Shown here: positions 1 to 64,000 of the stretch, in pieces
Layout: every line of letters begins with the position of its first letter
Numbering within the stretch: position 1 is the first letter of the stretch
Source: Nemertoderma westbladi
Taxonomy: Eukaryota > Animalia > Xenacoelomorpha
Assembly: GCA_032718475.1 (NCBI GenBank)
Contig: JAUCBJ010000013.1
Coordinates: forward strand, 20,428-84,427
Direction: 5' to 3'
DNA length: 64,000 nucleotides
Translations under genes and position numbers: made by a program
The notes under the pieces: model-generated
What the model saw: the letters and a program-made list of their open reading frames with translations, nothing else
What the model was told of the DNA's origin: nothing
The model's database searches: none

Positions 1-1374
1 GGTGAACAAACTCAGGGACAGGATGGCCAGCTAAAGATCGGGCCGCAGCAATGAACGGGAACATCACGGGAATGTAGACGAGAGACAACCCGCAATACCA
101 TCTAGTGTTATTCGCCCATCGCCTGAAAGGTTAGACAGCGTTCGATCCTTGCTACCTAAGTATAAGACCAAAAGATCAAAAGGTAGACGTAGTGACACGC
201 TGTAAGCCCAAAATTACATCATAGGGACTGTACTGTCTTGATTCAGGGAAAACCGCAGTAGACCTTCATATTCCTACGGGGGGGGAGGGAGAGAGAGCAG
301 ATACTAGTACGCAGATAGGACGTAGGCACACCGGTACAAGGCATACACATTGGTTAGGGTGCAGCAAACTGTACGCTTAACTCTTGCTAAGTACAGGTGT
401 GTGTGCGACTATTTGCCGTACAACGGTGTCCGTTACATCAAAACTTGTAGGCTAGGGGGGTTGCTGTGTTTTCACCTGAATGGGGATTGTACCGTTCAGG
501 CGGTAGGGCAGTTTACGCTAGGCGCAAATAAATTGAGGCTATCAGGGATATACTAACATCTACCGTGTCCCCGCCAACGCCCTAATAGGAAGTTACCCGG
601 ACTACCTGGGTGACTAAAATTCTAGATAGGAGCCAGGATAGCTATTAGTACCCGTACGCCTACAGTAGTAAACTAACACATCTCTTCTTAGTATCAGGGA
701 CCTGGTACCTAAAATTGCCGAATTCTGGGCGTAGTATTAACCTTATGCCTGAATTTGAGTCCTGGAAATACGCAAGAGGGGAAGGAACCTTATCATTCGT
801 GAGTATTGGACCTACAAGTTACAAAATTAGAATATTCGTAAAATGCACACTGCACCCAGTAATTATATATGTGAAGGAGCAAAACTGTTTTGACCGTTCA
901 GAATTAACACACGCGCGTTAGAAATTATTTACACCTCGAAATATATAAAATTAACTTTCGTCCTTACTGCACTTTGCTCGCTAGTTAGACATCTCTAAAT
1001 CTGCTCTGTACCTAGCTAGCGTCCCTTTGCCCAACCATATAAATCACACCGCGGCAAAGTATACGAGCCCCTTAGTCCGTCAGTGAGTCAGCCTGATTTT
1101 AGGATTCGCTGCGCGGGATTTTGTTTTATCGAAGTTTGTCTGCTCGTAGACTGTTTTCTGCCTCACCGGTTAAAAGAGATCGATACTGCAATATATTCGC
1201 TACTTGGGGTTTACTGTTTTGGTGAGAAGGTCGGATTTATGATTTGATTTACAAACTTTACAGTAGGATATTGCAGGTATTGTTACCGTCTCTTCCGATA
1301 GTAGGAATAGGCGTATCTCTCCAATTTAATATAGAATATAATATATTGTACAATATATATTGTACTATTTATAG

Positions 1375-1552
1375 ATTGTGGATCACTGCCCTCGGCCATC
1401 GCCTATAGACGGCGGTTGGTCTGACTGGTCCGACTGGACTGTCTGTGACTACACTGACAGCGGGTCTCGGTGCGTCTGTCGTCAGAGACTCTGTGATTCA
1501 CCGTCTCCTAGCAACGGTGGCGTGCCTTGTTACGGTCTAACGATAGCCGTCT
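1375..1552 (+). CDS. Sema5: Semaphorin-5-like gene, exon: end of PSI linker plus first TSP1 repeat (upstream exons lie outside the window)
   Basis: tatag|ATT...GTC T|gttagt. Translates IVDHCPRPSPIDGGWSDWSDWTVCDYTDSGSRCVCRQRLCDSPSPSNGGVPCYG, matching the atypical first Sema5 TSP1 (C-x-C-R-x-R-x-CDSP-x-P). Not in the ORF track. Confidence 0.85.
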
Positions 1553-1957
1553 GTTAGTAAATATAAATTATTTAGTCCAACGTTGAAAATAGTAATTCTA
1601 TTTACATTTTGTAAAAACAACAACAAATACATCTATAAGATCGTAACAAAATATGGGGGAGGGGGTGGTAAGGCATACATTTGGTATTTTCTTTCGATTT
1701 TGGGGGAATATTTCACATATGTATCGTATTTTTGTATCGTATTGGCGCCTTGTTTAAAGTTCTTAGAATGGCGCGATATAAATATATTGTTATTATTATA
1801 ATTTTTTCGCATAAAAGATGGTTTCTGTCAGAAAATATTTGTTTTATCCCGAAAAATTAGTTTTAGCGGGAAAAATTAGTTGAAGTTAAGTTTTTATGTT
1901 AAAAAAAATTACAGACTGAAGAAATTTTTGTAAGAGGCAAGTTTATATTATGCACAT

Positions 1958-3185
1958 TTGATTGATTCTGTTACCGCGCATTATTGGTGCCTCCGTAAAC
2001 AATACAAATCTCTGATAACTAATAAACGTATTTCTTATGAAAATTTAGAACTTTTAAATCGGTCCATCTTCGAACACGGATTCAAGCCGTCAGTAGCTCC
2101 TATAGATGCTGCTGTGCTTGAGGATCACTTTACGTCGCTCCTTGGAACCCCCAACGACCCTGCCGATGCTCCGCCCCCACCTGAAACAACGGAGTCGGAG
2201 CTGAACTCCGATGAATGGTTCAACCGCCAGTTCACAATGAAATATACGAGACTATCTCCAACCTTCCGAACAATAAAGCTTGTGGTCAGGATGGTATTTT
2301 CTACGACCATATAAAACAAGCAGCCCCGTTTATTTTATCAATAATACCTCTTCTTTATAACGTTAGCCTTGAATCTAGTAATCTTCCATCTATCTGGAAG
2401 CAAAGTGTAATTAATATACTCTACAAGGGTAAAGGTACAATTACAAATCCGGACAATTACCGCGGGATTGCTCTCCTTTGCGTTCTACTTAAAATCCTGA
2501 CGTCAACGATAAACAAAAGAATTCGCCGTGCTTTGTCTGGTTTCATTCCGATAGAACAGTTTGGTTTTACTGCGGGAAGATCCACTAAACAAGCAATATC
2601 TCAGCTTCTTCGCGATATTTCGGCGGCATTTTCTTCAACGACGAGAGAAAATAGAACAACATACGCATTATTTGTAGATTTTAGAAAGGCCTTCGACCTC
2701 CTTAGCAGAAAGGTTTTACTTAATAAGTTGTATAATTCTGGTGTTCGTGGAAAAACATACAATCTCATCAAGGACTTATTGTGCAATTATTTTCGTGTCA
2801 ACGACGGCCTGCGATTCTCGAATTTTATTAGACAGCTCGCAGGCGTTTTATAGGGAGACTTAGACTGTCTCAGTCCCACCTGCTTCATTATATTTATCGC
2901 AGATCTCGCAGTTGCTCTTAGGAATGCGGCTTATCTGCTAAAGTTCATATTCTATGCCGATGAATTAGTTATTTATTCTAGAAACAAAAAGGATATCCAA
3001 TCAGCTCTCGATGTCATATTCGCTTGGTGCAACTCAAATGGAATGGAAGTGAATCTACTGAAAACTAAGATCGTGAAGTTCCGTAAAGGTGGACGCTTTA
3101 GTAAGGACGACACTTTTATATATGGAAATAATAATGTTAAATTGGTGAACAACTATGAATATCTTGGAATAACACTTCAGCTTTC
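1958..3185 (+). pseudogene. Degenerate non-LTR retrotransposon (LINE) reverse-transcriptase fragment
   Basis: Motifs NKACGQDGI, YKGKG..NPDNYRGIALL, QFGF, FVDFRKAFD, GVL*G, YADEL, KTKIVKF, YEYLGI. Frameshifts and an in-frame stop at about 2851. Confidence 0.9.
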
Positions 3186-3462
3186 CACACACCGCAGCTC
3201 GCCGATTATAGAAGTAAACAACATAAAATGACACTATATTTCGGGTCATGGTGTATATTATGCATAATTGGCTGTATATATATATATATATTACATAAGC
3301 TCGTAATTAAACATTGCAAGTATATAGATTAAATGTTAAAGTTGTCAATTAAATTTGTTTTAATGACATTTTTCTTTTTGTTCAATTTTTTATTTTTTAA
3401 GGAACTATGTACACACCCAGTGGGGGTAAATTGAATTTATTTATCTTATATACAATGTATTA

Positions 3463-4393
3463 CACCATGACCCGTAATATAGTGTCATTTTCTAATGACA
3501 CGGACACCCCCCAAAATTTTTCTACACATCTTTATCATATTGCTTGAAATTTGAAACACAACTAGTTCAACTCACCGTGGTTGTTACCATGAAGCCGGAA
3601 TTTACGATTTTGCCTTTACATTTTTTTATAAGTGTTTTAAAAAAGTGTCTTTGCGAAATTGCACATCTCCTATCATCGCCATTCTTCACATTAACCTCGC
3701 TTTATAGATATTATTAAAAAGCTTGCGTTCCAAGGATTCCAATTATGTAACAATATATGAGAAATAGGCGTTAAATCTACAAATAGGCGGAGAAATAGGC
3801 GAGAAATAGGCTGAGATATAGGCGTTCAAAGATTGCAGGAACTTTTGCTCGCTGCAGGCCATTTTTTCTATTTAATTAATATACAAAATTCTAGAACGTG
3901 TTATTTATTTTATGAGTTGGTAGGCAACAGCGGAATGGCTATACAATATTGCGTAGCTAATCATAAATAAACAAATTGTTCCAGAACATTGCGTATTTAT
4001 TAAATAGAATAAATGGCAGGCATAGAACAATTCTTGCAATCTTTTAACGCCTATATCTCAGTTGTTTCTCAACGAAATAAATATATTGTTACATATTTGG
4101 AATCCTTGCAAGGCAAGCTTTTTAATAATATCTATAAAGCGAGGTTAATGTGTAGAATGGCGATGATAGGAGATGTGCGATTTCGCAAAAGACACTTTTT
4201 TAAAACGCTTTTAAAAAGAATGTAAAGGCAAAATCGAAACTTCCGGCTTCATGGTAACAACGACCGTTAGTGGAACTAGTTGTGTATCAAATTTCAAGCA
4301 ATATGATAAAGGTGTGTATAAAAAATTGGTGGGGGGGGGGGGGGGGGGGTGTCCGTGTCATCAGAAAATGACACTATATTTCGGGTCATGGTG
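3463..4393. mobile_element. Fold-back MITE (Tc1/mariner-like, TA target duplication)
   Basis: ta|caccatgacccgtaatatagtgtcattttct ... agaaaatgacactatatttcgggtcatggtg|ta. Arms are imperfectly complementary over most of the element. Related ends at about 3226-3255, 13562-13805 and 22548-22704. Confidence 0.8.
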
Positions 4394-4488
4394 TATAACA
4401 ATAATTTGTATAATATTATGTTTTCTGCAAACTTTTTTAGCGTACATAACGGTACCAACTACCAATTAACTGTGTTTATTTAGATTAT

Positions 4489-5693
4489 CTACTTTCTTCT
4501 TTTGGGGGATTTCCGCCTCTTTGGTGATTTTGGCCGTTTCATTTTTGGTCGTTTCGGTGATTTACTTTTTTTCGGTGACTTTGATCTTTTCGGTGACTTT
4601 TTCTTTTTTGGCGATTTTGATCTTTTTGGTGATTTTCTTTTTTTCGGTGATTTTGATCTTTTCGGTGACTTTGATCTTTTCGGTGACTTTTTCTTTTTTG
4701 GTGATTTTGATCTTTTAGGCGATTTTTTATTTTTTGGTGATTTTGATCTTTTAGGCGATTTTTTATTTTTTGTTGATTTTGATCTTTTTTTTTTATTTTC
4801 TTTCCCATGTTTTTTTGAACCACTTCTAGACTTGCTTTTCTTTTTATCTTTTTCTTTCTTATTTTTTTCCTTTAGGCCACGTTTCTTTGCATTTTTTTTA
4901 CGTGATCTTTCTTCTCTTTTTAACATTTTATCTCTGAGTCTCTGTTTACGATTTTCCTCTTGCTTTTTTCTCTCCTCTCTACTCTTTGCTCTCCTTTCCT
5001 TGTTCCTTTCTTTCCTTCTTTTCTTTTCTTCACTTTTTTCATCACCACCTCCCACACCTCCCTGATCAGGTTGTTGACCTCCCCCGCTGTAATCGCTTTC
5101 CTGATTAAAACCCCCATCAGGGTCATCATTCATCCTACCACCGTTATCATAACCTTCATCGTTACCTCCACCATAGCCACCGTTACTGCCACCGTTACCT
5201 CCACCATAGCCACCGTTACTGCCACCGTTACCTCCACCATAGCCACCGTTACTGCCACCGTTACCTCCACCATAGCCATCGTTACCACCACCATACCCTT
5301 CTCTATCCTGACTATCACCACCACGCATGGGGGGTTGATACTCAGCATCTTCTGAGTAATCAGTATAATCTGCACCACCCTCCTGATCAACCTCAGCCCC
5401 ATTGCTGTACCCACCCCCTCGCCTAGCTCTAGGCCATCGATACGAAGAACAAACACAAATCCTATCCGGGATGTAGAAGAGATACCCGTAGGCTCCCATC
5501 TCCCAATACGGGTTGTCTGACGCCGCTAAATTACTCGTTTGTAACCATCGCAACAACGTTGCTAGTAGTAACTCAATGAAAAATATGATCAATGCCATGA
5601 CTCCCCCGATGTCTATTACGCCTTCCCAGTCTGCCATCAACGTTTGTTTACAGCCCCTTTGGTTTATAGTTTGAACAGATCCACCACGTAGAC
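4489..5693 (-). CDS. Peripherin-2/ROM1-like tetraspanin, exon 2 (end of EC2 loop, TM4, long Gly-rich then Lys/Arg/SPKK-rich tail)
   Basis: Acceptor catag|GT at 5694/5693 (phase 1). Reads GLRGGSVQTINQRGCKQTLM...IIFFIELLLATLLRWLQTS...NP...GYL, like peripherin RGC...LRYLQTS. Open to the stop at 4489. Confidence 0.8.
4492..4790 (-). repeat. Coding 18-bp tandem repeat encoding 14 SPK(K/R/N) motifs
   Basis: KSPKRSKSPKKKKSPKR... in the ORF 4489-5640 translation. Confidence 0.9.
5160..5295 (-). repeat. Coding 33-bp tandem repeat (GGNGGSNGGYG)
   Basis: ccgttacctccaccatagccaccgttactgcca repeated three times plus partial units. Confidence 0.9.
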
Positions 5694-5984
5694 CTATGAT
5701 GACGCATTAGTGAGGCCTACGGGATAGCCAGAATTATTTTCACACTTATTTTTACGAGTTGCTAATATGATTTGCTCAATAGAACATGTTACAGTTCCCT
5801 TTTTACTAGTAATATGCTGCTGCATATTTCCCTCACCCTATATCTGTATTGCTTACATTTTGACAGTTTTACTGAAATAGTATCTCTTAAGTATTCTTTG
5901 CAGCAACTTGTTTCGGCTACGGTTCCGTATGCCACTACACTTTTTATACCTTAATCATTGTTACTATGGCAACAATGGTAATTA

Positions 5985-6518
5985 TAGAACACCATATAAA
6001 AGTTATTTAACTATTCTAGAACATAAATAAAATAATAAATATAATGTTGTAGAACATTATAGCTAGTTGTTTTTATTTTAAATTAGTTAGTAATTTTGAA
6101 AAAAATTCAGATGTTAAATTTTAACAATTTGTCGCCAATGTTTTAACATTTTTTTATAGTTTCAAAAAATACTAGCTAGTAAAAAAAACACTACCTACTA
6201 TAAAAAAACATGTCTACTAGTGTTCTAGAACACTTAACAATAATAAAAAGCGAAAATATTACCATATTTCTCAAATTTAATAAATGGTCACACAAGCGCT
6301 ATACCTATGTTAAAAATACACAAAGCTATCTTAACAATTATTAGCTACCTGAAATTGTAAAATTTATACCCTAACACTAAATTTAATAAATTTTTTTTAA
6401 TTTATTTTAAGTACTAGCTATTTTTAAATATAAAAATTACTAGCTATATGTTCTAGAACATTATATTTTATTGTATTTATGTTCTAGAATAGTTAAATAT
6501 CATTTATATGGTGTTCTA
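5985..6518. mobile_element. AT-rich fold-back/MITE-like palindrome in the tetraspanin intron
   Basis: tagaacaccatataaaagttatttaactattctagaacataaata... mirrored by ...tatttatgttctagaatagttaaatatcatttatatggtgttcta. Confidence 0.6.
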
Positions 6519-6748
6519 GAACTCTACATGTTTTCTACAAGTTGCATCGTGTGAGAGGAACCTAACTCCGCGATACATTTAATAGGAGGAATAAAAATTG
6601 ACTCACTCAAATTAAAGATAGGGAGTCTAAATTATTTAATAAGTATCACCTCAGATATTTTTCATAACCTTGAATTTTTTTATTTTTTCTAACACTTTAA
6701 TAAGATGTGTTGTAAAGTAATAGGTCACACAGGCCACACTAATGTCAC

Positions 6749-7493
6749 TTTTGGTTTCGCACGGTTGCAAAGTGACTTTGCGACAACAGCTAAACGGCAC
6801 ATCGTCCACTAAATATCTCCCGTCAAAACTTCTTCTTTCCTCCACTTCCCCCGCAGTTGTATCAATATACCTCGAATTAACCCACTGAACACCGAACCAA
6901 TCCTGGTAAGATTCACTCCCACAGCATTGCAACTCCAACTGAAGCACGTCAACTTGCTCTTTTACGTAAGTGCTGTTTGGGTACTGCTCCATAACTTTGG
7001 ATATCCCTCTAGAAAGCGAATTCATTATGTGAGATTCAAGTTGAAAACAAACTATTGAAGCTGCTATTATTATAACTCCAAGAATAATATGGGCTAAAGT
7101 AAATAAATAAAGCCAAACATTAGATGATAAACGCGTTTCTTCATCTTGACTACTGAAACAAGTTTTCGCTGTGAATATGCCCAATACGATTTGAGCTACT
7201 CCCGTTATTATAAACAATAAACTAAAAGTGACGTCACTGTAATCTTTTAGTAAATGTACATAACCTCCAATCCAAACTCGTATCGCTATCGCGAATACAA
7301 TCATAAGTTTCCCACTAAATATAGTCAGACAACTGAGGAACCAGGATATTCTCGCTAACACCTGTCTGCTTCCGCCACTCAGTTTCAGGGTCATCAATCG
7401 GTGTCCATCTCTAGGCAAACCGTTACGGTTCCTCGGAAATAATGCACTTTTTAGTCTCGAAAGTTTCGGGAGACTCAAATGGCTTCCTGTCAT
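6749..7493 (-). CDS. Peripherin-2/ROM1-like tetraspanin, exon 1 (TM1-3 and most of EC2)
   Basis: Three hydrophobic segments, then LQLELQCCGSESYQDWFGVQWVNSRY and DDVPFSCC, hallmark RDS/peripherin motifs. Donor placed at AAA A|gtgaca (phase 1, compatible with exon 2); the exact donor is uncertain. Confidence 0.85.
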
Positions 7494-7612
7494 TTTTTAA
7501 TATGTTTATTATGATTACGATATAATTTACTGTCAGCAAAAATTATTTATTAATAGAGTGACATAATGCCAGATATCTTTCCAGTAGGGAATTCGTATAA
7601 ATAAAGACTTGG

Positions 7613-8284
7613 GGGGTCGGTTTCTCAAAGCTCACTTATCTTAAATTGCCCACTTAAACCAAACTTTTTCTTACAAAGTCAAAACTTAAACGACAATTTA
7701 AAATTACACATTTAATAATAATAATGATTATTATTCTTTATTAACTGATCACGCAGTTGCAACAAGAAGGGGACAAAATTTCATATTTAAGGGAAGACTT
7801 AAGTAACACTGGGAGGTACTCTCTTAGGCCGCGATCACACTACCGAGTCAAAGTCAAAATGTAAAACATAATCACAAGAAATTTATTTTTTTCTAGAATC
7901 GCCTTATGTATTATATTAGGCCTATATAATGTATTATTATTTATTATTGCTAGCTAGCTATATTTTTATTTTGACTTTGACTCGGTAGTGTGAACGGGGC
8001 CTTATGTGTGGTCACTTAGGTATAATTTGCTCTGTACCGGTAATGTTTTGTTGAGAATAAAAAACATAACTGATAAGCCGATCTGATTTGGCCACTGATT
8101 TGGCCTAGGCCCATCTGACCAATTAAAGGATCTGGGTCACAGGTTTGGAATATTTCAGTTTTGGATATCTTTTAATGAGAAACAACACTTAACTTAAATT
8201 AAGTGGCCATTTAACAAGTGAGCATTTAAAATTATTAAGCCGCCACTTTAAGATATGTGGGCACTTGGTTTGAGAAACCGGGCC
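7613..8284. mobile_element. MITE with short TIRs (gg[t/c]cggtttctcaaa), possibly PIF/Harbinger-like
   Basis: gggtcggtttctcaaa at about 7614 and tttgagaaaccgggcc at about 8269. Contains a nested MITE. Confidence 0.55.
7827..8001. mobile_element. Small Tourist/Harbinger-like MITE, TTA target duplication
   Basis: tta|ggccgcgatcacactaccgagtcaaagtcaaaat ... attttgactttgactcggtagtgtgaacggggcc|tta. Confidence 0.8.
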
Positions 8285-8343
8285 AATGTGTCAGGATTTA
8301 TATATTATGGTTCAATTTAACTAGCAATTGTTTATCTAATATA

Positions 8344-11300
8344 CGAGAAAGGCATTTCCTAAAGGAAATGCAACCACGAAGCTAAGGAAAATTAAACAAA
8401 CGGCCACACTTTGGTTCGTTGCTTTAGCCTCGTTTAGTAGCAATTGTCAATAATTAACTTCTATTCCCATGGAAACTAGAGTTCTCTGGAACTGTTGCTT
8501 TAACCTTTGAAAAAAAATTCAGTACAGATTGTGGTTCAGATAACACATATACTGAGTTTCAGAAAATATTGTAGTTTATGTCCAAATTACCGATTGTCTA
8601 TCAAAATGCATCTGTTTGCAGTGGTTCTCCTGGAAACTGAAAAATAGAACAATGTAATTCGGATGCAGAATAAGTCACATAGTGGGGGTAGGGGTTAGTC
8701 CCAAGTCATAATACTATTAACTTGTGCTTCAAATTATCATTTTATAAATTTTAACATCTGTTTAGACTTGTTGCTATGGTAACTGTATTTTCTAATTAAC
8801 CTCAAACGGCTTGGATATGGATCTTATAGATGAGTTGCAAAACCCCAAGTTTATATATATTACAGTTTTTCTACAAATATAGTTATCAATATAGATTTGA
8901 ATGATATAGAGTTTAATAAACTACAGTTACCATGGTAACTAAATTTCTGGAATAATTTAAGTTTCACTAAAAGTTCCAACTAGTGGTCCAGATAACACAT
9001 ACCCAGTTTTGTAAAATTTTATCGTGAAGTCTATGTCCAAATGAATAAGTTTTGAATAAAAACATCTGTTTTCAGCGGTTGTCATGGTAACTGAAAAATA
9101 GAACAATGTAATTCGGATGCAGAATAAGTTATATAGTGGGGGTAGGGGTTGGTCCCAAGTCATAACACCTTGCCCTTAGGCCTCAAATTAACATTTTATA
9201 AATTTTAACATCTGTTTATCCCGGTTGCCAAGGTAACTGGATTTTCTATTTAGCCTCAATCGGATCTGCTATGGACCTTATAGTTGTGTTGCGAAACCCC
9301 AAGTTTATATCTATTATAGTTTTCCTACAAATAGAGTTCTAAATATTGACTTGAAATACATAGACTTTTTTTGAAGTCCGTTGCCATGGAAACCAGATTT
9401 TTCCTGGATATGAGACCCGGCCCAAAAGATGCGCCTCGTCGAGTAGTATATACATGCAAAATTTCATGGTACTTTTAAAGGCTAGTTTTTTCACCTATCA
9501 AAAAACCCCAAATCTGCCTCATACAAGTAAAATAGCCCACTATGAATAGACCATCTCAGCTAAGGAAAATCTTTCTTAGCGAAAGTAGTTGATTTTCCTT
9601 AGCTTCGTGGATATACCGAATTTCAGAAAATATTGTAGTTTACGAGAAAGGCATTTCCTAAAGGAAATGCAACCACGAAGCTAAGGAAAATTAAACAAAC
9701 GGCCATACTTTGGTTCGTTGCTTAGCCTCGTTAAGTAGCAATTGTCAATAATTATAATTAACTTCTATTCCCATGGAAACTAGAGTTCTCTGGAACTGTT
9801 GCTTTAACCTTTGAAAAAAAATTCAGTACAGATTGTGGTTCAGATAACACATATACTGAGTTTCAGAAAATATTGTAGTTTATGTCCAAATTACCGATTT
9901 TCTATCAAAATGCATCTGTTTGCAGTGGTTGTCATGGAAACTGAAAAATAGAACAATGTAATTCGGATGCAGAATAAGTCATATAGTGGGGGTAGGTGTT
10001 AGTCCCAAGTCATAATACTATTAACTTGTGCTTCAAATTATCATTTTATAAATTTTAACATCTGTTTAGACTTGTTGCTATGGTAACTGTATTTCGTAAT
10101 TAACCTCAAACGGCTTGGATATGGATCTTATAGATGAGTTGCAAAACCCCAAGTTTATATATATTACAGTTTTGCTACAAATAGAGTTATCAATATAGAT
10201 TTGAATGATATAGAGTTTAATAAACTACAGTTACCATGGTAACTAAATTTCTGGAATAATTTAAGTTTCACTAAAAGTTCCAACTAGTGGTCCAGATAAC
10301 ACATACCCAGTTTTGTAAAATTTTATCGTGAAGTCTATGTCCAAATGAATAAGTTTTGAATAAAAACATCTGTTTTCAGCGGTTGTCATGGTAACTGAAA
10401 AATAGAACAATGTAATTCAGATGCAGAATAAGTTATATAGTGGGGGTAGGGGTTGGTCCCAAGTCGTAACACCTTGCTCTTACGCCTCAAATTAACATTT
10501 TATAAATTTTAACATCTGTTTATCCCGGTTGCCAAGGTAACTGGATTTTCTATTTAGCCTCAATCGGATCTGCTATGGACCTTATAGTTGTGTTGCGAAA
10601 CCCCAAGTTTATATCTATTATAGTTTTCCTACAAATAGAGTTATAAATATTGACTTGAAATACATAGACTTTTTTTGAAGTCCGTTGCCATGGAAACCAG
10701 ATTTTTCCTGGATATGAGACCCGGCCCAAAAGATGCGCCTCGTCGAGTAGTATATACATGCAAAATTTCAGGGTACTTTTAAAGGCTAGTTTTTTCACCT
10801 ATCAAAAAAAAACAAATCTGCCTCACACAAGTAAAATAGCCCACTATGAATAGACCATCTCAGCTAAGGAAAATCTTTCTTAGCGAAAGTAGTTGATTTT
10901 CCTTAGCTTCGTGGATGTCCAAATTACAAATTACCGATTTTCTATGAAAATGCATCGGTTTGTTTGCAGTGGTTGTCAGGGAAACTGAAAAATAGAACAA
11001 TGTAATTCGGATGCAGAATAAGTCATATAGTGGGGGTAGGTGTTGGTCCCAAGTCATAATACTATTAACTTGTGCTTCAAATTACTAGAAAGGCATTTCC
11101 TAAAGGAAATGCAACCACGAAGCTAAGGAAAACTAAACAAACGGCCACACTTTGGTTCTTTGCTTAGCCTAGTCTAGTAGCATTTGCCAATAATTAGCTT
11201 CTATTTCCATGGAAACTAGAGTTCTCTGGAACTGTTGGTTCATCCTTTGAAAATAGATTCAGTCCAGATTGTGGTTCAGATAACACATATACCGAGTTTC

Positions 11301-13515
11301 AGAAAATATTGTACTTTATGTCCAAAATACTGATTTTCTATCAAAATGCATCTGTTTGCAGTGGTTGTCAAGGAAACTGAAAAATAGAACAATGTAATTC
11401 GGATGCAGAATAACTCATATAGTGGGGGTAGGTGTTGGTCCCAAGTCATAATACTATTAACTTGTGCTTCAAATTATTATTTTATAAATTTTGACATCTG
11501 TTTAGTCTTGTTGCTATGGTAACTGGATTTCGTAATTAACCTCGAACGGCTTGTATATAGCTATTATATAACACATATACCGAATTTCAAAAAGTATTGT
11601 AGTTTATGTCCAAATTACCGATTTTCTATCAAAATGCATCTGTTTGCAGTGGTTGTCATGGAAACTGAAAAATAGAACAATGTAATTCGGATGCAGAATA
11701 AGTCATATAGTGGGGGTAGGTGTTGCCCTCAAGTCATAATACTATTAACTTGTGCTTCAAATTATCATTTTATAAATTTTAACATCTGTTTAGTCTTGTT
11801 GCTATGGTAACTGGATTTTCTAATTAACCTCGAACGTCTTGGATATGGACCTTATAGATGAGTTGCAAAACCCCAAGTTATATATATTACAGTTTTGCTA
11901 CAAATAGTGTAATGAATATAGAATTGAATTATATAGACTTTAATAAACTACAGTTACCATGGTAAATAGATATTTCTGGAATGTTTTGAGTTTCACTAAA
12001 AGTTTAACTAGTGGACCAGATAACACATACCCAGTTTCGGATAATTTGATCGCGAAGTCTATGTCCAAAAGAGCTATATTTGTATCAAAACATCTGTTTT
12101 AAGCGGTTGTCATGGGAACAGGAAAATGGAACAGTGAAATTCGGATGCAGAATAAGTCATATAGTGGGGGTAAGGGTTGGTCCCAAGTCATAACACATTA
12201 ACCTTAGGCTTCAAATTAACATTTTATAAATTTTAACATCTGTTTAGCCCGGTTGCCAAGGTAACTGGATTTTCTATTGAACCTCAATCGGCTCTGTTAT
12301 GGACCTTATAGTTGAGTTGAGAAACCCCAAGTTTATATCTATTATAGTTTTCCTAAAAATAGAGTTATAAATATTGACTTGAAATACATAGACTTTTTTT
12401 GAAGTCCGTTGCCATGGAAACCAGATTTTTCCTGGATATGAGACCCGGCCCAAAAGATGCGCCTCGCCGAGTAGTATATACATGCAAAATTTCAGGGTAC
12501 TTTTAAAGGCTAGTTTTTTAACCTATCAAAAAAAACCAAATCTGCCTCATACAAGTAAAATAGCCCACTATGAATAGACCATCTCAGCTAAGGAAAATCT
12601 TTCTTAGCGAAAGTAGTTGATTTTCCTTAGCTTCGTGGATCATTTTATAAATTTTAACATCTGTATAGTCTTGTTGCTATGGTAGCTGGATTTTCAAATT
12701 AACCTCGAACGGTTTGTATATGGACCTTATAGATGAGTTGCAAAACCCCAAGTTTATATATATTACAGTTTTGCTACAAATAGAGTTATCAATATAGATT
12801 TGAATGATATAGAGTTTAATAAACTACAGTTACCATGGTAACTAAATTTCTGGAATAATTTAAGTTTCACTAAAAGTTCCAACTAGTGGTCCAGATAACA
12901 CATTCCCAGTTTTGTAAAATTTTATCGTGAAGTCTATGTCCAAATGAATAAGTTTTGAATAAAAACATATGTTTTCAGCGGTTGTCATGGTAACTGAAAA
13001 ATAGAACAATGTAATTCGGATGCAGAATAAGTTATATAGGGGGGGGTAGGGGTTGGTCCCAAGTCATAACACCTTGCCCTTAGGCTTCAAATTAACATTT
13101 TATAAATTTTAACATCTGTTTATCCCGGTTGCCAAGGTAACTGGATTTTCTATTTAGCCTCAATCGGATCTGCTATGGACCTTATAGTTGTGTTGCGAAA
13201 CCCCAAGTTTATATCTATTATAGTTTTCCTACAAATAGAGTTATAAATATTGACTTGAAATACATAGACTTTTTTTGAAGTCCGTTGCCATGGAAACCAG
13301 ATTTTTCCTGGATATGAGACCCGGCCCAAAAGATGCGCCTCGTCGAGTAGTATATACATGCAAAATTTCAGGGTACTTTTAAAGGCTAGTTTTTTCGCCT
13401 ATCAAAAAACCCCAAATCTGCCTCACACAAGTAAAATAGCCCACTATGAATAGACCATCTCAGCTAAGGAAAATCTTTCTTAGCGAAAGTAGTTGATTTT
13501 CCTTAGCTTCGTGGA
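8344..13515 (-). mobile_element. Cluster of nested non-autonomous Helitron/Helentron-type elements (copies 8344-9611, 9643-10915 and 11085-12639, plus an interrupted outer copy ending at 13515)
   Basis: On the minus strand each copy starts 5'-TCCACGAAGCTAAGGAAAA (sub-TIR plus a short inverted repeat). Each ends with the complementary sub-TIR, the hairpin GCATTTCC-TTTA-GGAAATGC and CTAG/CTCG-3'. Insertion is between A and T with no target duplication. Confidence 0.8.
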
Positions 13516-14468
13516 TATAATATTCTAGAATGTATTTGTATACAATTAAGTGGATAATAACTACACCATGTCCCGTAATATATAGTGTCATTTTCTGATG
13601 ACATGGACCCCCCCCCCCCCCCCCCCCCCCCAGATTTTTGGATTTGAGATTCCAGATTGAAATTTGAAACATAACTAGTTCCACTCACCGTCGATGACCC
13701 CATGAAGCCGGAATTTTCGATTTTGCCTTTAAATTTTTTTATAAGCGTTTTAAAAAAGTGTCTTTTGCGAAATCGCACCCTCCGCATCGTGGCCATTCTT
13801 CACATTAGTCGTAAACAAAGCAAGCTGTTTAATGATATGAAAAAAGTAATTAAGTGCTAATTATGAACAATGGCGAATCTAATTTTATTTTATTTTTGGG
13901 GAATTATTAGTAGTTATGCAGTTAAACTTTCTAGAACAACCTAATAATGACGCGGTGACATATTGGATATCCTGGACATACATAGTAAAATGTATGGCGT
14001 AGGGACATACTGAGAAATAATATCGCACTGCGATATAAAGTTAGAAAATATATCGCCCTGACGATTTGGTACTGCGAAAATAAATCCATACAAATAAATA
14101 ATAATATACATAATTAGGGCGGTGCGTTTTTTACTTTTTTTCGATTTCATTGTTCTACCGGTGCACAAAAGTTACTAAATGGTAAAAAAAATGAGGCCAA
14201 AAAAAATTATTTAAATTTCGTAGAGAACTAGTGCCACAGGCACATGGCCAGAACCTACCATTTGGCACAAGTGATGATAATTCTAAATGGCCAACTTTGA
14301 GTTCTCCTACTGCATTAATATTATGGTCATTAGAAAAGCAATGACCGATTTAGTGGGGGTAGACACCTTCAAAACAAACGTAGAGCGAGCTTTCTTTCTT
14401 TGGAATCTTCTGTAACTATATTGTGTTGTACCAATTATTGTAACTTTTTATTTATCATACTTTTTTAG

Positions 14469-14651
14469 CGAACTGCACGGTGGATGGCGGTTGGACTCCG
14501 TGGTCCCATTGGTCCGTCTGCAGTCAGCCTTGCGGGTCTGGGGTGTCTGTTAGACGGCGTCACTGCAGCAACCCCCCTACACAACATGGCGGCAGGAATT
14601 GTGTAGGTGCAGATATTGATCAGATGCCATGCAATACTCACCAATGCCCAG
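14469..14651 (+). CDS. Sema5: Semaphorin-5-like gene, exon: TSP1 repeat 2
   Basis: ttttag|CG...CCA G|gtaact. NCTVDGGWTPWSHWSVCSQPCGSGVSVRRRHCSNPPTQHGGRNCVGADIDQMPCNTHQCP; phase 1-1. Confidence 0.92.
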
Positions 14652-15260
14652 GTAACTAAAGTTTATCCTAAAGAAATCCCAGAGTGTCGTCATATAGGTT
14701 ACAAAATTATCTCCATATTTGAGGTCATTTCAACTAGAGAAACACAAAAAAAAATTGCAACTCAAATTCATAATTTAGGTTGTAGAGGGTTTTAATTTTA
14801 AAGCATTAATGTCAAAACGAATTCCAACATGGCCCCTTACGAGGATCGAACCCACGACCTCTGTAGCCAGAGATGTTGATTCAATCCAATGGATTTAAAT
14901 TAGATCCAAGGTTACAGGGGGTGAAGGCCTAATAACTATTTATTTACGGAAATATACGTTTCTAGGTTGTAAGTGGGCGTTTATTACAGAATACTCTCAT
15001 TTTCAATTACACTCAAAACAAAACCATTGTAGCGAGGCATACAAAGAGGTGCTAATTGTTTTCTATACCTTACCGGGATGAATACAATTGATTGCTTGAC
15101 TGTTTTGCATCCACTGTTAAATCGAATGTTGGCCTTGTGTTGCGTAAATTTACCGAAGCGCCTTATTAGGTCCGCGTAGCGAGACCTCAGTATTCACTCC
15201 GCTGTTGTTACTGTTGTTGTTGTTAATTTCTCGTTAGGTTTTGGTATTAAGAATTGCTAC

Positions 15261-15430
15261 GGTCCGAGTGGCTCAGTTGGCAGAGCGTAAGACTTGGAAT
15301 CTCTAGGTGCCGAGTTCAATCCCCGTTCCGGTGAATGTTTTTTTTCTTTTAAGATTGGTTTTAAGCCATTCAAGGAGACAGTTCATACTTTAGTAGACGC
15401 GGACCTTTTACGCGATTTTGTGAATTGTTT
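15261..15430 (+). mobile_element. tRNA-derived SINE-like element
   Basis: A-box TGGCTCAGTTGG and B-box-like GAGTTCAATCCC, followed by a T-run. A diverged sister copy lies at about 28640-28750. Confidence 0.55.
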
Positions 15431-17072
15431 TACATATGAGATTTATTATTGTTATTATTGTTTTCTTTCGCTTCGATTCAAGCTAAACCATCGGCAAACT
15501 TTAATGATAATGAATTTTCCCATTTCACGAACATTCATGAAATTTGATCTCTATTTCTGTAGATTTTATTTATAGGGGGGGGGGGGGGGTAAACATGGCC
15601 CCCTCCCGGTATTTTATCTCAAGGTTCGATTATTTAGGGCAGCAGTAGAACCAGTGGCTTTAAGGATAGCACATATGTCACCAAACTTGAACTTGCCGCT
15701 ATAGGACCACCAAAGGGAACATGTAAATGGCATGTAACACTCTAAACCGAAAAAAGTGGTCAAATCATCAAGTTTTCAAAAGCATGACACATTATACTTA
15801 TTTCAAAAGCTCAGAATTTTCTCTATTTTTAGTGCTAATCAGAGATAAAGCTAATTAAGACAGGACAAATTAAAAACTACAAACTGTAGTCTTGTACAAT
15901 TTGTACAACTTCCAAGACTACATTGTAACCTTGGAAACTTGCTTATTACAGAGTATTTCATCTTTAAGCCCTACGTACCTCTGTTCAGTTCATTCACTAT
16001 ACAGTATTATTGATTAGCCTAAATCAAACAATTACCAGTAAAAGACGGAACAGGCTCTACATAAATTTTACGACAATATGAAATTTGCTTTCAGTATAGA
16101 TCTTTCAATATCCTAACATTCAAAATATATACATTACAGAATTACGTTTACTCTTCTATAAAATTGATAAAAATCAACCAAATTTACATAATTTCGATAT
16201 TAGGCCGTCAACCGCAGGACAATTTATAGTGCAAACAGGCACTTGCTAACCTCCCTAGCTAACCTCTAGAACGAGAATGAACTGTGATACCCGTACTCCA
16301 TGGTCACAAAGTACGTAAATCATGCCTATATATTATACAACCATGTAATTATTATTAATAATCGGTGGACAAGGCTACGGGACTATTCATAAGCGTACGG
16401 GAACCGCATTTACACTGGGGGGGGGGGGGGGGGGGGGACTTACTGCATATTAAGCCTAACACTATGTGTAGTCTTGGAAGCATAACCGGGGATTTTTAAG
16501 GATAGTCTCTGAATTTTTTTTATTGCCTTGAATTTTGATTTCATAGGAACAGCCTGTCTCTTTATTTCGCGTAGTTGTAAAAAACTTTATCCCAATTTCA
16601 TACCGCTAATAAATATGGTATATGTATGATATGGATTTGATATATTTTGGAGGGTTCCAATTTTGGATGGAATAGAACATAAAGTTTTAGTATATATAGA
16701 AAAATGATATATATAATATAATACCGAAATTTTAAGATAATTTTTTTATGCAAAGAAGTGGTTACAGAGGTTTTTCGACACATAGAATTTCCTTACACTT
16801 TATACTTGGGTTTCTTGTCGCGTTAAAATCGATGCCAATGTACTGAAAGTAGTTTACTGAACTGTAAATTATATGAGGATCACATGGGTATGTAATATAT
16901 TTGCATAAACTTGGTTTGAATTCTTCATTTTCGATCTATTATGACGCCAACTCTTCCAAAACAACACAAATTTTATTGTCAGGTCTACCTTTTTATGTAT
17001 TTTAGGATTTACTTTCTCATGTTGTGTATATAATTAAATTTGTGCTACAGTTTTACAATTTAAATATGTTAA

Positions 17073-18451
17073 GGGCACGTGTTTGTCCATACATTTGACT
17101 ATTAAACTTATGTACCTCTTCTGAGGAATTGGTTCAACAGAATGACTTGAAATTTGGAGGGGAATTAATTTTGCATGTGTCTCAGGCGTGGTAGCAGAAT
17201 AAATAAAAAAAATTATTGTGATCACCAGAAATTTTCAAAGTGAAAAATGTTATTTGCAAAAAGTGAGAAAAACACGTATTTTGGCCGTTTTTTGTTATCT
17301 AACTTTTTAAATTTCTAACCCACATGTCTAAATGTGCTCCCACCTATAAAGGATTAGTAGAAGAACATATACTGAAAATTTCATACAATTTGGTCCAGTA
17401 GTTCCAGAGAAACAGGTACATGAGTGAAAAATAGAAACGAAAAATAAAATTCTGAGATAAAACCATTTAAAGTTTTCAAACCTTCCCGCCATTTTATGTT
17501 AAATGGAGGGATAATTCAAATTGTATTGAAAAAATAAGGAAGAATCCTTCCTAACTAAAATTTTCGATATGGGGGTTTTCTGGGGTGGTGATTGCATTTC
17601 CGATGTTAGTTTTGACGTTTGATGAATTCCAGTCTGTCTGTTTGTCGGACAATCTGTCTGTCTGTCAGTCAATAATTTAGGAAACACACTACCGAACTGA
17701 AATTTAGGTTATGGGGGTTTTCCATGTCGGTGATTTCAACACCGAAGTTAGTTTTGACGTTTGAAGAATTCCAGACTGTCTAACTGTCAGTCTGTCTGTT
17801 TATCAGACAATCTGTCCGTCTGTCAGTCGAAATTTAGGAAAGGACACGACATCGCTAAAAATTGATTTAATGGGTTTTCCTGGTCGGTGATTCCATTTCT
17901 GATGTCAATATTTAAATATAATGGCTTTGTGTTGGGTCTGTATTCATGTCGGTCTGTCCGTCAAAATATAACAGACAGACAGACAACCTAATAGACCATG
18001 TAGAATCCTTTAACCGTTAAAACGGACATAAGAAATGGAATCATAGACCAGGAAAACCTCTACAACAATATTTTCAGTTGTGTATTTCATTCATTACTTT
18101 TTGACTGACAGACAGGCCAACAAACAGAAAGACAGACAGGCAGACATATAGACATGCAGGCAGGCAGGCAGAATGACAGACAATCTAGAATGCATAAACG
18201 TTGATACTGGCATTATAAATGTGATCACTAAACAGGAAAATTCCTACAGTATGGCAAAATTGTACATTGCACGTGTTTCTTAAATTTTGTCAGACTGACC
18301 GACTGACAGCCAAACAGACAGCTATAACTCGAGAACTAAAAGAGATTTCGCTATGTCGTTTTCAGTTTTGAAATAGCCATTAAATTTTGATACAGAATCC
18401 GTAAAAAAATTTTTTTTTATTTTTTTAAATTTTGCCCACAAACAAGTGCCC
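17073..18451. mobile_element. Non-autonomous TIR element with TTAA target duplication (Kolobok-like)
   Basis: ttaa|gggcacgtgtttgt ... acaaacaagtgccc|ttaa. Internal (ctgt)n/(acag)n-containing repeats in inverted arrangement. Confidence 0.65.
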
Positions 18452-19333
18452 TTAAAGAGTAAAAAATTAGTTTTCGAACGATACTTGAATGACGAAAATA
18501 CGTTTAGCGGTTCAAATGTTTCAACTTTGACCAAAATCTTGGACATTGAATTCCTTAAAGTGATACGTGCCAAATACAAAATAATTAGAACAAGTATTTT
18601 TGATTTTTATTTTTGAAGTCTCCTGATGAGGAACTCCCTAATTATTATTATAACTACAGACTATAAAATTATATATTTAAGTAGGCCAACAAAAGGTTAC
18701 TTTCATTTAATTAACTTGACATTAAACTTTGCACCACAAATATCATATACTGTAACTATTCTATCACTCTTATAACCGGTAACGTTAGGTATGTAACAGT
18801 GATATACTCAAAGAACCACCTACTAAATAAGTAAAGCATATAGGCCTAACTGACTCAATTAAATCAGCAATAGTTTGTACATCGGCACAATATAGATCCG
18901 CAAGACTGGGAGTGGAAGTTAATACCATAGCAATCTTCGCAGGTTGGAGTGGGGTCTCCAGGCCCATATGTCTGAGGTGTTGGTTGGGTTGTATATGGGA
19001 GTGTTTGTGGGATAAACGCCTCAGCACAATCCTAGAACGAAAAACGAAAATATATATTTTTTAATTAAACTGTTTAATAACTAATTACTAAATAATTAAT
19101 TATGCACTCTAGCGGCAAACTAAAGAAGAAATAGAAGAAAAAATAGAAATACTTCTAGGAATAGTAATAATAATTCTAGGAATCCTAGGAATAGGAATAG
19201 TTCAGCGTCATAAGAAAGGAACACCCCACAGTCTAGTACATTTCGTAGAAGATTAAGCCTGAACGATTATAAACAATAAACAATAATAAACAATAAACAA
19301 TAAATTTAAAAATGTTTTCTTTCTTCGCATTAA

Positions 19334-20771
19334 CCCTATTACCACTGGGGGGGGGGGGGGGGGGGGCGAATCGGCCCCTTCCTAGTTTTTAGTTGCTGTA
19401 ACTATGCAACCACATTACGTACCGGCCCAATTTTTTGTGAGAATTAGCCAAATTTAATGCCGCATCTTTTGCAAAAAACGCCGTTGCAATTGGATTTCTA
19501 CTTTTCGATGTGGGTGCCACCTCAAAATTTGGTCTCCAGCACCAAATTTTTTGAAATTTTCGAATTTTACAAAGTCATTCGTGATTTAGTAATTATTTAT
19601 GTTTGGGCTATTTTTATTTATTTTTATTGGTTTGGATCACTCTAATGCTCTATACAAGTATGTAAGTGTAGTGGTACGTCATTTTTGGAGCACCAAAATT
19701 AGGGCGTGGCACTTTAAATTTTGAAAAATACGAGATTCTGAAAATACACTAAAGTTTTGATTTGCAAAGCATTTTTATAGGTTTTCTGGAGCGCTGAATC
19801 GATTGAAAGTAATATAGAAGCCTGAAGACTTAGTGGTTCGCCATTTTTGGTGCACCAAAATTAGGGCGTGGCACTTCAAATTTTGAAAAATACGAGATTC
19901 GGAAAATTCACTAAAGTTTTGATTTCAAATTAATTTTATAGGTTTTCTGGAGCGCTGAATCGATTGAAAGTAATATAGAAGCCTCAAATCCTTTGTGTAC
20001 GAAATTTTCGGTGCACCAAAATTAGGGCGTGGCACTTCAAATTTTCAAAATTACTTTATTCGGAAAAAACACTAAAGTTTTGATTTCAAAAAATGGCTAA
20101 CTTCTAAGTCTTCAGGCTTCTATATTACTTTCAATCGATTCAGCGGTCTGGAAAACCTATATAAATTCGTTAAAATTTCAATTTTGGTTTATTTTCCGAA
20201 TCTCGTATTTTTCAAAATTTGAAGTGCCACGCCCTAATTTTGGTGCACCAAAAATGGCGAACCACTCAGTCTTCAGGCTTCTATATTACTTTCAATCGAT
20301 TCAGCGGCCCAGAAAACCCATAAAGATGCGTTGAAATAAAAAAATTAGGGGCATTTTCTGAATATCAAATTTTTCAAAATTTGAAGTGCCACGCCCACTT
20401 CTTAGGTGCACGAAAAATAGCATCCACTTCAATTTTTGGAAGTGGAATATAATCACATTCGATTCAGCGTCTTGAAAAACCTACTAAATCTAGCCAACAC
20501 TGCCACACTATTAGTTTTTAGAAAACGAAAAATTTTGTAATTTTGTCCTGGGACTACTTTTATTTTTCATCAAAATTATGAGTCCCTGCTTATGAAATTT
20601 TAACTTTTTAAGGTTTGGTAGTGTTCATCTATAGTTGTTTCATCAACAGCCCAAATTTTGTAGGATTTCATTGGACGACTACAAAAATATAGTGGGTGGG
20701 CCGAATCGCCCCCCCCCCCCCCCCCCCCCCCCAGTGGTGTTAATGGTAAAAAGACCCCAGTGGTAATAGGG
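19334..20771. mobile_element. piggyBac-like non-autonomous element (CCC...GGG ends, TTAA duplication)
   Basis: ttaa|ccctattaccactgggg ... ccccagtggtaataggg|ttaa. Internal repeats (caccaaaattagggcgtggcac core) run forward at 19690-20090 and reversed at 20100-20480. Confidence 0.85.
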
Positions 20772-21030
20772 TTAAGAGATTTCGCGCTCTGGCGGTAGAT
20801 TGGAGAACCCAAGAACTGCAAAGCCCAAAGCAAATTATTTTCTAAACTTTTGACATGCTACATTATGCCGACATTAGTCCGACAAAATTTGGTTACATTT
20901 AATTGAGGGTTTACTGAGTTATTATAAGGTAATTTTGACAGGAGTGTAAAATAATTAAATATTCTGAACTCCAGAACGCCAGACATACAAGCTGATTGAT
21001 TGCACCCCTACAACTACTACTAATACTGTA

Positions 21031-21180
21031 TTAAGAATGCTGTGCCGGCTTGTTGACAAAATTGTGCGGCCACAACTCCCTATCACCCATGACATTTGCT
21101 AGATCATCCACATCTTCAAGGCCAGTGTCCTTTAAGATGCGTCTCAAGAAAGTCATGGGCTGTCCACCATGCTTATTCGC
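21031..21180 (-). mobile_element. 3' fragment of RTE-like LINE (same family as 28830-29800)
   Basis: Reverse complement of ...gacaagccggcacagcattcttaa. Confidence 0.75.
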
Positions 21181-22867
21181 TCCATGAGGCCACCAAAGCA
21201 CAAGAGGCGCCCCTCGACCTACGATAAGGCTCGCCAGGACATCATTATCGGTCCGAAAATTTTCAGATTGAGAATTTACATGAATACAAAAACCCGAATT
21301 GAAAATTATTGGAACGCGAAATTTCGGTCGAAGAATTCAGTAGAATATAGATATCAAACAGAAGGTTTACTTAATTTCGGCGCCTCATAGTATGGCTACC
21401 GATAATATTTAAACTGCGCTACAGCAATGGTAGTCCAGTTGGTCTGTAAAAATATAAATACATTGAATAACGTCACACATTATTTTTCTACTAAATTTAA
21501 TGCTTGAATCATTATTTTTAAACAATTCCAGCGGCCTAACGAGCCTAAAAGATCCTCCCATTCATAAGATTACTTCTTTTTCCACTAAAGTTTATCATTC
21601 CCAACTATTTTAACTGATCTAACGTTTTCTTCCCATTAGTGCTACAAATATTCTGTGGGTAAACTCTGGGGACATTTTTCTTATTTGCATCTTATTTAAT
21701 GAAACCTAATAATAAGCGCAACCAACTGCCAACTGAACGTACCTTTATAAATAATAACACCATCAAAGTGCATGTGAGGCGTATCATGTGTCCCATATTT
21801 AGCTTCTGAATTCAGTTATTCGAGATTTTAGAGTTAAGCAGTTGTCCCGTAAATGCTGTATGTTACGAAAAATATCTTGATTCTAACGAATAAACTATAC
21901 TCAACCTGAAGCCACATAATATATAGATGTCTAATGTGGACAATCTGTACATTCAACCATTTGATATTGGTTGTAAACTAACAATAGGCCTATACATTGA
22001 ATTGTGCAATCAATATCTACCAAATTTCACAGATTAACTTGATAAAATGCGCGAAAAATTGATTGAACACATTGTCCGTTCTCACATTATTCTTTCTATG
22101 TTACTAAACTGTATTATGTAAGTTATGGTGCAGTAACCGCGATTGAAGGTTTATCATGATCTGACAATCAGAAAAATACGAGTTTGTATTGCCAATAGCA
22201 ATTAAAAGTTAAGTAATTATTGCTTGTGAGTTCCGCTTATGAACTTATGAGCTTGTTGAGCTTATGAATGCCGTTGGGTCTACATAGTTCGGAATCTCTT
22301 ATTATTATCGTCCGGGTTCCACCCCGGTTGCTATAATTAGTAAAATGGCCTGACATGTGAAATAAAATTTACAGAGAGTACACAAAATATACAAGGTTAA
22401 AATTAATATGATAAATATAGACTATATATAACATAATAACGATATACATCATTGTATAATAGTTATAGTTCGACACTAAATCAGCAACAGTAGAATGAAT
22501 GGGCTGCGGGTTTGCCATTGGGTACTTTATTACAATTATACACAATTACACCATGACCCGTAATATAGTGTCATTTTCTGATGACACGGACCCCCACCCC
22601 CCCCCCCCCCAAAAAAAATTTTTTTCTACAAATCTTTATCATATTGCTTGAAATTTGAAACACCACTAGTTCAACTCATCAACTATATTACGGCTCATGG
22701 TGTACATACATAAATATATAAAGGTAAGTGTAACACAATATTGTCAATATTTGGTCCAGTAGAGTCAGTCTGATATTATAAGTAGGGCCATGTAATATAA
22801 AGGCACTAAGATAAAGATTAGGACGAAATGAGTTTGGTTGACTGTATGTGGCGTATTAATGTTAGTA

Positions 22868-25406
22868 CGAGAAAGGCATTTCCTAAAGGAAATGCAACCA
22901 CGAAGCTAAGGAAAATTAAACAAACGGCCACACTTTGGTTCGTTGCTTATAGCCTAGTTTAGTAGCAATTGCCAATAATTAACTTCTATTCCCATGGAAA
23001 CTAGAGTTCTCTGGAACTGTGGGTTTTACCTTTGAAAAAAGATTCAGTCCAGATTGTGGTTCAGATTATAACACATATACCGAGTTTCAGAAAATATTGT
23101 AGTTTATGTCCAAATTACCGATTTTCTATCAAAATGCATCTGTTTGCAGTGGTTGTCATGGAAACTGAAAAATATAATAATGTAATTCGGATGCAGAATA
23201 AGTCATATAGTGGGGGTAGGTCTTGGTCCCAAGTCATAATACTAGAAAGGCATTTCCTAAAGGAAATGCAACCACGAAGCTAAGGAAAATTAAACAAACG
23301 GCCACAATTTGGTTCGTTGCTTAGCCTAGTTTAGTAGCATTTGCCAATAAATAACTTCTATTCCCATGGAAACTAGAGTTCTCTGGAACTGTTGGTTTTA
23401 CCTTTGAAAAAAGATTCAGTCCAGATTGTTTTTCAGATAACACATCGAGTTTCAGAAAATATTGTAGTTTATGTCCAAATTACAGATTTTCTATCAAAAT
23501 GCATCTGTTTGCAGTGGTTGTCATGGAAACTGAAAAATAGAACAATGTAATTCGGATGCAGAATAAGTCATATAGTGGGGGTAGGTGTTGGTCCCAAGTC
23601 ATAATACTATTAAATTGTGCTTCAAATTATCATTTTATTAATTTTAACATCTGTTTACTCTTGTTGCTATGGTAAATGGATTTTCTAATTAACTTCGAAC
23701 GGCTTGTATATGGACCTTATAGATGAGTTACAAAACCCCAAGTTTATATATATTACAGTTTTGCTAGAAATAGAGTTATCAATATAGACTTGAATGATAT
23801 AGAGTTTAATAAACTACAGTTACCATGGTAACTAAATTTCTGGAATGATTTAAGTTTCACTAAAAGTTCCAACTAGTGGTGCAGATAACACATACCCAGT
23901 TTTGTAAAATTTTATCGCGAAGTCTATGTCCAAATGAATAATTTTTGTATAAAAACATCTGTTTTCGGCTGTTGTCATGGTAACTGAAAAATAGAACAAT
24001 GTAATTCGGATGCAGAATAAGTTATATAGTGGGGGTAGGGGTTGGTCTCAAGTCATAACACCTTGCCCTTAGGCCTCAAATTATCATTTTATAAATTTTA
24101 ACATCTGTTTATCCCGGTTGCCAACGTAACTGGATTTTCTATTTAGCCTCAATCGGATCTGCTATGGACCTTATAGTTGTGTTGCAAAACCCCAAGTTTA
24201 AATCTATTATAGTTTTCCTACAAATAGAGTTATAAATATTGACTTGAAATACATAGACTTTTTTTGAAGTCCGTTGCCATGGAAACCAGATTTTTCCTGG
24301 ATATGAGACCCGGCCCAAAAGATGCGCCTCGCCGAGTAGTATATACATGCAAAATTTCAGGGTACTTTTAAAGGCTAGTTTTTTCGCCTATCAAAAAACC
24401 CCAAATCTGCCTCACACAAGTAAAATAGCCCACTATGAATAGACCATCTCAGCTAAGGAAAATCTTTCTTAGCGAAAGTAGTTGATTTTCCTTAGCTTCG
24501 TGGACTATTAACTTGTGCTTCAAATTATCATTTTATAAATAGTAACATCTGTTTAGTCTTGTTGCTATGGTAACTGTACTTTCTAATTAACCTCAAACGG
24601 CTTGGATGGATATGGAAATTATAGATGAGTTACAAAACCCCAAGTTTATATATATTACAGTTTTGCTAGAAATAGAGTTATCAATATAGACTTGAATGAT
24701 ATAGAGTTTAATAAACTACAGTTACCATGGTAACTAAATTTCTGGAATGATTTAAGTTTCACTAAAAGTTCCAACTAGTGGTGCAGATAACACATACCCA
24801 GTTTTGTAAAATTTTATCGCGAAGTCTATGTCCAAATGAATAATTTTTGTATAAAAACATCTGTTTTCGGCTGTTGTCATGGTAACTGAAAAATAGAACA
24901 ATGTAATTCGGATGCAGAATAAGTTATATAGTAGGGGTAGGGGTTGGTCTCAAGTCATAACACCTTGCCCTTAGGCCTCAAATTATCATTTTATAAATTT
25001 TAACATCTGTTTATCCCGGTTGCCAACGTAACTGGATTTTCTATTTAGCCTCAATCGGATCTGCTATGGACCTTATAGTTGTGTTGCGAAACCCCAAGTT
25101 TAAATCTATTATAGTTTTCCTACAAATAGAGTTATAAATATTGACTTGAAATACATAGACTTTTTTTGAAGTCCGTTGCCATGGAAACCAGATTTTTCCT
25201 GGATATGAGACCCGGCCCAAAAGATGCGCCTCGCCGAGTAGTATATACATGCAAAATTTCAGGGTACTTTTAAAGGCTAGTTTTTTCGCCTATCAAAAAA
25301 CCCCAAATATGCCTCACACAAGTAAAATAGCCCACTATGAATAGACCATCTCAGCTAAGGAAAATCTTTCTTAGCGAAAGTAGTTGATTTTCCTTAGCTT
25401 CGTGGA
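22868..25406 (-). mobile_element. Two nested copies of the same Helitron-type element (inner copy 23242-24504)
   Basis: Same termini as the 8344-13515 cluster. The inner copy interrupts gtcataata|ctattaac of the outer copy. Confidence 0.85.
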
Positions 25407-28030
25407 TGAGGTAAAGTCGCGAATCAAATCCATTTTTGTACTATATGAGGCGTCAGCATTATTTAATATAGATTGGAAGTAAAGGCTGTAGAAGTAGACG
25501 TGTTCCTCTGGTGTCAAGGAGTTCAGGAGAAGTGGGAGTTTGCAATTGCGTGTGCAAAGTTTTAGTTTGTAAATGTGGGTGGCCAGTGATGACAGCGATA
25601 TGGTAAGCCCACCCTCCAAGACTTTATCATGTATGTCTTGTAAAGTTCAATGGTATCTTGCCCGCTAAGGTGAATACTGAGTAGTCGGCCAAATAAGTAA
25701 GTCAGCTTTTCATTTTGACTATTAAATATATTATATATCGACCGGCATTGATGAGCACATATAGTATATGAGAGATCTGCAGATCCAAATAAGACATTTA
25801 AAACCGTATTATTAATGTAATTCCCATCATGTAGTATTGACCGCATACCCTTCCTACATGTAGTTGCTACATCATAAATTGTAGTAGTACTCAGTGACGA
25901 TGATCCGTAAGTAATGCTTGGGATTCATACAGACCTCCATATTGTTGCTGTCACATCTAGTAAGACTGAGTCTGGTTTTAGACCACGGGATGATAGCATT
26001 GAGCACTTCGTCCATATTTTTCTGATGAACAGGTCCTTGAGATTTTTATCTGTTCCGGTAGAGGTAAACCCATATATGTGCAGATTGCCTGAGAATAAAG
26101 GGTGTCTCGATTACCTTTAATGGTTCTCCAATAGAGGTGGAGCCATCTGGATTTGTTTTAATAAAGTGGCTTTTCATATTGAGTTCCGTTAATGAGTTTG
26201 TCAGTGTCATTGTTAGAGCCTCGATATCATGCTTATAGCTTGCAAGTATGATGATATCATTAGCATAGCTGACAATTGAAAAAGAGTTATGTCCTAAGTG
26301 AATACCAAGACCACTGTTAACTATTTCGTTCATCATTGCAGTGATATAAAAGTTGAACAAGATGAATCCCTTCATTATGTAAGTATCCGTCACAATTCAG
26401 GAATGCCAATTGAGTTTCTATAGTAAGATTCGATAGCATCCACTAGTTTATTATTTAACTTGGTCTGTCGAAGCTTGTCAAAAAGCTTTTGGTAGCTCAC
26501 TTTATCGAAGGCTGATGATAGATCGAGGGAGAGCAAATTCTTCTTGTTGAAATATTTTATGAGGTTGTTGACCGTTAGATATGCAGATCCATTCGGAGCT
26601 TAAGTTTTCCTTATATCCCAGCTGGAGGTCATTTGTCGACATTCTTTCATATCTCCAACAATGGTAATCTCCCACAACTTTGCAAGGGTTGCTTGAATGC
26701 TAATCATTCTTGAATTAGTTCCTGGTGCTGTCTGTAGTTTCTGATCCTTGCATGTCTTTGGAACAGCCGTCATTAGTCCTGTGCACAGAATCTTCGGACA
26801 TTCACCGCTATCTTTAATTTGGTTAAATACATCAGAAATAAATTTACATAGAGTTTGTGAGATCCCATAGTAGATATGTTCTGATTGAATGTTGTAATAA
26901 TCAGCTGTTTTCCCCTTATTTAGCGCTTTTATGTTTTCTTCGATGGTTTGTGCAGTCACTAGCTTATTAGGTTGTTTGGAGTCCTCATACGCCCCATCCA
27001 CATTGCTTGTACACATACTATCTCTTGATGGTGAAACTTGATCAGCATTGAAGTGTATTTTGAGTTCATCATGAAGTGAGTCTGCCACATTGGAAAACAT
27101 TGGTTTCTTCGGTTTGACCTTCTTTACCAATTTCCAGAACTGTTTTGGATTTTTGGTCGATTCTGCCAGCTCCTTAAGGTATGAGTTGTATGAGTGATAC
27201 ATGCTCTGTTGGTTGCTCTTGAGTAATGCAATGTGCATATAATGTTGGTGACTCTCTGTACCTGATGTCCACCCATGTCTCTTATGTATCTCTTTAGCTT
27301 CTTTCAGTTTCTTTTAACAATTTCGCAGTTCAATGTTATTTAAGATGCTACAGTTTTTCGGACCATATGATGTCTTTTTCTCTTCTGGTGCACTCTAATG
27401 CAAGGAATGTTTCTCCTGGATGACTCCAACAGGGTATCTGTAAGTTTCTTCAAAATTGTTTCTGGTTTGCTACCCGTATACTGTTCAAAAGTGGTTAACA
27501 TAGTAGCAATATCTGATTTGTAGATATTGATAGCTTCTGGAGTAGCCTTATTAAAGTAGAAGAGATCCTTTAGTCGCTTATGTCTGCGTTTGGCAGGAGT
27601 TGCAGAGGTTGACCGATTAAATGTGGCGTGGTTAGTGGATCCTCTTCAAATACCTTGATCCATAGATGGTTATCCTCAATGTTCTGAGGGGTCAGGATGT
27701 GGTCAATATCACTTTTTCTTAAAATTACTCCATCTTTTGACTTAAAATAGTATGTGTATTCATTACCACTTTCGTTTATTGTCATATCTGAGACTATTAT
27801 ATTGTATTTAGACACAATTTGTTTCTCAAAAATCATGCCAAATTCAGTTTCATTAAAATTCATTATAATAATAATAATAACGCGCCATTTGGTGGTCTCC
27901 ACTAAATGTTTGGATCTGACCTGACCAAGTTGGTGAACTACTGAAGATCCGAAGTGGGCACACTTGAGTGGGCCAATCGGAATCCGACGAGGCGGTGCCG
28001 ACATTGGTATTTGGCTTTTGTACATTTCTA
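25407..28030 (-). pseudogene. Highly degenerate LINE ORF2 (reverse-transcriptase region)
   Basis: Fragments KNPKQFWKLVKK, LNKGKTADYYNIQSEH, AVPK, LDLSSAFDKV (about 26505-26535) and SYANDIIILA, across several frames. Confidence 0.7.
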
Positions 28031-28829
28031 ACAGTATGGAGTTGCTGGATTCTTACGGTATATTTAAAATGATAGTTTATGAAGAGTTTATGAAGTGTTA
28101 AAGTGGTGGCGATGTAGCTGACAAATATATAAATAACACTCTTTTTGGCTCTCTCAAGTTGATCTGGAATTGGAACAATGTAATATTTCTTCACTCCTGC
28201 AATAATTTGGGTAGTTTGATGAGATTGCGGTGACCTGAATCGCGTGGCGGGATGTATTTTTTGTAAAACCACGAGGAAACTGTCGAAAAGGCGTGTTTAA
28301 GTGAGCGCGGGAAGCCAATTTTGGAAATCGGCTGTGATTGGCTGCTACAGATTTGAGGATAATTTTTTATCTTGGTTTCTATGAACAGCGATTTTCTATC
28401 CTTTCAAATACACATTTAATCTCAATCTTTCACACGCGGTTTATATCAATTGAAAACGGAGAGGAGAGACTTGCGCATCTTTTGACACTGTAATTAATTA
28501 AATTAATAATTCATAATGAGAAACATTGATAAAATTCTGTTCAGAATTGTAAACTCTGTAGATTGCCTGGTGCTGCTGTACTGTGCATCAGTGAGTACGA
28601 ATTGCAGAGCAACACGTTCGTAGGCCAACCTTTACCTTTTGGCTTGGAATCTCAAGGTGCCGTGTTCAATCACACTTTCCGGTGAATTTGTTTTGGTACT
28701 GAAGGGGCCGCGTTAGTAAACGCGGCCTTTGAGCTTTTTCGCGCTTGTTTAATTAGTTATTAATTATTAGAAAGCAAATAATAATCCGGTCAAGTATTGA
28801 TATGATGTTTCAAGGCCACGTATTAATCC

Positions 28830-29800
28830 ACTACACCAGGGTGGAAATTATAGTCTTTAAAGTATTATTGAATCCTGTATACCTCATGTTCTAAACATGT
28901 CCTTAGATCATCATAATGATGATGGGGTGATGATAACTCCACCTACTGGCTCCAGAAGTCAAGGAAATCCTGCCAAGTACCTAACTGATCTAGACTTTGC
29001 TGATGGCTTAGGAGAGTACTTTCAGAATAGCTCATATTAGAACAGGTTGCTTCTAGTGTTGGTCTTTTTATTAACTCCAGAAAGACCAAAATTTTAACAG
29101 TTAACTTTGAAAGTCCTCAGCAAGTCTCTGATCGGATGAGCATAAGCTCAAAGGATGGTATGCTTGACCATGTGGACGACTTCTGTTACCTGGGATCATG
29201 GATCCGGAAGTCAGGTGAGGACCTTCGAATACGTAAGGGAAAAGTCTGGGCAGCAGCCTTGAATAGGCTTTCCAGGAATTGGAAGTCACCGAGAATTAAT
29301 CGGATACTTAAGGTCCGATTATTTAGAGCAGCAGTAGCTACAGTACTCCTCTATGGGAGTCCATGCTGGGCTCTAACTGCTGAGGACACCAAATCTCTGG
29401 ATGGCACATTCACAAGAATGCTACACCGGGTTCATTGTGTTAAGTACAATGCACACATCTCCAATCAGACACTATATAACATTGGAGGTGTCTCATTGGT
29501 TCGCCCAAGCTTGACACTAGAACAAAATCGCCTCCGCTTTGCAGGACATTGCTTTCGCCGTGAGGACCAGCCAGTTCATAATCTTGTACTTTGGCAGCCT
29601 CATGGAGTGATTAAGCATGGCGGACAGCCCATGACTTTCTGGAGACGCATCTTAAAGGGCACTGGCCTTGAAGATGCGGATGATCTAGCAAATGTCATGG
29701 TTGATATGGAGTTGTGGGGGCGCAATTTTGTCGACAAGCCGGCACAGCATTCTTAAAAATGCAGCTGCAATGCAGCATGCCGATCGAGGTAGTAGTAGTA
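28830..29800 (+). pseudogene. 5'-truncated RTE-clade LINE (RT C-terminus and 3' UTR)
   Basis: LTDLDFADG, DDFCYLGSWI, KVRLFRAAVATVLLYGS, RLRFAGHCFR; (gta)n tail at about 29790. Confidence 0.85.
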
Positions 29801-30129
29801 TACCTCATTCCAAATTCTTTAATACTGCATTAAAAATATATAGCTGTAGATATTATATATCATATAATTATTTTCGCAACTTGTAATATAATTTTCTGCC
29901 GAAAATATCGAAAATTATATACAGCTGCGAGTTCGTACTCTTTTTTTTTAATCCAATCCTCATTTTATTTACAATAGTTAAAAAACTTTCAAACGAACAA
30001 TAGGACATGACATCGTTATACACACGGATAAAATAAACCCACCACCAGCTGACTCGCCAATGGATAGTTTAAATATATATATTTTACGGTTCCACCTCCG
30101 CATTAGCCATCACGATGGCTGCCTCAGCC

Positions 30130-30250
30130 CAAGTCACTTTGACTGGCCGCCTGGCTGCAGAGCGGCACCCACGTAAGCAGAGCAGCGCTGACCAAAGTAG
30201 AGTGAAGCTCAGGTTGCGCCTCACCCAGACAACGCACTCTGAGTACGGGA
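30130..30250 (-). pseudogene. CRE-type non-LTR retrotransposon C-terminus, distal piece
   Basis: PYSECVVWVRRNLSFTLLWSALLCLRGCRS continues in frame from KRSVP at 34524-34540 once the LTR element is removed. Confidence 0.75.
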
Positions 30251-31455
30251 TGTTCACGCTTTCAGACCTTTAGCAGTTTAACCTGCCAAATTTGGGTGTC
30301 TTCTAGATTATAAATCGACTTTAGCCTATGACGAGTATTTGATACACTACATTAGCTGAAGCCAGTCTATGCGCGACCATTCACCCGCTGGATATACCCG
30401 GGAGACTGGATTCGGAAGCTTTGACCTTATTGCGGTGTAGGCCTACTGTATTATTCGACTGATTGTTAATATATATTTTCTGACAAATATTATTCACTTT
30501 CGGGAAATATTAACAGTTCCTTTAGGACGTGGCGCTCTAAATATGTAAACAGAGTTATGACTTACACTAGACACAACGGGATGGCTATGGATTCACGTAT
30601 ATAGCGCATTCTTTAGGAGATGCTTTGTTATCAGTCACAATCATACACACTACTGCACAATGCTGCACACCGATCTGCCGACCTTCACTAATTTTAGTCA
30701 CATATAAAGAGAACAACAACCGACACATGTAGTGCCTATGAAATAGCATTAGATTCACTCCAAAACCAATATAATGTAAGTCGCAATTGCTATATGTAAC
30801 CTGTCTCTTACCTTCAGTATATCAATAAGATTGGGGGTTTTATGATTATTTATCGATATTATCCAAATATAATAATATTCCATCAACTGATATAATTAAT
30901 AACCGACAGTGATTAGCAGTAAAAATGCGGTGTTTGTAGTTGACAATATGATTTGCATTGATATGCAGTGTGTTGAGTTGGTATGGTTTGATTTGTGGTT
31001 TGTTTGATAACAGTTATACGTTTCTATGACCAAAGCCTACTAATGTTTGGCTAAAGCCTGAAACACAGTAATTCCAAAGCCGGTCTTCTGGCTGTGGACA
31101 AAATATACATACTGACTGAATCGCATGAGTTTCTGTATACAATCTCCAACACAGAGTCAAAAAACGCTCTGATTGGTTGACCGAACAAAGAACGAACAAA
31201 GAACAAAGAAATGTTACACGTGGACATATCAGCTGTTAGATGTTGTCATGGTAACTACACTGTATCAAGAGGATTTTGGCTTATTGCGACATAAGATCGC
31301 TAGTTATGTCCGCTAAAGTACACATACAGAAGAAATGGCTTTTTATGTCCACTAAAACACCGGTACAGTAAGGAAACGGCTTTTTATGTCCGTTAAAACA
31401 CCTACAGAGTACTTTGCGGGGAAAATAACTAGCTAGATCCGCAAAAGCCTTTACA
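30251..31455 (-). repeat. LTR (3' LTR in minus orientation)
   Basis: tgttcacgctttcagacc...gcaaaagcctttaca. Confidence 0.9.
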
Positions 31456-33330
31456 CCGCTCCCAGAAAATGGGATTTAATTCTATAAAATATAAAAAATC
31501 ACAGTTTCTAAAATATAAAAATACTCTAAACAGTTAGTTTTTCTTGCGCGGACGGCGTTTTTGGTTGCTTTACTTTGCTTGATTACCGTTATTTAAGCAG
31601 TAGTCCAACTGATATTAAGACCTAATTGTTGTATGACAGGCCTACTATTTATAAATCGGTTTGAGTTGATTTATAATATATATATACCCGTATAATGGGT
31701 TTTGTCAATATTTGAAATAAATGTTATTATTTCTGGGAAGGAGTCACTACACAGAAGCTATGCGCTCTCAGTGAAGTGCTACTTGTTGGACACTAAAACA
31801 AATAATTCTAATTTACCTAAGTTACTTAATACTACAAATTACGTACAATTCAGGGTGAGATTACAATCTCTAAATAAACACAAAAAATTTACACGTACGA
31901 ATTTTTAGGGTAATTTTACAAGAAGTCTACAAACCAGCCTAACAAAGAGTTAGAATATCTGGTTATTACAACGGACAGGGTACTACGGTATTTGAAAATA
32001 ACAAAGCAGTAGTAAATATACTGCGTTGTCCAGATAGGAAAAATACCACCGTCTGACGACTTATAGCCGTATCGCTATAAGTACTACGTTATGTATCACG
32101 GAGTGTTCCTACCTAGAAGTTAATTACCGCGGTCTACCAGAACCAACGTGCCTATTAACCACTTTACAACACAAATATACTGCCTACACACTAATTACCT
32201 TCGGAAAGCACTGTACACTAAACCCTAGATTAGGTACAAGTACTTATACAACAAATAACTAGCAGTTAGAAATACTTGTACAGCTAAAAGAACCACGGTA
32301 TCTGCTGGAGTGACCGGGGCACAAAATCACCAGTCTTTACCTACGCCAAGCAGCCCTGATGTAGTACCGGGGTTAATTTGACTATAACGGTATATATAAC
32401 AAGCACAATTACTGTAGGAATAAACTTGGGGATATGAATGTTGCGAATAATCGCATAAACTCTGAATAATAAATATTACGCTACGCGTACAGACTACTCA
32501 AACAAAATACAGACCAAACGCTGGCAGACTACTATCAAGCCCAATCAAACTACAGTATATGCAGACTCCGAAAGGGTTAGTTAGTATGCGTTCTAACCGA
32601 GTAGTACGACTTATTCTTTCAGGGGGATTTACCTCACAGCACTGGAAGCCCCTACGTTCCTAACTAGTCTTTTATCGGACATACACTCTACACACACCGC
32701 AATCTCTTCAGACCTAACAACAGCCAGACAACAATCCAGCCTACAAATTATCTGAATAAGAAATATTACGCTACCCGTACAGACTACACAAACAAAAATA
32801 CAGACCAAACGCTGGCAGACTACTATCAAGCCTAAACAAACTACAGTATATGCAGACTCCGAAATGGTTAGTTAGTATGCGTTCTAACCGAGTAGTACGA
32901 CTTATTCTTTCGAGGGGATTTACCTCACAGCACTGGAAGCCCCTACGTTCCTAACTAGTACTTTATCGGACATACACTCTACATACACCGCAATCTCTTC
33001 AGACTTAACAACAGTCAGACAACAGTCCAGCCTACAAATTATCTGTACAATCTGAGCAGGCTTACACGTCTTCTGCTTAATATTAACCTACAAGTAAATA
33101 AAACTGACAGAAATAAGTAAAATCTCAATAAATAACCAGGGCTGCAGTCCCTGATTAAATATTAAGGCCTACCGGTATATAATTCTCAAAATCGAATAAT
33201 ACTGCTGTACCTGTACTGCTGTAAGTACCGGTTCGGGTAGTTAGGCAGTCAGGCCTACTAGTTACCGGTCGACCGGTACTTTAGACTGTATTTATTGCCT
33301 ACACTGCAATCAGAACTCAATAACTGTTAT

Positions 33331-34523
33331 TGTTCGCGCTTTCAGACCTTTAGCAGTTAACCTGCCAAATTTGGGTGTCTTCTAGATTATAAATCGACTT
33401 TAGCCTATGACGAGTATTTGATACACTACATTAGCCGAAGCCAGTCTATGCGCGACCATTCACCCGCTGGATATACCCGGGAGACTGGATTCGGAAGCTT
33501 TGACCTTATTGCGGTGTAGGCCTACTGTATTATTCGACTGATTGTTAATATATATTTTCTGACAAATATTATTCACTTTCGGGAAATATTAACAGTTCCT
33601 TTAGGACGTGGCGCTCTAAATATGTAAACAGAGTTATGACTTACACTAGACACAACGGGATGGCTATGGATTCACGTATATAGCGCATTCTTTAGGAGAT
33701 GCTTTGTTATCAGTCACAATCATACACACTACTGCACAATGCTGCACACCGATCTGCCGACCTTCACTAAATTTAGTCACATATAAAGAGAACAACAACC
33801 GACACATGTAGTGCCTATGAAATAGCATTAGATTCACTCCAAAACCAATATAATGTAAGTCGCAATTGCTATATGTAACCTGTCTCTTACCTTCAGTATA
33901 TCAAGAAGATTGGGGGTTTTATGATTATTTATCGATATTATCCAAATATAATAATATTCCATCAACTGATATAATTAATAACCGACAGTGATTAGCAGTA
34001 AAAATGCGGTGTTTGTAGTTGACAATATGATTTGCATTGATATGCAGTGTGTTGAGTTGGTATGGTTTGATTTGTGGTTTGTTTGATAACAGTTATACGT
34101 TTCTATGACCAAAGCCTACTAATGTTTGGCTAAAGCCTGAAACACAGTAATTCCAAAGCCGGTCTTCTGGTTGTGGACAAAATACACATACTGACTGAAT
34201 CGCATGAGTTTCTGTTTACAATCTCCAACACAGAGTCAAAAAACGCTCTGATTGGTTGACCGAACAAAGAACAAAGAAATGTTACACGTGGACATATCAG
34301 CTGTTAGATGTCGTCATGGTAACTACACTGTATCAAGAGGATTTTGGCTTATTGCGACATAAGATCGCTAGTTATGTCCGCTAAAGTACACATACAGAAG
34401 AAATGGCTTTTTATGTCCACTAAAACACCGGTACAGTAAGGAAACGGCTTTTTATGTCCGTTAAAACACCTACAGAGTACTTTGCGGGGAAAATAACTAG
34501 CTAGATCCGCAAAAGCCTTTACA
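33331..34523 (-). repeat. LTR (5' LTR in minus orientation)
   Basis: tgttcgcgctttcagacc...gcaaaagcctttaca; a few substitutions and small indels versus the left copy. Confidence 0.9.
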
Positions 34524-34810
34524 CGGGACGCTTCGTTTGTCGCACAACTTCATCGACAGCCTCTTCACGAACTGGCTCGCCGATGGGCCCATGCTACCGT
34601 AAGCCGACAGGATGAAGGGAGTAAAGGTTGAATGTTCAACCTCCCTTAAACGTTCCTCATATTTGAGGACCTTGCGGTTCTCATTGTGGCGGTAGACAGC
34701 GTCCGAATCCATGGAGACGTAGGAGGCTGCGAGAGGGTTGAAGACCGACATATTAATGAAAGTTCTTTGAAATCGGTTTCCCCAAAACCCACAAGCAGAT
34801 ACATCTAGAC
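34524..34810 (-). pseudogene. CRE-type non-LTR retrotransposon, restriction-like endonuclease region, proximal piece
   Basis: DVSACGFWGNRFQRTFINMSVFNPLAASY...HNENRKVLKYEERLREVEHSTFTPFILSAYGSMG, typical of the CRE-clade REL domain. Confidence 0.75.
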
Positions 34811-34892
34811 GGGCCAGTTAGTCAGTTCGTACTCTTTAGTCTGTACTTCTCTATGGTATATTGTAGTGACTATTTTATTTATATTATTACAG

Positions 34893-35051
34893 TTCCGACA
34901 GTCTCCCCTTTGTGGTCTGATTGGGAGTGGGTGGGGAATTGTTCTTCTACTTGCGGTGGAGGGTTCCGTCTGCGAGTTAGAAACTGCACGCAGGGAGACT
35001 GCGAAGGTTGTCATAATGGATATCGCCCTTGTAATACTCAGCCATGTACTG
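34893..35051 (+). CDS. Sema5: Semaphorin-5-like gene, exon: TSP1 repeat 3
   Basis: tacag|TT...ACT G|gtaagt. WSDWEWVGNCSSTCGGGFRLRVRNCTQGDCEGCHNGYRPCNTQPC, with the Sema5-type C-x-G-C spacing. Confidence 0.9.
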
Positions 35052-35183
35052 GTAAGTGGTAGTTGGTAGTAAGAGGTTGGGGGTTTAGTAAATGGTAAGT
35101 GGTAGTTGGTAGTAAGAGGTAAGTGGTTTAGTAAATGGTAAGTGGCAGTAAGAGGTAAGTGGTTTAGTAAATGGTAACTGGTA
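35051..35183 (+). repeat. Short degenerate tandem repeat built from the splice-donor sequence
   Basis: ggtaagtggtagttggtagtaaga and ggtaagtggtttagtaaat units; GGTAAGT occurs five times including the real donor. Confidence 0.8.
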
Positions 35184-36116
35184 CTAATTCCCTAATGTCA
35201 CAGTGTCCGATTGGATACACTTCCTGAACTGCTTTTACTATAGTGCTGGGCTGCGCAAGCCCAATTCAACTAAAAGTTCTAGAGATTTCGCACTGTTGTG
35301 TATCTAAGCAAGATACCGTAGACATTATTGGTCACCCAAACCCAGCAGTATAAAGGCAACCTTGCTTCTGCTGGAGAGTAAAGAAATGGTTGGGTAGTTA
35401 GTGTTCAGCATTGGGAGTTAGTGTGGCGCTCTCCCTTATAGTTATACTGTAGGTAACAGCCAAGAGAGAGAAGAGCCTTCGGGTTCGGGTTGCCTCCGGT
35501 GCGGTGGTTTATGTTTTACACTTTTACCGATCACTTTACTTTAACTGGTAAGTGATACTAAATTTTTTCTTATCCAACACAGTAAAGACTTTATATTATA
35601 ATCATATTGTAAATAAACAGAATTGCTAAGTAAAGTAAATGTAAATTATGGGTCCTACGGTAATTTATTGTGGTAGTGTGTAAAAAAAAGTGAGAATCAA
35701 CATAGTTTAGTGCCACGAGAACCTTGTAGTACAGCGCCGTCGACGGCCCATATTGGTAATCGGTACTTAATTTTTTTATCTGTCATAATTTAACTTTATA
35801 ACTTTATCATTTATATTTGTTAGGCGCTTTTTCCCGTCTTCGACTAACGAAAGATAATACAATGCTTTGCCATTACGGGAAAGGTGTAGGCTACAGGGGC
35901 ACGTTATTTTAACCAAAACAATAAACTAAAGTCAATAGTTACAGTTTTATTTTTGGGAGTAATCAGCTGTTATTTGGGTTGATTTTCACCTGGAGAGGGA
36001 TGAATTTTCTTTGCGTCCAGATCCCCAGTTGGGTATTATTTGTTTACTTTCTCTTTCTAGTTGCTATGTAAACTAGAGAGTGATAAAAAAAATAGAAGAA
36101 CAAATTATTATATATA

Positions 36117-36654
36117 TGTTAGCTTATTCAATCCCGCCAACACCCCATAAAGTTATTAGCCGATAAGCAATATTGGGAGCCACGAGATTGGGCAATTAAC
36201 CAACTCGTGCCATCCCAATGAGAGTGGGAAGGAAGCACACAATAGAGGGTCAGGGGCCAAACCCCTAACCCAAGGAGAACAGGTGGAGTGAACGGGAATA
36301 CTCCACGGGGCGCCAACAAGGGTATTAACCAATCAGAGGGGGGAATGGCATCGATTGAGTAGCAGTAAGGCCACCGTGCAATATAACCAATAACCTATTA
36401 ATCAGTGATTCAGTTATCTCAGTGCAGCAGTGCTAGCGTAGGGTACAGTCAATTAGTTTAGTTAGGGGATCACGGGACTTTAGTTACCGTATCCCGCCTA
36501 CCGTATAATTCACAATATATCTATATCCTATAACCTATTATTATACACCGAACTTCAGAACTCAGTTATCTTTATTTCACTCTTATACACGGCGGGGACG
36601 CGTGGACTAAATACCACATCGGATAAATCGGGATCCCTCCTGGATCCCGTCACA
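36117..36654 (+). repeat. 5' LTR
   Basis: tgttagcttattcaatccc...ggatcccgtcaca; CCAAT box, TATA-like and TCAGTT initiator-like motifs inside. Confidence 0.95.
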
Positions 36655-36733
36655 GTAACTAAAGCCGAGCTGCCGCCCTAGTTAAACTCTAAGAACTGCA
36701 ACCTAGCTAGCCGAATCATCAGCCACAAACGAG

Positions 36734-37756
36734 ATGAGTGAGTCGGGCGAGACACCACCGCGGACCCCGGACGAAGACCTAACGATCCGCGAGGCCGCGA
36801 CCAAACGATACAGGCCCACGACGCCGGAGCCATCGATAACGGGCGAACCGGAAGCACAGGACGAGGAGGGCCTGGAACCCGAAGTCGAGCCAAGAGAGAA
36901 AGAGAGCGAGACGGAGGGAGAAGGAGATGAGTCGACACGGGACGGAGGACGGCGCGCCGATGTCGCCGGCCAGCTACCGGCCGAGGGCGACGAGCGGCCC
37001 ACCGAATCGGTGGGGCCGACGGTGCGACGCCGGACGCGAAGAGACGGAGGAGAGATTAGTACCGATGTCGCCGGCCAGCTACAGGCCGAGGGCGACGGAC
37101 GGCCCACCGGAACGGCGACGGTGGAGCCGCCGGTACGACGTCGGACCCGGAGGGACGGAGGAGAGGTCGGCGACGAGGACGTCGGGGTTTCTGACCGACT
37201 TCGACGGGCCTACAACGCGACCCGGAAGCTGATAAACGACGCCAAGAAGGAAGGGGCGAAGGTAGACGAGGTGAGACTGAGAAAGCGACTAGGTGAGTCG
37301 GATAGACACTTAAATTACCTGATACGTTTTGGGCAGAGAGAACTAGCCGGGGAGAGAGCAAAGGGAATTGCAGGCGAACTGTTTGAACTATGGGAGTGTG
37401 GGAGTATGGGACCTAGCATAGCGTCAGTGTACATAGGGCCATACTTAATCGATGCCCGGGGAGTAAAACCGGTGGGTTGGAGGGGACTCGAAGGGGGCGA
37501 ATCCGAGGTTAACACCGAGGATTCGGCCTCGTCGGTCGGAGAAAGCTCCGGGAGGCGGGGGAAAGTTAGTAGGTCGGGAAGGCGGGGGAAGTCCGTCGTA
37601 ACCGATAAGTCTGTTACATCCTCCGCGAAAGAAAGAGCGGTGAGGAAAGATAGGAGCCGCATACCGTCTCAGCATGGCAGAGCAAGGTCAGAGAGAAATG
37701 AAGGAACGGCTAGAGGAGGGAAGAGTGCGGTTAGAGAGGGAAACGGTATTGCTTAG
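36734..37756 (+). CDS. BEL/Pao element: N-terminal Gag-region ORF (probably frameshift-split from the downstream ORFs)
   Basis: 340-aa ORF starting 80 nt after the LTR. Acidic/charged, overlaps the next ORF; one base removed near 37645 would fuse them. Confidence 0.6.
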   Translation: MSESGETPPRTPDEDLTIREAATKRYRPTTPEPSITGEPEAQDEEGLEPEVEPREKESETEGEGDESTRDGGRRADVAGQLPAEGDERPTESVGPTVRRRTRRDGGEISTDVAGQLQAEGDGRPTGTATVEPPVRRRTRRDGGEVGDEDVGVSDRLRRAYNATRKLINDAKKEGAKVDEVRLRKRLGESDRHLNYLIRFGQRELAGERAKGIAGELFELWECGSMGPSIASVYIGPYLIDARGVKPVGWRGLEGGESEVNTEDSASSVGESSGRRGKVSRSGRRGKSVVTDKSVTSSAKERAVRKDRSRIPSQHGRARSERNEGTARGGKSAVREGNGIA

Positions 37757-39098
37757 AGAAACCGGAGAAAGGGCCGAAAGGGCTTTGAAAAGCCTAAGGG
37801 AGTATGATGAGATAGAGGAAAGGGAGTGTAGGGAGCGTGAAGCGAGAGAGGAAAGGGAACGCAGAGAGCGTGAGGCAAGGGAGGACGAGGAACGCAAGGA
37901 ACGTGAGGCAAAAGGGGAAGAGGAACGCAAGGAACGTGAGGCAAAAAGGGAAAAGGAACGCAAGGAATATGAGACGAGAAAGGAAAAGGAACGCAAAGAG
38001 CGTGAGGCGAGACGAAGGGAGAGCATTAAGAGTGCCGCAGACTCGGCCATCAAGGACACCCAGGAGCGTGAGGGGAAAATGGCAGAGAGTGAAAAAGAGC
38101 GCAAGGAATTAGAGAAACGGCAGAGTGAGTTTGCGGGAAATATAATTAGAGGGGAGCACGAGTTGGAATACGTGCGAGCGACGCCGTCTGAAACCGGGGC
38201 CGGCTCGAGTATTTTTGAGGAGCCGAGGGCCGTAGATATATTTATTAATACTCCACTGACAGGGACCGCACGACAGACCCAAAACTGGTGCGACCGTACG
38301 GGCGGGGGGGGGGGTAATAATAATGGTACAGTAGACGTTGTTGATATTAATAGTACCGTATGGGATAACGCTAATCAAACCTTTATTACAGGAAATACTT
38401 TGCCTAGTGGTAGTAATTTAAATTTAAATCAGAACAATCCCAGTGTTAATGTAGAAAATAATCCTAATATTGATGTAGTTACGCAAAATAATTCAAATAA
38501 TCAAAATAATAACTCGAATTCGGACCTACAAAATAACTTAAATAACGCGATTACACAGAATAATTCGAATAATTCAAATAATGATCTTAGCCCGAATTTA
38601 CAAAATAATTCAGATAACGTAGTCGCGCAGAATAATACAAATGATTTTGTTTCAAATGAGCAAATTAATTCCGTTTCCAATATGGGTGCTATTAATGTAA
38701 ACACGTCGGGCCTACGTAACCAGGGAGCAGAGGGCCTGGTAGGCCACGTAGTTAGTAGACAGGGAGCAGAGGGCCTGGTAGGCCACGTAGTTAGTAGACA
38801 GGGAGCAGAGGGCCTGGTAGGCCACGTAGTTAGTAGACAGGGAGCAGAGGGCCTGGTAGGCCACGTAGTTAGTAGACAGGGAGCAGAGGGCCTGGTAGGC
38901 CGCGTAGTTGGTAGGCAGGGAGTAGAGGGCCTGGAAGGCCACGCAATAGCAGAGGGAGAGGCGGGGGTGAACAGACCCGACTGTGGTAGGGTTGATGTGT
39001 CGACTAGAGAGATATATAGTGGCGGGGCGAGAGGTAGCGAAGTAGAATGTAGCGGGTGGGGGGGGGGGGGCTACAAGGGCCCCACAACAGAGAGTTAG
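37674..39098 (+). CDS. BEL/Pao element: Gag coiled-coil/Asn-rich segment
   Basis: 474 aa with E/R/K coiled-coil repeats, an N-rich tract and 13-aa repeats. Ends just after a long poly-G run. Confidence 0.65.
   Translation: MAEQGQREMKERLEEGRVRLERETVLLRETGERAERALKSLREYDEIEERECREREAREERERREREAREDEERKEREAKGEEERKEREAKREKERKEYETRKEKERKEREARRRESIKSAADSAIKDTQEREGKMAESEKERKELEKRQSEFAGNIIRGEHELEYVRATPSETGAGSSIFEEPRAVDIFINTPLTGTARQTQNWCDRTGGGGGNNNGTVDVVDINSTVWDNANQTFITGNTLPSGSNLNLNQNNPSVNVENNPNIDVVTQNNSNNQNNNSNSDLQNNLNNAITQNNSNNSNNDLSPNLQNNSDNVVAQNNTNDFVSNEQINSVSNMGAINVNTSGLRNQGAEGLVGHVVSRQGAEGLVGHVVSRQGAEGLVGHVVSRQGAEGLVGHVVSRQGAEGLVGRVVGRQGVEGLEGHAIAEGEAGVNRPDCGRVDVSTREIYSGGARGSEVECSGWGGGGYKGPTTES
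38721..38943 (+). repeat. Coding 39-bp tandem repeat (QGAEGLVGHVVSR, about 6 copies)
   Basis: cagggagcagagggcctggtaggccacgtagttagtaga repeated. Confidence 0.95.
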
Positions 39099-39222
39099 CG
39101 GCGAGAGGGGGGGGGCAGAGAGTGTCCCACAGCCGTCAGCGGACAATGCGAGGGCCGAACAAGGTAAACCGCAACAACCGGCGACGGAAAGTAATAGGGG
39201 GATTGCGAGTATCCCCAGCGAC

Positions 39223-40056
39223 GTGCGATCGAGCAGAGAAAGACAGGTTGACGTCGCGGGAGGGCAGACGGAGCGTCGAGCCCGATCAGAGGAGGAAAGA
39301 AGAACAGTGGGGTTTAACCGGGAGGTCGACGAGAGATCTCGTGAGCGGGAATATTCCACTGATAGGAGAAGAGAGGAAGACAGTAGTAGAAGTATCGCCG
39401 CAAACGATAGAAGAGCGAGGACGGACAGCGAGCCGTCGGTAGTCGAGATGAGAACGGAGAGTCAGTGGGGTCGGACTCCGGGAGATTGCCGTCGCCCCGG
39501 AGGGATGCGATCCGGTGAGACGCATTACACGCCGAGAGAGGGGTACGCGATGTACCGGTACGAAGATGAAAACAGTGGAGAGGGGGGTCGAAGAGAAACT
39601 TTCCGACGGAATATACCTACCGATCGAGAATACGGTAGCCGCGGGGAGGATTATTCGAGAAGAATAAACTTCGATCCCGAGCAACACATGCAGACTGTAG
39701 GGCATACTGTAGGTCTTACTGCACATACCGTAGGCCATACTGAGAGAGGCAATGTAGGCGATAGGATAGCGCGGACAACGGGATTAAACCCGGAAGTCGC
39801 GGAATACATACCGGCGAGTAGGCCAGAAGCTGATAGGCCTATACCGGTACCAGCACAGCAGTATGACTACAGCATGCAGGGACATAACATATACCCAGGG
39901 GAGGGGGGAATTATTGCGGATAGGTGTATGGGCCCCAACATATTAACATCAACCCCAGTACCAGACATACCGGTGGGGGGGGGGGACAGGGTGACATTCC
40001 CCCATCACAATATCAACAATATACCCCGACAGGAACAAGAACAACGAGACCCCTAG
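39223..40056 (+). CDS. BEL/Pao element: Gag linker segment between poly-G runs
   Basis: The frame is open from the G-run at about 39110 to past the G-run at about 39980; includes LNPEVAEYIP. Confidence 0.55.
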   Translation: MRSSRERQVDVAGGQTERRARSEEERRTVGFNREVDERSREREYSTDRRREEDSSRSIAANDRRARTDSEPSVVEMRTESQWGRTPGDCRRPGGMRSGETHYTPREGYAMYRYEDENSGEGGRRETFRRNIPTDREYGSRGEDYSRRINFDPEQHMQTVGHTVGLTAHTVGHTERGNVGDRIARTTGLNPEVAEYIPASRPEADRPIPVPAQQYDYSMQGHNIYPGEGGIIADRCMGPNILTSTPVPDIPVGGGDRVTFPHHNINNIPRQEQEQRDP

Positions 40057-42710
40057 ATGAAAACAGGTCGTGTGATACAGACATATGGAGGGGGCCGCTA
40101 CCCCCGATGACATATCCGAGTCAGAGAAGATCAAGAAATAGGACGGACGAACCGCACCAGACAGGGGAAACTATACAGCACCCGTCGAATCCATTAGAAG
40201 CGCAGGCAATGGGGATGGCCACGTTGATCGATGCGTTGAAAACGAGGATCGAATTACCACCCGTGGAACCGTTCAAATTCGATGGGAGCAGGCCGGAAGA
40301 ATACTTACAGTTTCGGCGAATGTATAGTAACGAAATACTAACAAAAAACTTGACGCAGGCGGAGTGCCTAAAGTATCTACAAGTATACACGGGAGGCCCA
40401 GCATACGACATCGTGAGGCAATATCAGGGAATAGAGGGCGGCTTCACGACAGCATGGCGGGCACTGGATAGGGAATACGGGCACCCGGCCAAGATCATCA
40501 GGCAAACGCTGAGAGGCATAACATCGGGTGGCCTACAGGATAATCCCGTTAGCATTAAGACGTTTGCTAACAAAGTCGAGAAGGCGCTGATCGTGCTGAA
40601 GACGCTAGACGCGCCGTACGAGCTCAACGCGTCCAATAACATCACCACGATAGCGCAGGCACTACCGAGCTGGCTGCGCAACAAATGGAGGAAGATCGCT
40701 TTCTCCACCCGAGACAAGAAGGGTGCGGAACCAGGTTTAGAAGAAATGTCAAACTTCTTAAACTACGAGGCTGAACTAATAACTGACCCAGTCTATAGTG
40801 AAGATAGCCTGGGAAAGGGACCAAAGACAGATCACTACAGGCCCAAACCAGAGCACAATACATCAAACGCATTGCCGAGGCTCAGACAATCATTGCCATA
40901 CGCAGCGACGCAGGGGACTGCAAGTCCACAGGCAAACGAAGATAAGACAACATCAAGGGACGGACAGGGGAACAATAACAACATGAATAAACATAACCCC
41001 AGTACGTCCAGTAGGCCAAACCCAGTCAATAAGAATAGTAGGGACTTTGGTACGAATATAACTGCGATACGCAATGCATTGTATAAAGAGGGCTACGACC
41101 CAAAGAGCAAATGCCAGTTACACGCAAATGCGCTTCATAAAACTATGAATTGCAGGTACTGGCAGGCGCTACCGAGGCAAGACCAGATAGATTACGCGTC
41201 GAGCAATAAAATCTGCTCGCGATGTGTGAAGAGTGGACACAAGGCCAGGGAATGCCAAGAGAAGCCGGTCAAGTTTGGCCAAAGGAGAGGCCAGACGATG
41301 GCAACGAGCACAGTAGGGGCGAAGAAGAGAGGAACAGTGCTACTTGGAGTAGTACCAGTACGAGTGATCGGGGAAGGCAATCGATCAGTAACAACACTAA
41401 TGCTGGTTGATAGTGGAGCTGCCTTCACATTAGTTGAGGAATGGGTGGCCGAAGAAATAGGGTTGAGAACGATGCCAAGCAGGATGGCGGTAACAACCAT
41501 CTCTAGCAAAGATGAGATCCTAGAGATGAGGACAGGACGGTGCGCAATTGCAGCAGTAGCACCAGGATGCGATTATGGGGCAACCATCGACCCCATCCAA
41601 GTAATAGAGTCAATCAACATCAATGCCAGGCGGCCAACCAACATCGAGGTCGAGCAATACAAATTCCTGGACGACATTGACTTCTCGATCCCAGACGTGG
41701 ACGTTAGGAAGGTATCCATCATAGTAGGAATGGACTGCCCGACGGCCCACGAAAGAATGCAAACGGTCTTCGGCGAAGACAAGCAGAGCGACCCGGTGGC
41801 CATACTAACACCATTCGGGTGGACACTGACAGGCCCAATTAAGAGTAATATACCATTCAATGTGTCCGAGAGTTCAGGATGCATGGTGCCAGGAACCGAC
41901 GAGATAGAGGAGAGGTCAGAGATGGGCAATAGTGGTAGACAGCTAGAAGTAGAAGCAACACCAAGAGAGTGGGCGGAGGAGAATGGTATGGATGCAGAAG
42001 ATCTGGAGACGATGGGTTGGAATAAGGGTCCCAGCAAGTATCGGTATGGAGATGGAGAGGAGCGGACGGTGGAGTGTCGGGAGGACAAACCGGAGAAGTG
42101 TCCGGTGGAGTGTCCAGAGGAGCGTCCGGAAGAGACGCCGGTCCGGTTGAGAGGCATACCGACAAGGGGGAAGCCGAGTAAGAATACAAGATGGAAAGGG
42201 AGAAGATGTGAGACGATCAGACCAGGGGCAGAGAAGCCCATGAATAAACATATGGTGGACAAAGGAGGCGGGAGAGTAGGAGGCGTGCTGCGTACGCACG
42301 CGGAACTGACAGAGTGCGAGGGGGCATTACATGCGCAGACATCGTGTATACCGAAGGACGAACGGGGGTCGTTGAAGCCTTTAATGCCAGCACACATATT
42401 AAGGGGGAGGCCAGCAGAGATGGCATCTAAGATTAAGGAGAAGAACAGGGGCGGCATTATACCGCCGGGTGACACGTTGAAGGGTGGCACTTTGCCGCCA
42501 AGGGACGACCACGAGATCAGAAACATAAATAAGAGACAGCATTTGCCAAAACAGGAGAAAAGACCACCTATCGAATTGACAAGGAGAGCGGAGCGAAGAA
42601 TTAGAGAACCTATAGGGCGGCAGTGGGAGAGTTGCCTGCTGGAGGAATCACCCCTTGGGTCGCTGAGTTGTCCAACAGGTTGGACTAGGATGGAAGAGTT
42701 AGATCCGTAA
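39924..42710 (+). CDS. BEL/Pao Gag (DUF1759-like), zinc knuckles and aspartic protease; RT, RNase H and integrase core absent
   Basis: PFKFDGSRPEEYLQF...LKYLQVYTGGPA...AWRALDREYG; CQLHANALHKTMNC and CSRCVKSGHKAREC; LVDSGAAFTLV; IIVGMD...PVAILTPFGWTLTGP. Only a PLMPAHILRG relic of the post-integrase region remains. Confidence 0.9.
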   Translation: MYGPQHININPSTRHTGGGGGQGDIPPSQYQQYTPTGTRTTRPLDENRSCDTDIWRGPLPPMTYPSQRRSRNRTDEPHQTGETIQHPSNPLEAQAMGMATLIDALKTRIELPPVEPFKFDGSRPEEYLQFRRMYSNEILTKNLTQAECLKYLQVYTGGPAYDIVRQYQGIEGGFTTAWRALDREYGHPAKIIRQTLRGITSGGLQDNPVSIKTFANKVEKALIVLKTLDAPYELNASNNITTIAQALPSWLRNKWRKIAFSTRDKKGAEPGLEEMSNFLNYEAELITDPVYSEDSLGKGPKTDHYRPKPEHNTSNALPRLRQSLPYAATQGTASPQANEDKTTSRDGQGNNNNMNKHNPSTSSRPNPVNKNSRDFGTNITAIRNALYKEGYDPKSKCQLHANALHKTMNCRYWQALPRQDQIDYASSNKICSRCVKSGHKARECQEKPVKFGQRRGQTMATSTVGAKKRGTVLLGVVPVRVIGEGNRSVTTLMLVDSGAAFTLVEEWVAEEIGLRTMPSRMAVTTISSKDEILEMRTGRCAIAAVAPGCDYGATIDPIQVIESININARRPTNIEVEQYKFLDDIDFSIPDVDVRKVSIIVGMDCPTAHERMQTVFGEDKQSDPVAILTPFGWTLTGPIKSNIPFNVSESSGCMVPGTDEIEERSEMGNSGRQLEVEATPREWAEENGMDAEDLETMGWNKGPSKYRYGDGEERTVECREDKPEKCPVECPEERPEETPVRLRGIPTRGKPSKNTRWKGRRCETIRPGAEKPMNKHMVDKGGGRVGGVLRTHAELTECEGALHAQTSCIPKDERGSLKPLMPAHILRGRPAEMASKIKEKNRGGIIPPGDTLKGGTLPPRDDHEIRNINKRQHLPKQEKRPPIELTRRAERRIREPIGRQWESCLLEESPLGSLSCPTGWTRMEELDP

Positions 42711-42840
42711 AAGGTGCGGGCAGAGGTTTTACCTGTCTCTTAGAAGGAGCACCTTAGTCCAAGTTTTGGACTGAGGGGGGTGGGGTTGAGGGCGAGACGC
42801 CCTTCCCACACAAATAAAATAAAATAAAAATAAAAATAAA

Positions 42841-43530
42841 AGTTAGTTAGTTAGTAGGTACGTAGTACCTAGAGTTAGTTAGTCAGTAGGTACGTAGTAC
42901 CTAGAGTTAGTTAGTTAGTAGGTACGTAGTACCTAGAGTTAGTTAGTTAGAGGGTACGTAGTACCGATAGTTAGAGAGTTAGAGGGTACGTAGTACCAAT
43001 AGTTAGTTAGAGTTAGAGGGTACGTAGTACCGATAGTTAGAGAGTTAGTAGGTACGTAGTACCTAGTTAGAGTTAGAGGGTACGTAGTACCGATAGTTAG
43101 AGAGTTAGAGGGTACGTAGTACCAATAGTTAGTTAGAGTTAGTAGGTACGTAGTACCTAGTTAGAGTTAGAGTTAGAGGGTACGTAGTACCGATAGTTAG
43201 AGAGTTAGAGGGTACGTAGTACCAATAGTTAGTTAGAGTTAGAGGGTACGTAGTACCGATAGTTAGAGAGTTAGTAGGTACGTAGTACCTAGTTAGAGTT
43301 AGAGTTAGAGGGTACGTAGTACCAATAGTTAGTTAGAGTTAGAGGGTACGTAGTACCGATGGTTAGAGAGTTAGTAGGTACGTAGTACCTAGTTAGAGTT
43401 AGAGTTAGAGGGTACGTAGTACCAATAGTTAGTTAGAGTTAGTAGGTACGTAGTACCTAGTTAGAGTTAGAGTTAGTAGGTACGTGGTACCTAGTTAGAG
43501 TTAGAGTTAGGGGGTACGTAGTACCATTAG
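42841..43530 (+). repeat. Tandem array of about 21 hairpin cores GGTAC-GTA-GTACC separated by variable (AGTT/AG)n linkers
   Basis: Counted by eye; unit length about 28-38 bp. Confidence 0.95.
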
Positions 43531-44042
43531 TTAGAGAGAGAGAGAGAGTGAGAGATAAAAGGGATATATAGGATATAGATATTAGTTAGCAGTAAGTAGA
43601 GTTAGTAGCGAGAGGGGGGCATATGAGTGCAGCTGGATAAATCGTGTGGCCACACGACGCATACTGCTGTACTGCATAGGCCCACTGAGTAGGCCAGAAT
43701 ATGGATCAGAGAGAGAATAGAATAAATCCATAGGCAGTAGTAAGTAGTAGGACAGTAGAATCAAAGCAAAATAAACAAATAAATAGAATAGGGCTAAAAT
43801 CGGAAAATAGTGGTAACACAAGGAAAGTCGTTCTAGAACATAATAAAAGTAACAGACGGAAATTGTAAATTAGGCTGATTTACTAGCTCCGAAATTAATT
43901 AGATTAAATTAAGCTTGAAAGGCGCAGTTAAGTAGAAAAGTAGGCCATTATCGAACTGTACGAAACATCTTAAATACTTCACTCATCTGTATTGCGCCTT
44001 GGTAAGGCACCACCCTGCAGGTGAGCGAGTGTAGTGTTCGGA

Positions 44043-46577
44043 ATGGCGAGTAAGCTGATCAGGAAGAGAAAGGCGGAGTCAGGAGGAAAAGAAATATTGG
44101 TGGATTTCACCGAAAGACACCCGGAGGAGAAGACGAGAGGATACTACGAGAGGTTGGAAAGGGGTCATGCGGCACGAGCGCTGCAGGATCACTTCCGGGA
44201 GGCGCACGAACAGCGGTTGGTCGGGACCTACGGGACGCCGTCGCTGGACAACGCGATCTTCCAACACTTCCACTACGTGGTGAAAGGAGACGAGGCGAAG
44301 TTCGGGATTCCGAAGTATCCGAGGGAATCGCCGAGGAAGGACTGGAAAAGATTCATAGAGTCTGTCAACAGAGGAGGATATATGATCCTAGATGACGAGG
44401 GAACCGTGGAAGACAAAGCGGGTTCGAGACGAGGAACGGCAGGGTCGGCCAGGACCATACTCTTGCATTTGGCAGCGCCAAATGGGGACATCTTCTTATT
44501 CGACCTAGGGACGTATGGGAAGAAGGACGGGCCGAAATTAGACCGATTGCCGAAAGCGGTACAAGTCTTAGTAAGAGAAAAGTCGACGACGAAAGTGGGA
44601 TCGGCGATTCGCGAGGACGCGGAGAGGATCATCGGTCCGGACGCCACCAACCTCCTGGATATGCAGAAAGTCTTTATGGCTATGACGGCACCGGATGGAT
44701 TGGGGGTGGTCGAGAACACAGGCCAATGCGGGGCGGTGGCGATGGGCCAATTATTGGGGCTCGTATGCCACAAACCAATGGATTGGGGGAAGTTTAGGGA
44801 AGAATACGGAGCAGAACTAGCGAACTCGCTGAAGTGGGGAGCGAGACCGGGAAAGCAGGAGGTATATCAGTTTCGCAGAGGAGCGATAAAGGTATATCAG
44901 AAGCGATATATCCTGCAGGAGGACTGGATGATGATAAGTTTGCTTAACTTATTCATGACCGTAGTTATCGAAAGGGAACCAGGGGCATTTCTGTTATCGG
45001 GATCACCCCTAAGCTACAGGAGAGCCTTTAAAGTGGCCTTTGACGGTCTGGTAGACCACCCGGGGCTGAAGGGCGAGTCGGTGTACTACAACAGCCGACA
45101 TCTGGTAGACGGGGAGACAGATACACCGTATCAGAGATGGGAGCAGCTAGAGGCGGACAGACGAGAAGCAAAGCGACTGGAAGAAGTCGCTAGACGGGAG
45201 AGGATAGAAGCAGAGGAGAGGGAAGAGGAGGCCAGGGCACAGAGTTACGGCTTCGAGGAACAGGCGGGCCTAGACGAACTTCATTGGACTTCGTCAGGGA
45301 GTTCGGGGGAGTCTCTAGGGCGAGAATTGGGATGGACGGTGGGATCGCCGAAACAGTCGACGTCGGGGTTGCACACGATGCCCATACCAGCGGGCGCCGA
45401 GGGCGACCAACCGCCAAGGAAGTTAAGGGAGCTAGAGGGATGGAGAGCTACGGGCGAGAGCCAAGGCGGGAAGGGACATAGTGGATCCATCGGGATACCG
45501 GGATTGGAGACACTACCAGAAGAGGAGGACGACGACGACGAGTTCGGAGAGATGCCGCCCATCGAGAGGATAGGCCACTCGGACACGGACTGGGTTGGCG
45601 GAAGGGTGGTGACGGCCAGTGGGGCGAGGGCCTTCTGGAACAGATCCGGCAAGCGGACCTGGGTGCACGAGGAGCCGGCGATGGATTTCGCGGGGAGCAC
45701 CATCAGGTTGGGCGAGCAACCGGGAACGGCACCACGGATAGTATTCGGGGAGACGATGCCCGAGAGGGGCGGAGAGATAGACGTAAACAGGGAGAGCAAC
45801 GTAGAGAAGTTCGCCTACCAGCGACTCCATAGACCGCGGAGATCGCTTGGGACGAAAGACGAGGTGGGACGCGAGACATTGGTACTCGGCTGCGACTACT
45901 GTGGGAGACAGACCCATCGGGAAAGCAGCTGCCTATACCGGTTCCAACGGGGAACCTTTTGTCTCTACTGCAGAGAACCAAGTCACAGGATGGGGGCGTG
46001 TCCACGGTTGCATAACCGATGTCCAAAGTGCCACTTTCGGGGACACTACGGACGCGAGTGCGACTGGATGAGCGACGAGGAGAAGTTCACGAGGTTCGAG
46101 GAGTGGGCCGACGTCGGGGCCATGACGCGCCAGCGCATGAAGGCCCAAGAGTTCAAGTGGGGTTTCTTCCTTATAAACCAGGAGACCCACATGGAAATCA
46201 TAAAGCGGAGGTTACCGTTTACCTATCAAGAGGTAGCTACGGCGGCATCGTTCGCCGGAGTTATGAACACGCAACGGCACCTGGACAGGTGGACACCAGA
46301 GAACCGGAGGGAGTTTAGGGATTTCTTGGCGGAACACGTACCAAAGGCAATGAAAATGATCCTATGGGACGCCACACGAGGGAGACAACCAGGCCATTCT
46401 GAGGGGCCACCGGCGAAGCGGTATCGGGCTTTAATAACACCAGCGCCCAAGGAGCCGACGACCGGGATCAGCAAGGAAGTGGCAGCGAAGGTCCGGAAGC
46501 AGAAAGCGGATGATGCCAGAGGAGCGGTGATAACCAAGAAACGGGCCAGGGAAGAGGACGTGAGGAGGAACAGATAA
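44043..46577 (+). CDS. Retrotransposon cargo ORF: DEDD(y)-like 3'-5' exonuclease domain (WRN/Mut-7/EXD-like) plus three CCHC zinc knuckles
   Basis: Uninterrupted 844 aa from ATG 44043. ILDDEG (ExoI), LLHLAAPNGDIFLFDL, LPKAVQVLV...KVGSAIREDAE (ExoII), LLDMQ, LLG..HKP, Q-x-x-YILQED (ExoIII-like). Knuckles CDYCGRQTHRESSC, CLYCREPSHRMGAC and CPKCHFRGHYGREC. Confidence 0.8.
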   Translation: MASKLIRKRKAESGGKEILVDFTERHPEEKTRGYYERLERGHAARALQDHFREAHEQRLVGTYGTPSLDNAIFQHFHYVVKGDEAKFGIPKYPRESPRKDWKRFIESVNRGGYMILDDEGTVEDKAGSRRGTAGSARTILLHLAAPNGDIFLFDLGTYGKKDGPKLDRLPKAVQVLVREKSTTKVGSAIREDAERIIGPDATNLLDMQKVFMAMTAPDGLGVVENTGQCGAVAMGQLLGLVCHKPMDWGKFREEYGAELANSLKWGARPGKQEVYQFRRGAIKVYQKRYILQEDWMMISLLNLFMTVVIEREPGAFLLSGSPLSYRRAFKVAFDGLVDHPGLKGESVYYNSRHLVDGETDTPYQRWEQLEADRREAKRLEEVARRERIEAEEREEEARAQSYGFEEQAGLDELHWTSSGSSGESLGRELGWTVGSPKQSTSGLHTMPIPAGAEGDQPPRKLRELEGWRATGESQGGKGHSGSIGIPGLETLPEEEDDDDEFGEMPPIERIGHSDTDWVGGRVVTASGARAFWNRSGKRTWVHEEPAMDFAGSTIRLGEQPGTAPRIVFGETMPERGGEIDVNRESNVEKFAYQRLHRPRRSLGTKDEVGRETLVLGCDYCGRQTHRESSCLYRFQRGTFCLYCREPSHRMGACPRLHNRCPKCHFRGHYGRECDWMSDEEKFTRFEEWADVGAMTRQRMKAQEFKWGFFLINQETHMEIIKRRLPFTYQEVATAASFAGVMNTQRHLDRWTPENRREFRDFLAEHVPKAMKMILWDATRGRQPGHSEGPPAKRYRALITPAPKEPTTGISKEVAAKVRKQKADDARGAVITKKRAREEDVRRNR

Positions 46578-47289
46578 GTTCCCGGAGACGAGGGAATGAG
46601 ACTGAGACTGGGAAGTGGTGCGCCTGGAAGGCGCCGCATGTAACGTACGAACTATTAAGTATAAATTTTATTAATGCAAATAATCATATAAGTGCAATTT
46701 GTATGTACGTACGTAGTGATTAGCAGTAAAATACATACGTTTGGAGTAAGTACTATAGTCATACAACCTTTCTCAATTAGCTACTGGGACTGGGGGACAA
46801 TTGACTATGGCACTATGGACGAGACAACTGACAATTTCACGCTTCTTGAGTGCGACGGCACGAGAGAGGGGGGGAGGTTCGTCAGGAGAGATAAAACAGT
46901 CAAAGTGGAGTTGAGAATCGGAATAAGAGTGCGAAGTGCGGAGAGAGTGCGAACGCAATTCTAGTGTGGGGGGGGGGGGGAGAATGAGAGGCTGAGTAAG
47001 GGACGAGGAGGTCCGGGGGTATGAGAGAGTTAGGGTGAGAGTGAAGGTGAGATAGGGCGAAAATGTTGGGGAAACAAAAGTTGCGTGGGAGGTGAGCGCG
47101 ACCGGCCCGACATGAGACGCCAGGCACACAGGGTAGCGATATCATACCCATAGGGGGCGGCCTGGAAAGCCGACCCCGAGAGAAAAGAATTCCACCCCAC
47201 ACCCGATACTAGATCGGGATCCAGCGGGATTGTAACGCACTTTTTTGGTTGATGCTATCTTCTTACCGGGAAGATAGCATGGGGGGGAG

Positions 47290-47827
47290 TGTTAGCTTAT
47301 TCAATCCCGCCAACACCCCATAAAGTTATTAGCCGATAAGCAATATTGGGAGCCACGAGATTGGGCAATTAACCAACTCGTGCCATCCCAATGAGAGTGG
47401 GAAGGAAGCACACAATAGAGGGTCAGGGGCCAAACCCCTAACCCAAGGAGAACAGGTGGAGTGAACGGGAATACTCCACGGGGCGCCAACAAGGGTATTA
47501 ACCAATCAGAGGGGGGAATGGCATCGATTGAGTAGCAGTAAGGCCACCGTGCAATATAACCAATAACCTATTAATCAGTGATTCAGTTATCTCAGTGCAG
47601 CAGTGCTAGCGTAGGGTACAGTCAATTAGTTTAGTTAGGGGATCACGGGACTTTAGTTACCGTATCCCGCCTACCGTATAATTCACAATATATCTATATC
47701 CTATAACCTATTATTATACACCGAACTTCAGAACTCAGTTATCTTTATTTCACTCTTATACACGGCGGGGACGCGTGGACTAAATACCACATCGGATAAA
47801 TCGGGATCCCTCCTGGATCCCGTCACA
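47290..47827 (+). repeat. 3' LTR
   Basis: Same length and apparently the same sequence as 36117-36654; preceded by a hairpin and the PPT. Confidence 0.95.
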
Positions 47828-47839
47828 ATATAATAGACG

Positions 47840-47912
47840 AGCATCCGTGGTGTAGTGGTTAGCATACCTGAACGTTTATCGGGAGACGCGGGTTCGATCG
47901 AATTCATTTTTT
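47840..47912 (+). mobile_element. tRNA-derived SINE head / tRNA pseudogene
   Basis: gcatccgtggtgtagtggttagca (A-box) ... gggttcgatc (B-box); no 3' acceptor stem. Confidence 0.55.
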
Positions 47913-48042
47913 CCACTCCATTTGCTATAGAGTTGGATAATCCTTAGTCCTGTTTAATTACTTAATAATATTATATATAATATAATTATATTTAGACTGG
48001 ACACTTACTTAATCGTTAATATTAATTTATATATTATTTCAG

Positions 48043-48240
48043 ACCGAGAGGAATTTACCCAATGGTTGTCATGGCAACCTTTTACAGAGAATGAAGCGGA
48101 AATCAGACGCGAAAACCGGTTTAGGTACATTTGTAAGGCGACGTATAAACCCAGTGAAGGTGTATCCGTAACATTGAGTGAAGGAAGTAGACAGTGGAGG
48201 GATTGTGCCACCGCGATTAGTTCAACATGTATAGACCCCA
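48043..48240 (+). CDS. Sema5: Semaphorin-5-like gene, exon: atypical TSP1 repeat 4
   Basis: ttcag|AC...CCC A|gttagt. EFTQWLSWQP...RENRFRYICKA...QWRDC, matching the Sema5-diagnostic E-x-RFRY-x-CKA segment. Confidence 0.88.
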
Positions 48241-48487
48241 GTTAGTAATCATTAGTGTTTATAGAATGCTTAAGTATCAAAATGTCTATATATTTTGTTA
48301 TATATTTATTTAATTTTGTAATATTAACGAATTATTGATGGTAATTCGAGGTGTTTGTTATTATATGTAGGAACTGAATCAGATTCCACGCTGTTGAGAC
48401 CCAGTAAGGTTGAAACGCGTGACACGTGGTTTGGTGAGATATGATATTTTAATGAATTTCCCTTTATTTAAAAAATATTTAAAAAAT

Positions 48488-48760
48488 AGGATCGGCATGC
48501 TGCATTGCAGCTGCATTTTTAAGAATGCTGTGCCGGCTTGTCGACAAAATTGCGCCGCCACAACTCCCTATCACCCATGACATTTGGTAGATCATCCGCA
48601 TCTTTAAGGCCAGTGTCCTTTAAGATGCGTCTCAAGAAAGTCATGGGCTGTCCACCATGCTTATTCACTCCATGAGGCTGCCAAAATACAAGATTATGCA
48701 CTGGCTGGTCCTCACGGCGAAAGCAATGTCCTGCAAAGCGGAGGCGATTTTGTTTTAACA
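48488..48760 (-). mobile_element. 3' fragment of RTE-like LINE (family of 28830-29800)
   Basis: QNRLRFAGHCFRREDQPVHNLV...NFVDKPAQHS, nearly identical to ORF 29136-29756. Confidence 0.85.
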
Positions 48761-49075
48761 AAGCAGCTATGTGATGGGGTAAGTCCTTCAATCGCCTCAA
48801 TAAAGTTTATTTTACCAAAAGTGAATGACATCCTTTTCTACATTATTGACTCCCATACACCGCTACCTGAGTTTTTATTCGATTTAAATATTCCCGTAGC
48901 CCATTTTATGATACTGATACCCCTAACAACCCGATCCACCTTTACTCCAAGTGTCCCTCGGGTCGGTCTGTCGGTCTTGGTATCTTTAATAACTGGTCAT
49001 TATTTCCAAATTCCCGATGCCTCTCTGCTGGTAACCAACTCATTTGTCTCGATATTGTTTTCATATTTTTTACAG

Positions 49076-49249
49076 CTGAAAATCCAACAACGCTGTGGAG
49101 TGACTGGTTGCCATGGAGCTCGTGTAGTTCTACGTGTGGGATGGCCAACAGGTTTCGGTCCCGCCATTGTGTCAAATTCAGTGACCAATCAGGTGATTGC
49201 ATCGGTGATCACCAGGAAACCAAACAATGTGAACTAGATGGTTGTCAAG
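49076..49249 (+). CDS. Sema5: Semaphorin-5-like gene, exon: TSP1 repeat 5
   Basis: tacag|CT...CAA G|gtaata. WSDWLPWSSCSSTCGMANRFRSRHC...DCIGDHQETKQCELDGC. Confidence 0.92.
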
Positions 49250-49397
49250 GTAATAATAATAAATAAAGTTATTCAGTCATATTACTTAACTCTTAACGGT
49301 CTCCCCGAATTAACCGATTCGATAGACGGTTAATTCGGTCAAATTAATAATAATAAATAAATAATATAATAATATATTTCGCCTTTTTGTATTTCAG

Positions 49398-49568
49398 TTG
49401 CCGGTTCCTGGGGATGTTGGTCTGAGTGGAGCAGCTGTTCCGTAGACTGTGGGGACGGCCTAAGAAAACGAACTCGCGTTTGCAGTTTCCCAGCTGGAAC
49501 ACAAGGTGGCGCTGAATGTGACGGCCAATCGGTGGACCAGGAGCAGTGTAAAATCCGGAGTTGTGAAG
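49398..49568 (+). CDS. Sema5: Semaphorin-5-like gene, exon: TSP1 repeat 6
   Basis: ttcag|TT...GAA G|gttggt. VAGSWGCWSEWSSCSVDCGDGLRKRTRVCS...GGAECDGQSVDQEQC (W-x-C-W as in Sema5). Confidence 0.92.
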
Positions 49569-49929
49569 GTTGGTCATAAATGTGATCGTTGGTTGGAGAT
49601 TACAAAATAATTATTATGTGGCAAAAAGTTAAGTAGAGTTTTCTTCCGCCGTTTTTTTACGCACAAAGACTGCCGACTTATTTCTAGAGCGGTCGCAGTC
49701 CATCCAGAATTTAAGAGATGCGCTCTGGCTAGTCCCTTTTTCGTGCCGAGACGGAAATCCGGCCCATGTGAAGTGACTTTCTGCTCTATATTTCTCTTCG
49801 CAGTTTCTATCTATAATCGGCCTGCTGCACATTGAGATGCTATGCCAGCTTATTTTGTCACCAGCATGAATCTACAATGGAGGAGCCCCATGCAGCGTGC
49901 ATTTAGAATGGAATGCCGGCTTATCAACA

Positions 49930-50300
49930 AAGACGCACTGCATATGAAAGTATGCTGAACATACGTGAGCGAGAGACTGAATCAAAGGCCTTGAAGAAGT
50001 CAACATAGATAACAGCCAGATGCCTGTCTTTCATTTTTGATAACTCTTCAATTATCCTTCTAAGTGCCAAAATGGGCTCCATGGTCCCACGACCTTTACG
50101 GAACCCATTCTGATGTCCACGGAGCAGTTTCTCAATGGGATACCTGTTGCGATTTAATAGAATTCTATTGTATAGCTTTGCAGCAATCGAGATCAATGAG
50201 TTTCCCCGAAAAGAACCATAGAGTGTTAGGTTGCCCTTCTTGGGAACTGGCACCAACTTATTTGTTTTCATTTCTTGTGGGACTCTTGTCGCTCTGTACA
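49930..50300 (-). pseudogene. Older RTE-like RT fragment, interrupted by the + strand LINE
   Basis: PVPKKGNL...FRGNSL...HQNGFRKGRGT...YVDFFKAFDSV. Confidence 0.85.
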
Positions 50301-52293
50301 ATCTACCGATTCAATATACCAGAATATAATAACAGCCCACAAGGAATCAGCTAAGAGGCATATCCCCCAGAAACCTAAACGAAAACAGTATGTGCCATGG
50401 CAAAACTCTGAGGTTACTTGTAAGAGAGAAGATCTTAAGATAGCCTACAAAGTTAAAACCGAACAACCAACAACTGAAAACATTAACAAGGTTGAGAAAG
50501 CTAAGGACGATCTTAAATTGGCCTACAACATCAGCCAGGAAAAGTACATACAGGATAAAACTGAAGCAATTACAACTGCTCACATACAGCAACAATCAAG
50601 ACTTACCTGGCAAACTGTAAATGAGGTATCTGGTCGGGAAAAGTTGTGCAAAGGGGCGCCTCAAAGCCGATAGTCCTGAAGAACGTGTTGGGAAGTGGAA
50701 AAATCATTTCAGCAACTTGCTTGGGCAGACACCAAACATCGAGGTCAGCCCTACAAGGAAAATATATGACAAGACACTACCTATAGAAACAGGGGACTTC
50801 ACACCTGCCGAACTCCAAAGAAGCATTAAAAGCATGTCCAATAATAAAGCGAGTGGATTAGATGAAATCCCAGCGGAGGTATGGAAAACCGGAGTGCTAA
50901 ACAGACCATTATTGAATGTTTGCAACCGGATGTTAAAAGGGGGAAAGCCACCACCAAATTGGACTAAAGGTCAACTAAAACCTCTCCCCAAGAAAGGAGA
51001 CCTCGGCATACCAACAAACTATCGTGGGATTTGTCTGCTTGTGGTAGCTGCCAAATATACAATAAAATGATTCTATATAGGAGTAGGCCTCACATAGAGA
51101 AACTACTGCGTAAGAGCCAAAACGGATTTCGACCAAGTAGATCAACAATAGCTCAGATACTTGCACTACGGGGACTGATTGAAGGAATTAAGTCAAAGAA
51201 TCTCCCCGCAGTCATGACTTTTGTGGACTTCAAGAAGGCATTCGACTCCATCCATAGAGGTAAAATGCTTGAAATCCTAAGAGCTTATGGAATACCAGAA
51301 GTAATTGTTGCTGGCATTGGATTGTTATATTGTGACACAGACACAGAAGCCTCACCAGATGGTGAAACTGAGTTTTTCTCAATCCTGGCTGGCGTGCTGC
51401 AAGGTGACACATTAGCACCATTACTATTTGTAATTGTGCTGGATTACGCAATGAGGACGGCCACAAAGGGTGAAGATCTGGGAATCACACTTCAAGAACG
51501 CAGAAGTAGTAGATATCCGGCAACTACAGTCACAGGCACCGACTTTGCGGATGACATCGCCCTGCTCTCTAATACGCTAGCAGATGCACAGCTTCTACTA
51601 AATAAACTGGAGAGGGCTGCTAAGGAGGTTGGATTGCATATAAATGCTACAAAGACCGAATTCATGACCTTTAATGTTGATGGGAACTTGACAACCATTG
51701 ATAATAATCAACTAAGGAAGGTCGATGACTTCCAGTACCTTGGATCATGGATAGAGAGTAGCAAAAAGGACATAGAAGTTAGGAAAGCAAAGGCTTGGGT
51801 AGCTCTATCAAAAATGGATACCATCTGGAAATCAGATCTCTCCAGGCACCTGGAGACTAAGTTCTTTCGAGCCACAGTGGAAAGTGTATTTTTATACGGG
51901 GGTGAGACCTGGACACTAACTAAATCACTTGAACAACGAATTGATGGTTGCTACACAAGACTACTAAGGGCAGCCCTAAACATCAGCTGGAGACAACACA
52001 TGACAAACGCCGAGCTTTATGGAACAATACCACCTGTATCAACCACCCTCCGTGAACGCAGATTAAGATTCAGTGGGCACTGCTGGCGAAGTAAAGACGA
52101 GGTCATACCAGATCTACATCTCTGGCAACCAACTCATGGAAAGCGTAGTCGTGGACGACCGGCCATAACATATATAGATCAACTTGAAAGGGATACTGAA
52201 CTTGGGAGAAACGAAATTGCGACAACTATGGAGAATCGGGAAGCCTGGAAGGATCTCATTTCCACTGTCCGAGTTCGCTCGACGTAGTAGTAG
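50301..52293 (+). pseudogene. 5'-truncated RTE-clade LINE with a frameshifted RT
   Basis: ORF pieces 50275-50673, 50621-51070 and 51031-52287: KASGLDEIPAEVWK, NYRGI, QNGFR, FVDFKKAFDS, GVLQGDTLAP, DFADD, YLGS. (gta)n tail; possible TSD GTACA. Confidence 0.92.
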
Positions 52294-52524
52294 TACATGT
52301 CTGGTAAAGGAATGGACGAAAGTGTAGTAAGGAAAGGTAACCAGAGGATACGTTTTTTATATCGTCATGCTAATGTACTTGACTCGGGACGATATAAAGT
52401 ACACCATAAGGAAGGCTTATATTATTATAAAATCTCGCGTAGAGCTCAACTATATATCGGACCACCAATCCTGTGAACTGATGATCTATGTAATGTGTTT
52501 TCCTATATTTTCTTTGTCTTTCAG

Positions 52525-52671
52525 ATGAAATGCAGTGGAGTTCCTGGTCGCCTTGGAGTAACTGCGTCTCTAAGCCAATCACAATGCGGGGCCGATCTTG
52601 CAAAGCAGAGCTTATTGGTAGCGGCGATTGCTATGGTAACAATAATGAATGGAAAGATTGTAAGTCCCAAG
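52525..52671 (+). CDS. Sema5: Semaphorin-5-like gene, exon: last TSP1 repeat
   Basis: ttcag|AT...CAA G|gtcagt. WSSWSPWSNC...RGRSC...GDCYGNNNEWKDC. Confidence 0.9.
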
Positions 52672-53020
52672 GTCAGTTGATTGATTACACGTGGCACTAT
52701 CGCCGCCATAAATATTGGAGAGGCTCCAGATGTGTATTTAGTGGGATTGAAAATTAATTTAATGCAATTTAAATCATTAAAGGAAAGGTTCAGGTTACAG
52801 TGGCAGTGTTTTCTAACCAAAACAATAAACGAGACTTTATTTCTCTTGCGGTTAATTTGCGTCACTGTCTGAAATTGAGGCTACAAATAATCTCTTTCTG
52901 ACCAATTCACCCTCAAGCATCAGTTAATTTATAGAATTTCAAGAGTTTATTTAGAAACAATGTTGTAAAATTTTCATTAATTCTACTTCTTAGTCTTTAA
53001 CTGCGGCTTCTTTATTTTAG

Positions 53021-53234
53021 GTATTGCTGAACAATCGTCTAGAGACAATACCGGAATGGGTATTTATTCATTCGCCTATGTAATTGCTGCAGCTTTAGGG
53101 GGGATTCTCTTGAGTTGCCTCGTAACAACGATGTTCTTCGTTTGTTATATGAGGCATAGAGAACGGCGGGGTAATGAGAGTACCTCGTCTTCTAACAAAA
53201 CTCGATCGCCAAGGTCACCATTCTATGCTTCCAT
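53021..53234 (+). CDS. Sema5: Semaphorin-5-like gene, exon: transmembrane segment
   Basis: tttag|GT...TCC AT|gtaagt. YVIAAALGGILLSCLVTTMFFVCY followed by basic RHRERR. Confidence 0.9.
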
Positions 53235-53829
53235 GTAAGTAAATCCTATGTTAGTAACCCTTTAGAGCCTGCTACCTCAAAAGGTTTCAGTCTCTAGAGG
53301 AGTGGCGGCCTGAAAGAGTCCATCCAAAGATCGTCTTTTCCCATTATATAATTATTATTAGGATTTAACCTAGCCTGTGGCCCATAGAAACAGTCCAGAC
53401 AAAATCAAAACACTATAATGAAATTAATTAGTTAATTATGTAAGTAGCACAGCTCAAAATATTAATTGTATTTAAGAAATAAACAAAAAAAAACCCTAAA
53501 ATACTAAATTATGTATTTAGACATTTCCTGAACACATGACCATAATATAAAAAAAGATACTACTGTACATGGCGCCAGAAGAAATACGAAGGGGAAAGTC
53601 GGTTGGGCGGACAGCTGCGGGGTCAGGGTCCGCAAGATCTATTGTAAGCCAATCGATGGCGTTAAGATGCTGTGGCCCCAGGGGAAACAGGTAGTGTCGT
53701 GCACACGTGACCTCTATGGACACGAGATTGGATTAATGTCAACTTATACTCGTTGAGATCAAAAGATTGTCGGTAATCTGTGTTCATTTATTGCAGTCTA
53801 TGAGATTGTATTGTTTGTTACCTTTTTAG

Positions 53830-54073
53830 CTCCAGTGCAATCCCATCGTACTACGGCTCTCGCTCCGAGGACACTCCCCCCTCCCCCTACACCGCGGACA
53901 ACATCGACCCTTTCGGGTTCTACAGTCTGGATCGCGCCCATTCGCGAACAAAGGACAGAGAGATCGCCGCGGTGAGACGGGACATTCAAAAACTAACCGA
54001 GCAGGACACAGTTGTAGCCGAGGAGGAAGGCGAGGTGTTCTACTTCCCTCCGGCAGACGGAGGAGTCAGATGA
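53830..54073 (+). CDS. Sema5: Semaphorin-5-like gene, terminal coding exon (cytoplasmic tail)
   Basis: tttag|C (phase 2, matching the previous donor). SSAIPSYYGSRSEDTPPSPYTADNIDPFGFYSLDR...GGVR*; AATAAA at 54235-54240. Confidence 0.8.
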
Positions 54074-54543
54074 ACTGACCAATCACGAGGAATAATTATT
54101 TAAATTTATCGACCTGCCCCGGAAAGCTAAATATTTATGTCAGTTATCAGAGGAATGGATCAACAAACGCCAATAACGAGAACAAATCACGTCAACAAAC
54201 CAACAATCATTCGATACACGAATAATCTAAACTCAATAAACTGACTATTGTAACTGTTTAATAATCGTATGATACAGTAGCTTTTTGGTGCGTTTTAAAG
54301 TTGTTAATGTGCTTACATATTCATTTTTAATGAACGATTTGTTGGATATTTTTATATTCTATATATTTATTCAGATTCAGATATTCGAGGAATTATGAAA
54401 GATTGATGATGGAGGGTGGGGGGGGGGGGGGGTGGTGTAGGCGAATAAATTATATAATTTAATAATAATAATATGTGAATTGTTGTGGGGTGAGTGGCGG
54501 TGAATTAAGTATATTATAATGTAATATGTGAATAGGATAAAGC

Positions 54544-55201
54544 CCTCCATAGCGAAAAATATCAACCGGCCCTATTGGGGCTCAAACATAGGTGTCAAAC
54601 TTCCGGTTATCTTCAGCTGAGTGTGTGTACTGAACTATACCAGATCGGATGGAGATTTCGCTATGGAGTGGGATATCATATTTAGGTCAACTAATCACTC
54701 AAAGGAAAGTACAACGTTATTCCCGTGCTCTGCCAGAAATGGAAACCAGGCCTCAAAAAATAATAACTATTTACACAGTGTTGTAGGAACCACTGTAACC
54801 CCGTATGCCTGGCCCAGGCTGTTAATTAATAATAATAATACATGAATTGTTGTGGGGTGAGTGACGGTTAATTGAGTATATAATGTAATAGGTACAGTAA
54901 TAATAATGTAATATTATTAATCAACAGCCTGGGCCAGGCATACGGGGTTACAGTGGTTTCTACAACACTGTATAATAGTTATTCTTTGAGGCCTGGTTGC
55001 CATTTCTGGCAGAGCACGGGAATAACGTTGTTCTTTCCTTTGAGTGATTAGTTGGCCTAAATATGATCTCCCACTCCATAGCGAAATATTCATCCGGTCT
55101 GGTAGCTCAGTACAGTCTCCCGGCTGATGATAACCAGAAGTTTGAAACCTAGGAACCAGGTTCGAGCCCCAATAGGGTCGGTTGATATTTTTCGCTATGG
55201 A
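54544..55201. repeat. Inverted duplication of about 290 bp (54544-54835 vs 54912-55201) containing tRNA-like boxes
   Basis: ctccatagcgaaaaatatcaacc...gcctggcccaggctgtt mirrored by aacagcctgggccaggc...ggttgatatttttcgctatggag. Confidence 0.85.
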
Positions 55202-55333
55202 GAGCATTATCATATTGTCCAATTACATTATAATATAATTATATATCTCTATTTGATCTGGGGTTTGAGTAGCACCTGTACGGAACCGTATTATGTAGGT
55301 CCAGACGAACTTCTCCGACAGTATGGCGGTTAA

Positions 55334-55621
55334 GCATCATTTTCGTTAGCAAAAGTTTTATAAAAATTCCCAATAGTTATATAAAAATTCATAAAATTGA
55401 TATAAAAATTCATAAAAGTTATATAAAATTCATAAAATTTATATAAAAATTCATAAAAGCTGTATAGAATGTCAAGAAAATATTCTAGAACACATAATAA
55501 TAGGATAGGATAACATATGTATACTTCTACAAATATACTTTAAAACTTTTATATAGTTTTTCGAAATTTTTATATAACTTTTGGGAATTTTTATACAACT
55601 TTTGCTAACGAAAATGGAGCT
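55334..55621. mobile_element. Small TTAA-flanked fold-back MITE
   Basis: cattttcgttagcaaaagtt... / ...aacttttgctaacgaaaatg, with ttaa on both sides. Confidence 0.65.
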
Positions 55622-55909
55622 TTAATTAATTATTGATTACCTGGGGAGTAGACACTAGTAGCGTAACATAACTAAACCATTATTTGATATATAAAATGAA
55701 CACGTTTAAAAATAGAATAAATGTTGGAGCGCAAAAGCTGACTTAAAAAGTATCACCCTATTGAGTACAAACAAAGTATCAGCATCAGCAGTTCTGGAAT
55801 ATTTGAACAGCTGACGGAATGAATTAAGGAGATATTTAGAACTAGCAAACGTACGGTACTTCACATATTTTATCTTTATTATTGATATATCATTTGATAT
55901 TATTGATGA

Positions 55910-56056
55910 ACTACTACAATCGGCATGCTGCATTTCAGCTGCATTATATATATATTATATAAATATTAAGAATGATGTGCCGGCTTGTCGACAAAATTGC
56001 GCCGCCACAACTCCCTACCACCCATGACAATTGCTAGATCATCCGCATCTTCAAGG
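55910..56056 (-). mobile_element. 3' fragment of RTE-like LINE
   Basis: Same 3' end as 48488-48760. Confidence 0.75.
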
Positions 56057-56826
56057 TCAGTTTGTACGGTGGCTCATTGCGGCCAGTTTGTACGGTGGCT
56101 CATTGCGGCCAGTTTGTACGGTGGCTCATTGCGGTGGCTCATTGCGGCCAGTTTGTACGGTGGCTCATTGCGGCCAGGTTCTACGGTGGCTTATTGCGGC
56201 CAGTTTGTACGGTGGCTCATTGCGGCCAGTTTGTACGGTGGCTCATTGCGGCCAGTTTGTACGGTGGCTCATTGCGGCCAGTTTGTACGGTGGCTCATTG
56301 CGGCCAGTTTGTACGGTGGCTCATAGCGGCCAGTTTCTACGGTGGCTCATTGCGGTGGCTCATTGTGGCCAGTTTGTACGGTGGCTCATTGCGGCCAGTT
56401 TGTACGGTGGCTCATAGCGGCCAGTTTGTACGGTGGCTCATTGCGGTGGCTCATTGTGGCCAGTTTGTACGGTGGCTCATTGCGGCCAGTTTGTACGGTG
56501 GCTCATTGTGGCCAGTTTGTACGGTGGCTCATTGTGGCCTGTTTGTACGGTGGCTCATTGCGGCCAGTTTGACGGTGGCTCATTGCGGTGGCTCATTGCG
56601 GTCAGTTTGTACGGTGGCTCATTGCGGCCAGTTTGTACGGTGGCTCATAGCGGCCAGTTTGTACGGTGGCTCATTGCGGCCAGTTTGTACGGTGGCTCAT
56701 AGCGACCAGTTTGAACGGTGGCTCATTGCGGTGGCTCATTACGGTGGCTCATTATGGTGGCTCATTACGGTGGCTCATTGTTGTGGCTCATTGCGGTGGC
56801 TCATTACCGTGGCTCATTGCGGCCAC
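56057..56826. repeat. 26-bp minisatellite (cagtttgtacggtggctcattgcggc) decaying into a 14-bp subunit
   Basis: More than 20 visible units; explains the repetitive ORFs in all three + frames. Confidence 0.97.
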
Positions 56827-57344
56827 TTTGAAACTTGTTGCTGGGCTCCTCACACACAGAAACTTGTTGCAGTAACATGTTGCTGGACTCCTCAAACACA
56901 GAAACAAGTTGCAAAAACAAGGTGCTACGTCTGAGGGTGCCTAAAACGTTAATTAAGCGCCAGCTTCAGACTACAAAGGTATCACTTTAATTAGATACCT
57001 ATTTACACTTCACAGCACTTTAACACAAGACCATCATAAAGTGCATTAAGCTAACCAACACTGCACTAAGCCTATCTAAAGTCCAATTTAAAATCCGGAT
57101 GCCATCTCTTCGGCTCTATCAAGTTTAGAGTATTTACGTAATACGTAAATCATATACAGTAGTAAAGCAACAATAGATTTACGAGGAAATAATTAGATTA
57201 TTATTAAATAAACTTCCACGGGGGGTACCACCTTCTACCTCACATCCCACTGAGGCTACAGCCAATAATAGCAGTATTCTTTTGGTCAAACGGAAGCAAA
57301 TGGGAAATTGCTGGCAATGGTAATGGCAATGATAATGTTCTATT

Positions 57345-59700
57345 ATAGTCCAGCTCAATTTTCTAAAATTCGTACAATGTGTGGGGCGAGCCACGAAGTG
57401 AGTGAGCCTTAGCGTAGTGGTACCATTAATCAACCTGTCGTTCTGTCGTTCTGTCGTTCTGTCGTTCTGTCGTGTTCAATTTTAAACGTTAATAACTCGG
57501 CCAATCTTTGATGAAATCTATCCAAACTTGGTACACATGTTGTTTGGCAAAAGTTTAGAAATTTTCCAAGTAGAATTTCCGTGTGGCCTTCGAGAAGCTA
57601 AGATAATAGCAGTTAATTAGTTAATTAAGTTGATTGCGGTGAAAACGCCATTTTCAACCTGCCTTTTAAAGGAAATTAATTGTTTTACAGTATAAGATTT
57701 AAATAATTATACTTAAAAATTATACAGATATAATCCCCATACGCCATTCTATTATAGTTTTTAATTAGTTTAAGTGATTTGCTTTAATAAATGTGTCTTT
57801 AATTGATCTAAACGTAATTAAACCGCACAATTATTGAGTACAAATTTAATCCTTCCCATTATTGGTCAATAGGGTGTTACAAAAATCACTTTTTTGCCCC
57901 AATTGCTTGGAAACTTTGACATGCTTTGCCATTTTAATGTAGAAGTACAATGCAAAAAACCGTTTTGAAAAATATTTAGTGGAAGAGGTGTCACACGAGT
58001 CACAAAATCTGAGAAATTTAACAAAATATAGCAGTTTTAATTTACCGATAAATCTAGCGAGAGATGATTGCAATGATCTGAAACTCATGTTATGTAATGC
58101 ATTTATCATGGGCTTTCCAATAACGTTTTTGGCATTGTGAAATTGACAAGATCAGATGTGTCACATTGAGTGTGAAAAATTGATTTTTTTTTTAAAATAT
58201 AAGAAATTTAACAAAATATAGCAGTTTTAATTTACCGATAAATCTAGCGATAGATGATTGCAATGATCTGAAACTCATGTTATGTAATGCATTTATCATG
58301 GGCTTTCCAATAACGTTTTTGGCAATGTGAAATTGACAAGATCAGATGTGTCACATTGAGTTTGAAAACTTAACTAATTCTATATGGGAATGTGCTGGTC
58401 CCCCCTGAGTTAGTTCAACTATTACTGACCTGGCCATCTTTACATTGCCGCGATACACAGTAACTAACCTGTCATAAGCCCCCTCAGAGGCATTGTCATC
58501 ACCTATAAACGTACTTACCAATTCCTTCAGTTGACCTCTCAACTGTTGGTATAAGTAGTTGAATTTCTCAGTCGGTGAGAAATCCTGTTGAGCGACATTA
58601 GTCTTGATATAGTTGATGAAGGTTCTCCAATGTTTAGATAAACCAGTGAAGTGCGGAGGATGTAATGGTGGAAGATTGTGTCTCGGACTGAACTTAGAAA
58701 ACTCCACTGTGATTGAGTTGACCATAGTATTGTCTTCCCTTCCTACCCGTTGATGGACATAAGTTGGAATCGGTTCAACTGGTGAGTAGGATAACGTACC
58801 TGTGGACGAGTACGCGAATTCGTCCCGTGATAGGTTACCTTCTCACTGACTGGTGATCTATAGTCAGTCTCAAACTCTGAGTCTGCCTGAATATTTATAA
58901 CTGGGCATTCGTGGTTTAAACTTGGGATGGTCTTCAGGACGTTGGTACTGTTGTTCCTGTACTCTAAGCTTTTCATTCTCATGTTGAGCTCGTTCTACAT
59001 TGTCATTGACCTCATGGATATTACACCTAACATGGTCGAACTTTGACGTACTGAATTCTTTGCTGCACTTCTTGCACAACACCACATACAGTTTGAACTT
59101 GTCCCTGCACCTGATGGACTTGTGACTGAATATGTTGGACTTTACCTTTTTCTATGGATGACTTCATCCCACACTTCCTTATTACCTTCCCTAATTGCTA
59201 AATTTAATTGATACATATGGATGTTGGGCTTACCTGGAGTAGGACTTGGATTAAACCGCTCACTGTCTCGAGCTCCATCCCACTCGGCTTGATCGCCTTA
59301 TAATCGCCAATAATTATACTTAAAAATTATACAGATGCAATCCACATACTCCATTCTATTATAGTTTTTAATTAGTTCAAGTGATTTGCTTTAATAATTG
59401 TGTCTTTAATTGATCTAAAGTAATTAAAACGGCATAAAAAATTGATTCTCATTAAATACTGCTCATTTATTGGCCAACATGCTGGTACATAGATGGAAGG
59501 ATGTGTGTGTAAGGCGGCCAGTTGCTGGGAATGATTATTGGTCAAGTATCTGCTGGTGTGGAGCTAGCTGCTGGGAGTTGTGGCTGTAGACTAACCTGAG
59601 AGGAATTGTAATAGAGGCAACCAGTATTGCTATTCCAGCCCAATCACTGAATTGTGTTTATTATAGGCTGGACGGGCCGCATAACCGTTCGACTATTACT
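57345..59700. mobile_element. Possible Helentron-associated (DINE-1-like) repeat with internal microsatellite, internal duplications and an inserted fragment
   Basis: gtccagc/gctggac short inverted ends; (ctgtcgtt)x4-5 at 57436-57473; duplications 58010-58170/58200-58360 and 57707-57830/59310-59430. Confidence 0.4.
58351..58725 (-). pseudogene. BEL/Pao Gag (DUF1759-like) fragment
   Basis: LPPLHPPHFTG...WRTF...EKFNYLYQQLRG...AYDRLVTVY. Confidence 0.75.
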
Positions 59701-61661
59701 ACTATTGCTATCTCAGTTAAATGACAGATATAATAACATAAATACAATCCATGGCATGGCTGTTGTAGGCTTCTGAAATAGTTTATTCCACAATGTATAT
59801 GTCTGGTTATTTTTTAATTGAATTTTTGCAAAGTAGTAAAATTAATGTTCTTAAAAATAATATTATTATTTTATATGTAACCTAGGAAATTAGCTACATT
59901 TTTTCGCTGCAGCTTTAAGAGTGTACATTGATTTAATATTATTTCAATACCCATATTACTACATCGGCATAAGATGCGTTGGCGTTGTATCACACATCTC
60001 CACATATCACACATCTCCACATAGATGTATCAACAGTTACTCGCACAGTTTCGAAACTTCGCATAGTTATAACTGTATAAAGATCGTCAGTCTGCGTTTA
60101 GGAAAAATATTTTATGACAAAACAGGACAAGCGACGAGCGCAACGAGGCATATAATGAAGACGAGTACTGCGTTGACTAAATTATTATATAAACCACCTG
60201 GCTTCACATATTGATCGCATCCCTAGTTATTATTATTATAAAGATCGTCCTAGCCTGCGTTTAAGAAATATATTTAAATACAAAACAGGACGAACGCAAA
60301 GAGGCTTATAATGAAAACGAGTACTGCGTTTATTATATTCCTATAAACCACCTGGCTTTGCATATTTAACGTGCGATTGGAAATAAGTTCGTGCTACCCT
60401 TCCGTGGGTGGTAGATGTCACGGTTATGTATTGGTGGTTGGGAAGGGTGGGGGGGGGGGGGGGGGGGGGAGATTAAAAGGGGTGAACACGTACTGTCCAC
60501 CTTTCTTTGATTGATTGGTGGTGTGGGTAAATTTCTCAAAACCTGATTTTGTGATACAGTCGCTGCATTTTAATTTGTATATAATAACTAGGCCTCGTGC
60601 TGCGCGAAGTCCCCACGAACGTGTTCAGGTTATCCTGTCAATAAGGGGGGGGGGGGGGGGGGGGTCAATCCCCCACTTCCTGGCCCTGCCTACGCCACTA
60701 CGGACAGATGAATTTCGTGTCTATCTGTAGAGATCTTCAATAGTATCTGTATGTTGTTGTTGGCGGTGTCATGGAAACCTTTCGTATTCTTCCTTTTGTA
60801 TGGCTGATCCCATGGTTACTGTCAGCTGACTTATGTTTTCTGCAATATAGTTGGTAACAGTGCTGATCTGCGTGTGTACCGGTACCTTCTTGTACGAGTA
60901 AGAGGTATTATGCCAGCGGAATTTAGTTTCATAACAAGCCCTAGGTTTTTGCTCTACATTAGGCAATGCCTCATTGTAGGCCTATAATCAGATCAGATTT
61001 GTATTCTACAGGCTGACAGGTGCAGATTTTTTTTTATTTATTTATTATATAGCCTAGTCTCGGTCTCAGTCTCCAGTCTGTGACTCAATTAAATTACAAC
61101 AATAGTTTAATAGTACCGTACACGTAGGCCTACGTAGGAGAACTGAATAAAGCAGGGTTTTCGCTGAGTATAAATACATCTCAATATTTGCTATAACAAT
61201 ATTTTGATTTCCCGAATATATGGGATTCTATACTACCTCTATGTGATCGAGGAATAGTTTCCCTTCCAACAAGATAAGTTGATAACCGTACAATGTCTGC
61301 CGGTGCGTACACGCGAAAGTCAAGTGAGACAAGGTAAGATTTACAATATTTATATCAGCATAGACTTTACGATAGGTACGCCAGGCCCAGGAGCAGGCTT
61401 CCACAAAATTTGAAACCTTCCGGAAACCACAATTTTTAATAGAAAAACTTACAAACTTAAAAACAATTTTTTTAATGGTCACTTACATTTTTTTTACATA
61501 TTAATTAAATAATCAATCAATTTCTATACAGCTAATAATATTAAACCATTTCAATTCGCCTTATCCCGCTCTAACAAATCTGAACTGCGATGGCATTTGA
61601 ATGCTAGTTTATCGAATCAACTTTTTTGTGTATAACATTAGGGTTTTCTTTATCCATAAGG

Positions 61662-62168
61662 ATGAAACTGGCCCCTGTGGACATGAGGGACAGTCTGGAC
61701 ACCTATAGGTCTAGCATCACTGTCGTTTCCGACAATTACGACTACAAATACGTCAGCGAAAACTCAGACGCGGAAATCGATACCGCCAGGGCAGACCTTG
61801 ACGACGGTCGCTATGAGGACATTGACCATCTGTCGGATGAAGCCTTTAATTCCAGAGGGGCTTCGCGTCATAATGATAGCGATGGTAGCAATAAAGAATC
61901 GTTTGAAGTGAATGAAACTATTAAAGATAAAGATAAAGTTAATGATAATATTATGGACAACAATATTCACAGTGAAACATCGCAGGAAATTGATGCTAAA
62001 AAATACGATTTTGATGAGGATAACATTGTGGAGGAAGTTGTTGATAATATTAATGTTGTCGATTCACTTGAGTTGGCTTCTGATGTTGACTATGACAGCG
62101 ATTCTTCAATAGAATTCGCCCACAAAGTCTATCCTAAAAGTCCTCTTGTCAGTCGTGGAGCTTCAGAG
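61662..62168 (+). CDS. Unidentified gene, acidic coding exon
   Basis: Asp/Glu-rich frame after an acceptor-like cataag|, ending GAG|gtaata (phase 0). The true start may be further upstream. Confidence 0.65.
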
Positions 62169-62639
62169 GTAATATCGGAGTAACATGTAGTTAGTTACCC
62201 TTTGTTTATCCGCAGCAAAAACTACGAGTTTCGTGAGTGCATGTTAAGCTCTCAAAAATGGTTAAAAATATATTTAATTTGCCGTACTTAACACCCACAC
62301 ACACTTATATATATAACTGAATGAACCTATGACACTCAAAACCAGTTATTTTCGTAACATTTCTTATTGAATAACTTATTATTTTATTGGAAATATCGAA
62401 TCATTTTTTTAAATTTTGTAAAATTTAATTATTATTTTGATTATTTAAAAAATGAGCGTTAGAAACATTTGTTAACATTAAAACTAGTGAGTTAAATTTT
62501 TTCTCTCTTGGCACCTATAGTAAATAGAATTCCATGAGATTCATATTTATTGTCTTTTGAGGAATACTTTAGAAACAAATTCATCATATTAATGATAATA
62601 ATTACAACTCATAGCAACCAACAACATTATACCTTGCAG

Positions 62640-63284
62640 ATCTTCGGTGACGATATTGACGATGAACTAGAGAGTTTAGAGAAACAGCGTGAGAAATTAC
62701 GGAGGAAAATTCTGCGCGATTCCAATTTGAAGCGAGAAAAAACGTTGGAGGATAAACGGAAGATGGAGGAAGCGGCGATGGAAGAGCGGCGAAAGAGGAG
62801 AGTTTACGAGGAGGTTGTAGGGAGGGAGGAACGGAGGAGGCAGGGAAGAGGAGTGAAGTTTAATAGATCGCCGGAAGTGATCGAACGTTCGTCGCCAACG
62901 GAAGTGGAACTCTCACCGGAAATGACGTCAGCCAGGAATATAATTTCTCAGGAAGTGACGTCATACCTGAACCGATTTTCACCGGTTGTGACGTCACTTG
63001 CTAATCCTCTTTCTCCGGATGTGATGTCACGCGCTACTCCCCCTTCACCGGAAGTGACGTCATACTTTGAGGATTCTTCCGGTTCTCCTGAGTCTGAGGA
63101 ACGGGGGCAGGGGAGGATTCATTTCCATGGTGACGTGACCCACACGCACGCAGACTTGTCGCCCCACCCCTATTTCCGCCCCCCTCACACCGGAGCCCCC
63201 ACAACCGCCCCCTGGTCCGCCCCCCGAGGTGTCTGTGAACTTGGTGTCTCGACCGCCCCCCCAACCCGGCCCCGAGCCTGTTGA
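62640..63284 (+). CDS. Unidentified gene, next exon: coiled coil, SPEVTS repeats and Pro-rich region
   Basis: ttgcag|ATC (phase 0, matches the previous donor). A shift at the C-run near 63180 would continue into PLTPEPPQPPPGPPPEVS...VDYVAANR up to about 63390-63417. Confidence 0.65.
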   Translation: MFGDDIDDELESLEKQREKLRRKILRDSNLKREKTLEDKRKMEEAAMEERRKRRVYEEVVGREERRRQGRGVKFNRSPEVIERSSPTEVELSPEMTSARNIISQEVTSYLNRFSPVVTSLANPLSPDVMSRATPPSPEVTSYFEDSSGSPESEERGQGRIHFHGDVTHTHADLSPHPYFRPPHTGAPTTAPWSAPRGVCELGVSTAPPTRPRAC

Positions 63285-63877
63285 CTACGTAGCAGCCAAT
63301 AGGAGGCGGCCGCAACCCCCAAAGGCGACCTACGGAGGAATCTATACGAAGAGACAAGAGTTAGGCAATAGGAGCACACGAGATAGGTATCGTTTATATA
63401 GTAGGTTATATGAGTAAAATATATGTTGTATAATAACAAAGCAACTTTTGACCTAAAAGTGAAAACCCAGGTATTCTTCCTTCACATGGGCAAAGATAGG
63501 TTCTATATGATATTGGGTGGATTAAATTTAATACAAATTATTTTTAGAATTACACGCTGAATTTAACCACACCCACATCGCCCCACTATTAAATTCATCG
63601 CTCATTCAATAAATCATTTTCCTCAAACGAACAAATGGAATATATCAGAGTACCGATATAACATTCGCAACCCGGTGTAACAGGATGAGATAACTCCTCG
63701 CCAAATATGACTCCCCAGTTTTCTCCCTAGATTTCTTAATTAACGGAAAGGAGCAGGTTACAGTGGCGGGCTTTTCTAACCAAAACAATAAACGATATCT
63801 CAATAACATAGGTTACTGATTTATTTTTGCAATATACGAAAATATCACAGGTACGGATATGAATTATAACTCAAATA

Positions 63878-64000
63878 GGGGAGTCATCTCAGCCTAAGGG
63901 AAGTCATATCACCCTAAGGGGAGTGTTCTCAGCCTAAGGGAAGACATCTCAGCCTAAGGGGAGTCATCTCAGCCTAAGGGAAGACATCTCAGCCTAAGGG
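63878..64000. repeat. 20-bp tandem repeat (ga[g/a]tcatctcagcctaaggg-like), running off the window end
   Basis: Six visible units. Confidence 0.9.

Follow-up and report, generated by a model that had tools for sequence, protein, structure and literature searches.

The locus analysed here, on the minus strand of a 64,000-nt stretch of Nemertoderma westbladi DNA (the window), raises the question of whether a tetraspanin of the peripherin type genuinely carries a long tail ending in sperm-histone-like repeats, and what such a tail might do. Knowledge of peripherin-2, a human retinal-disease gene, comes almost entirely from vertebrate photoreceptors, and the peripherin/RDS family is present across bilaterians. 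Two frames, 7493 to ~6740 and 5693 to 4489, encode a member of this family, the core of which is made up as follows.

6731–7493, minus strand: exon 1, with start codon, N-terminal extension, TM1–TM3 and most of the large extracellular loop
7337–7281, minus strand: TM1 (hydropathy)
7232–7176, minus strand: TM2 (hydropathy)
7106–7050, minus strand: TM3 (hydropathy)
6783–6926, minus strand: CCG motif to PxSCC motif
4489–5693, minus strand: exon 2, with the last loop cysteine (GC), TM4, a conserved juxtamembrane stretch and the entire tail to the TAG stop
5550–5619, minus strand: TM4 (sequence match to peripherin-2, hydropathy, predicted structure)

The gene belongs to the RDS/peripherin subfamily and is nearer to peripherin-2/ROM1 than to other tetraspanins, as a preliminary description had held for its core. 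Human PRPH2 is the best match for each half of the protein. The exon-1 frame (ATG at 7493) scores 66.2 bits against Pfam Tetraspanin (PF00335; cut-off 32.1), and a PDB sequence search places peripherin-2 (7zw1_A) on top with an E-value of 3e-33, followed by ROM1 (2e-19) and then Tspan15 (2e-6). The second frame comprises 405 aa from stop to stop (5706–4489), and peripherin-2 is the sole PDB match of its first 99 aa (E 0.01). When the N-terminal 100 aa of exon 2 were used as a word-search query, none of 34 candidates matched; the exon-2 query against the protein atlas gave no usable match, and looking for longer exon-1 relatives yielded a single weak match among 1327 candidates. The joined model shows four hydrophobic segments by hydropathy and six loop cysteines (190, 191, 236, 237, 245 and 263 in a 649-aa version), and thus has both the four transmembrane segments and the CCG motif in the large loop by which PF00335 is recognized. 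The spacing follows the RDS pattern CCG--[DN][WY]--PxxCC--C--GC, which several other tetraspanin groups share (PMC2965184). Almost the entire peripherin family profile is covered by the joined model, at 243.5–244.2 bits. For the predicted fold of exon 1, the fold search likewise ranks 7zw1_A first (E 2e-8, TM 0.66), the helices TM1–TM3 being predicted with pLDDT mostly above 90. Exon 1 also carries a 33-aa N-terminal extension, relatives beginning at about residue 34. No cysteine is found between residues 149 and 190 of the 649-aa model, at which place the alignment to peripherin-2 is gapped; vertebrate peripherin has C150, through which an inter-subunit disulfide cross-links its oligomers.

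The two frames are separated by a gap of about 1 kb, which we read as an intron. The gap, its ends and the sequence past the stop codon contain the following elements.

5694–6748, minus strand: inferred intron (weak GT donors; AG acceptor at 5695–5694; branch-point-like CTAAT just upstream of the acceptor)
6731–6744, no strand: inverted repeat, left arm, 14 nt, one mismatch, at the gap end
5914–6530, no strand: multi-copy MITE-like repeat inside the gap (ends approximate)
5705–5718, no strand: inverted repeat, right arm, 14 nt, overlapping the branch-point-like site
4475–4480, minus strand: AATAAA hexamer, a possible polyadenylation signal 8 nt past the stop codon

Five further AATAAA hexamers occur within 1.1 kb. 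If left unspliced, the exon-1 frame reads on to a stop at 6651–6653. The last exon base may be 6749, 6740 or 6731; the corresponding donors at 6748, 6739 and 6730 fit the CAG/GTAAGT consensus at just 3–4 of nine places and yield 649, 652 and 655 aa, respectively, and the family profile fails to separate them. The length of 649 aa proposed earlier requires donor 6748, which leaves only 16 residues between the last two cysteines and thereby falls below the 20–29 residues seen in 76 of 77 relatives. Donor 6730 leaves 22 residues and therefore fits better. Inspection of the gap by eye revealed no hidden exon in the three minus-strand frames and no signals of a U12-type intron. In 21 of 53 fragmentary relatives the protein stops exactly 30 residues after the CCG motif, marking an exon boundary of the family; the present gene reads straight through this position and hence lacks the conserved intron, a trait of gene structure rather than a criterion for the protein. 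Such an inverted repeat is expected at the ends of a transposon-derived, introner-like intron; shuffling never produced the 14-nt match (0 of 3000), and of the real window pairs 4 of 3000 reached it. The sequence at the gap shows no evident target-site duplication, however, and no second copy of the repeat arm exists in the window. The gap ends sit on the unique contigs that also carry the exons, unlike the multi-copy ends of introner-like elements. Absence of the conserved intron, together with the inverted repeat at the gap ends, suggests a retrocopy with a gained intron. The gene probably originated as an intron-less retrocopy, or by loss of old introns, and the present intron would have been gained later from an insertion with inverted ends.

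Downstream of TM4 the following parts of the tail can be distinguished.

5041–5412, minus strand: acidic Gly/Asn/Tyr low-complexity block, 124 aa, net charge -19, 33-nt repeats, predicted disordered
4828–5040, minus strand: Lys/Arg/Glu helix, 71 residues, 53 charged and 6 hydrophobic, predicted as a single continuous helix
4492–4764, minus strand: SPK repeat block, 91 aa, net charge +52, 14 SPK(K/R/N) motifs, 18-nt period, predicted disordered

An assembly chimera, named beforehand in the preliminary description among the things that would overturn it, is ruled out by DNA contigs that join TM4 and the first SPK motif: read contig X2 record 9 spans the junction from 5943 to 4743. Coding differences in the read contigs number two, both of them synonymous (2/2), and one read contig has a 66-nt in-frame skip; runs X4, X5 and X6 gave the exons no real coverage, which does not speak for absence. 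The stretch from TM4 to the basic block is free of stops and frameshifts, and the single reading frame claimed to run from TM4 through the acidic block and the charged region into the SPK motifs is borne out. Counted from where TM4 ends the tail measures 353 aa, and 316 aa if only the unaligned part is taken, so the earlier figure of ~330 aa was fair. The earlier count of 14 SPK motifs is exact (nine SPKR, four SPKK, one SPKN); twelve lie in an unbroken 18-nt period and 13 fit the pattern SP(K/R)(K/R). In all 14 units the eight first and second positions of the K-S-P-K codons are invariant and all four third positions vary. Since variation within KSPK is thus synonymous only, the tail is coding and the SPK repeats are under selection, which also excludes that a simple repeat is open merely by accident. 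NLS-like K[KR]x[KR] runs give 20 matches. By contrast, the Lys/Arg coiled coil of the preliminary description has to be given up: with 6 of 71 residues hydrophobic there is no heptad, and the best register places hydrophobic residues at 4 of 20 a/d positions. The region (net charge +23) may better be read as a charged single helix, a type rich in E/K/R and defined by i,i+3/4 salt bridges. The helix is predicted with pLDDT above 90; its opposite-charge pairs number 37, where shuffles average 31 and 391 of 5000 shuffles attain as many. If straight, it would be about 10 nm long. The 405-aa frame of exon 2 matches no Pfam family at E-values up to 0.1, hence no histone fold or winged-helix domain, and a histone H1 gene was rejected for this reason.

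The preliminary description implied that the tail is unique. However, an acid-then-basic layout recurs across bilaterians in 11 of 51 tailed representative relatives, from crinoid, urchin, sea cucumber, abalone, scallop, snail, brachiopod and tardigrades; nine of the 11 are named. It is the layout that recurs, the tails themselves being unalignable. Pearl oyster (Pinctada P0181) and Lytechinus (P0175) proteins have a Gly/acid part followed by a basic SPKK/SPKR tail, the runs being terminal or within the tail. Relatives from Lingula, Pomacea and tardigrades possess Lys-rich tails devoid of SPKK, and in most of the relatives' basic tails SPKK motifs are scarce or missing, a finding more in keeping with general charge than with specific DNA binding. 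Tail length in relatives ranges from under 30 to several hundred residues, and short and long database models occur for the same relatives. Two sea stars and three hemichordates, close relatives among the deuterostomes, have short tails; the family thus does not depend on a basic tail for its function. Phylogeny was read from a careful tree of 42 hand-picked rows, a 74-row version having been finished as a quick tree only. In the 42-row tree the gene sits on a long branch (1.85) whose position is not settled, outside a basic-tailed protostome clade (100/100) that includes Lottia V3ZU77, the match of a male-exclusive mussel gene (see below). The basic-tail label needs at least six changes and is scattered rather than clustered, 217 of 500 shuffles being equally low. 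Because of this placement and the lack of clustering, the tails may have separate origins, and orthology does not allow expression to be carried over to this gene.

A sperm role is supported indirectly, by bivalve relatives. In two unionid mussels, an RDS2-labelled contig with Lottia V3ZU77 as best match is among six male-gonad-exclusive genes (PMC5800059). The RDS2 rows stand in the male-over-female and hermaphrodite-over-female blocks of the supplement table. A second mussel peripherin contig shows male bias and has a Haliotis ‘Sperm protein’ as its best match, a label presumably derived from the abalone sperm proteome. In Tridacna, two peripherin contigs are up in male as compared to resting gonad, with log2FC values of 8.6 and 6.4 (PMC7720611). 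The gonad supplements of three echinoderm papers (two small, one as far as accessible) contain no peripherin row, and peripherin is absent from the main text of oyster and planarian gonad papers. The gene thus carries a genuine and previously undescribed variant of the tail within a known family; judged from these relatives, it is likely sperm-related.

For vertebrate peripherins, and for these only, oligomerization and membrane curving are known (PMC5412563; PMC10361718); there the tetraspanin core generates curvature and the C-terminus has a separate job (PMC5412563). SPKK motifs bind AT-rich minor grooves, phosphorylation switches binding off, and the motifs are thought to arise easily in evolution (PMC9903204). 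Our tentative reading, to which we assign a probability of roughly 0.4, is that this peripherin/RDS gene is spliced and functional, its core bending and stiffening a spermatid membrane rim and its tail serving as a phospho-switched positive tether to chromatin or another polyanion. Core oligomers would assemble at a highly curved edge of the spermatid membrane, either the acrosomal rim or the nuclear envelope, and the flexible acidic linker and the rigid charged helix would hold the +52 SPK block off the membrane. Unphosphorylated, this block could bind DNA or another polyanion; proline-directed phosphorylation of up to 14 serines would then release it, as in sperm SPKK histones. Counting against this reading are the weak exon-1 donors, the long-branch placement with its scattered basic tails, the echinoderm supplements lacking peripherin rows, the short-tailed deuterostome relatives, the scarcity of SPKK in other basic tails, the presumed ease with which the motif evolves, and the missing cross-linking cysteine. 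A bolder version, which we regard as doubtful, would make sperm-membrane shaping the ancestral RDS job and photoreceptor discs a later vertebrate use. Histone-like tails in many invertebrates would accordingly be phospho-switched chromatin anchors coupling the acrosome or nuclear-envelope rim to condensing DNA, i.e. a DNA-binding tetraspanin.

Other partners for the tail are conceivable. The protein may shape a ciliary or flagellar membrane, in the sperm tail or a ciliary photoreceptor, with the basic tail gripping acidic tubulin tails or anionic lipids instead of DNA, a possible though on the whole unlikely arrangement. Vertebrate peripherin works in a cilium, where its C-terminus retains ciliary membrane (PMC5412563; PMC10361718), many relatives have the Lys-rich, SPKK-free tails mentioned above, and expression in bivalve male gonads is equally consistent with flagella; yet the strict S-P-K register under selection is a motif described for DNA binding (PMC9903204). 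That the tail is coding but unspecific, a low-complexity extension for targeting, retention or solubility only with SPK repeats grown by slippage, appears improbable. The KSPK units change at third codon positions alone and the acid-then-basic order recurs among relatives, even though the unalignable tails of very unequal length, the scattered label, the tandem repeats at 18 and 33 nt and the 66-nt skip would all suit such an extension.

Two further readings question the gene product itself. We consider it decidedly improbable that the locus is a broken retrocopy, in which an insertion with 14-nt inverted ends splits an intron-less gene and stays unspliced. Excision of exactly 6744–5705 does restore one frame with a 21-residue loop, within the family range, and the improbable inverted repeat, the weak donors and the missing conserved intron point the same way. 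However, about 650 codons are free of stops and frameshifts, although the gap contains a nested repeat (arms 5982–6107 and 6399–6521, only 84% alike) and two variants in the stretch 6528–6674 that differ at 8 letters and one gap; moreover, the coding differences are synonymous, the AG acceptor is in frame and accompanied by a branch-point-like site, and the lack of an evident target-site duplication and the unique contigs at the gap ends speak against it. Least credible is a short-tailed main product, arising either by splicing away after TM4 or by translation of the basic block from an internal start as a protamine-like protein. Donor-like sites past TM4 (5534 and 5485) agree with six of the nine consensus positions, above the exon-1 donors, and the coexisting short and long models of relatives would agree with it, but the uninterrupted frame, the absence of a histone domain from exon 2 and database models of relatives that hold core and basic tail in a single chain argue against it.

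Should the tail of our preferred reading, the spermatid rim protein, indeed bind chromatin, it would represent a novel type of membrane-to-DNA tether, and sea urchin or bivalve sperm would offer a test of how the disc-rim machinery originated; were it merely a charged targeting signal, a modest annotation point would remain. The bivalve data point to male germ cells as a setting of the family outside the retina, and the gene may also document intron gain from an insertion. Judged from search listings, we found no description of a recurring polybasic peripherin tail in the open-access literature.

Among known systems, vertebrate peripherin-2/RDS and ROM1 (PDB 7zw1) share the four-TM core and the six-cysteine loop and are the best match in both sequence and structure. 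They differ in that the tail of peripherin-2 has about 60 aa as compared to 353 aa here, the alignment stopping at chain residue 314 with no similarity beyond the juxtamembrane stretch; its amphipathic helix (310–328) and targeting signal (327–336) have no counterpart in the present tail (PMC5412563). The gene further lacks the cross-linking cysteine and has a different exon structure and a shorter last loop. Sea urchin and hydrozoan sperm histones H2B/H1 likewise bear tandem SP(K/R)(K/R) motifs in a disordered basic tail, up to seven in sperm H2B compared with 13 here (PMC9903204). Unlike them, the gene has no histone fold or winged helix, its SPK block sits on an integral membrane protein, and DNA binding is putative. 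Lamin B receptor and yeast Heh1/Heh2 are multi-pass proteins of the inner nuclear membrane with a basic Ser/Pro/Arg-rich kinase-regulated domain, a long unfolded linker and an NLS. The multi-pass topology, the basic and putatively kinase-regulated tail, the unfolded linker and the NLS-like runs of the present protein resemble them by analogy only, whereas the fold is unrelated, the basic tail is C-terminal here and a nuclear-envelope site is conjectural. The basic-tailed invertebrate peripherins have the same order of peripherin core, acidic/Gly-rich block and polybasic region, some with SPKK/SPKR or KSP repeats, but core identity is just 26–34%, the tails cannot be aligned, and the gene falls outside the protostome clade. 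Within this set the SP[KR][KR] array is most regular in the present gene, with 13 motifs compared to seven in Lytechinus and four in Pinctada.

The exon-1 frame, read on the minus strand from the ATG at 7493, matched the Pfam tetraspanin family at 66.2 bits (cut-off 32.1), and among solved structures it retrieved human peripherin-2 at the top (E 3e-33), followed by ROM1 (2e-19) and then Tspan15 (2e-6). A second minus-strand frame has no stop over 405 codons (5706-4489), and peripherin-2 was the sole match of its first 99 residues among solved structures (E 0.01). A profile built from 73 relatives scores ~244 bits on the joined model and spans it from TM1 as far as the juxtamembrane motif, and the fold predicted for exon 1 with 41 relatives (mean pLDDT 83) has the peripherin-2 chain 7zw1_A as its first structural match (E 2e-8, TM 0.66). 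The two frames are the halves of a single RDS/peripherin gene; Pfam, PDB, family-profile and fold matches all agree with the peripherin-type core claimed in the preliminary description. The gene truly belongs to the RDS/peripherin subfamily, for which excerpts of PMC2965184 provided the cysteine pattern and report invertebrate deuterostome orthologs, as for certain other tetraspanin lineages. By its tail features it is no peripherin-2 ortholog, and it is not a histone either.

After TM4 the frame continues through a 124-residue acidic Gly/Asn/Tyr block (net charge -19), a Lys/Arg/Glu stretch (+23) and a 91-residue SPK block (+52), in which the 14 SPK motifs described earlier were recovered in the same frame with a coding-like codon pattern. 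In all 14 units the eight first and second positions of the KSPK codons are invariant, and all four third positions vary. Pairwise codon differences across the array are 185 synonymous versus 119 non-synonymous in the coding frame, with 0-13 synonymous in four other frames and 131 versus 115 in the antiparallel frame, whose wobble positions coincide with those of the coding frame. The tail is genuinely coding. Folded from its single sequence, exon 2 (mean pLDDT 56) is predicted to comprise TM4, disorder, one helix of 71 residues (pLDDT >90) and again disorder. Because this helix has six hydrophobic residues and lacks a heptad, it is not the coiled coil that the Lys/Arg stretch had been taken for; its salt-bridge pairs number 37 versus 31 in shuffles, a modest excess that 391 of 5000 shuffles reach.

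The stretch is present in three DNA runs from two samples, of which one run may be the assembly's own source. In one run (X2), the record 9 contig is continuous from the gap between the exons through TM4 to 4743, beyond the first SPK motif, which rules out the assembly chimera that the preliminary description had considered for the tail. The stop codon is covered by other contigs, and the SPK array itself is spanned by no single contig; 12 consecutive units keep an 18-nt period, so no unit has been dropped from it. Coding letters differ among contigs at two places, both synonymous, and in one contig 66 nt of the Gly/Asn repeat are missing without a change of frame, perhaps an allele or a repeat collapse. 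Within the gap, 6528-6674 occurs in all three runs from two samples as two variants, eight letters and one gap apart. This contrast with coding variation is suggestive only, as variation is also low in the 300 bases of non-coding sequence upstream of the gene (one difference in one run). Each gap variant has about half depth, as alleles or a collapsed duplicate of the gene would.

The weak point of the gene model is the junction of exons 1 and 2. The last loop cysteine is retained only with the AG acceptor before 5693, and phase-compatible GT donors at 6748, 6739 and 6730 yield 649, 652 and 655 aa; the family profile does not distinguish them, and all three fit the donor consensus at 3-4 of nine places. 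Loop lengths would be 16, 19 and 22 residues, respectively, and since 76 of 77 relatives have 20-29 (the exception, P0142, looks like a different tetraspanin), we favour 6730 over 6748, the junction originally chosen for a 649-aa protein. The two ends of the gap form an inverted repeat of 14 nt (6744-6731 and 5705-5718, one mismatch), a length reached by none of 3000 shuffles and four of 3000 real window pairs, the repeat having been spotted before the test. Exact removal of 6744-5705 gives one frame with a 21-residue loop, and no target-site duplication was seen at these ends; the inverted repeat may be the trace of an insertion from which an intron was gained. Inside the gap also lies a multi-copy repeat whose arms are 84% alike. 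Among 150 representatives of the family, 53 are fragments lacking the loop motif PxSCC, of which 21 stop precisely 30 residues past the loop motif CCG; such ends mark a conserved exon end through which our gene reads. Its history would thus comprise retrocopying or the loss of introns, followed by an insertion that is now removed by splicing at weak sites. Retrocopies tend toward testis expression. The gene could be a broken copy, but both frames are intact although the adjoining gap is aged, which argues for function, and we put the probability of a functional gene with an SPK tail at about 0.85.

Repeats are abundant in the window, animal DNA whose G+C content is mostly 32-44%, and pieces of retrotransposons and fragments of reverse transcriptases lie around the gene. 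Features noted along the window:

2215-3231 and 50621-52284, degenerate reverse transcriptase frames of LINE type (RVT_1)
3224-4397, immediately 3' of the gene, multi-copy repeats nested in one another, whose ends carry 'gacactatatttcgggtcatggtgtat' repeatedly
7826-8002, small inverted-repeat element with 38-nt arms, 89% complementary, that lies ~330 nt before the ATG
39924-42707 and 58354-58842, gag (DUF1759) and protease frames
44025-46574, 850-codon open frame adjoining the gag-protease frame
49075-49250, plus strand, lone thrombospondin type 1 exon with canonical splice signals

The element at 7826-8002 has GGCC ends and TTA flanks and is presumably like a PIF/Harbinger-type MITE, and the gag and protease frames we take to be BEL/Pao-type. 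The frame at 44025-46574 has no match in Pfam; part of it, by eye, seems to us to recall a WRN/RNase D-type exonuclease. Summed depth is very high at 4200-4441. The thrombospondin exon belongs to another gene.

Among 1.84 billion representatives searched, 470 proved to be relatives; of the best 150, most of them 21-43% identical, 75 have the full loop (P0142 dropped) and 51 a tail of at least 40 residues. The search for orthologs with like tails that the preliminary description proposed was fruitful: an acid-then-basic layout (a 30-residue window of net charge at least +12 after one of at most -4) occurs in 11 of the 51, namely in Haliotis, Anneissia, Diadema, Holothuria, Argopecten, Paramacrobiotus, Pomacea, Ramazzottius and Lingula, and marginally in the unnamed P0065 and P0145. 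An additional search contributed Antedon, Lytechinus and Pinctada, the last with its blocks ordered as in our protein (Gly/acid, mixed-charge, SPKK/SPRR); tails are short in two sea stars, three hemichordates and fishes. In a tree of 42 rows picked by hand from ~180 proteins, mollusc, brachiopod and tardigrade forms fall within a short-loop protostome clade (100/100) and echinoderm forms outside it, while our protein, on a branch of 1.85, joins no supported group and is nearest by path to hemichordates and sea stars. The basic-tail label needs at least six changes and clusters no better than shuffles (217/500); the layout therefore recurs and may have arisen more than once. Database models from several phyla already contain this type of tail, though without remark, and ours is the most regular basic SPK tail among the proteins compared. 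In a search of largely open-access literature, no papers on basic tails of invertebrate peripherins were found. Two database models, P0165 and P0017, have either the second half of the loop duplicated or two tetraspanin cores in tandem; both are probably artefacts of exon duplication or of annotation.

Two reports on expression in relatives presumably come from the same group and overlap in species, and we therefore do not count the second as independent of the first. In excerpts of the first (PMC5800059), an RDS2-labelled contig, best matching Lottia V3ZU77 (P0050 in our tree), is among six male-exclusive gonad genes of two mussels, and another contig, male-biased, has a Haliotis 'Sperm protein' as its best match; in excerpts of the second (PMC6754070, Table S1), RDS2 is higher in males and hermaphrodites than in females. 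Two Tridacna peripherin contigs are higher in male than in resting gonad, one rising from ~1 to 170-329 FPKM (PMC7720611, excerpts). No peripherin rows were found in the echinoderm supplements of PMC11361572, PMC12652635 (in part only) and PMC12824366, nor was peripherin named in excerpts of PMC3348941 and PMC5544531, on oyster and planarian gonads. We lean towards a male-germline role.

By tetraspanin topology the tail is cytoplasmic, or nucleoplasmic should the protein be located in the inner nuclear membrane. The most economical account would join a curvature-making core to a tether of acidic linker, stiff helix and polycation, the latter switched by proline-directed kinases, with spermatids as the site of action; sperm expression, membrane curving, DNA binding and phospho-switching are properties that we infer for this protein. 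Vertebrate peripherin forms rim oligomers; its core generates curvature, and its tail has a distinct function (PMC10361718 and PMC5412563, excerpts), and SPKK, a motif that evolves easily, binds the minor groove unless phosphorylated (PMC9903204, excerpts). DNA is a rather doubtful partner of the tail. Repeated acidic 'EPIYANI/YENI' tyrosine motifs, common in invertebrate peripherins (tails of the relatives P0010, P0051, P0118, P0165 and P0175) and absent from our gene, resemble tyrosine-kinase sites, and the protein itself may be likened, by analogy, to lamin B receptor and the yeast Heh proteins.

Follow-up and report, generated by a model that had tools for sequence, protein, structure and literature searches.

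To our knowledge, LTR retrotransposons of the BEL/Pao group are thought to add env-like genes only. An extra domain was reportedly noted in nematode Cer elements by Malik et al. in 2000. Juno and Vesta are gypsy-like elements of bdelloid rotifers. For these two, and also for the rotifer elements Athena/Terminon, a third ORF coding for a DEDDy exonuclease (ORF3) is described by Rodriguez et al. (2017; PMC5408684). Extra 3′ nucleases in LTR elements are thus already known, although a first, sequence-only reading of the locus analyzed here had named no described element of such architecture. Such a gene within BEL/Pao, and together with zinc knuckles, is apparently undescribed, but entries for these families may exist in Repbase, Dfam or GyDB. 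The literature search yielded no description of a DEDDy exonuclease ORF in BEL/Pao or of one fused to knuckles, the word “exonuclease” is absent from PMC3118150, PMC13524379, PMC9094657 and PMC12440569, and the nuclease-plus-knuckle gene carries no name in Pfam or in the literature searched. Like ORF3 of Juno and Vesta (PMC5408684), the BEL/Pao gene forms an ORF of its own which, in the relatives of the element, follows pol in the env position; it has an RNase D-like DEDDy fold and lacks a transmembrane segment. It differs in its host element, which is BEL/Pao, and in its composition, as the nuclease is joined in one protein to three CCHC knuckles and a conserved C-terminal part; in PMC5408684 the term “CCHC” is absent and a Cys-His-Cys motif in two rotifer ORFs is all that is noted. 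Furthermore, the BEL/Pao gene shows co-descent with the reverse transcriptase (RT) and purifying selection, whereas the rotifer ORFs are presented there as family-specific acquisitions without significant departure from neutrality.

The only solved protein which is matched in both domains by the profile of the new family is the RNase D of T. brucei (TbRND; PDB 7C42/7C45), a cellular mitochondrial enzyme which shortens guide RNAs at their U tails; in this enzyme, the RNA trimmed by the nuclease is bound by the knuckles (PMC7797062). Both proteins share the order of a 3′-5′ DEDD exonuclease followed by CCHC zinc fingers, with a fold match of Z 12.9, a resemblance that is taken as an analogy rather than as orthology. 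TbRND, however, has four fingers and a 28-aa linker, whereas the BEL/Pao protein, which is encoded by a mobile element, contains three knuckles, separates them from the nuclease by ~300 aa and has an additional C-terminal module. Among host DEDDy proteins, EXD2 is the best sequence-profile match and Nibbler and Egalitarian are the best fold matches, but EXD2, Nibbler/Mut-7, EXD1 and Egalitarian are all host genes and not element cargo.

With the Belpaoviridae, as given in the ICTV profile (PMC8742986), the element has in common the LTRs, the polypurine tract (PPT), the Pao-type capsid, the nucleocapsid and the protease. It differs from them by the lack of Pol and of a tRNA-type primer site, by its length of 11.7 kb and by its extra gene, which is a nuclease, whereas the profile lists env-like extra genes only. 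As in Tf1/Tj1-type self-priming, the sequence following the 5′ LTR is complementary to the LTR interior and not to a tRNA; the published self-primers, however, belong to Ty3/gypsy elements in which the start of the transcript was mapped or inferred (PMC4600332), while the candidate here is a 10-nt match.

Structure of the element and absence of Pol

The features of the element are collected in Table 1; “window” refers to the whole stretch of 64,000 nt of DNA that was analyzed.

Table 1. Coordinates of the features within and beside the element (positions in the window).
Feature	Position	Strand	Remarks
Target site duplication, left copy, ATATA	36112..36116	+	5 nt
5′ LTR	36117..36654	+	538 nt, same sequence as 3′ LTR
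LTR segment nt 362-371, candidate self-primer	36478..36487	+	complementary to primer-site position
Primer-binding-site position	36655..36664	+	without TGG start; pairs with the element's own LTR
5′ part of gag, long, low-complexity	36737..40056	+	three overlapping frames in this copy; without Pfam match
Open frame: Pao-type capsid (DUF1759), nucleocapsid knuckle, aspartyl protease, ~270-aa tail replacing Pol	39924..42710	+	
Tandem array of 21 palindromic units	42841..43534	+	28-34 nt each; 5-7 bp stem, 3-nt loop
16-nt perfect complement of LTR 36517-36532	43567..43582	+	
Accessory ORF, 844 aa	44043..46577	+	
DEDDy-type 3′-5′ exonuclease domain (predicted), aa ~60-350; D117, E119, D192, Y289, E293	44220..45092	+	profile and predicted fold
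Three CCHC knuckles (aa 617-673) and conserved following module (to aa ~770)	45891..46352	+	
Polypurine tract	47281..47289	+	9 nt
3′ LTR	47290..47827	+	538 nt
Target site duplication, right copy, ATATA	47828..47832	+	5 nt

From LTR to LTR the element measures 11,711 nt, which is outside the Belpaoviridae range of 4.2-10 kb, while the lengths of its LTRs and PPT fit this family (LTRs 0.2-1.2 kb, PPT ~10 nt). The two LTR copies are identical and have TG...CA termini. Together with the target site duplication on both sides, which is low in complexity as the left flank is a TA run, this bears out the earlier suggestion of a recent insertion. No TGG start is found downstream of the 5′ LTR, and with it a tRNA-type primer site is missing. 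At offset 0, dinucleotide-shuffled versions of the LTR contained the 10-nt complement of this position in only 13 of 20000 cases, and at offsets 0-3 in 18 of 20000. The pairing of the candidate self-primer ends at the LTR boundary, as Tf1-type self-priming demands, and has pair probabilities of 0.84-1.0 for the three start points tried, the transcript start being assumed. For the second, 16-nt complement downstream of the array, none of 500 shuffles reached 16 nt. Reverse transcription may be primed by the LTR sequence of the element RNA itself. Neither Rfam nor ARAGORN gave any match within or beside the element.

In the frame 39924-42710, Pfam identified DUF1759 (E 5e-11), an aspartyl protease (E 9e-5) and, weakly, a zinc knuckle, and the gag-protease profile of the relatives scores 31 and 64 bits on the element. 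However, the 3.3 kb 5′ of the capsid domain are spread over three further overlapping frames. The claim that gag and protease were kept is thus valid for the frame with capsid, knuckle and protease, but not for the 5′ part of gag, and as the gag of this copy is split over frames, the proposal that it makes its own particle is unsupported. Long G runs are located close to two of the frame changes, where sequence errors are possible.

The absence of RT, RNase H and integrase held up when a Pol profile built from 22 related complete elements was run against all six frames of the window, with no match (best independent E 1.4). A search for the YxDD motif alone would be inadequate for this purpose, as 20 of the 22 RTs of the relatives read L/I-V/I-DD (LVDD, LIDD or IVDD). 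As Pol is lacking, the element was filed as a non-autonomous BEL/Pao-type derivative and not as a complete member of the Belpaoviridae. A protein search for longer proteins bearing its gag-protease found none, which is weak evidence. Diverged (86-98%) and length-variable forms of the tail following the protease occur in three DNA runs, and among the contig rows listed from these runs there was no junction of the tail to Pol. The tail itself is multi-copy, with roughly 20-35 copies at 42547; its copies are up to 14% diverged and are shortened in several ways, rejoining the same downstream sequence. Read depth drops several-fold across the tail (41928-42611) in comparison to protease and cargo (24 of 1259 loose ends listed).

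The stem-loop array seen earlier is indeed present. Its first 300 nt exhibit a folding z of -3.8 against 60 shuffles, which is uninformative on a function, as a tandem palindrome alone would yield such a value. A comparable array is absent from all 14 pol-to-cargo spacers of relatives (14/14), so the assumption that the array belongs with the cargo gene could not be upheld, and the idea of it being part of a nuclease module was rejected. As to a misassembly at about 42710-44040, a 485-nt contig from another study covers 42321-42757 and thereby crosses the stop of the gag-protease frame, whereas the join across the array lies outside this contig.

The accessory ORF and its relatives

The accessory ORF is uninterrupted, as was stated before, but rather than just before the PPT it ends 712 nt upstream of the 3′ LTR. 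As its highest 19-residue hydropathy is only 1.3, it contains no transmembrane segment, which agrees with the sequence-only reading. Pfam gave no match for the ORF sequence itself, and a word-indexed protein search with the single ORF protein or with alignment A1 gave none either. The family profile matches EXD2 with an E-value of 4.7e-11, and a profile built without the query scores the ORF at 85.6 bits. An AlphaFold model superimposes on the EXO domain of Nibbler (Z 14.6, rmsd 3.2, 203 aligned), the best rows being all of the DEDD family and including, besides TbRND, EXD1 (Z 12.7); structural alignments to host DEDDy proteins show 11-20% identity. The ExoI residues D117-x-E119 and the ExoII residue D192 fall on conserved columns. 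In ExoIII, Y289 is present and the fourth acid is E293 instead of Asp, a Glu that is read in 4 of 85 homologues. As the two nearest relatives have E293 in common (support 0.97), decay of this copy was rejected as its origin. The knuckles begin at aa 617, 640 and 660. In the model (pTM 0.48), the ~300 aa linking them to the nuclease are disordered. Without an alignment, the N-terminal 380 aa gave no usable fold (pLDDT 32.5). An Atlas search gave scores of 0.93-0.95 for the nuclease half, with PF01612 on 34% of the members of one cluster, which is a lead, and scores all under 0.9 for the knuckle half. By profile and modeled structure, the ORF encodes an EXD2/Nibbler-like DEDDy exonuclease fold and three CCHC knuckles, in line with the resemblance first noticed.

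The 74 relatives found have the exonuclease, three knuckles and a C-terminal motif in common; among viral contigs, no relative was found. Pol is present in 31 of the 33 motif loci having at least 5 kb upstream, with homologues of the cargo lying directly behind an intact BEL/Pao Gag-Pol. The Pao RNase H family Peptidase_A17 was identified in 23 of 24 long ORFs run through Pfam, relatives also contain DUF5641, and complete relatives show the customary order of RT, Pao RNase H and integrase. Wherever a relative with an exonuclease match is well flanked, Pol or part of it is present, and one relative (L022) is a decayed deletion derivative. Most of the flanked loci (67 of 80) stem from one accession series. 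As far as these sequences indicate, the cargo gene is an established second ORF in complete elements of BEL/Pao type and was not captured by the present one, which contradicts the idea of a module peculiar to a non-autonomous element.

Distances of RT and cargo are correlated across 20 elements (Mantel rho 0.85 and 0.88, 0 of 5000 permutations), the gene descending with the RT across 26-86% RT identity. The RT and exonuclease trees have only 9 of 17 splits in common; among the 10 strongly supported exonuclease splits, 3 are in conflict. Of the 46 locus domains aligned in full, 23 have all four acidic residues, and pairs of catalytically dead domains (n = 5, not independent of each other) exhibit a dN/dS of 0.04-0.23. 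In nine relatives with a readable junction, the primer site shows the usual TGG and complements of the LTR do not exceed 8 nt (for L074 a later TGG match was used). The gene therefore seems to be older than, and independent of, self-priming. The possibility that the nuclease exists for processing a self-primer was rejected, since relatives with tRNA-type sites have the gene.

Copy number and selection

That other copies exist, as had been expected, was confirmed by 9640, 6229 and 5377 contigs that match the cargo half at 85-100% identity in three DNA runs from two studies. A 136-nt cargo contig had a depth of 3650 compared to ~16 for single-locus contigs, which corresponds, as a rough estimate, to 230 copies; a contig over the left insertion junction, with only 25 letters on the LTR side, served as depth yardstick only. 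Overall, the family numbers roughly hundreds of copies. A further run (X5), which bears another organism label and whose being RNA is a guess, contained 16 and 43 scattered low-depth contigs and was left aside in judging expression.

Of the 28 variants listed within the ORF (best 40 of 289 rows), 24 are silent where 8.3 would be expected, so the cargo is under constraint and does not evolve neutrally; none of the 12 indels listed (of 20) lies inside the ORF. Among the variants listed for the 5′ gag frames and the protease-end/tail region, 4 of 19, 7 of 12 and 1 of 6 are silent, i.e., not the majority overall. Some copies that lack large parts of the ORF have spread as well, one such form to roughly 18-40 copies, and the gene is thus dispensable in cis for some copies. 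Whereas the rotifer cases left undecided whether an element benefits from its nuclease ORF, the purifying selection on the gene, its descent together with the RT and its persistence in a family without Pol argue that such ORFs matter to the element. The BEL/Pao lineage thereby offers a stable, selected nuclease-plus-knuckle gene in active-looking and dead forms, alongside an unusual RT motif, and with these natural versions catalysis and RNA binding could be tested directly against each other.

Possible roles of the accessory protein

We lean towards the explanation that the element is a recent pol-less copy of a BEL/Pao lineage whose accessory protein acts as an RNA-binding factor on the element's own RNA. 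The knuckles are predicted to grip the element RNA, while the exonuclease pocket would hold its 3′ end and in some lineages trim it, a division of labor possibly analogous to that of RNase D. As about half of the homologues have lost catalytic residues and are nevertheless conserved, catalysis is probably not the whole function; the core role is likely RNA binding, with trimming being optional. The nuclease domain of Egalitarian is dead. Together with EXD1, a pseudo-nuclease of the host that binds but does not cut RNA (PMC5408684), Egalitarian, going by its PDB titles, illustrates that a dead DEDDy fold can serve as RNA binder. The element would transpose with Pol borrowed from a helper, and the pol-less state may be old and common to many copies. 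Presumably the protein prefers the RNA encoding it, as Gag does, which could explain why the gene was kept while Pol was dropped. The long disordered linker is unlike the short one of RNase D and counts against this explanation, as do the Glu at the last catalytic position, the split gag with its mostly non-silent variants, the lower depth over the tail, the spread of copies deleted in the ORF, the conflicts between the RT and exonuclease trees and the origin of most flanked loci from one accession series.

Whether the pol-less state is really that of the family bears on a doubtful but weighty alternative, in which most copies are complete, the present one is a minor internal-deletion derivative, and the ORF was under selection in copies with Pol that escaped notice. 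The several-fold lower depth of the tail would fit Pol being located there in the majority of copies, all well-flanked relatives with an exonuclease match have Pol or part of it, and L022 is such a decayed case. Yet the tail is not flanked by a Pol remnant, it is itself multi-copy, diverged and variously shortened, and, as weak evidence, no longer proteins with this gag-protease were found. It is unlikely, too, that the protein is a silencing suppressor which trims or sequesters host piRNAs, siRNAs or their precursors, with dead versions as decoys. For the rotifer ORFs, a role in silencing has been considered (PMC5408684), nucleases of small-RNA pathways (Nibbler, EXD1) are among the closest folds, the family reached a high copy number, and dead domains are conserved. 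However, WRN, RNase D, Rrp6 and polymerase exonucleases lie within ~2 Z units of the best fold rows, so that the fold names no pathway, and a trans-acting shared good would be expected to be dropped by a non-autonomous element just like Pol.

Editing of 3′ ends during reverse transcription, either by a proofreader for the tyrosine-less RT or by a primer trimmer, is quite improbable. In its favor is the RT motif of the lineage, which is rare in a published BEL/Pao domain set: in supplementary file 6 of PMC3118150, YVDD occurs 619, YVDN 125 and YMDD 102 times, LVDD 6, LIDD 4 and IVDD 4 times, none of the latter at the RT motif among the passages listed. A candidate self-primer would also require a clean 3′ end. 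This is opposed by 9 of 18 tyrosine-less RTs with an exonuclease match being paired with a dead domain, by both YMDD elements having all four acidic residues in their exonuclease, and by the nine relatives with TGG primer sites. Very improbable is the more far-reaching version, a lineage that replaced the YxDD tyrosine and has its own proofreading or primer-editing 3′-5′ exonuclease, with a pol-less self-priming family trading nuclease and Gag for the Pol of a helper; if true, the retroelement would consist of two components and include an editing nuclease. That the arrangement is a chimera of the assembly, with its join at the tandem array, is hardly credible: the long G runs hint at sequence errors, but identical LTRs and the target site duplication enclose both halves, both are multi-copy at similar depth, and the gene order is the same in relatives.

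Architecture of the element and its insertion site

The sequence-only reading had described a BEL/Pao element with identical LTRs and a target-site duplication, and both were confirmed (see table). The element lies between two exons at 34893-35051 and 49076-49249, presumably encoding thrombospondin-type domains, and it is probably intronic because these exons share its strand and have AG/GT borders. Downstream of the 5′ LTR, low-complexity coding sequence extends over 3.3 kb in three frames that overlap. The next frame, ending with a stop at 42710, comprises 928 codons and encodes DUF1759, a knuckle, an aspartyl protease and a tail of about 270 aa. Listed between-copy length variants fall close to two of the three frame changes, so the breaks may be specific to this copy or stem from the assembly. 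The absence of Pol held up, since a Pol profile from 22 relatives matches no remnant. The cargo ORF is uninterrupted as had been reported; its placement just before the PPT did not stand, as 712 nt separate it from the 3′ LTR.

Coordinates of the element, its parts and other features in the window
Feature	Position	Strand	Description
LTR element	36117-47827	+	two identical 538-nt LTRs, TG...CA ends, ATATA duplication
Palindromic array	42841-43534	+	21 units, then about 500 nt spacer before the cargo ORF
Cargo ORF	44043-46577	+	844 aa
PPT	47281-47289	+	
tRNA-like repeat head	47841-47910		8 nt past the right duplication
Pao gag profile match	58351-58842	-	weak, independent E 0.0035
Non-LTR retrotransposon RT frames	50230-52287, 1934-3231, 29031-29756	+	interrupted (by eye)
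Histone H1/sperm-protein-like frame	4489-5706	-	ends in SPK-type basic repeats (label by eye)
Tetraspanin-like frame	6651-7496	-	label by eye
Composite 288/365/454-nt repeat	8300-13350, 22860-25230		two clusters

The array units are short palindromes, and 20 of 21 have a C-GTA-G loop (three units were folded), a type that can form very stable DNA mini-hairpins. No comparable array was present in 14 examined spacers of relatives, and the array is best read as a minisatellite specific to the family or copy.

The 10 nt after the 5′ LTR lack a TGG start. They are a perfect complement of LTR nt 362-371, and the pairing stops at the LTR boundary (such a complement arises in 13 of 20000 shuffles; pair probability 0.84-1.0). 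This candidate pairing between primer site and own LTR resembles Tf1/Tj1 self-priming as outlined in PMC4600332. Ten relatives have the LTR-gag junction on their contig, and nine of them show TGG-type primer sites; self-priming is therefore not what the nuclease arose for. Downstream of the array, spacer positions 43567-43582 form a 16-nt perfect complement of LTR 36517-36532, a length reached in none of 500 shuffles. Upstream of the PPT, 47206-47233 is able to form a duplex with the 3′ end of the LTR at 36628-36658 (-32.5 kcal/mol, an uncontrolled value), possibly as an RNA cyclisation signal.

The nuclease gene and its BEL/Pao relatives

The cargo ORF had no match in Pfam or word-indexed protein searches. 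A HMMER scan of 1.84 billion representatives yielded 74 proteins at E <=0.001, mostly via the knuckle region, and all ten of these that were looked up are without a name. DNA_pol_A_exo1 was matched by three of 41 relatives run through Pfam, with scores below or near the cut-off, and a profile of 30 family sequences matched EXD2 (E 4.7e-11) as well as T. brucei RNase D (TbRND), the latter in nuclease and finger domains alike. Against an N-terminal-domain profile built without it, the query scored 85.6 bits, with D117, E119, D192, Y289 and E293 aligned to the DEDDy columns, which were set from an alignment including the query. An AlphaFold model computed from 75 sequences shows confident structure for the greater part of aa 100-340 and 610-770, and disorder at aa 410-608; the suspected resemblance to DEDD nucleases was borne out by its fold, whose matches are without exception DEDD nucleases (best: Nibbler, Z 14.6).

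A knuckle motif that 61 of the 77 family proteins share retrieved at least 120 metagenome loci. Among those listed, 80 had flanks, 67 of them from one accession series, and they therefore do not give the host range of the lineage. An exonuclease match was obtained in 58 loci. Where the upstream flank reaches 5 kb or more (33 loci), 31 loci carry Pol according to a profile made from the same loci; independently of this profile, Pfam found Peptidase_A17, described as the Bel/Pao RNase H in PMC3985635, in 23 of 24 long ORFs. The cargo gene is part of a BEL/Pao lineage with complete elements. It forms a separate ORF; among 17 elements measured, its first ATG lies 39-1187 nt past the pol stop in 16, and it overlaps pol in one. 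Cargo and RT distances correlate across 20 elements, which shows shared descent, not co-evolution; nine of 17 splits are common to the RT and exonuclease trees.

Metagenome locus L022 holds a 5.2-kb element (5684-10931) whose terminal repeats are 92% identical; it contains a partial gag, a remnant of the integrase C-terminus and a cargo ORF with interruptions. It is a decayed, independent Pol-deleted derivative, in which most of Pol is lost but the cargo and part of gag are retained. At loci L005, L015, L043 and L051, the cargo frames measure 1328-1592 codons between stops and carry long extensions without Pfam match.

Copy number, selection and optional catalysis

That further copies exist is evident from contig coverage and depth in DNA runs. 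Thousands of contig variants (85-100% identity) fully cover the cargo half in three runs from two studies; the gag half is covered similarly in two of these, with sparser coverage in one run of a third study. Single-contig depth ratios give rough estimates of ~230 copies for one segment of the cargo and 20-35 for a site in the tail. Among the 40 best-supported of 289 substitutions, 28 lie inside the cargo ORF, of which 24 are silent versus 8.3 expected, and none of the 12 indels listed out of 20 falls inside it. These patterns indicate a selected, multi-copy cargo gene. Deleted forms have spread too: one deletion, of 46055-46600, takes away the knuckle end and the C-terminal portion of the ORF; it reaches high depth in each of the three DNA runs and represents an amplified subfamily.

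All four acidic residues are retained in 23 of 46 fully aligned locus domains and in 40 of 85 domains of a wider set, with losses spread over several separate branches. The dN/dS ratio is 0.04-0.23 in five pairs of domains lacking the full set (dead domains) and 0.04-0.48 over the nine computable of ten pairs. The query clusters with the homologous proteins P0004 and P0009 (support 0.97), all three having Glu at the last catalytic position. Judged from these sequences, catalysis is optional in the cargo family. Because dead domains stay conserved, the constant function would be to bind RNA through the nuclease fold and the knuckles, in the manner of TbRND, whose fingers 1 and 2 are described as gripping the RNA on the upstream side of the active site (PMC7797062); trimming would be retained in some lineages only.

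Motif C reads LVDD, LIDD or IVDD instead of YxDD in 20 of 22 RTs of the lineage (loci L002-L069). A dead exonuclease accompanies LIDD in eight of eight elements, and four acidic residues accompany LVDD in nine of ten; this pattern follows clades and may reflect shared ancestry alone.

Known systems and neighbouring features

DEDDy third ORFs are described for rotifer LTR elements and Terminons in PMC5408684, PMC5718144 and PMC6431247, and DEDDy domains for Dada DNA transposons in PMC3706591. The Belpaoviridae ICTV profile lists env-like genes as sole extras (PMC8742986), and a search of the literature, as distinct from the databases Repbase, Dfam and GyDB and excluding Malik et al. (2000), found no BEL/Pao DEDDy case. 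What appears to be new is the BEL/Pao host lineage for such a nuclease gene, its fusion with knuckles, the signs of long-term selection, which extend to dead forms, the RT motif without tyrosine in 20 of 22 relatives and the retention of the gene in a pol-less family.

Elsewhere in the window, the tRNA-like repeat head, a single case that is high-copy in the runs, received no call by ARAGORN or Rfam; we presume that it has A- and B-box-like motifs. The match to the Pao gag profile points to a remnant of another BEL/Pao-type element.

Follow-up and report, generated by a model that had tools for sequence, protein, structure and literature searches.

How could an LTR retrotransposon begin reverse transcription when no tRNA primer binding site (PBS) follows its 5' LTR? 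The question is raised by element 1, which lies in a 64,000-nt stretch of Nemertoderma westbladi DNA (the window, i.e., the whole stretch that was analysed). The Belpaoviridae, one of five Ortervirales families, are described by the ICTV as primed by host tRNA, with an 18-nt PBS for tRNA-Arg or tRNA-Gly, and their replication is called 'poorly understood' (PMC8742986). Self-priming has been reported, according to the available parts of the sources, for Tf1/Tf2 of S. pombe, Tj1 of S. japonicus and the Tf1/sushi group of Ty3/gypsy chromoviruses (PMC7175516, PMC10085805, PMC4600332). In Tf1 the RNA's initial 11 bases anneal, and cleavage by RNase H falls between bases 11 and 12 (PMC7175516, available part). 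For the plant elements Tcn1 (Ty3/gypsy) and TAR/Houba/Osr-1 (Ty1/copia), self-priming has been predicted from sequence (PMC6317226, available part). A term search of the main BEL/Pao survey found none of the words primer, PBS and tRNA (PMC3118150), and we found no report of self-priming in BEL/Pao in a literature search whose coverage did not extend to subscription journals and Repbase reports.

Results

Composition and classification of element 1

By its identical LTRs and 5-bp target site duplication (TSD), element 1 is a young, recently inserted BEL/Pao element (Table 1). Its gag-pro ORF matches DUF1759 (PF03564) in Pfam at E=5e-11, and the aspartic protease match is sub-threshold. At E<=0.001 this ORF has 2,980 relatives, which are BEL/Pao polyproteins; the 150 matches listed show 23-36% identity. 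Peptidase_A17 was present in five of the eight representative matches scanned, the other three being pieces of 267-581 aa, and one Peptidase_A17-bearing protein (P0001) gave a pairwise E=5e-15 against the gag-pro of element 1. A word-based protein search with gag-pro gave 0 matches, or one with the region option, and no relative was found among viral contigs by protein or by alignment search. A DUF1759 Gag, a BEL-type protease, Pao polyproteins as nearest proteins, TG...CA LTRs, a short TSD and a polypurine tract (PPT) are thus all found in element 1. Membership of the Tf1/sushi group, with its Ty3/gypsy chromovirus polyprotein, was ruled out, as the gag-protease is that of BEL/Pao. A quick tree built from 62 protease rows puts element 1 on a long branch that lacks support and does not settle its placement.

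At the place where reverse transcriptase (RT) would come next, gag-pro is followed by unrelated sequence, and the five element 1 ORFs scanned gave no Pfam match to RT, RNase H or integrase. Without these enzymes element 1 would need a helper, and by its gene content it is a non-autonomous BEL/Pao derivative, not a complete family member.

Within the host, the element 1 family is highly repeated and variable: over 36117-37700, 5,126 contigs of run X1 and 2,312 of run X3 could be aligned. For many X1/X3 contigs the alignment is confined to 36587-36663, and some leave out 36505-36586 or 36664-36750. A tRNA-like sequence with A-box/B-box-like words and one stem-loop (47841-47900, +) starts 13 nt past the 3' LTR; it was not called by ARAGORN or Rfam and is single copy in the window. 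The available text on Tj1 places its insertion sites 5-11 bp upstream of tRNA genes, but one insertion of element 1 near a tRNA-like sequence does not demonstrate targeting.

Table 1. Positions of the features of elements 1 and 2 in the window.
Feature	Position	Strand	Remarks
Element 1, non-autonomous BEL/Pao LTR retrotransposon, 11.7 kb	36117..47827	+	Identical LTRs, flanks, Pfam
TSD of element 1, ATATA	36112-36116 / 47828-47832		Flank comparison
5' LTR of element 1 (TGT...ACA), 538 bp	36117..36654	+	Without AATAAA/ATTAAA
Promoter-like arrangement in element 1 LTR	36327..36415	+	CCAAT box, TATAA, TCAGTT; predicted start ~36412
5' arm of predicted 13-bp outer helix	36455..36467	+	Pairs with 36676-36688
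Candidate self-primer of element 1, CTTTAGTTAC	36478..36487	+	Exact complement of PBS
Predicted inner stem just 3' of primer	36492..36498	+	Pairs with 36591-36597; 1/300 shuffles
Predicted 8-bp U5 hairpin	36629..36649	+	Ends 5 nt before PBS; variants in loop, none in stem
PBS position of element 1, GTAACTAAAG	36655..36664	+	Offset 0 from LTR end, no TGG
Three overlapping low-complexity open frames 5' of gag	36707..40056	+	No Pfam match
Gag (DUF1759) - zinc knuckle - aspartic protease ORF (gag-pro)	39924..42710	+	
Tandem array, 32-34-nt units	42809..43563	+	Between gag-pro and cargo ORF
Cargo ORF	44043..46577	+	Possible DEDD-type 3'-5' exonuclease domain and Cys/His cluster
Polypurine tract of element 1 (G-rich)	47281..47289	+	Abuts 3' LTR
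3' LTR of element 1	47290..47827	+	Identical to 5' LTR over 538 bp
Element 2, non-coding LTR element	30251..34523	-	Orientation inferred
Element 2 LTRs, 1.2 kb	33331-34523 and 30251-31455	-	98.3% identical; TSD CGGGA
Element 2 PBS position, ATAACAGTTAT	33320..33330	-	Offset 0, no TGG
Element 2 candidate self-primer	34086..34096	-	Exact 11-nt complement, 755 nt before LTR end

The PBS position is complementary to the element's own LTR

An earlier note on this DNA had claimed that element 1 lacks a tRNA PBS and that the exact reverse complement of its PBS lies within the LTR, and our analysis confirmed both observations. The 5' LTR ends in ...CCGTCACA at 36654 and is directly followed by GTAACTAAAG; the first TGG comes 219 nt downstream of the LTR, with none within 218 nt. 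All tRNA 3' 12-mers in the eLife table (189/189) end in CCA, so the PBS for a whole tRNA would start with TGG, and the 18-nt tRNA-Arg/tRNA-Gly site of the ICTV description is not found in element 1. ARAGORN found 0 tRNA genes in the whole window, and Rfam gave 0 matches in 35500-48500. CTTTAGTTAC is the exact reverse complement of GTAACTAAAG, and a second copy lies in the 3' LTR (47651-47660).

The matching stretch, at offset 0, comprises exactly 10 nt and no more. Such a match arose in 7 of 20,000 dinucleotide shuffles of the LTR, or in 26 of 20,000 when offsets 0-3 were allowed, and 14 of the 10,626 internal 10-mers of element 1 have a complement in the LTR. In a harsher control, arbitrary CA-ending 538-nt stretches of the repeat-rich window, 68 of 7,589 (0.9%) matched. 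As the primer 3' base C36487 pairs with G36655, the polarity is right for priming, and extension would begin on the last LTR base. Element 1 thereby falls within the published definition of predicted self-priming, i.e., at least 10 nt of LTR complement starting 0-5 nt past the LTR (PMC6317226, available part). In elements 1 and 2, extending the complement over a splice junction gave nothing of at least 8 nt at offset 0 and did not improve on the contiguous match. The exact LTR-end/PBS pattern of element 1 had 0 matches in metagenome contigs.

A second LTR element in the window

Element 2 has no extended similarity to element 1, and its longest open frame is 80 aa. Its minus-strand sense is suggested by a G-rich tract before one LTR and by the 5' part of the LTR, which contains tandem repeats and CCAAT. 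Its 11-nt match arose by chance in 12 of 10,000 shuffles and 76 of 7,523 window controls. Its PBS is close to a palindrome; in unconstrained folds the primer helix has a probability of 0.0, and forcing it costs 1.7-2.4 kcal/mol. An intron between primer and PBS could be indicated by a strong donor-like word in the LTR (sense position 634). A 17-nt exact match of opposite sense (E=0.012) links the 3' untranslated region of element 1 (46715-46731) with the element 2 LTR (~33986-34002).

PBS and candidate primer covary among BEL/Pao relatives

Relatives were fetched with an alignment of 23 long gag-pro matches, which gave 79 metagenome loci (from the best 80 of 574 confirmed), and 19 genome-bin loci brought the set to 98. 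These were sampled by likeness to element 1 and say nothing on BEL/Pao as a whole. The 19 genome-bin stretches (L080-L098) lie in contigs filed as bacterial/archaeal genomes and are probably animal host DNA. For the main test we used only the 12 of the 98 loci whose direct repeat fixes the LTR 3' end, leaving out the other 86; together with elements 1 and 2 they form a matrix of 14 elements, with the L009/L010 cross pairs excluded as one family. Every PBS was scored against every LTR, contiguously or across [ACT]AG and GT[AG]AG, at offsets 0-3 and over at least 10 nt. This rule was set after the pattern had been seen, and the swapped control was scored under the identical rule.

The PBS matched its own LTR over at least 10 nt in 13 of the 14 elements, vs 0 of 180 swapped pairs. 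PBS and primer thus covary across related families, the pattern to which the earlier note had pointed as a check. Among the relatives, 11 of 12 loci (10 of 11 families, L009/L010 counting as one) match their own LTR over 10-15 nt at offsets 0-3. The match is contiguous in three (L003, L033, L056) and found only across a GT-AG intron junction in eight, and primer lengths cluster at 10-12 nt. The exception, L087, has a TGG (tRNA) PBS at offset 0 and no self-match, while L096 has TGG at offset 1 and yet an 11-nt self-match. The 13 matched PBSs comprise 12 different sequences. In the family nearest to element 1 by score (L001-L003, ~31% protein identity), a contiguous 10-mer lies 187-192 nt before the LTR end; half of its positions (5 of 10) differ from those in element 1, and all pairs are preserved.

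With GT as the sole requirement, junction matches of 11-15 nt emerged in eight of the 16 cases run, all on GT[AG]AG donors (L010, L024, L072, L081, L082, L090, L091, L096); L002, L024 and L082 had entered these 16 after a scan for the best site. A blind scan of 54 loci, which made no use of the LTR end, found 13 matches, compared with 3 for the reverse strand and 0.4 for shuffles; the matches in L013, L043, L044, L066 and the L090 row have unconfirmed LTR ends and were left out.

Collectively, the LTR-complementary PBS is real and lineage-wide within the sample. Since related elements pair likewise with different letters, this group likely primes with its own RNA. The proposal of self-priming in a BEL-derived element is thus supported by both the BEL/Pao gag-protease and the cross-family covariation. 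Element 1 would be an intron-less version of the junction design seen in most relatives with a defined LTR end.

As a separate observation, an 11-15-nt PBS complement present only across a GT-AG LTR intron was noted in L009, L010, L024, L034, L036, L072, L081, L082, L086, L090, L091 and L096. The LTR introns of junction-type relatives measure 75-1022 nt where lengths are given.

Predicted RNA fold and variation within the family

In fold predictions, the primer/PBS helix of element 1 has pair probabilities of 0.5-1.0 over 12 fragment choices, save for one terminal pair, and the RNA folded from 36412 is stabler than 100 of 100 shuffles (z -3.1). A 13-bp outer helix arose in 7 of 5,000 shuffles and 22 of 1,588 window controls. 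Stems resembling those of the Tf1 pretzel were also predicted (U5-end stem, 7/300 shuffles; leader stem, 12/300), and their long-range versions compete for 36590-36597. The full form of the three-duplex structure of Tf1 was not clearly reproduced in element 1 and is not general in the relatives. The outer helix is significant in two of 15 elements and was rejected as a general feature of the relatives.

Variation was taken from contigs of four DNA runs (at most three samples, and one run may be the source of the window) over 36456-36700, which gave 32 substitution rows at 30 positions. Confidently paired positions vary less often than others (3/56 vs 27/131, p=0.009), a contrast that weakens to p=0.058 when limited to 36500-36664. 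The three variable paired positions are 36617, 36659 and 36664, the latter two within the PBS. The change C>T at 36659 keeps a G-U pair, and the tenth, outermost pair is lost by G>T at 36664 (~45% of depth in X1). The primer site has no listed variant to match these two PBS changes; it lies 22-31 nt from the edge of the compared stretch, in a part where diverged subfamilies are unaligned, and compensating changes within the family may have been missed.

Promoter-like signals and the probable position of the primer in the RNA

The element 1 LTR contains a CCAAT box (36327-36338), TATAA at 36382 and TCAGTT at 36410-36415. We take the latter two to be a TATA and an initiator-like motif, with a predicted start at ~36412. 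They are 30 nt apart counted to the A and 66 nt upstream of the 10-mer, and the 90 nt before the 10-mer contain no TATA-like word. The outer helix requires RNA from 36455. In the junction-type relatives L024 and L081, TATATA lies 56 and 49 nt upstream of the primer, respectively. Of 11 evaluable relatives, 9 have a poly(A) signal downstream of the primer, which places the primer inside the transcribed R region, and in the eight relatives whose complement spans an intron an upstream exon is required; in elements 1 and 2 no AATAAA/ATTAAA follows the primer. The primer is therefore probably internal to the element 1 RNA (within R) and does not form its first bases as in Tf1. The suggestion of the earlier note that the primer is a Tf1-like RNA 5' end was not supported by the upstream TATAA-TCAGTT pair, the outer helix and the intron-spanning complements.

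A start further downstream, at TATAA 36529 and a second initiator-like motif (36562-36567), is disfavoured, as both carry variants. In the possible RNA run X5, no contig covers 36498-36889.

The cargo ORF

A feature-based Atlas search with the cargo ORF gave one hit (0.90, 150/256 features), in a cluster with PF01612 on 50% of its members. Neither Pfam nor PDB gave a match, a word-based protein search gave 0 matches, and a single-sequence AlphaFold2 model was uninformative (pLDDT 33). A possible identity as an exonuclease is a lead only. Bdelloid Juno/Vesta LTR retrotransposons encode a DEDDy exonuclease as ORF3, which in the authors' suggestion processes the element RNA at its 3' end (PMC5408684, available part). 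Element 1 likewise has an extra 3' ORF with a possible 3'-5' exonuclease likeness, but Juno/Vesta are of Ty3/gypsy type while element 1 is BEL/Pao, and the two are likened by description, not homology. The Juno/Vesta paper mentions neither PBS nor self-priming (PMC5408684).

None of the 98 related loci encodes the cargo ORF (best tblastn E 0.43), so it is not required for self-priming. The gap between pol and the 3' LTR measures only 114-169 nt in six self-matching relatives whose LTR start is visible. It is 128-169 nt in L002, L010, L024, L081, L082 and L090 and 114 nt in L096, i.e., in 7 of 13 rows, with L082 and L024 added post hoc. The idea in the earlier note that a cargo exonuclease trims the primer thus finds no support, given its absence from the related loci and an exonuclease identity that hangs on one Atlas hit. 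A splice-site-like word lies at 44019, just before the cargo ORF.

Other features of the window

At 58354-59309 (-) lies a broken BEL gag remnant (DUF1759) without a visible LTR. It is preceded by TGGCGAT (59309-59303), a 7-nt fit to the tRNA-Arg(ACG) 3' end of the eLife table, and the same genome may also contain a tRNA-primed BEL family. Complex satellite arrays lie at 8300-13300, 22900-25200 and 56000-56900, with a 454-nt period and repeated GTTGYYATGGWAAC words, and a 13/26-nt period. Two RVT_1-bearing open frames (2215-2853 and 50968-52287, +) are unrelated to element 1 by tblastn.

Discussion

Given the observed complementarity, position, polarity and cross-family covariation, element 1 very probably primes itself in some form. 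To one specific form we give about even chances, namely that a 10-nt LTR stretch of its own RNA pairs with the PBS by fold-back and, after a cut by a helper, primes minus-strand DNA in place of a tRNA. Transcription would start upstream of the 10-mer, probably near 36412. The 5' RNA would then fold back and place 36478-36487 on the PBS, flanked by the predicted inner stem, U5 hairpin and 13-bp outer helix. RT/RNase H provided in trans by an autonomous BEL/Pao helper would, by analogy with Tf1, cut just 3' of C36487 and free a 3'-OH. Copying of the 167 nt from 36654 back to 36488 would yield strong-stop DNA, which would then move to the 3' LTR. Among the points against this reading is the following: if the 5' intron is spliced, the relatives must leave the 3' copy unspliced to inherit the intron.

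Intron inheritance might be explained by a separate spliced primer RNA and an unspliced template, as would be the case if the LTR-encoded primer came from an RNA 3' end. Its source could be the 3' LTR copy or, in trans, a short LTR transcript that is spliced and polyadenylated, with a 3'-5' exonuclease trimming the RNA to the duplex. A poly(A) signal begins no more than 33 nt from the primer 3' end in 7 of the 11 evaluable relatives, and element 1 has its possible DEDD-type ORF. However, in intron-less elements the PBS would already be occupied by the 5' copy (pair probability up to 1.0), the relatives lack the cargo ORF and would depend on a host enzyme, and elements 1 and 2 have no AATAAA/ATTAAA after the primer. 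We consider a primer from an RNA 3' end unlikely. Alternatively, transcription might start at or a few bases from 36478, making the 10-mer the capped 5' end as in Tf1. The primer lengths are near the 11 nt of Tf1, a CCAAT-like word lies at 36387, 91 nt upstream of the 10-mer, and the modelled helix also forms with RNA starting at 36478; TTAGTT inside the 10-mer, presumably an initiator-like word, counts on the same side. Against such a start stand the promoter words further upstream and the lack of a TATA-like motif close by, as well as the outer helix with its longer RNA. Junction-type relatives would also need a first exon of 3-6 nt, and have TATATA further upstream. A start at the 10-mer is accordingly judged unlikely.

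The pairing could also be a regulatory structure (PBS masking, packaging or translation), with a host RNA such as a tRNA half as the actual primer. Half-tRNA priming is described for Ty1/copia lineages (PMC6317226, available part), and the G-U-tolerant and pair-breaking PBS variants indicate some slack. Nevertheless, each of the different PBS sequences tracks its own LTR, so one host RNA cannot serve all of them, and the sole TGG element without a self-match is L087. A tRNA-copied PBS would, moreover, be drawn back to the tRNA sequence every cycle. We find a purely regulatory pairing quite unlikely. Chance complementarity in an AT-rich, repeat-rich LTR is hardly credible: although ~1% of arbitrary CA-ending window stretches match likewise and the element 2 PBS is nearly a palindrome, both LTR elements in the window (2/2) match, and so do own pairs but not swapped pairs in the matrix.

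A broader scenario, improbable in our judgement, would be that a widespread BEL/Pao lineage swapped the tRNA for an internal LTR-encoded primer RNA. This RNA would be assembled by the spliceosome in most families and 3'-trimmed, possibly as a short trans LTR transcript, rather than released by a Tf1-type cut, and element 1 would be an intron-less descendant with a captured trimming nuclease.

Judged by its sequence signature, element 1 would work like Tf1 self-priming without being a Tf1/sushi element, and the position of the primer and the frequent dependence on splicing set it apart. Like Tf1/Tf2, Tj1 and the Tf1/sushi group, it has no tRNA PBS and carries, just past the LTR CA, a complement to the LTR, of ~11 nt in the available descriptions (PMC7175516, PMC10085805, PMC4600332). 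Extra duplexes around the primer helix are likewise known from the Tf1/sushi group, and those of element 1 are a prediction. Unlike this group, element 1 belongs to the BEL/Pao superfamily. Its primer is probably internal, whereas Tf1 uses its first 11 bases; eight relatives form the primer across an intron, and the two flanking duplexes of the Tf1 pretzel were not clearly reproduced in the modelled RNA. The Tf1 system has been shown experimentally in the available reports, while element 1 is known here from sequence alone. With Tcn1 and TAR/Houba/Osr-1 it shares the sequence criterion and the status of a sequence-based prediction, but those are plant elements of other superfamilies, with no splice-junction form described in the available part of the source (PMC6317226). 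Like the Belpaoviridae (Semotivirus), element 1 has a DUF1759 Gag, a zinc knuckle, a BEL/Pao protease, TG...CA LTRs, a PPT and an animal host; unlike the ICTV description, it is without a tRNA PBS, RT, RNase H and integrase (PMC8742986).

If functional, this arrangement would mean that tRNA-independent priming arose again, in animals and in a third superfamily, with a primer that is internal and often dependent on host splicing. With self-priming, silencing by tRNA fragments would presumably lose its target as well. Reverse transcription would be tied to RNA processing, and BEL elements that PBS-based annotation scores as PBS-less would be accounted for.
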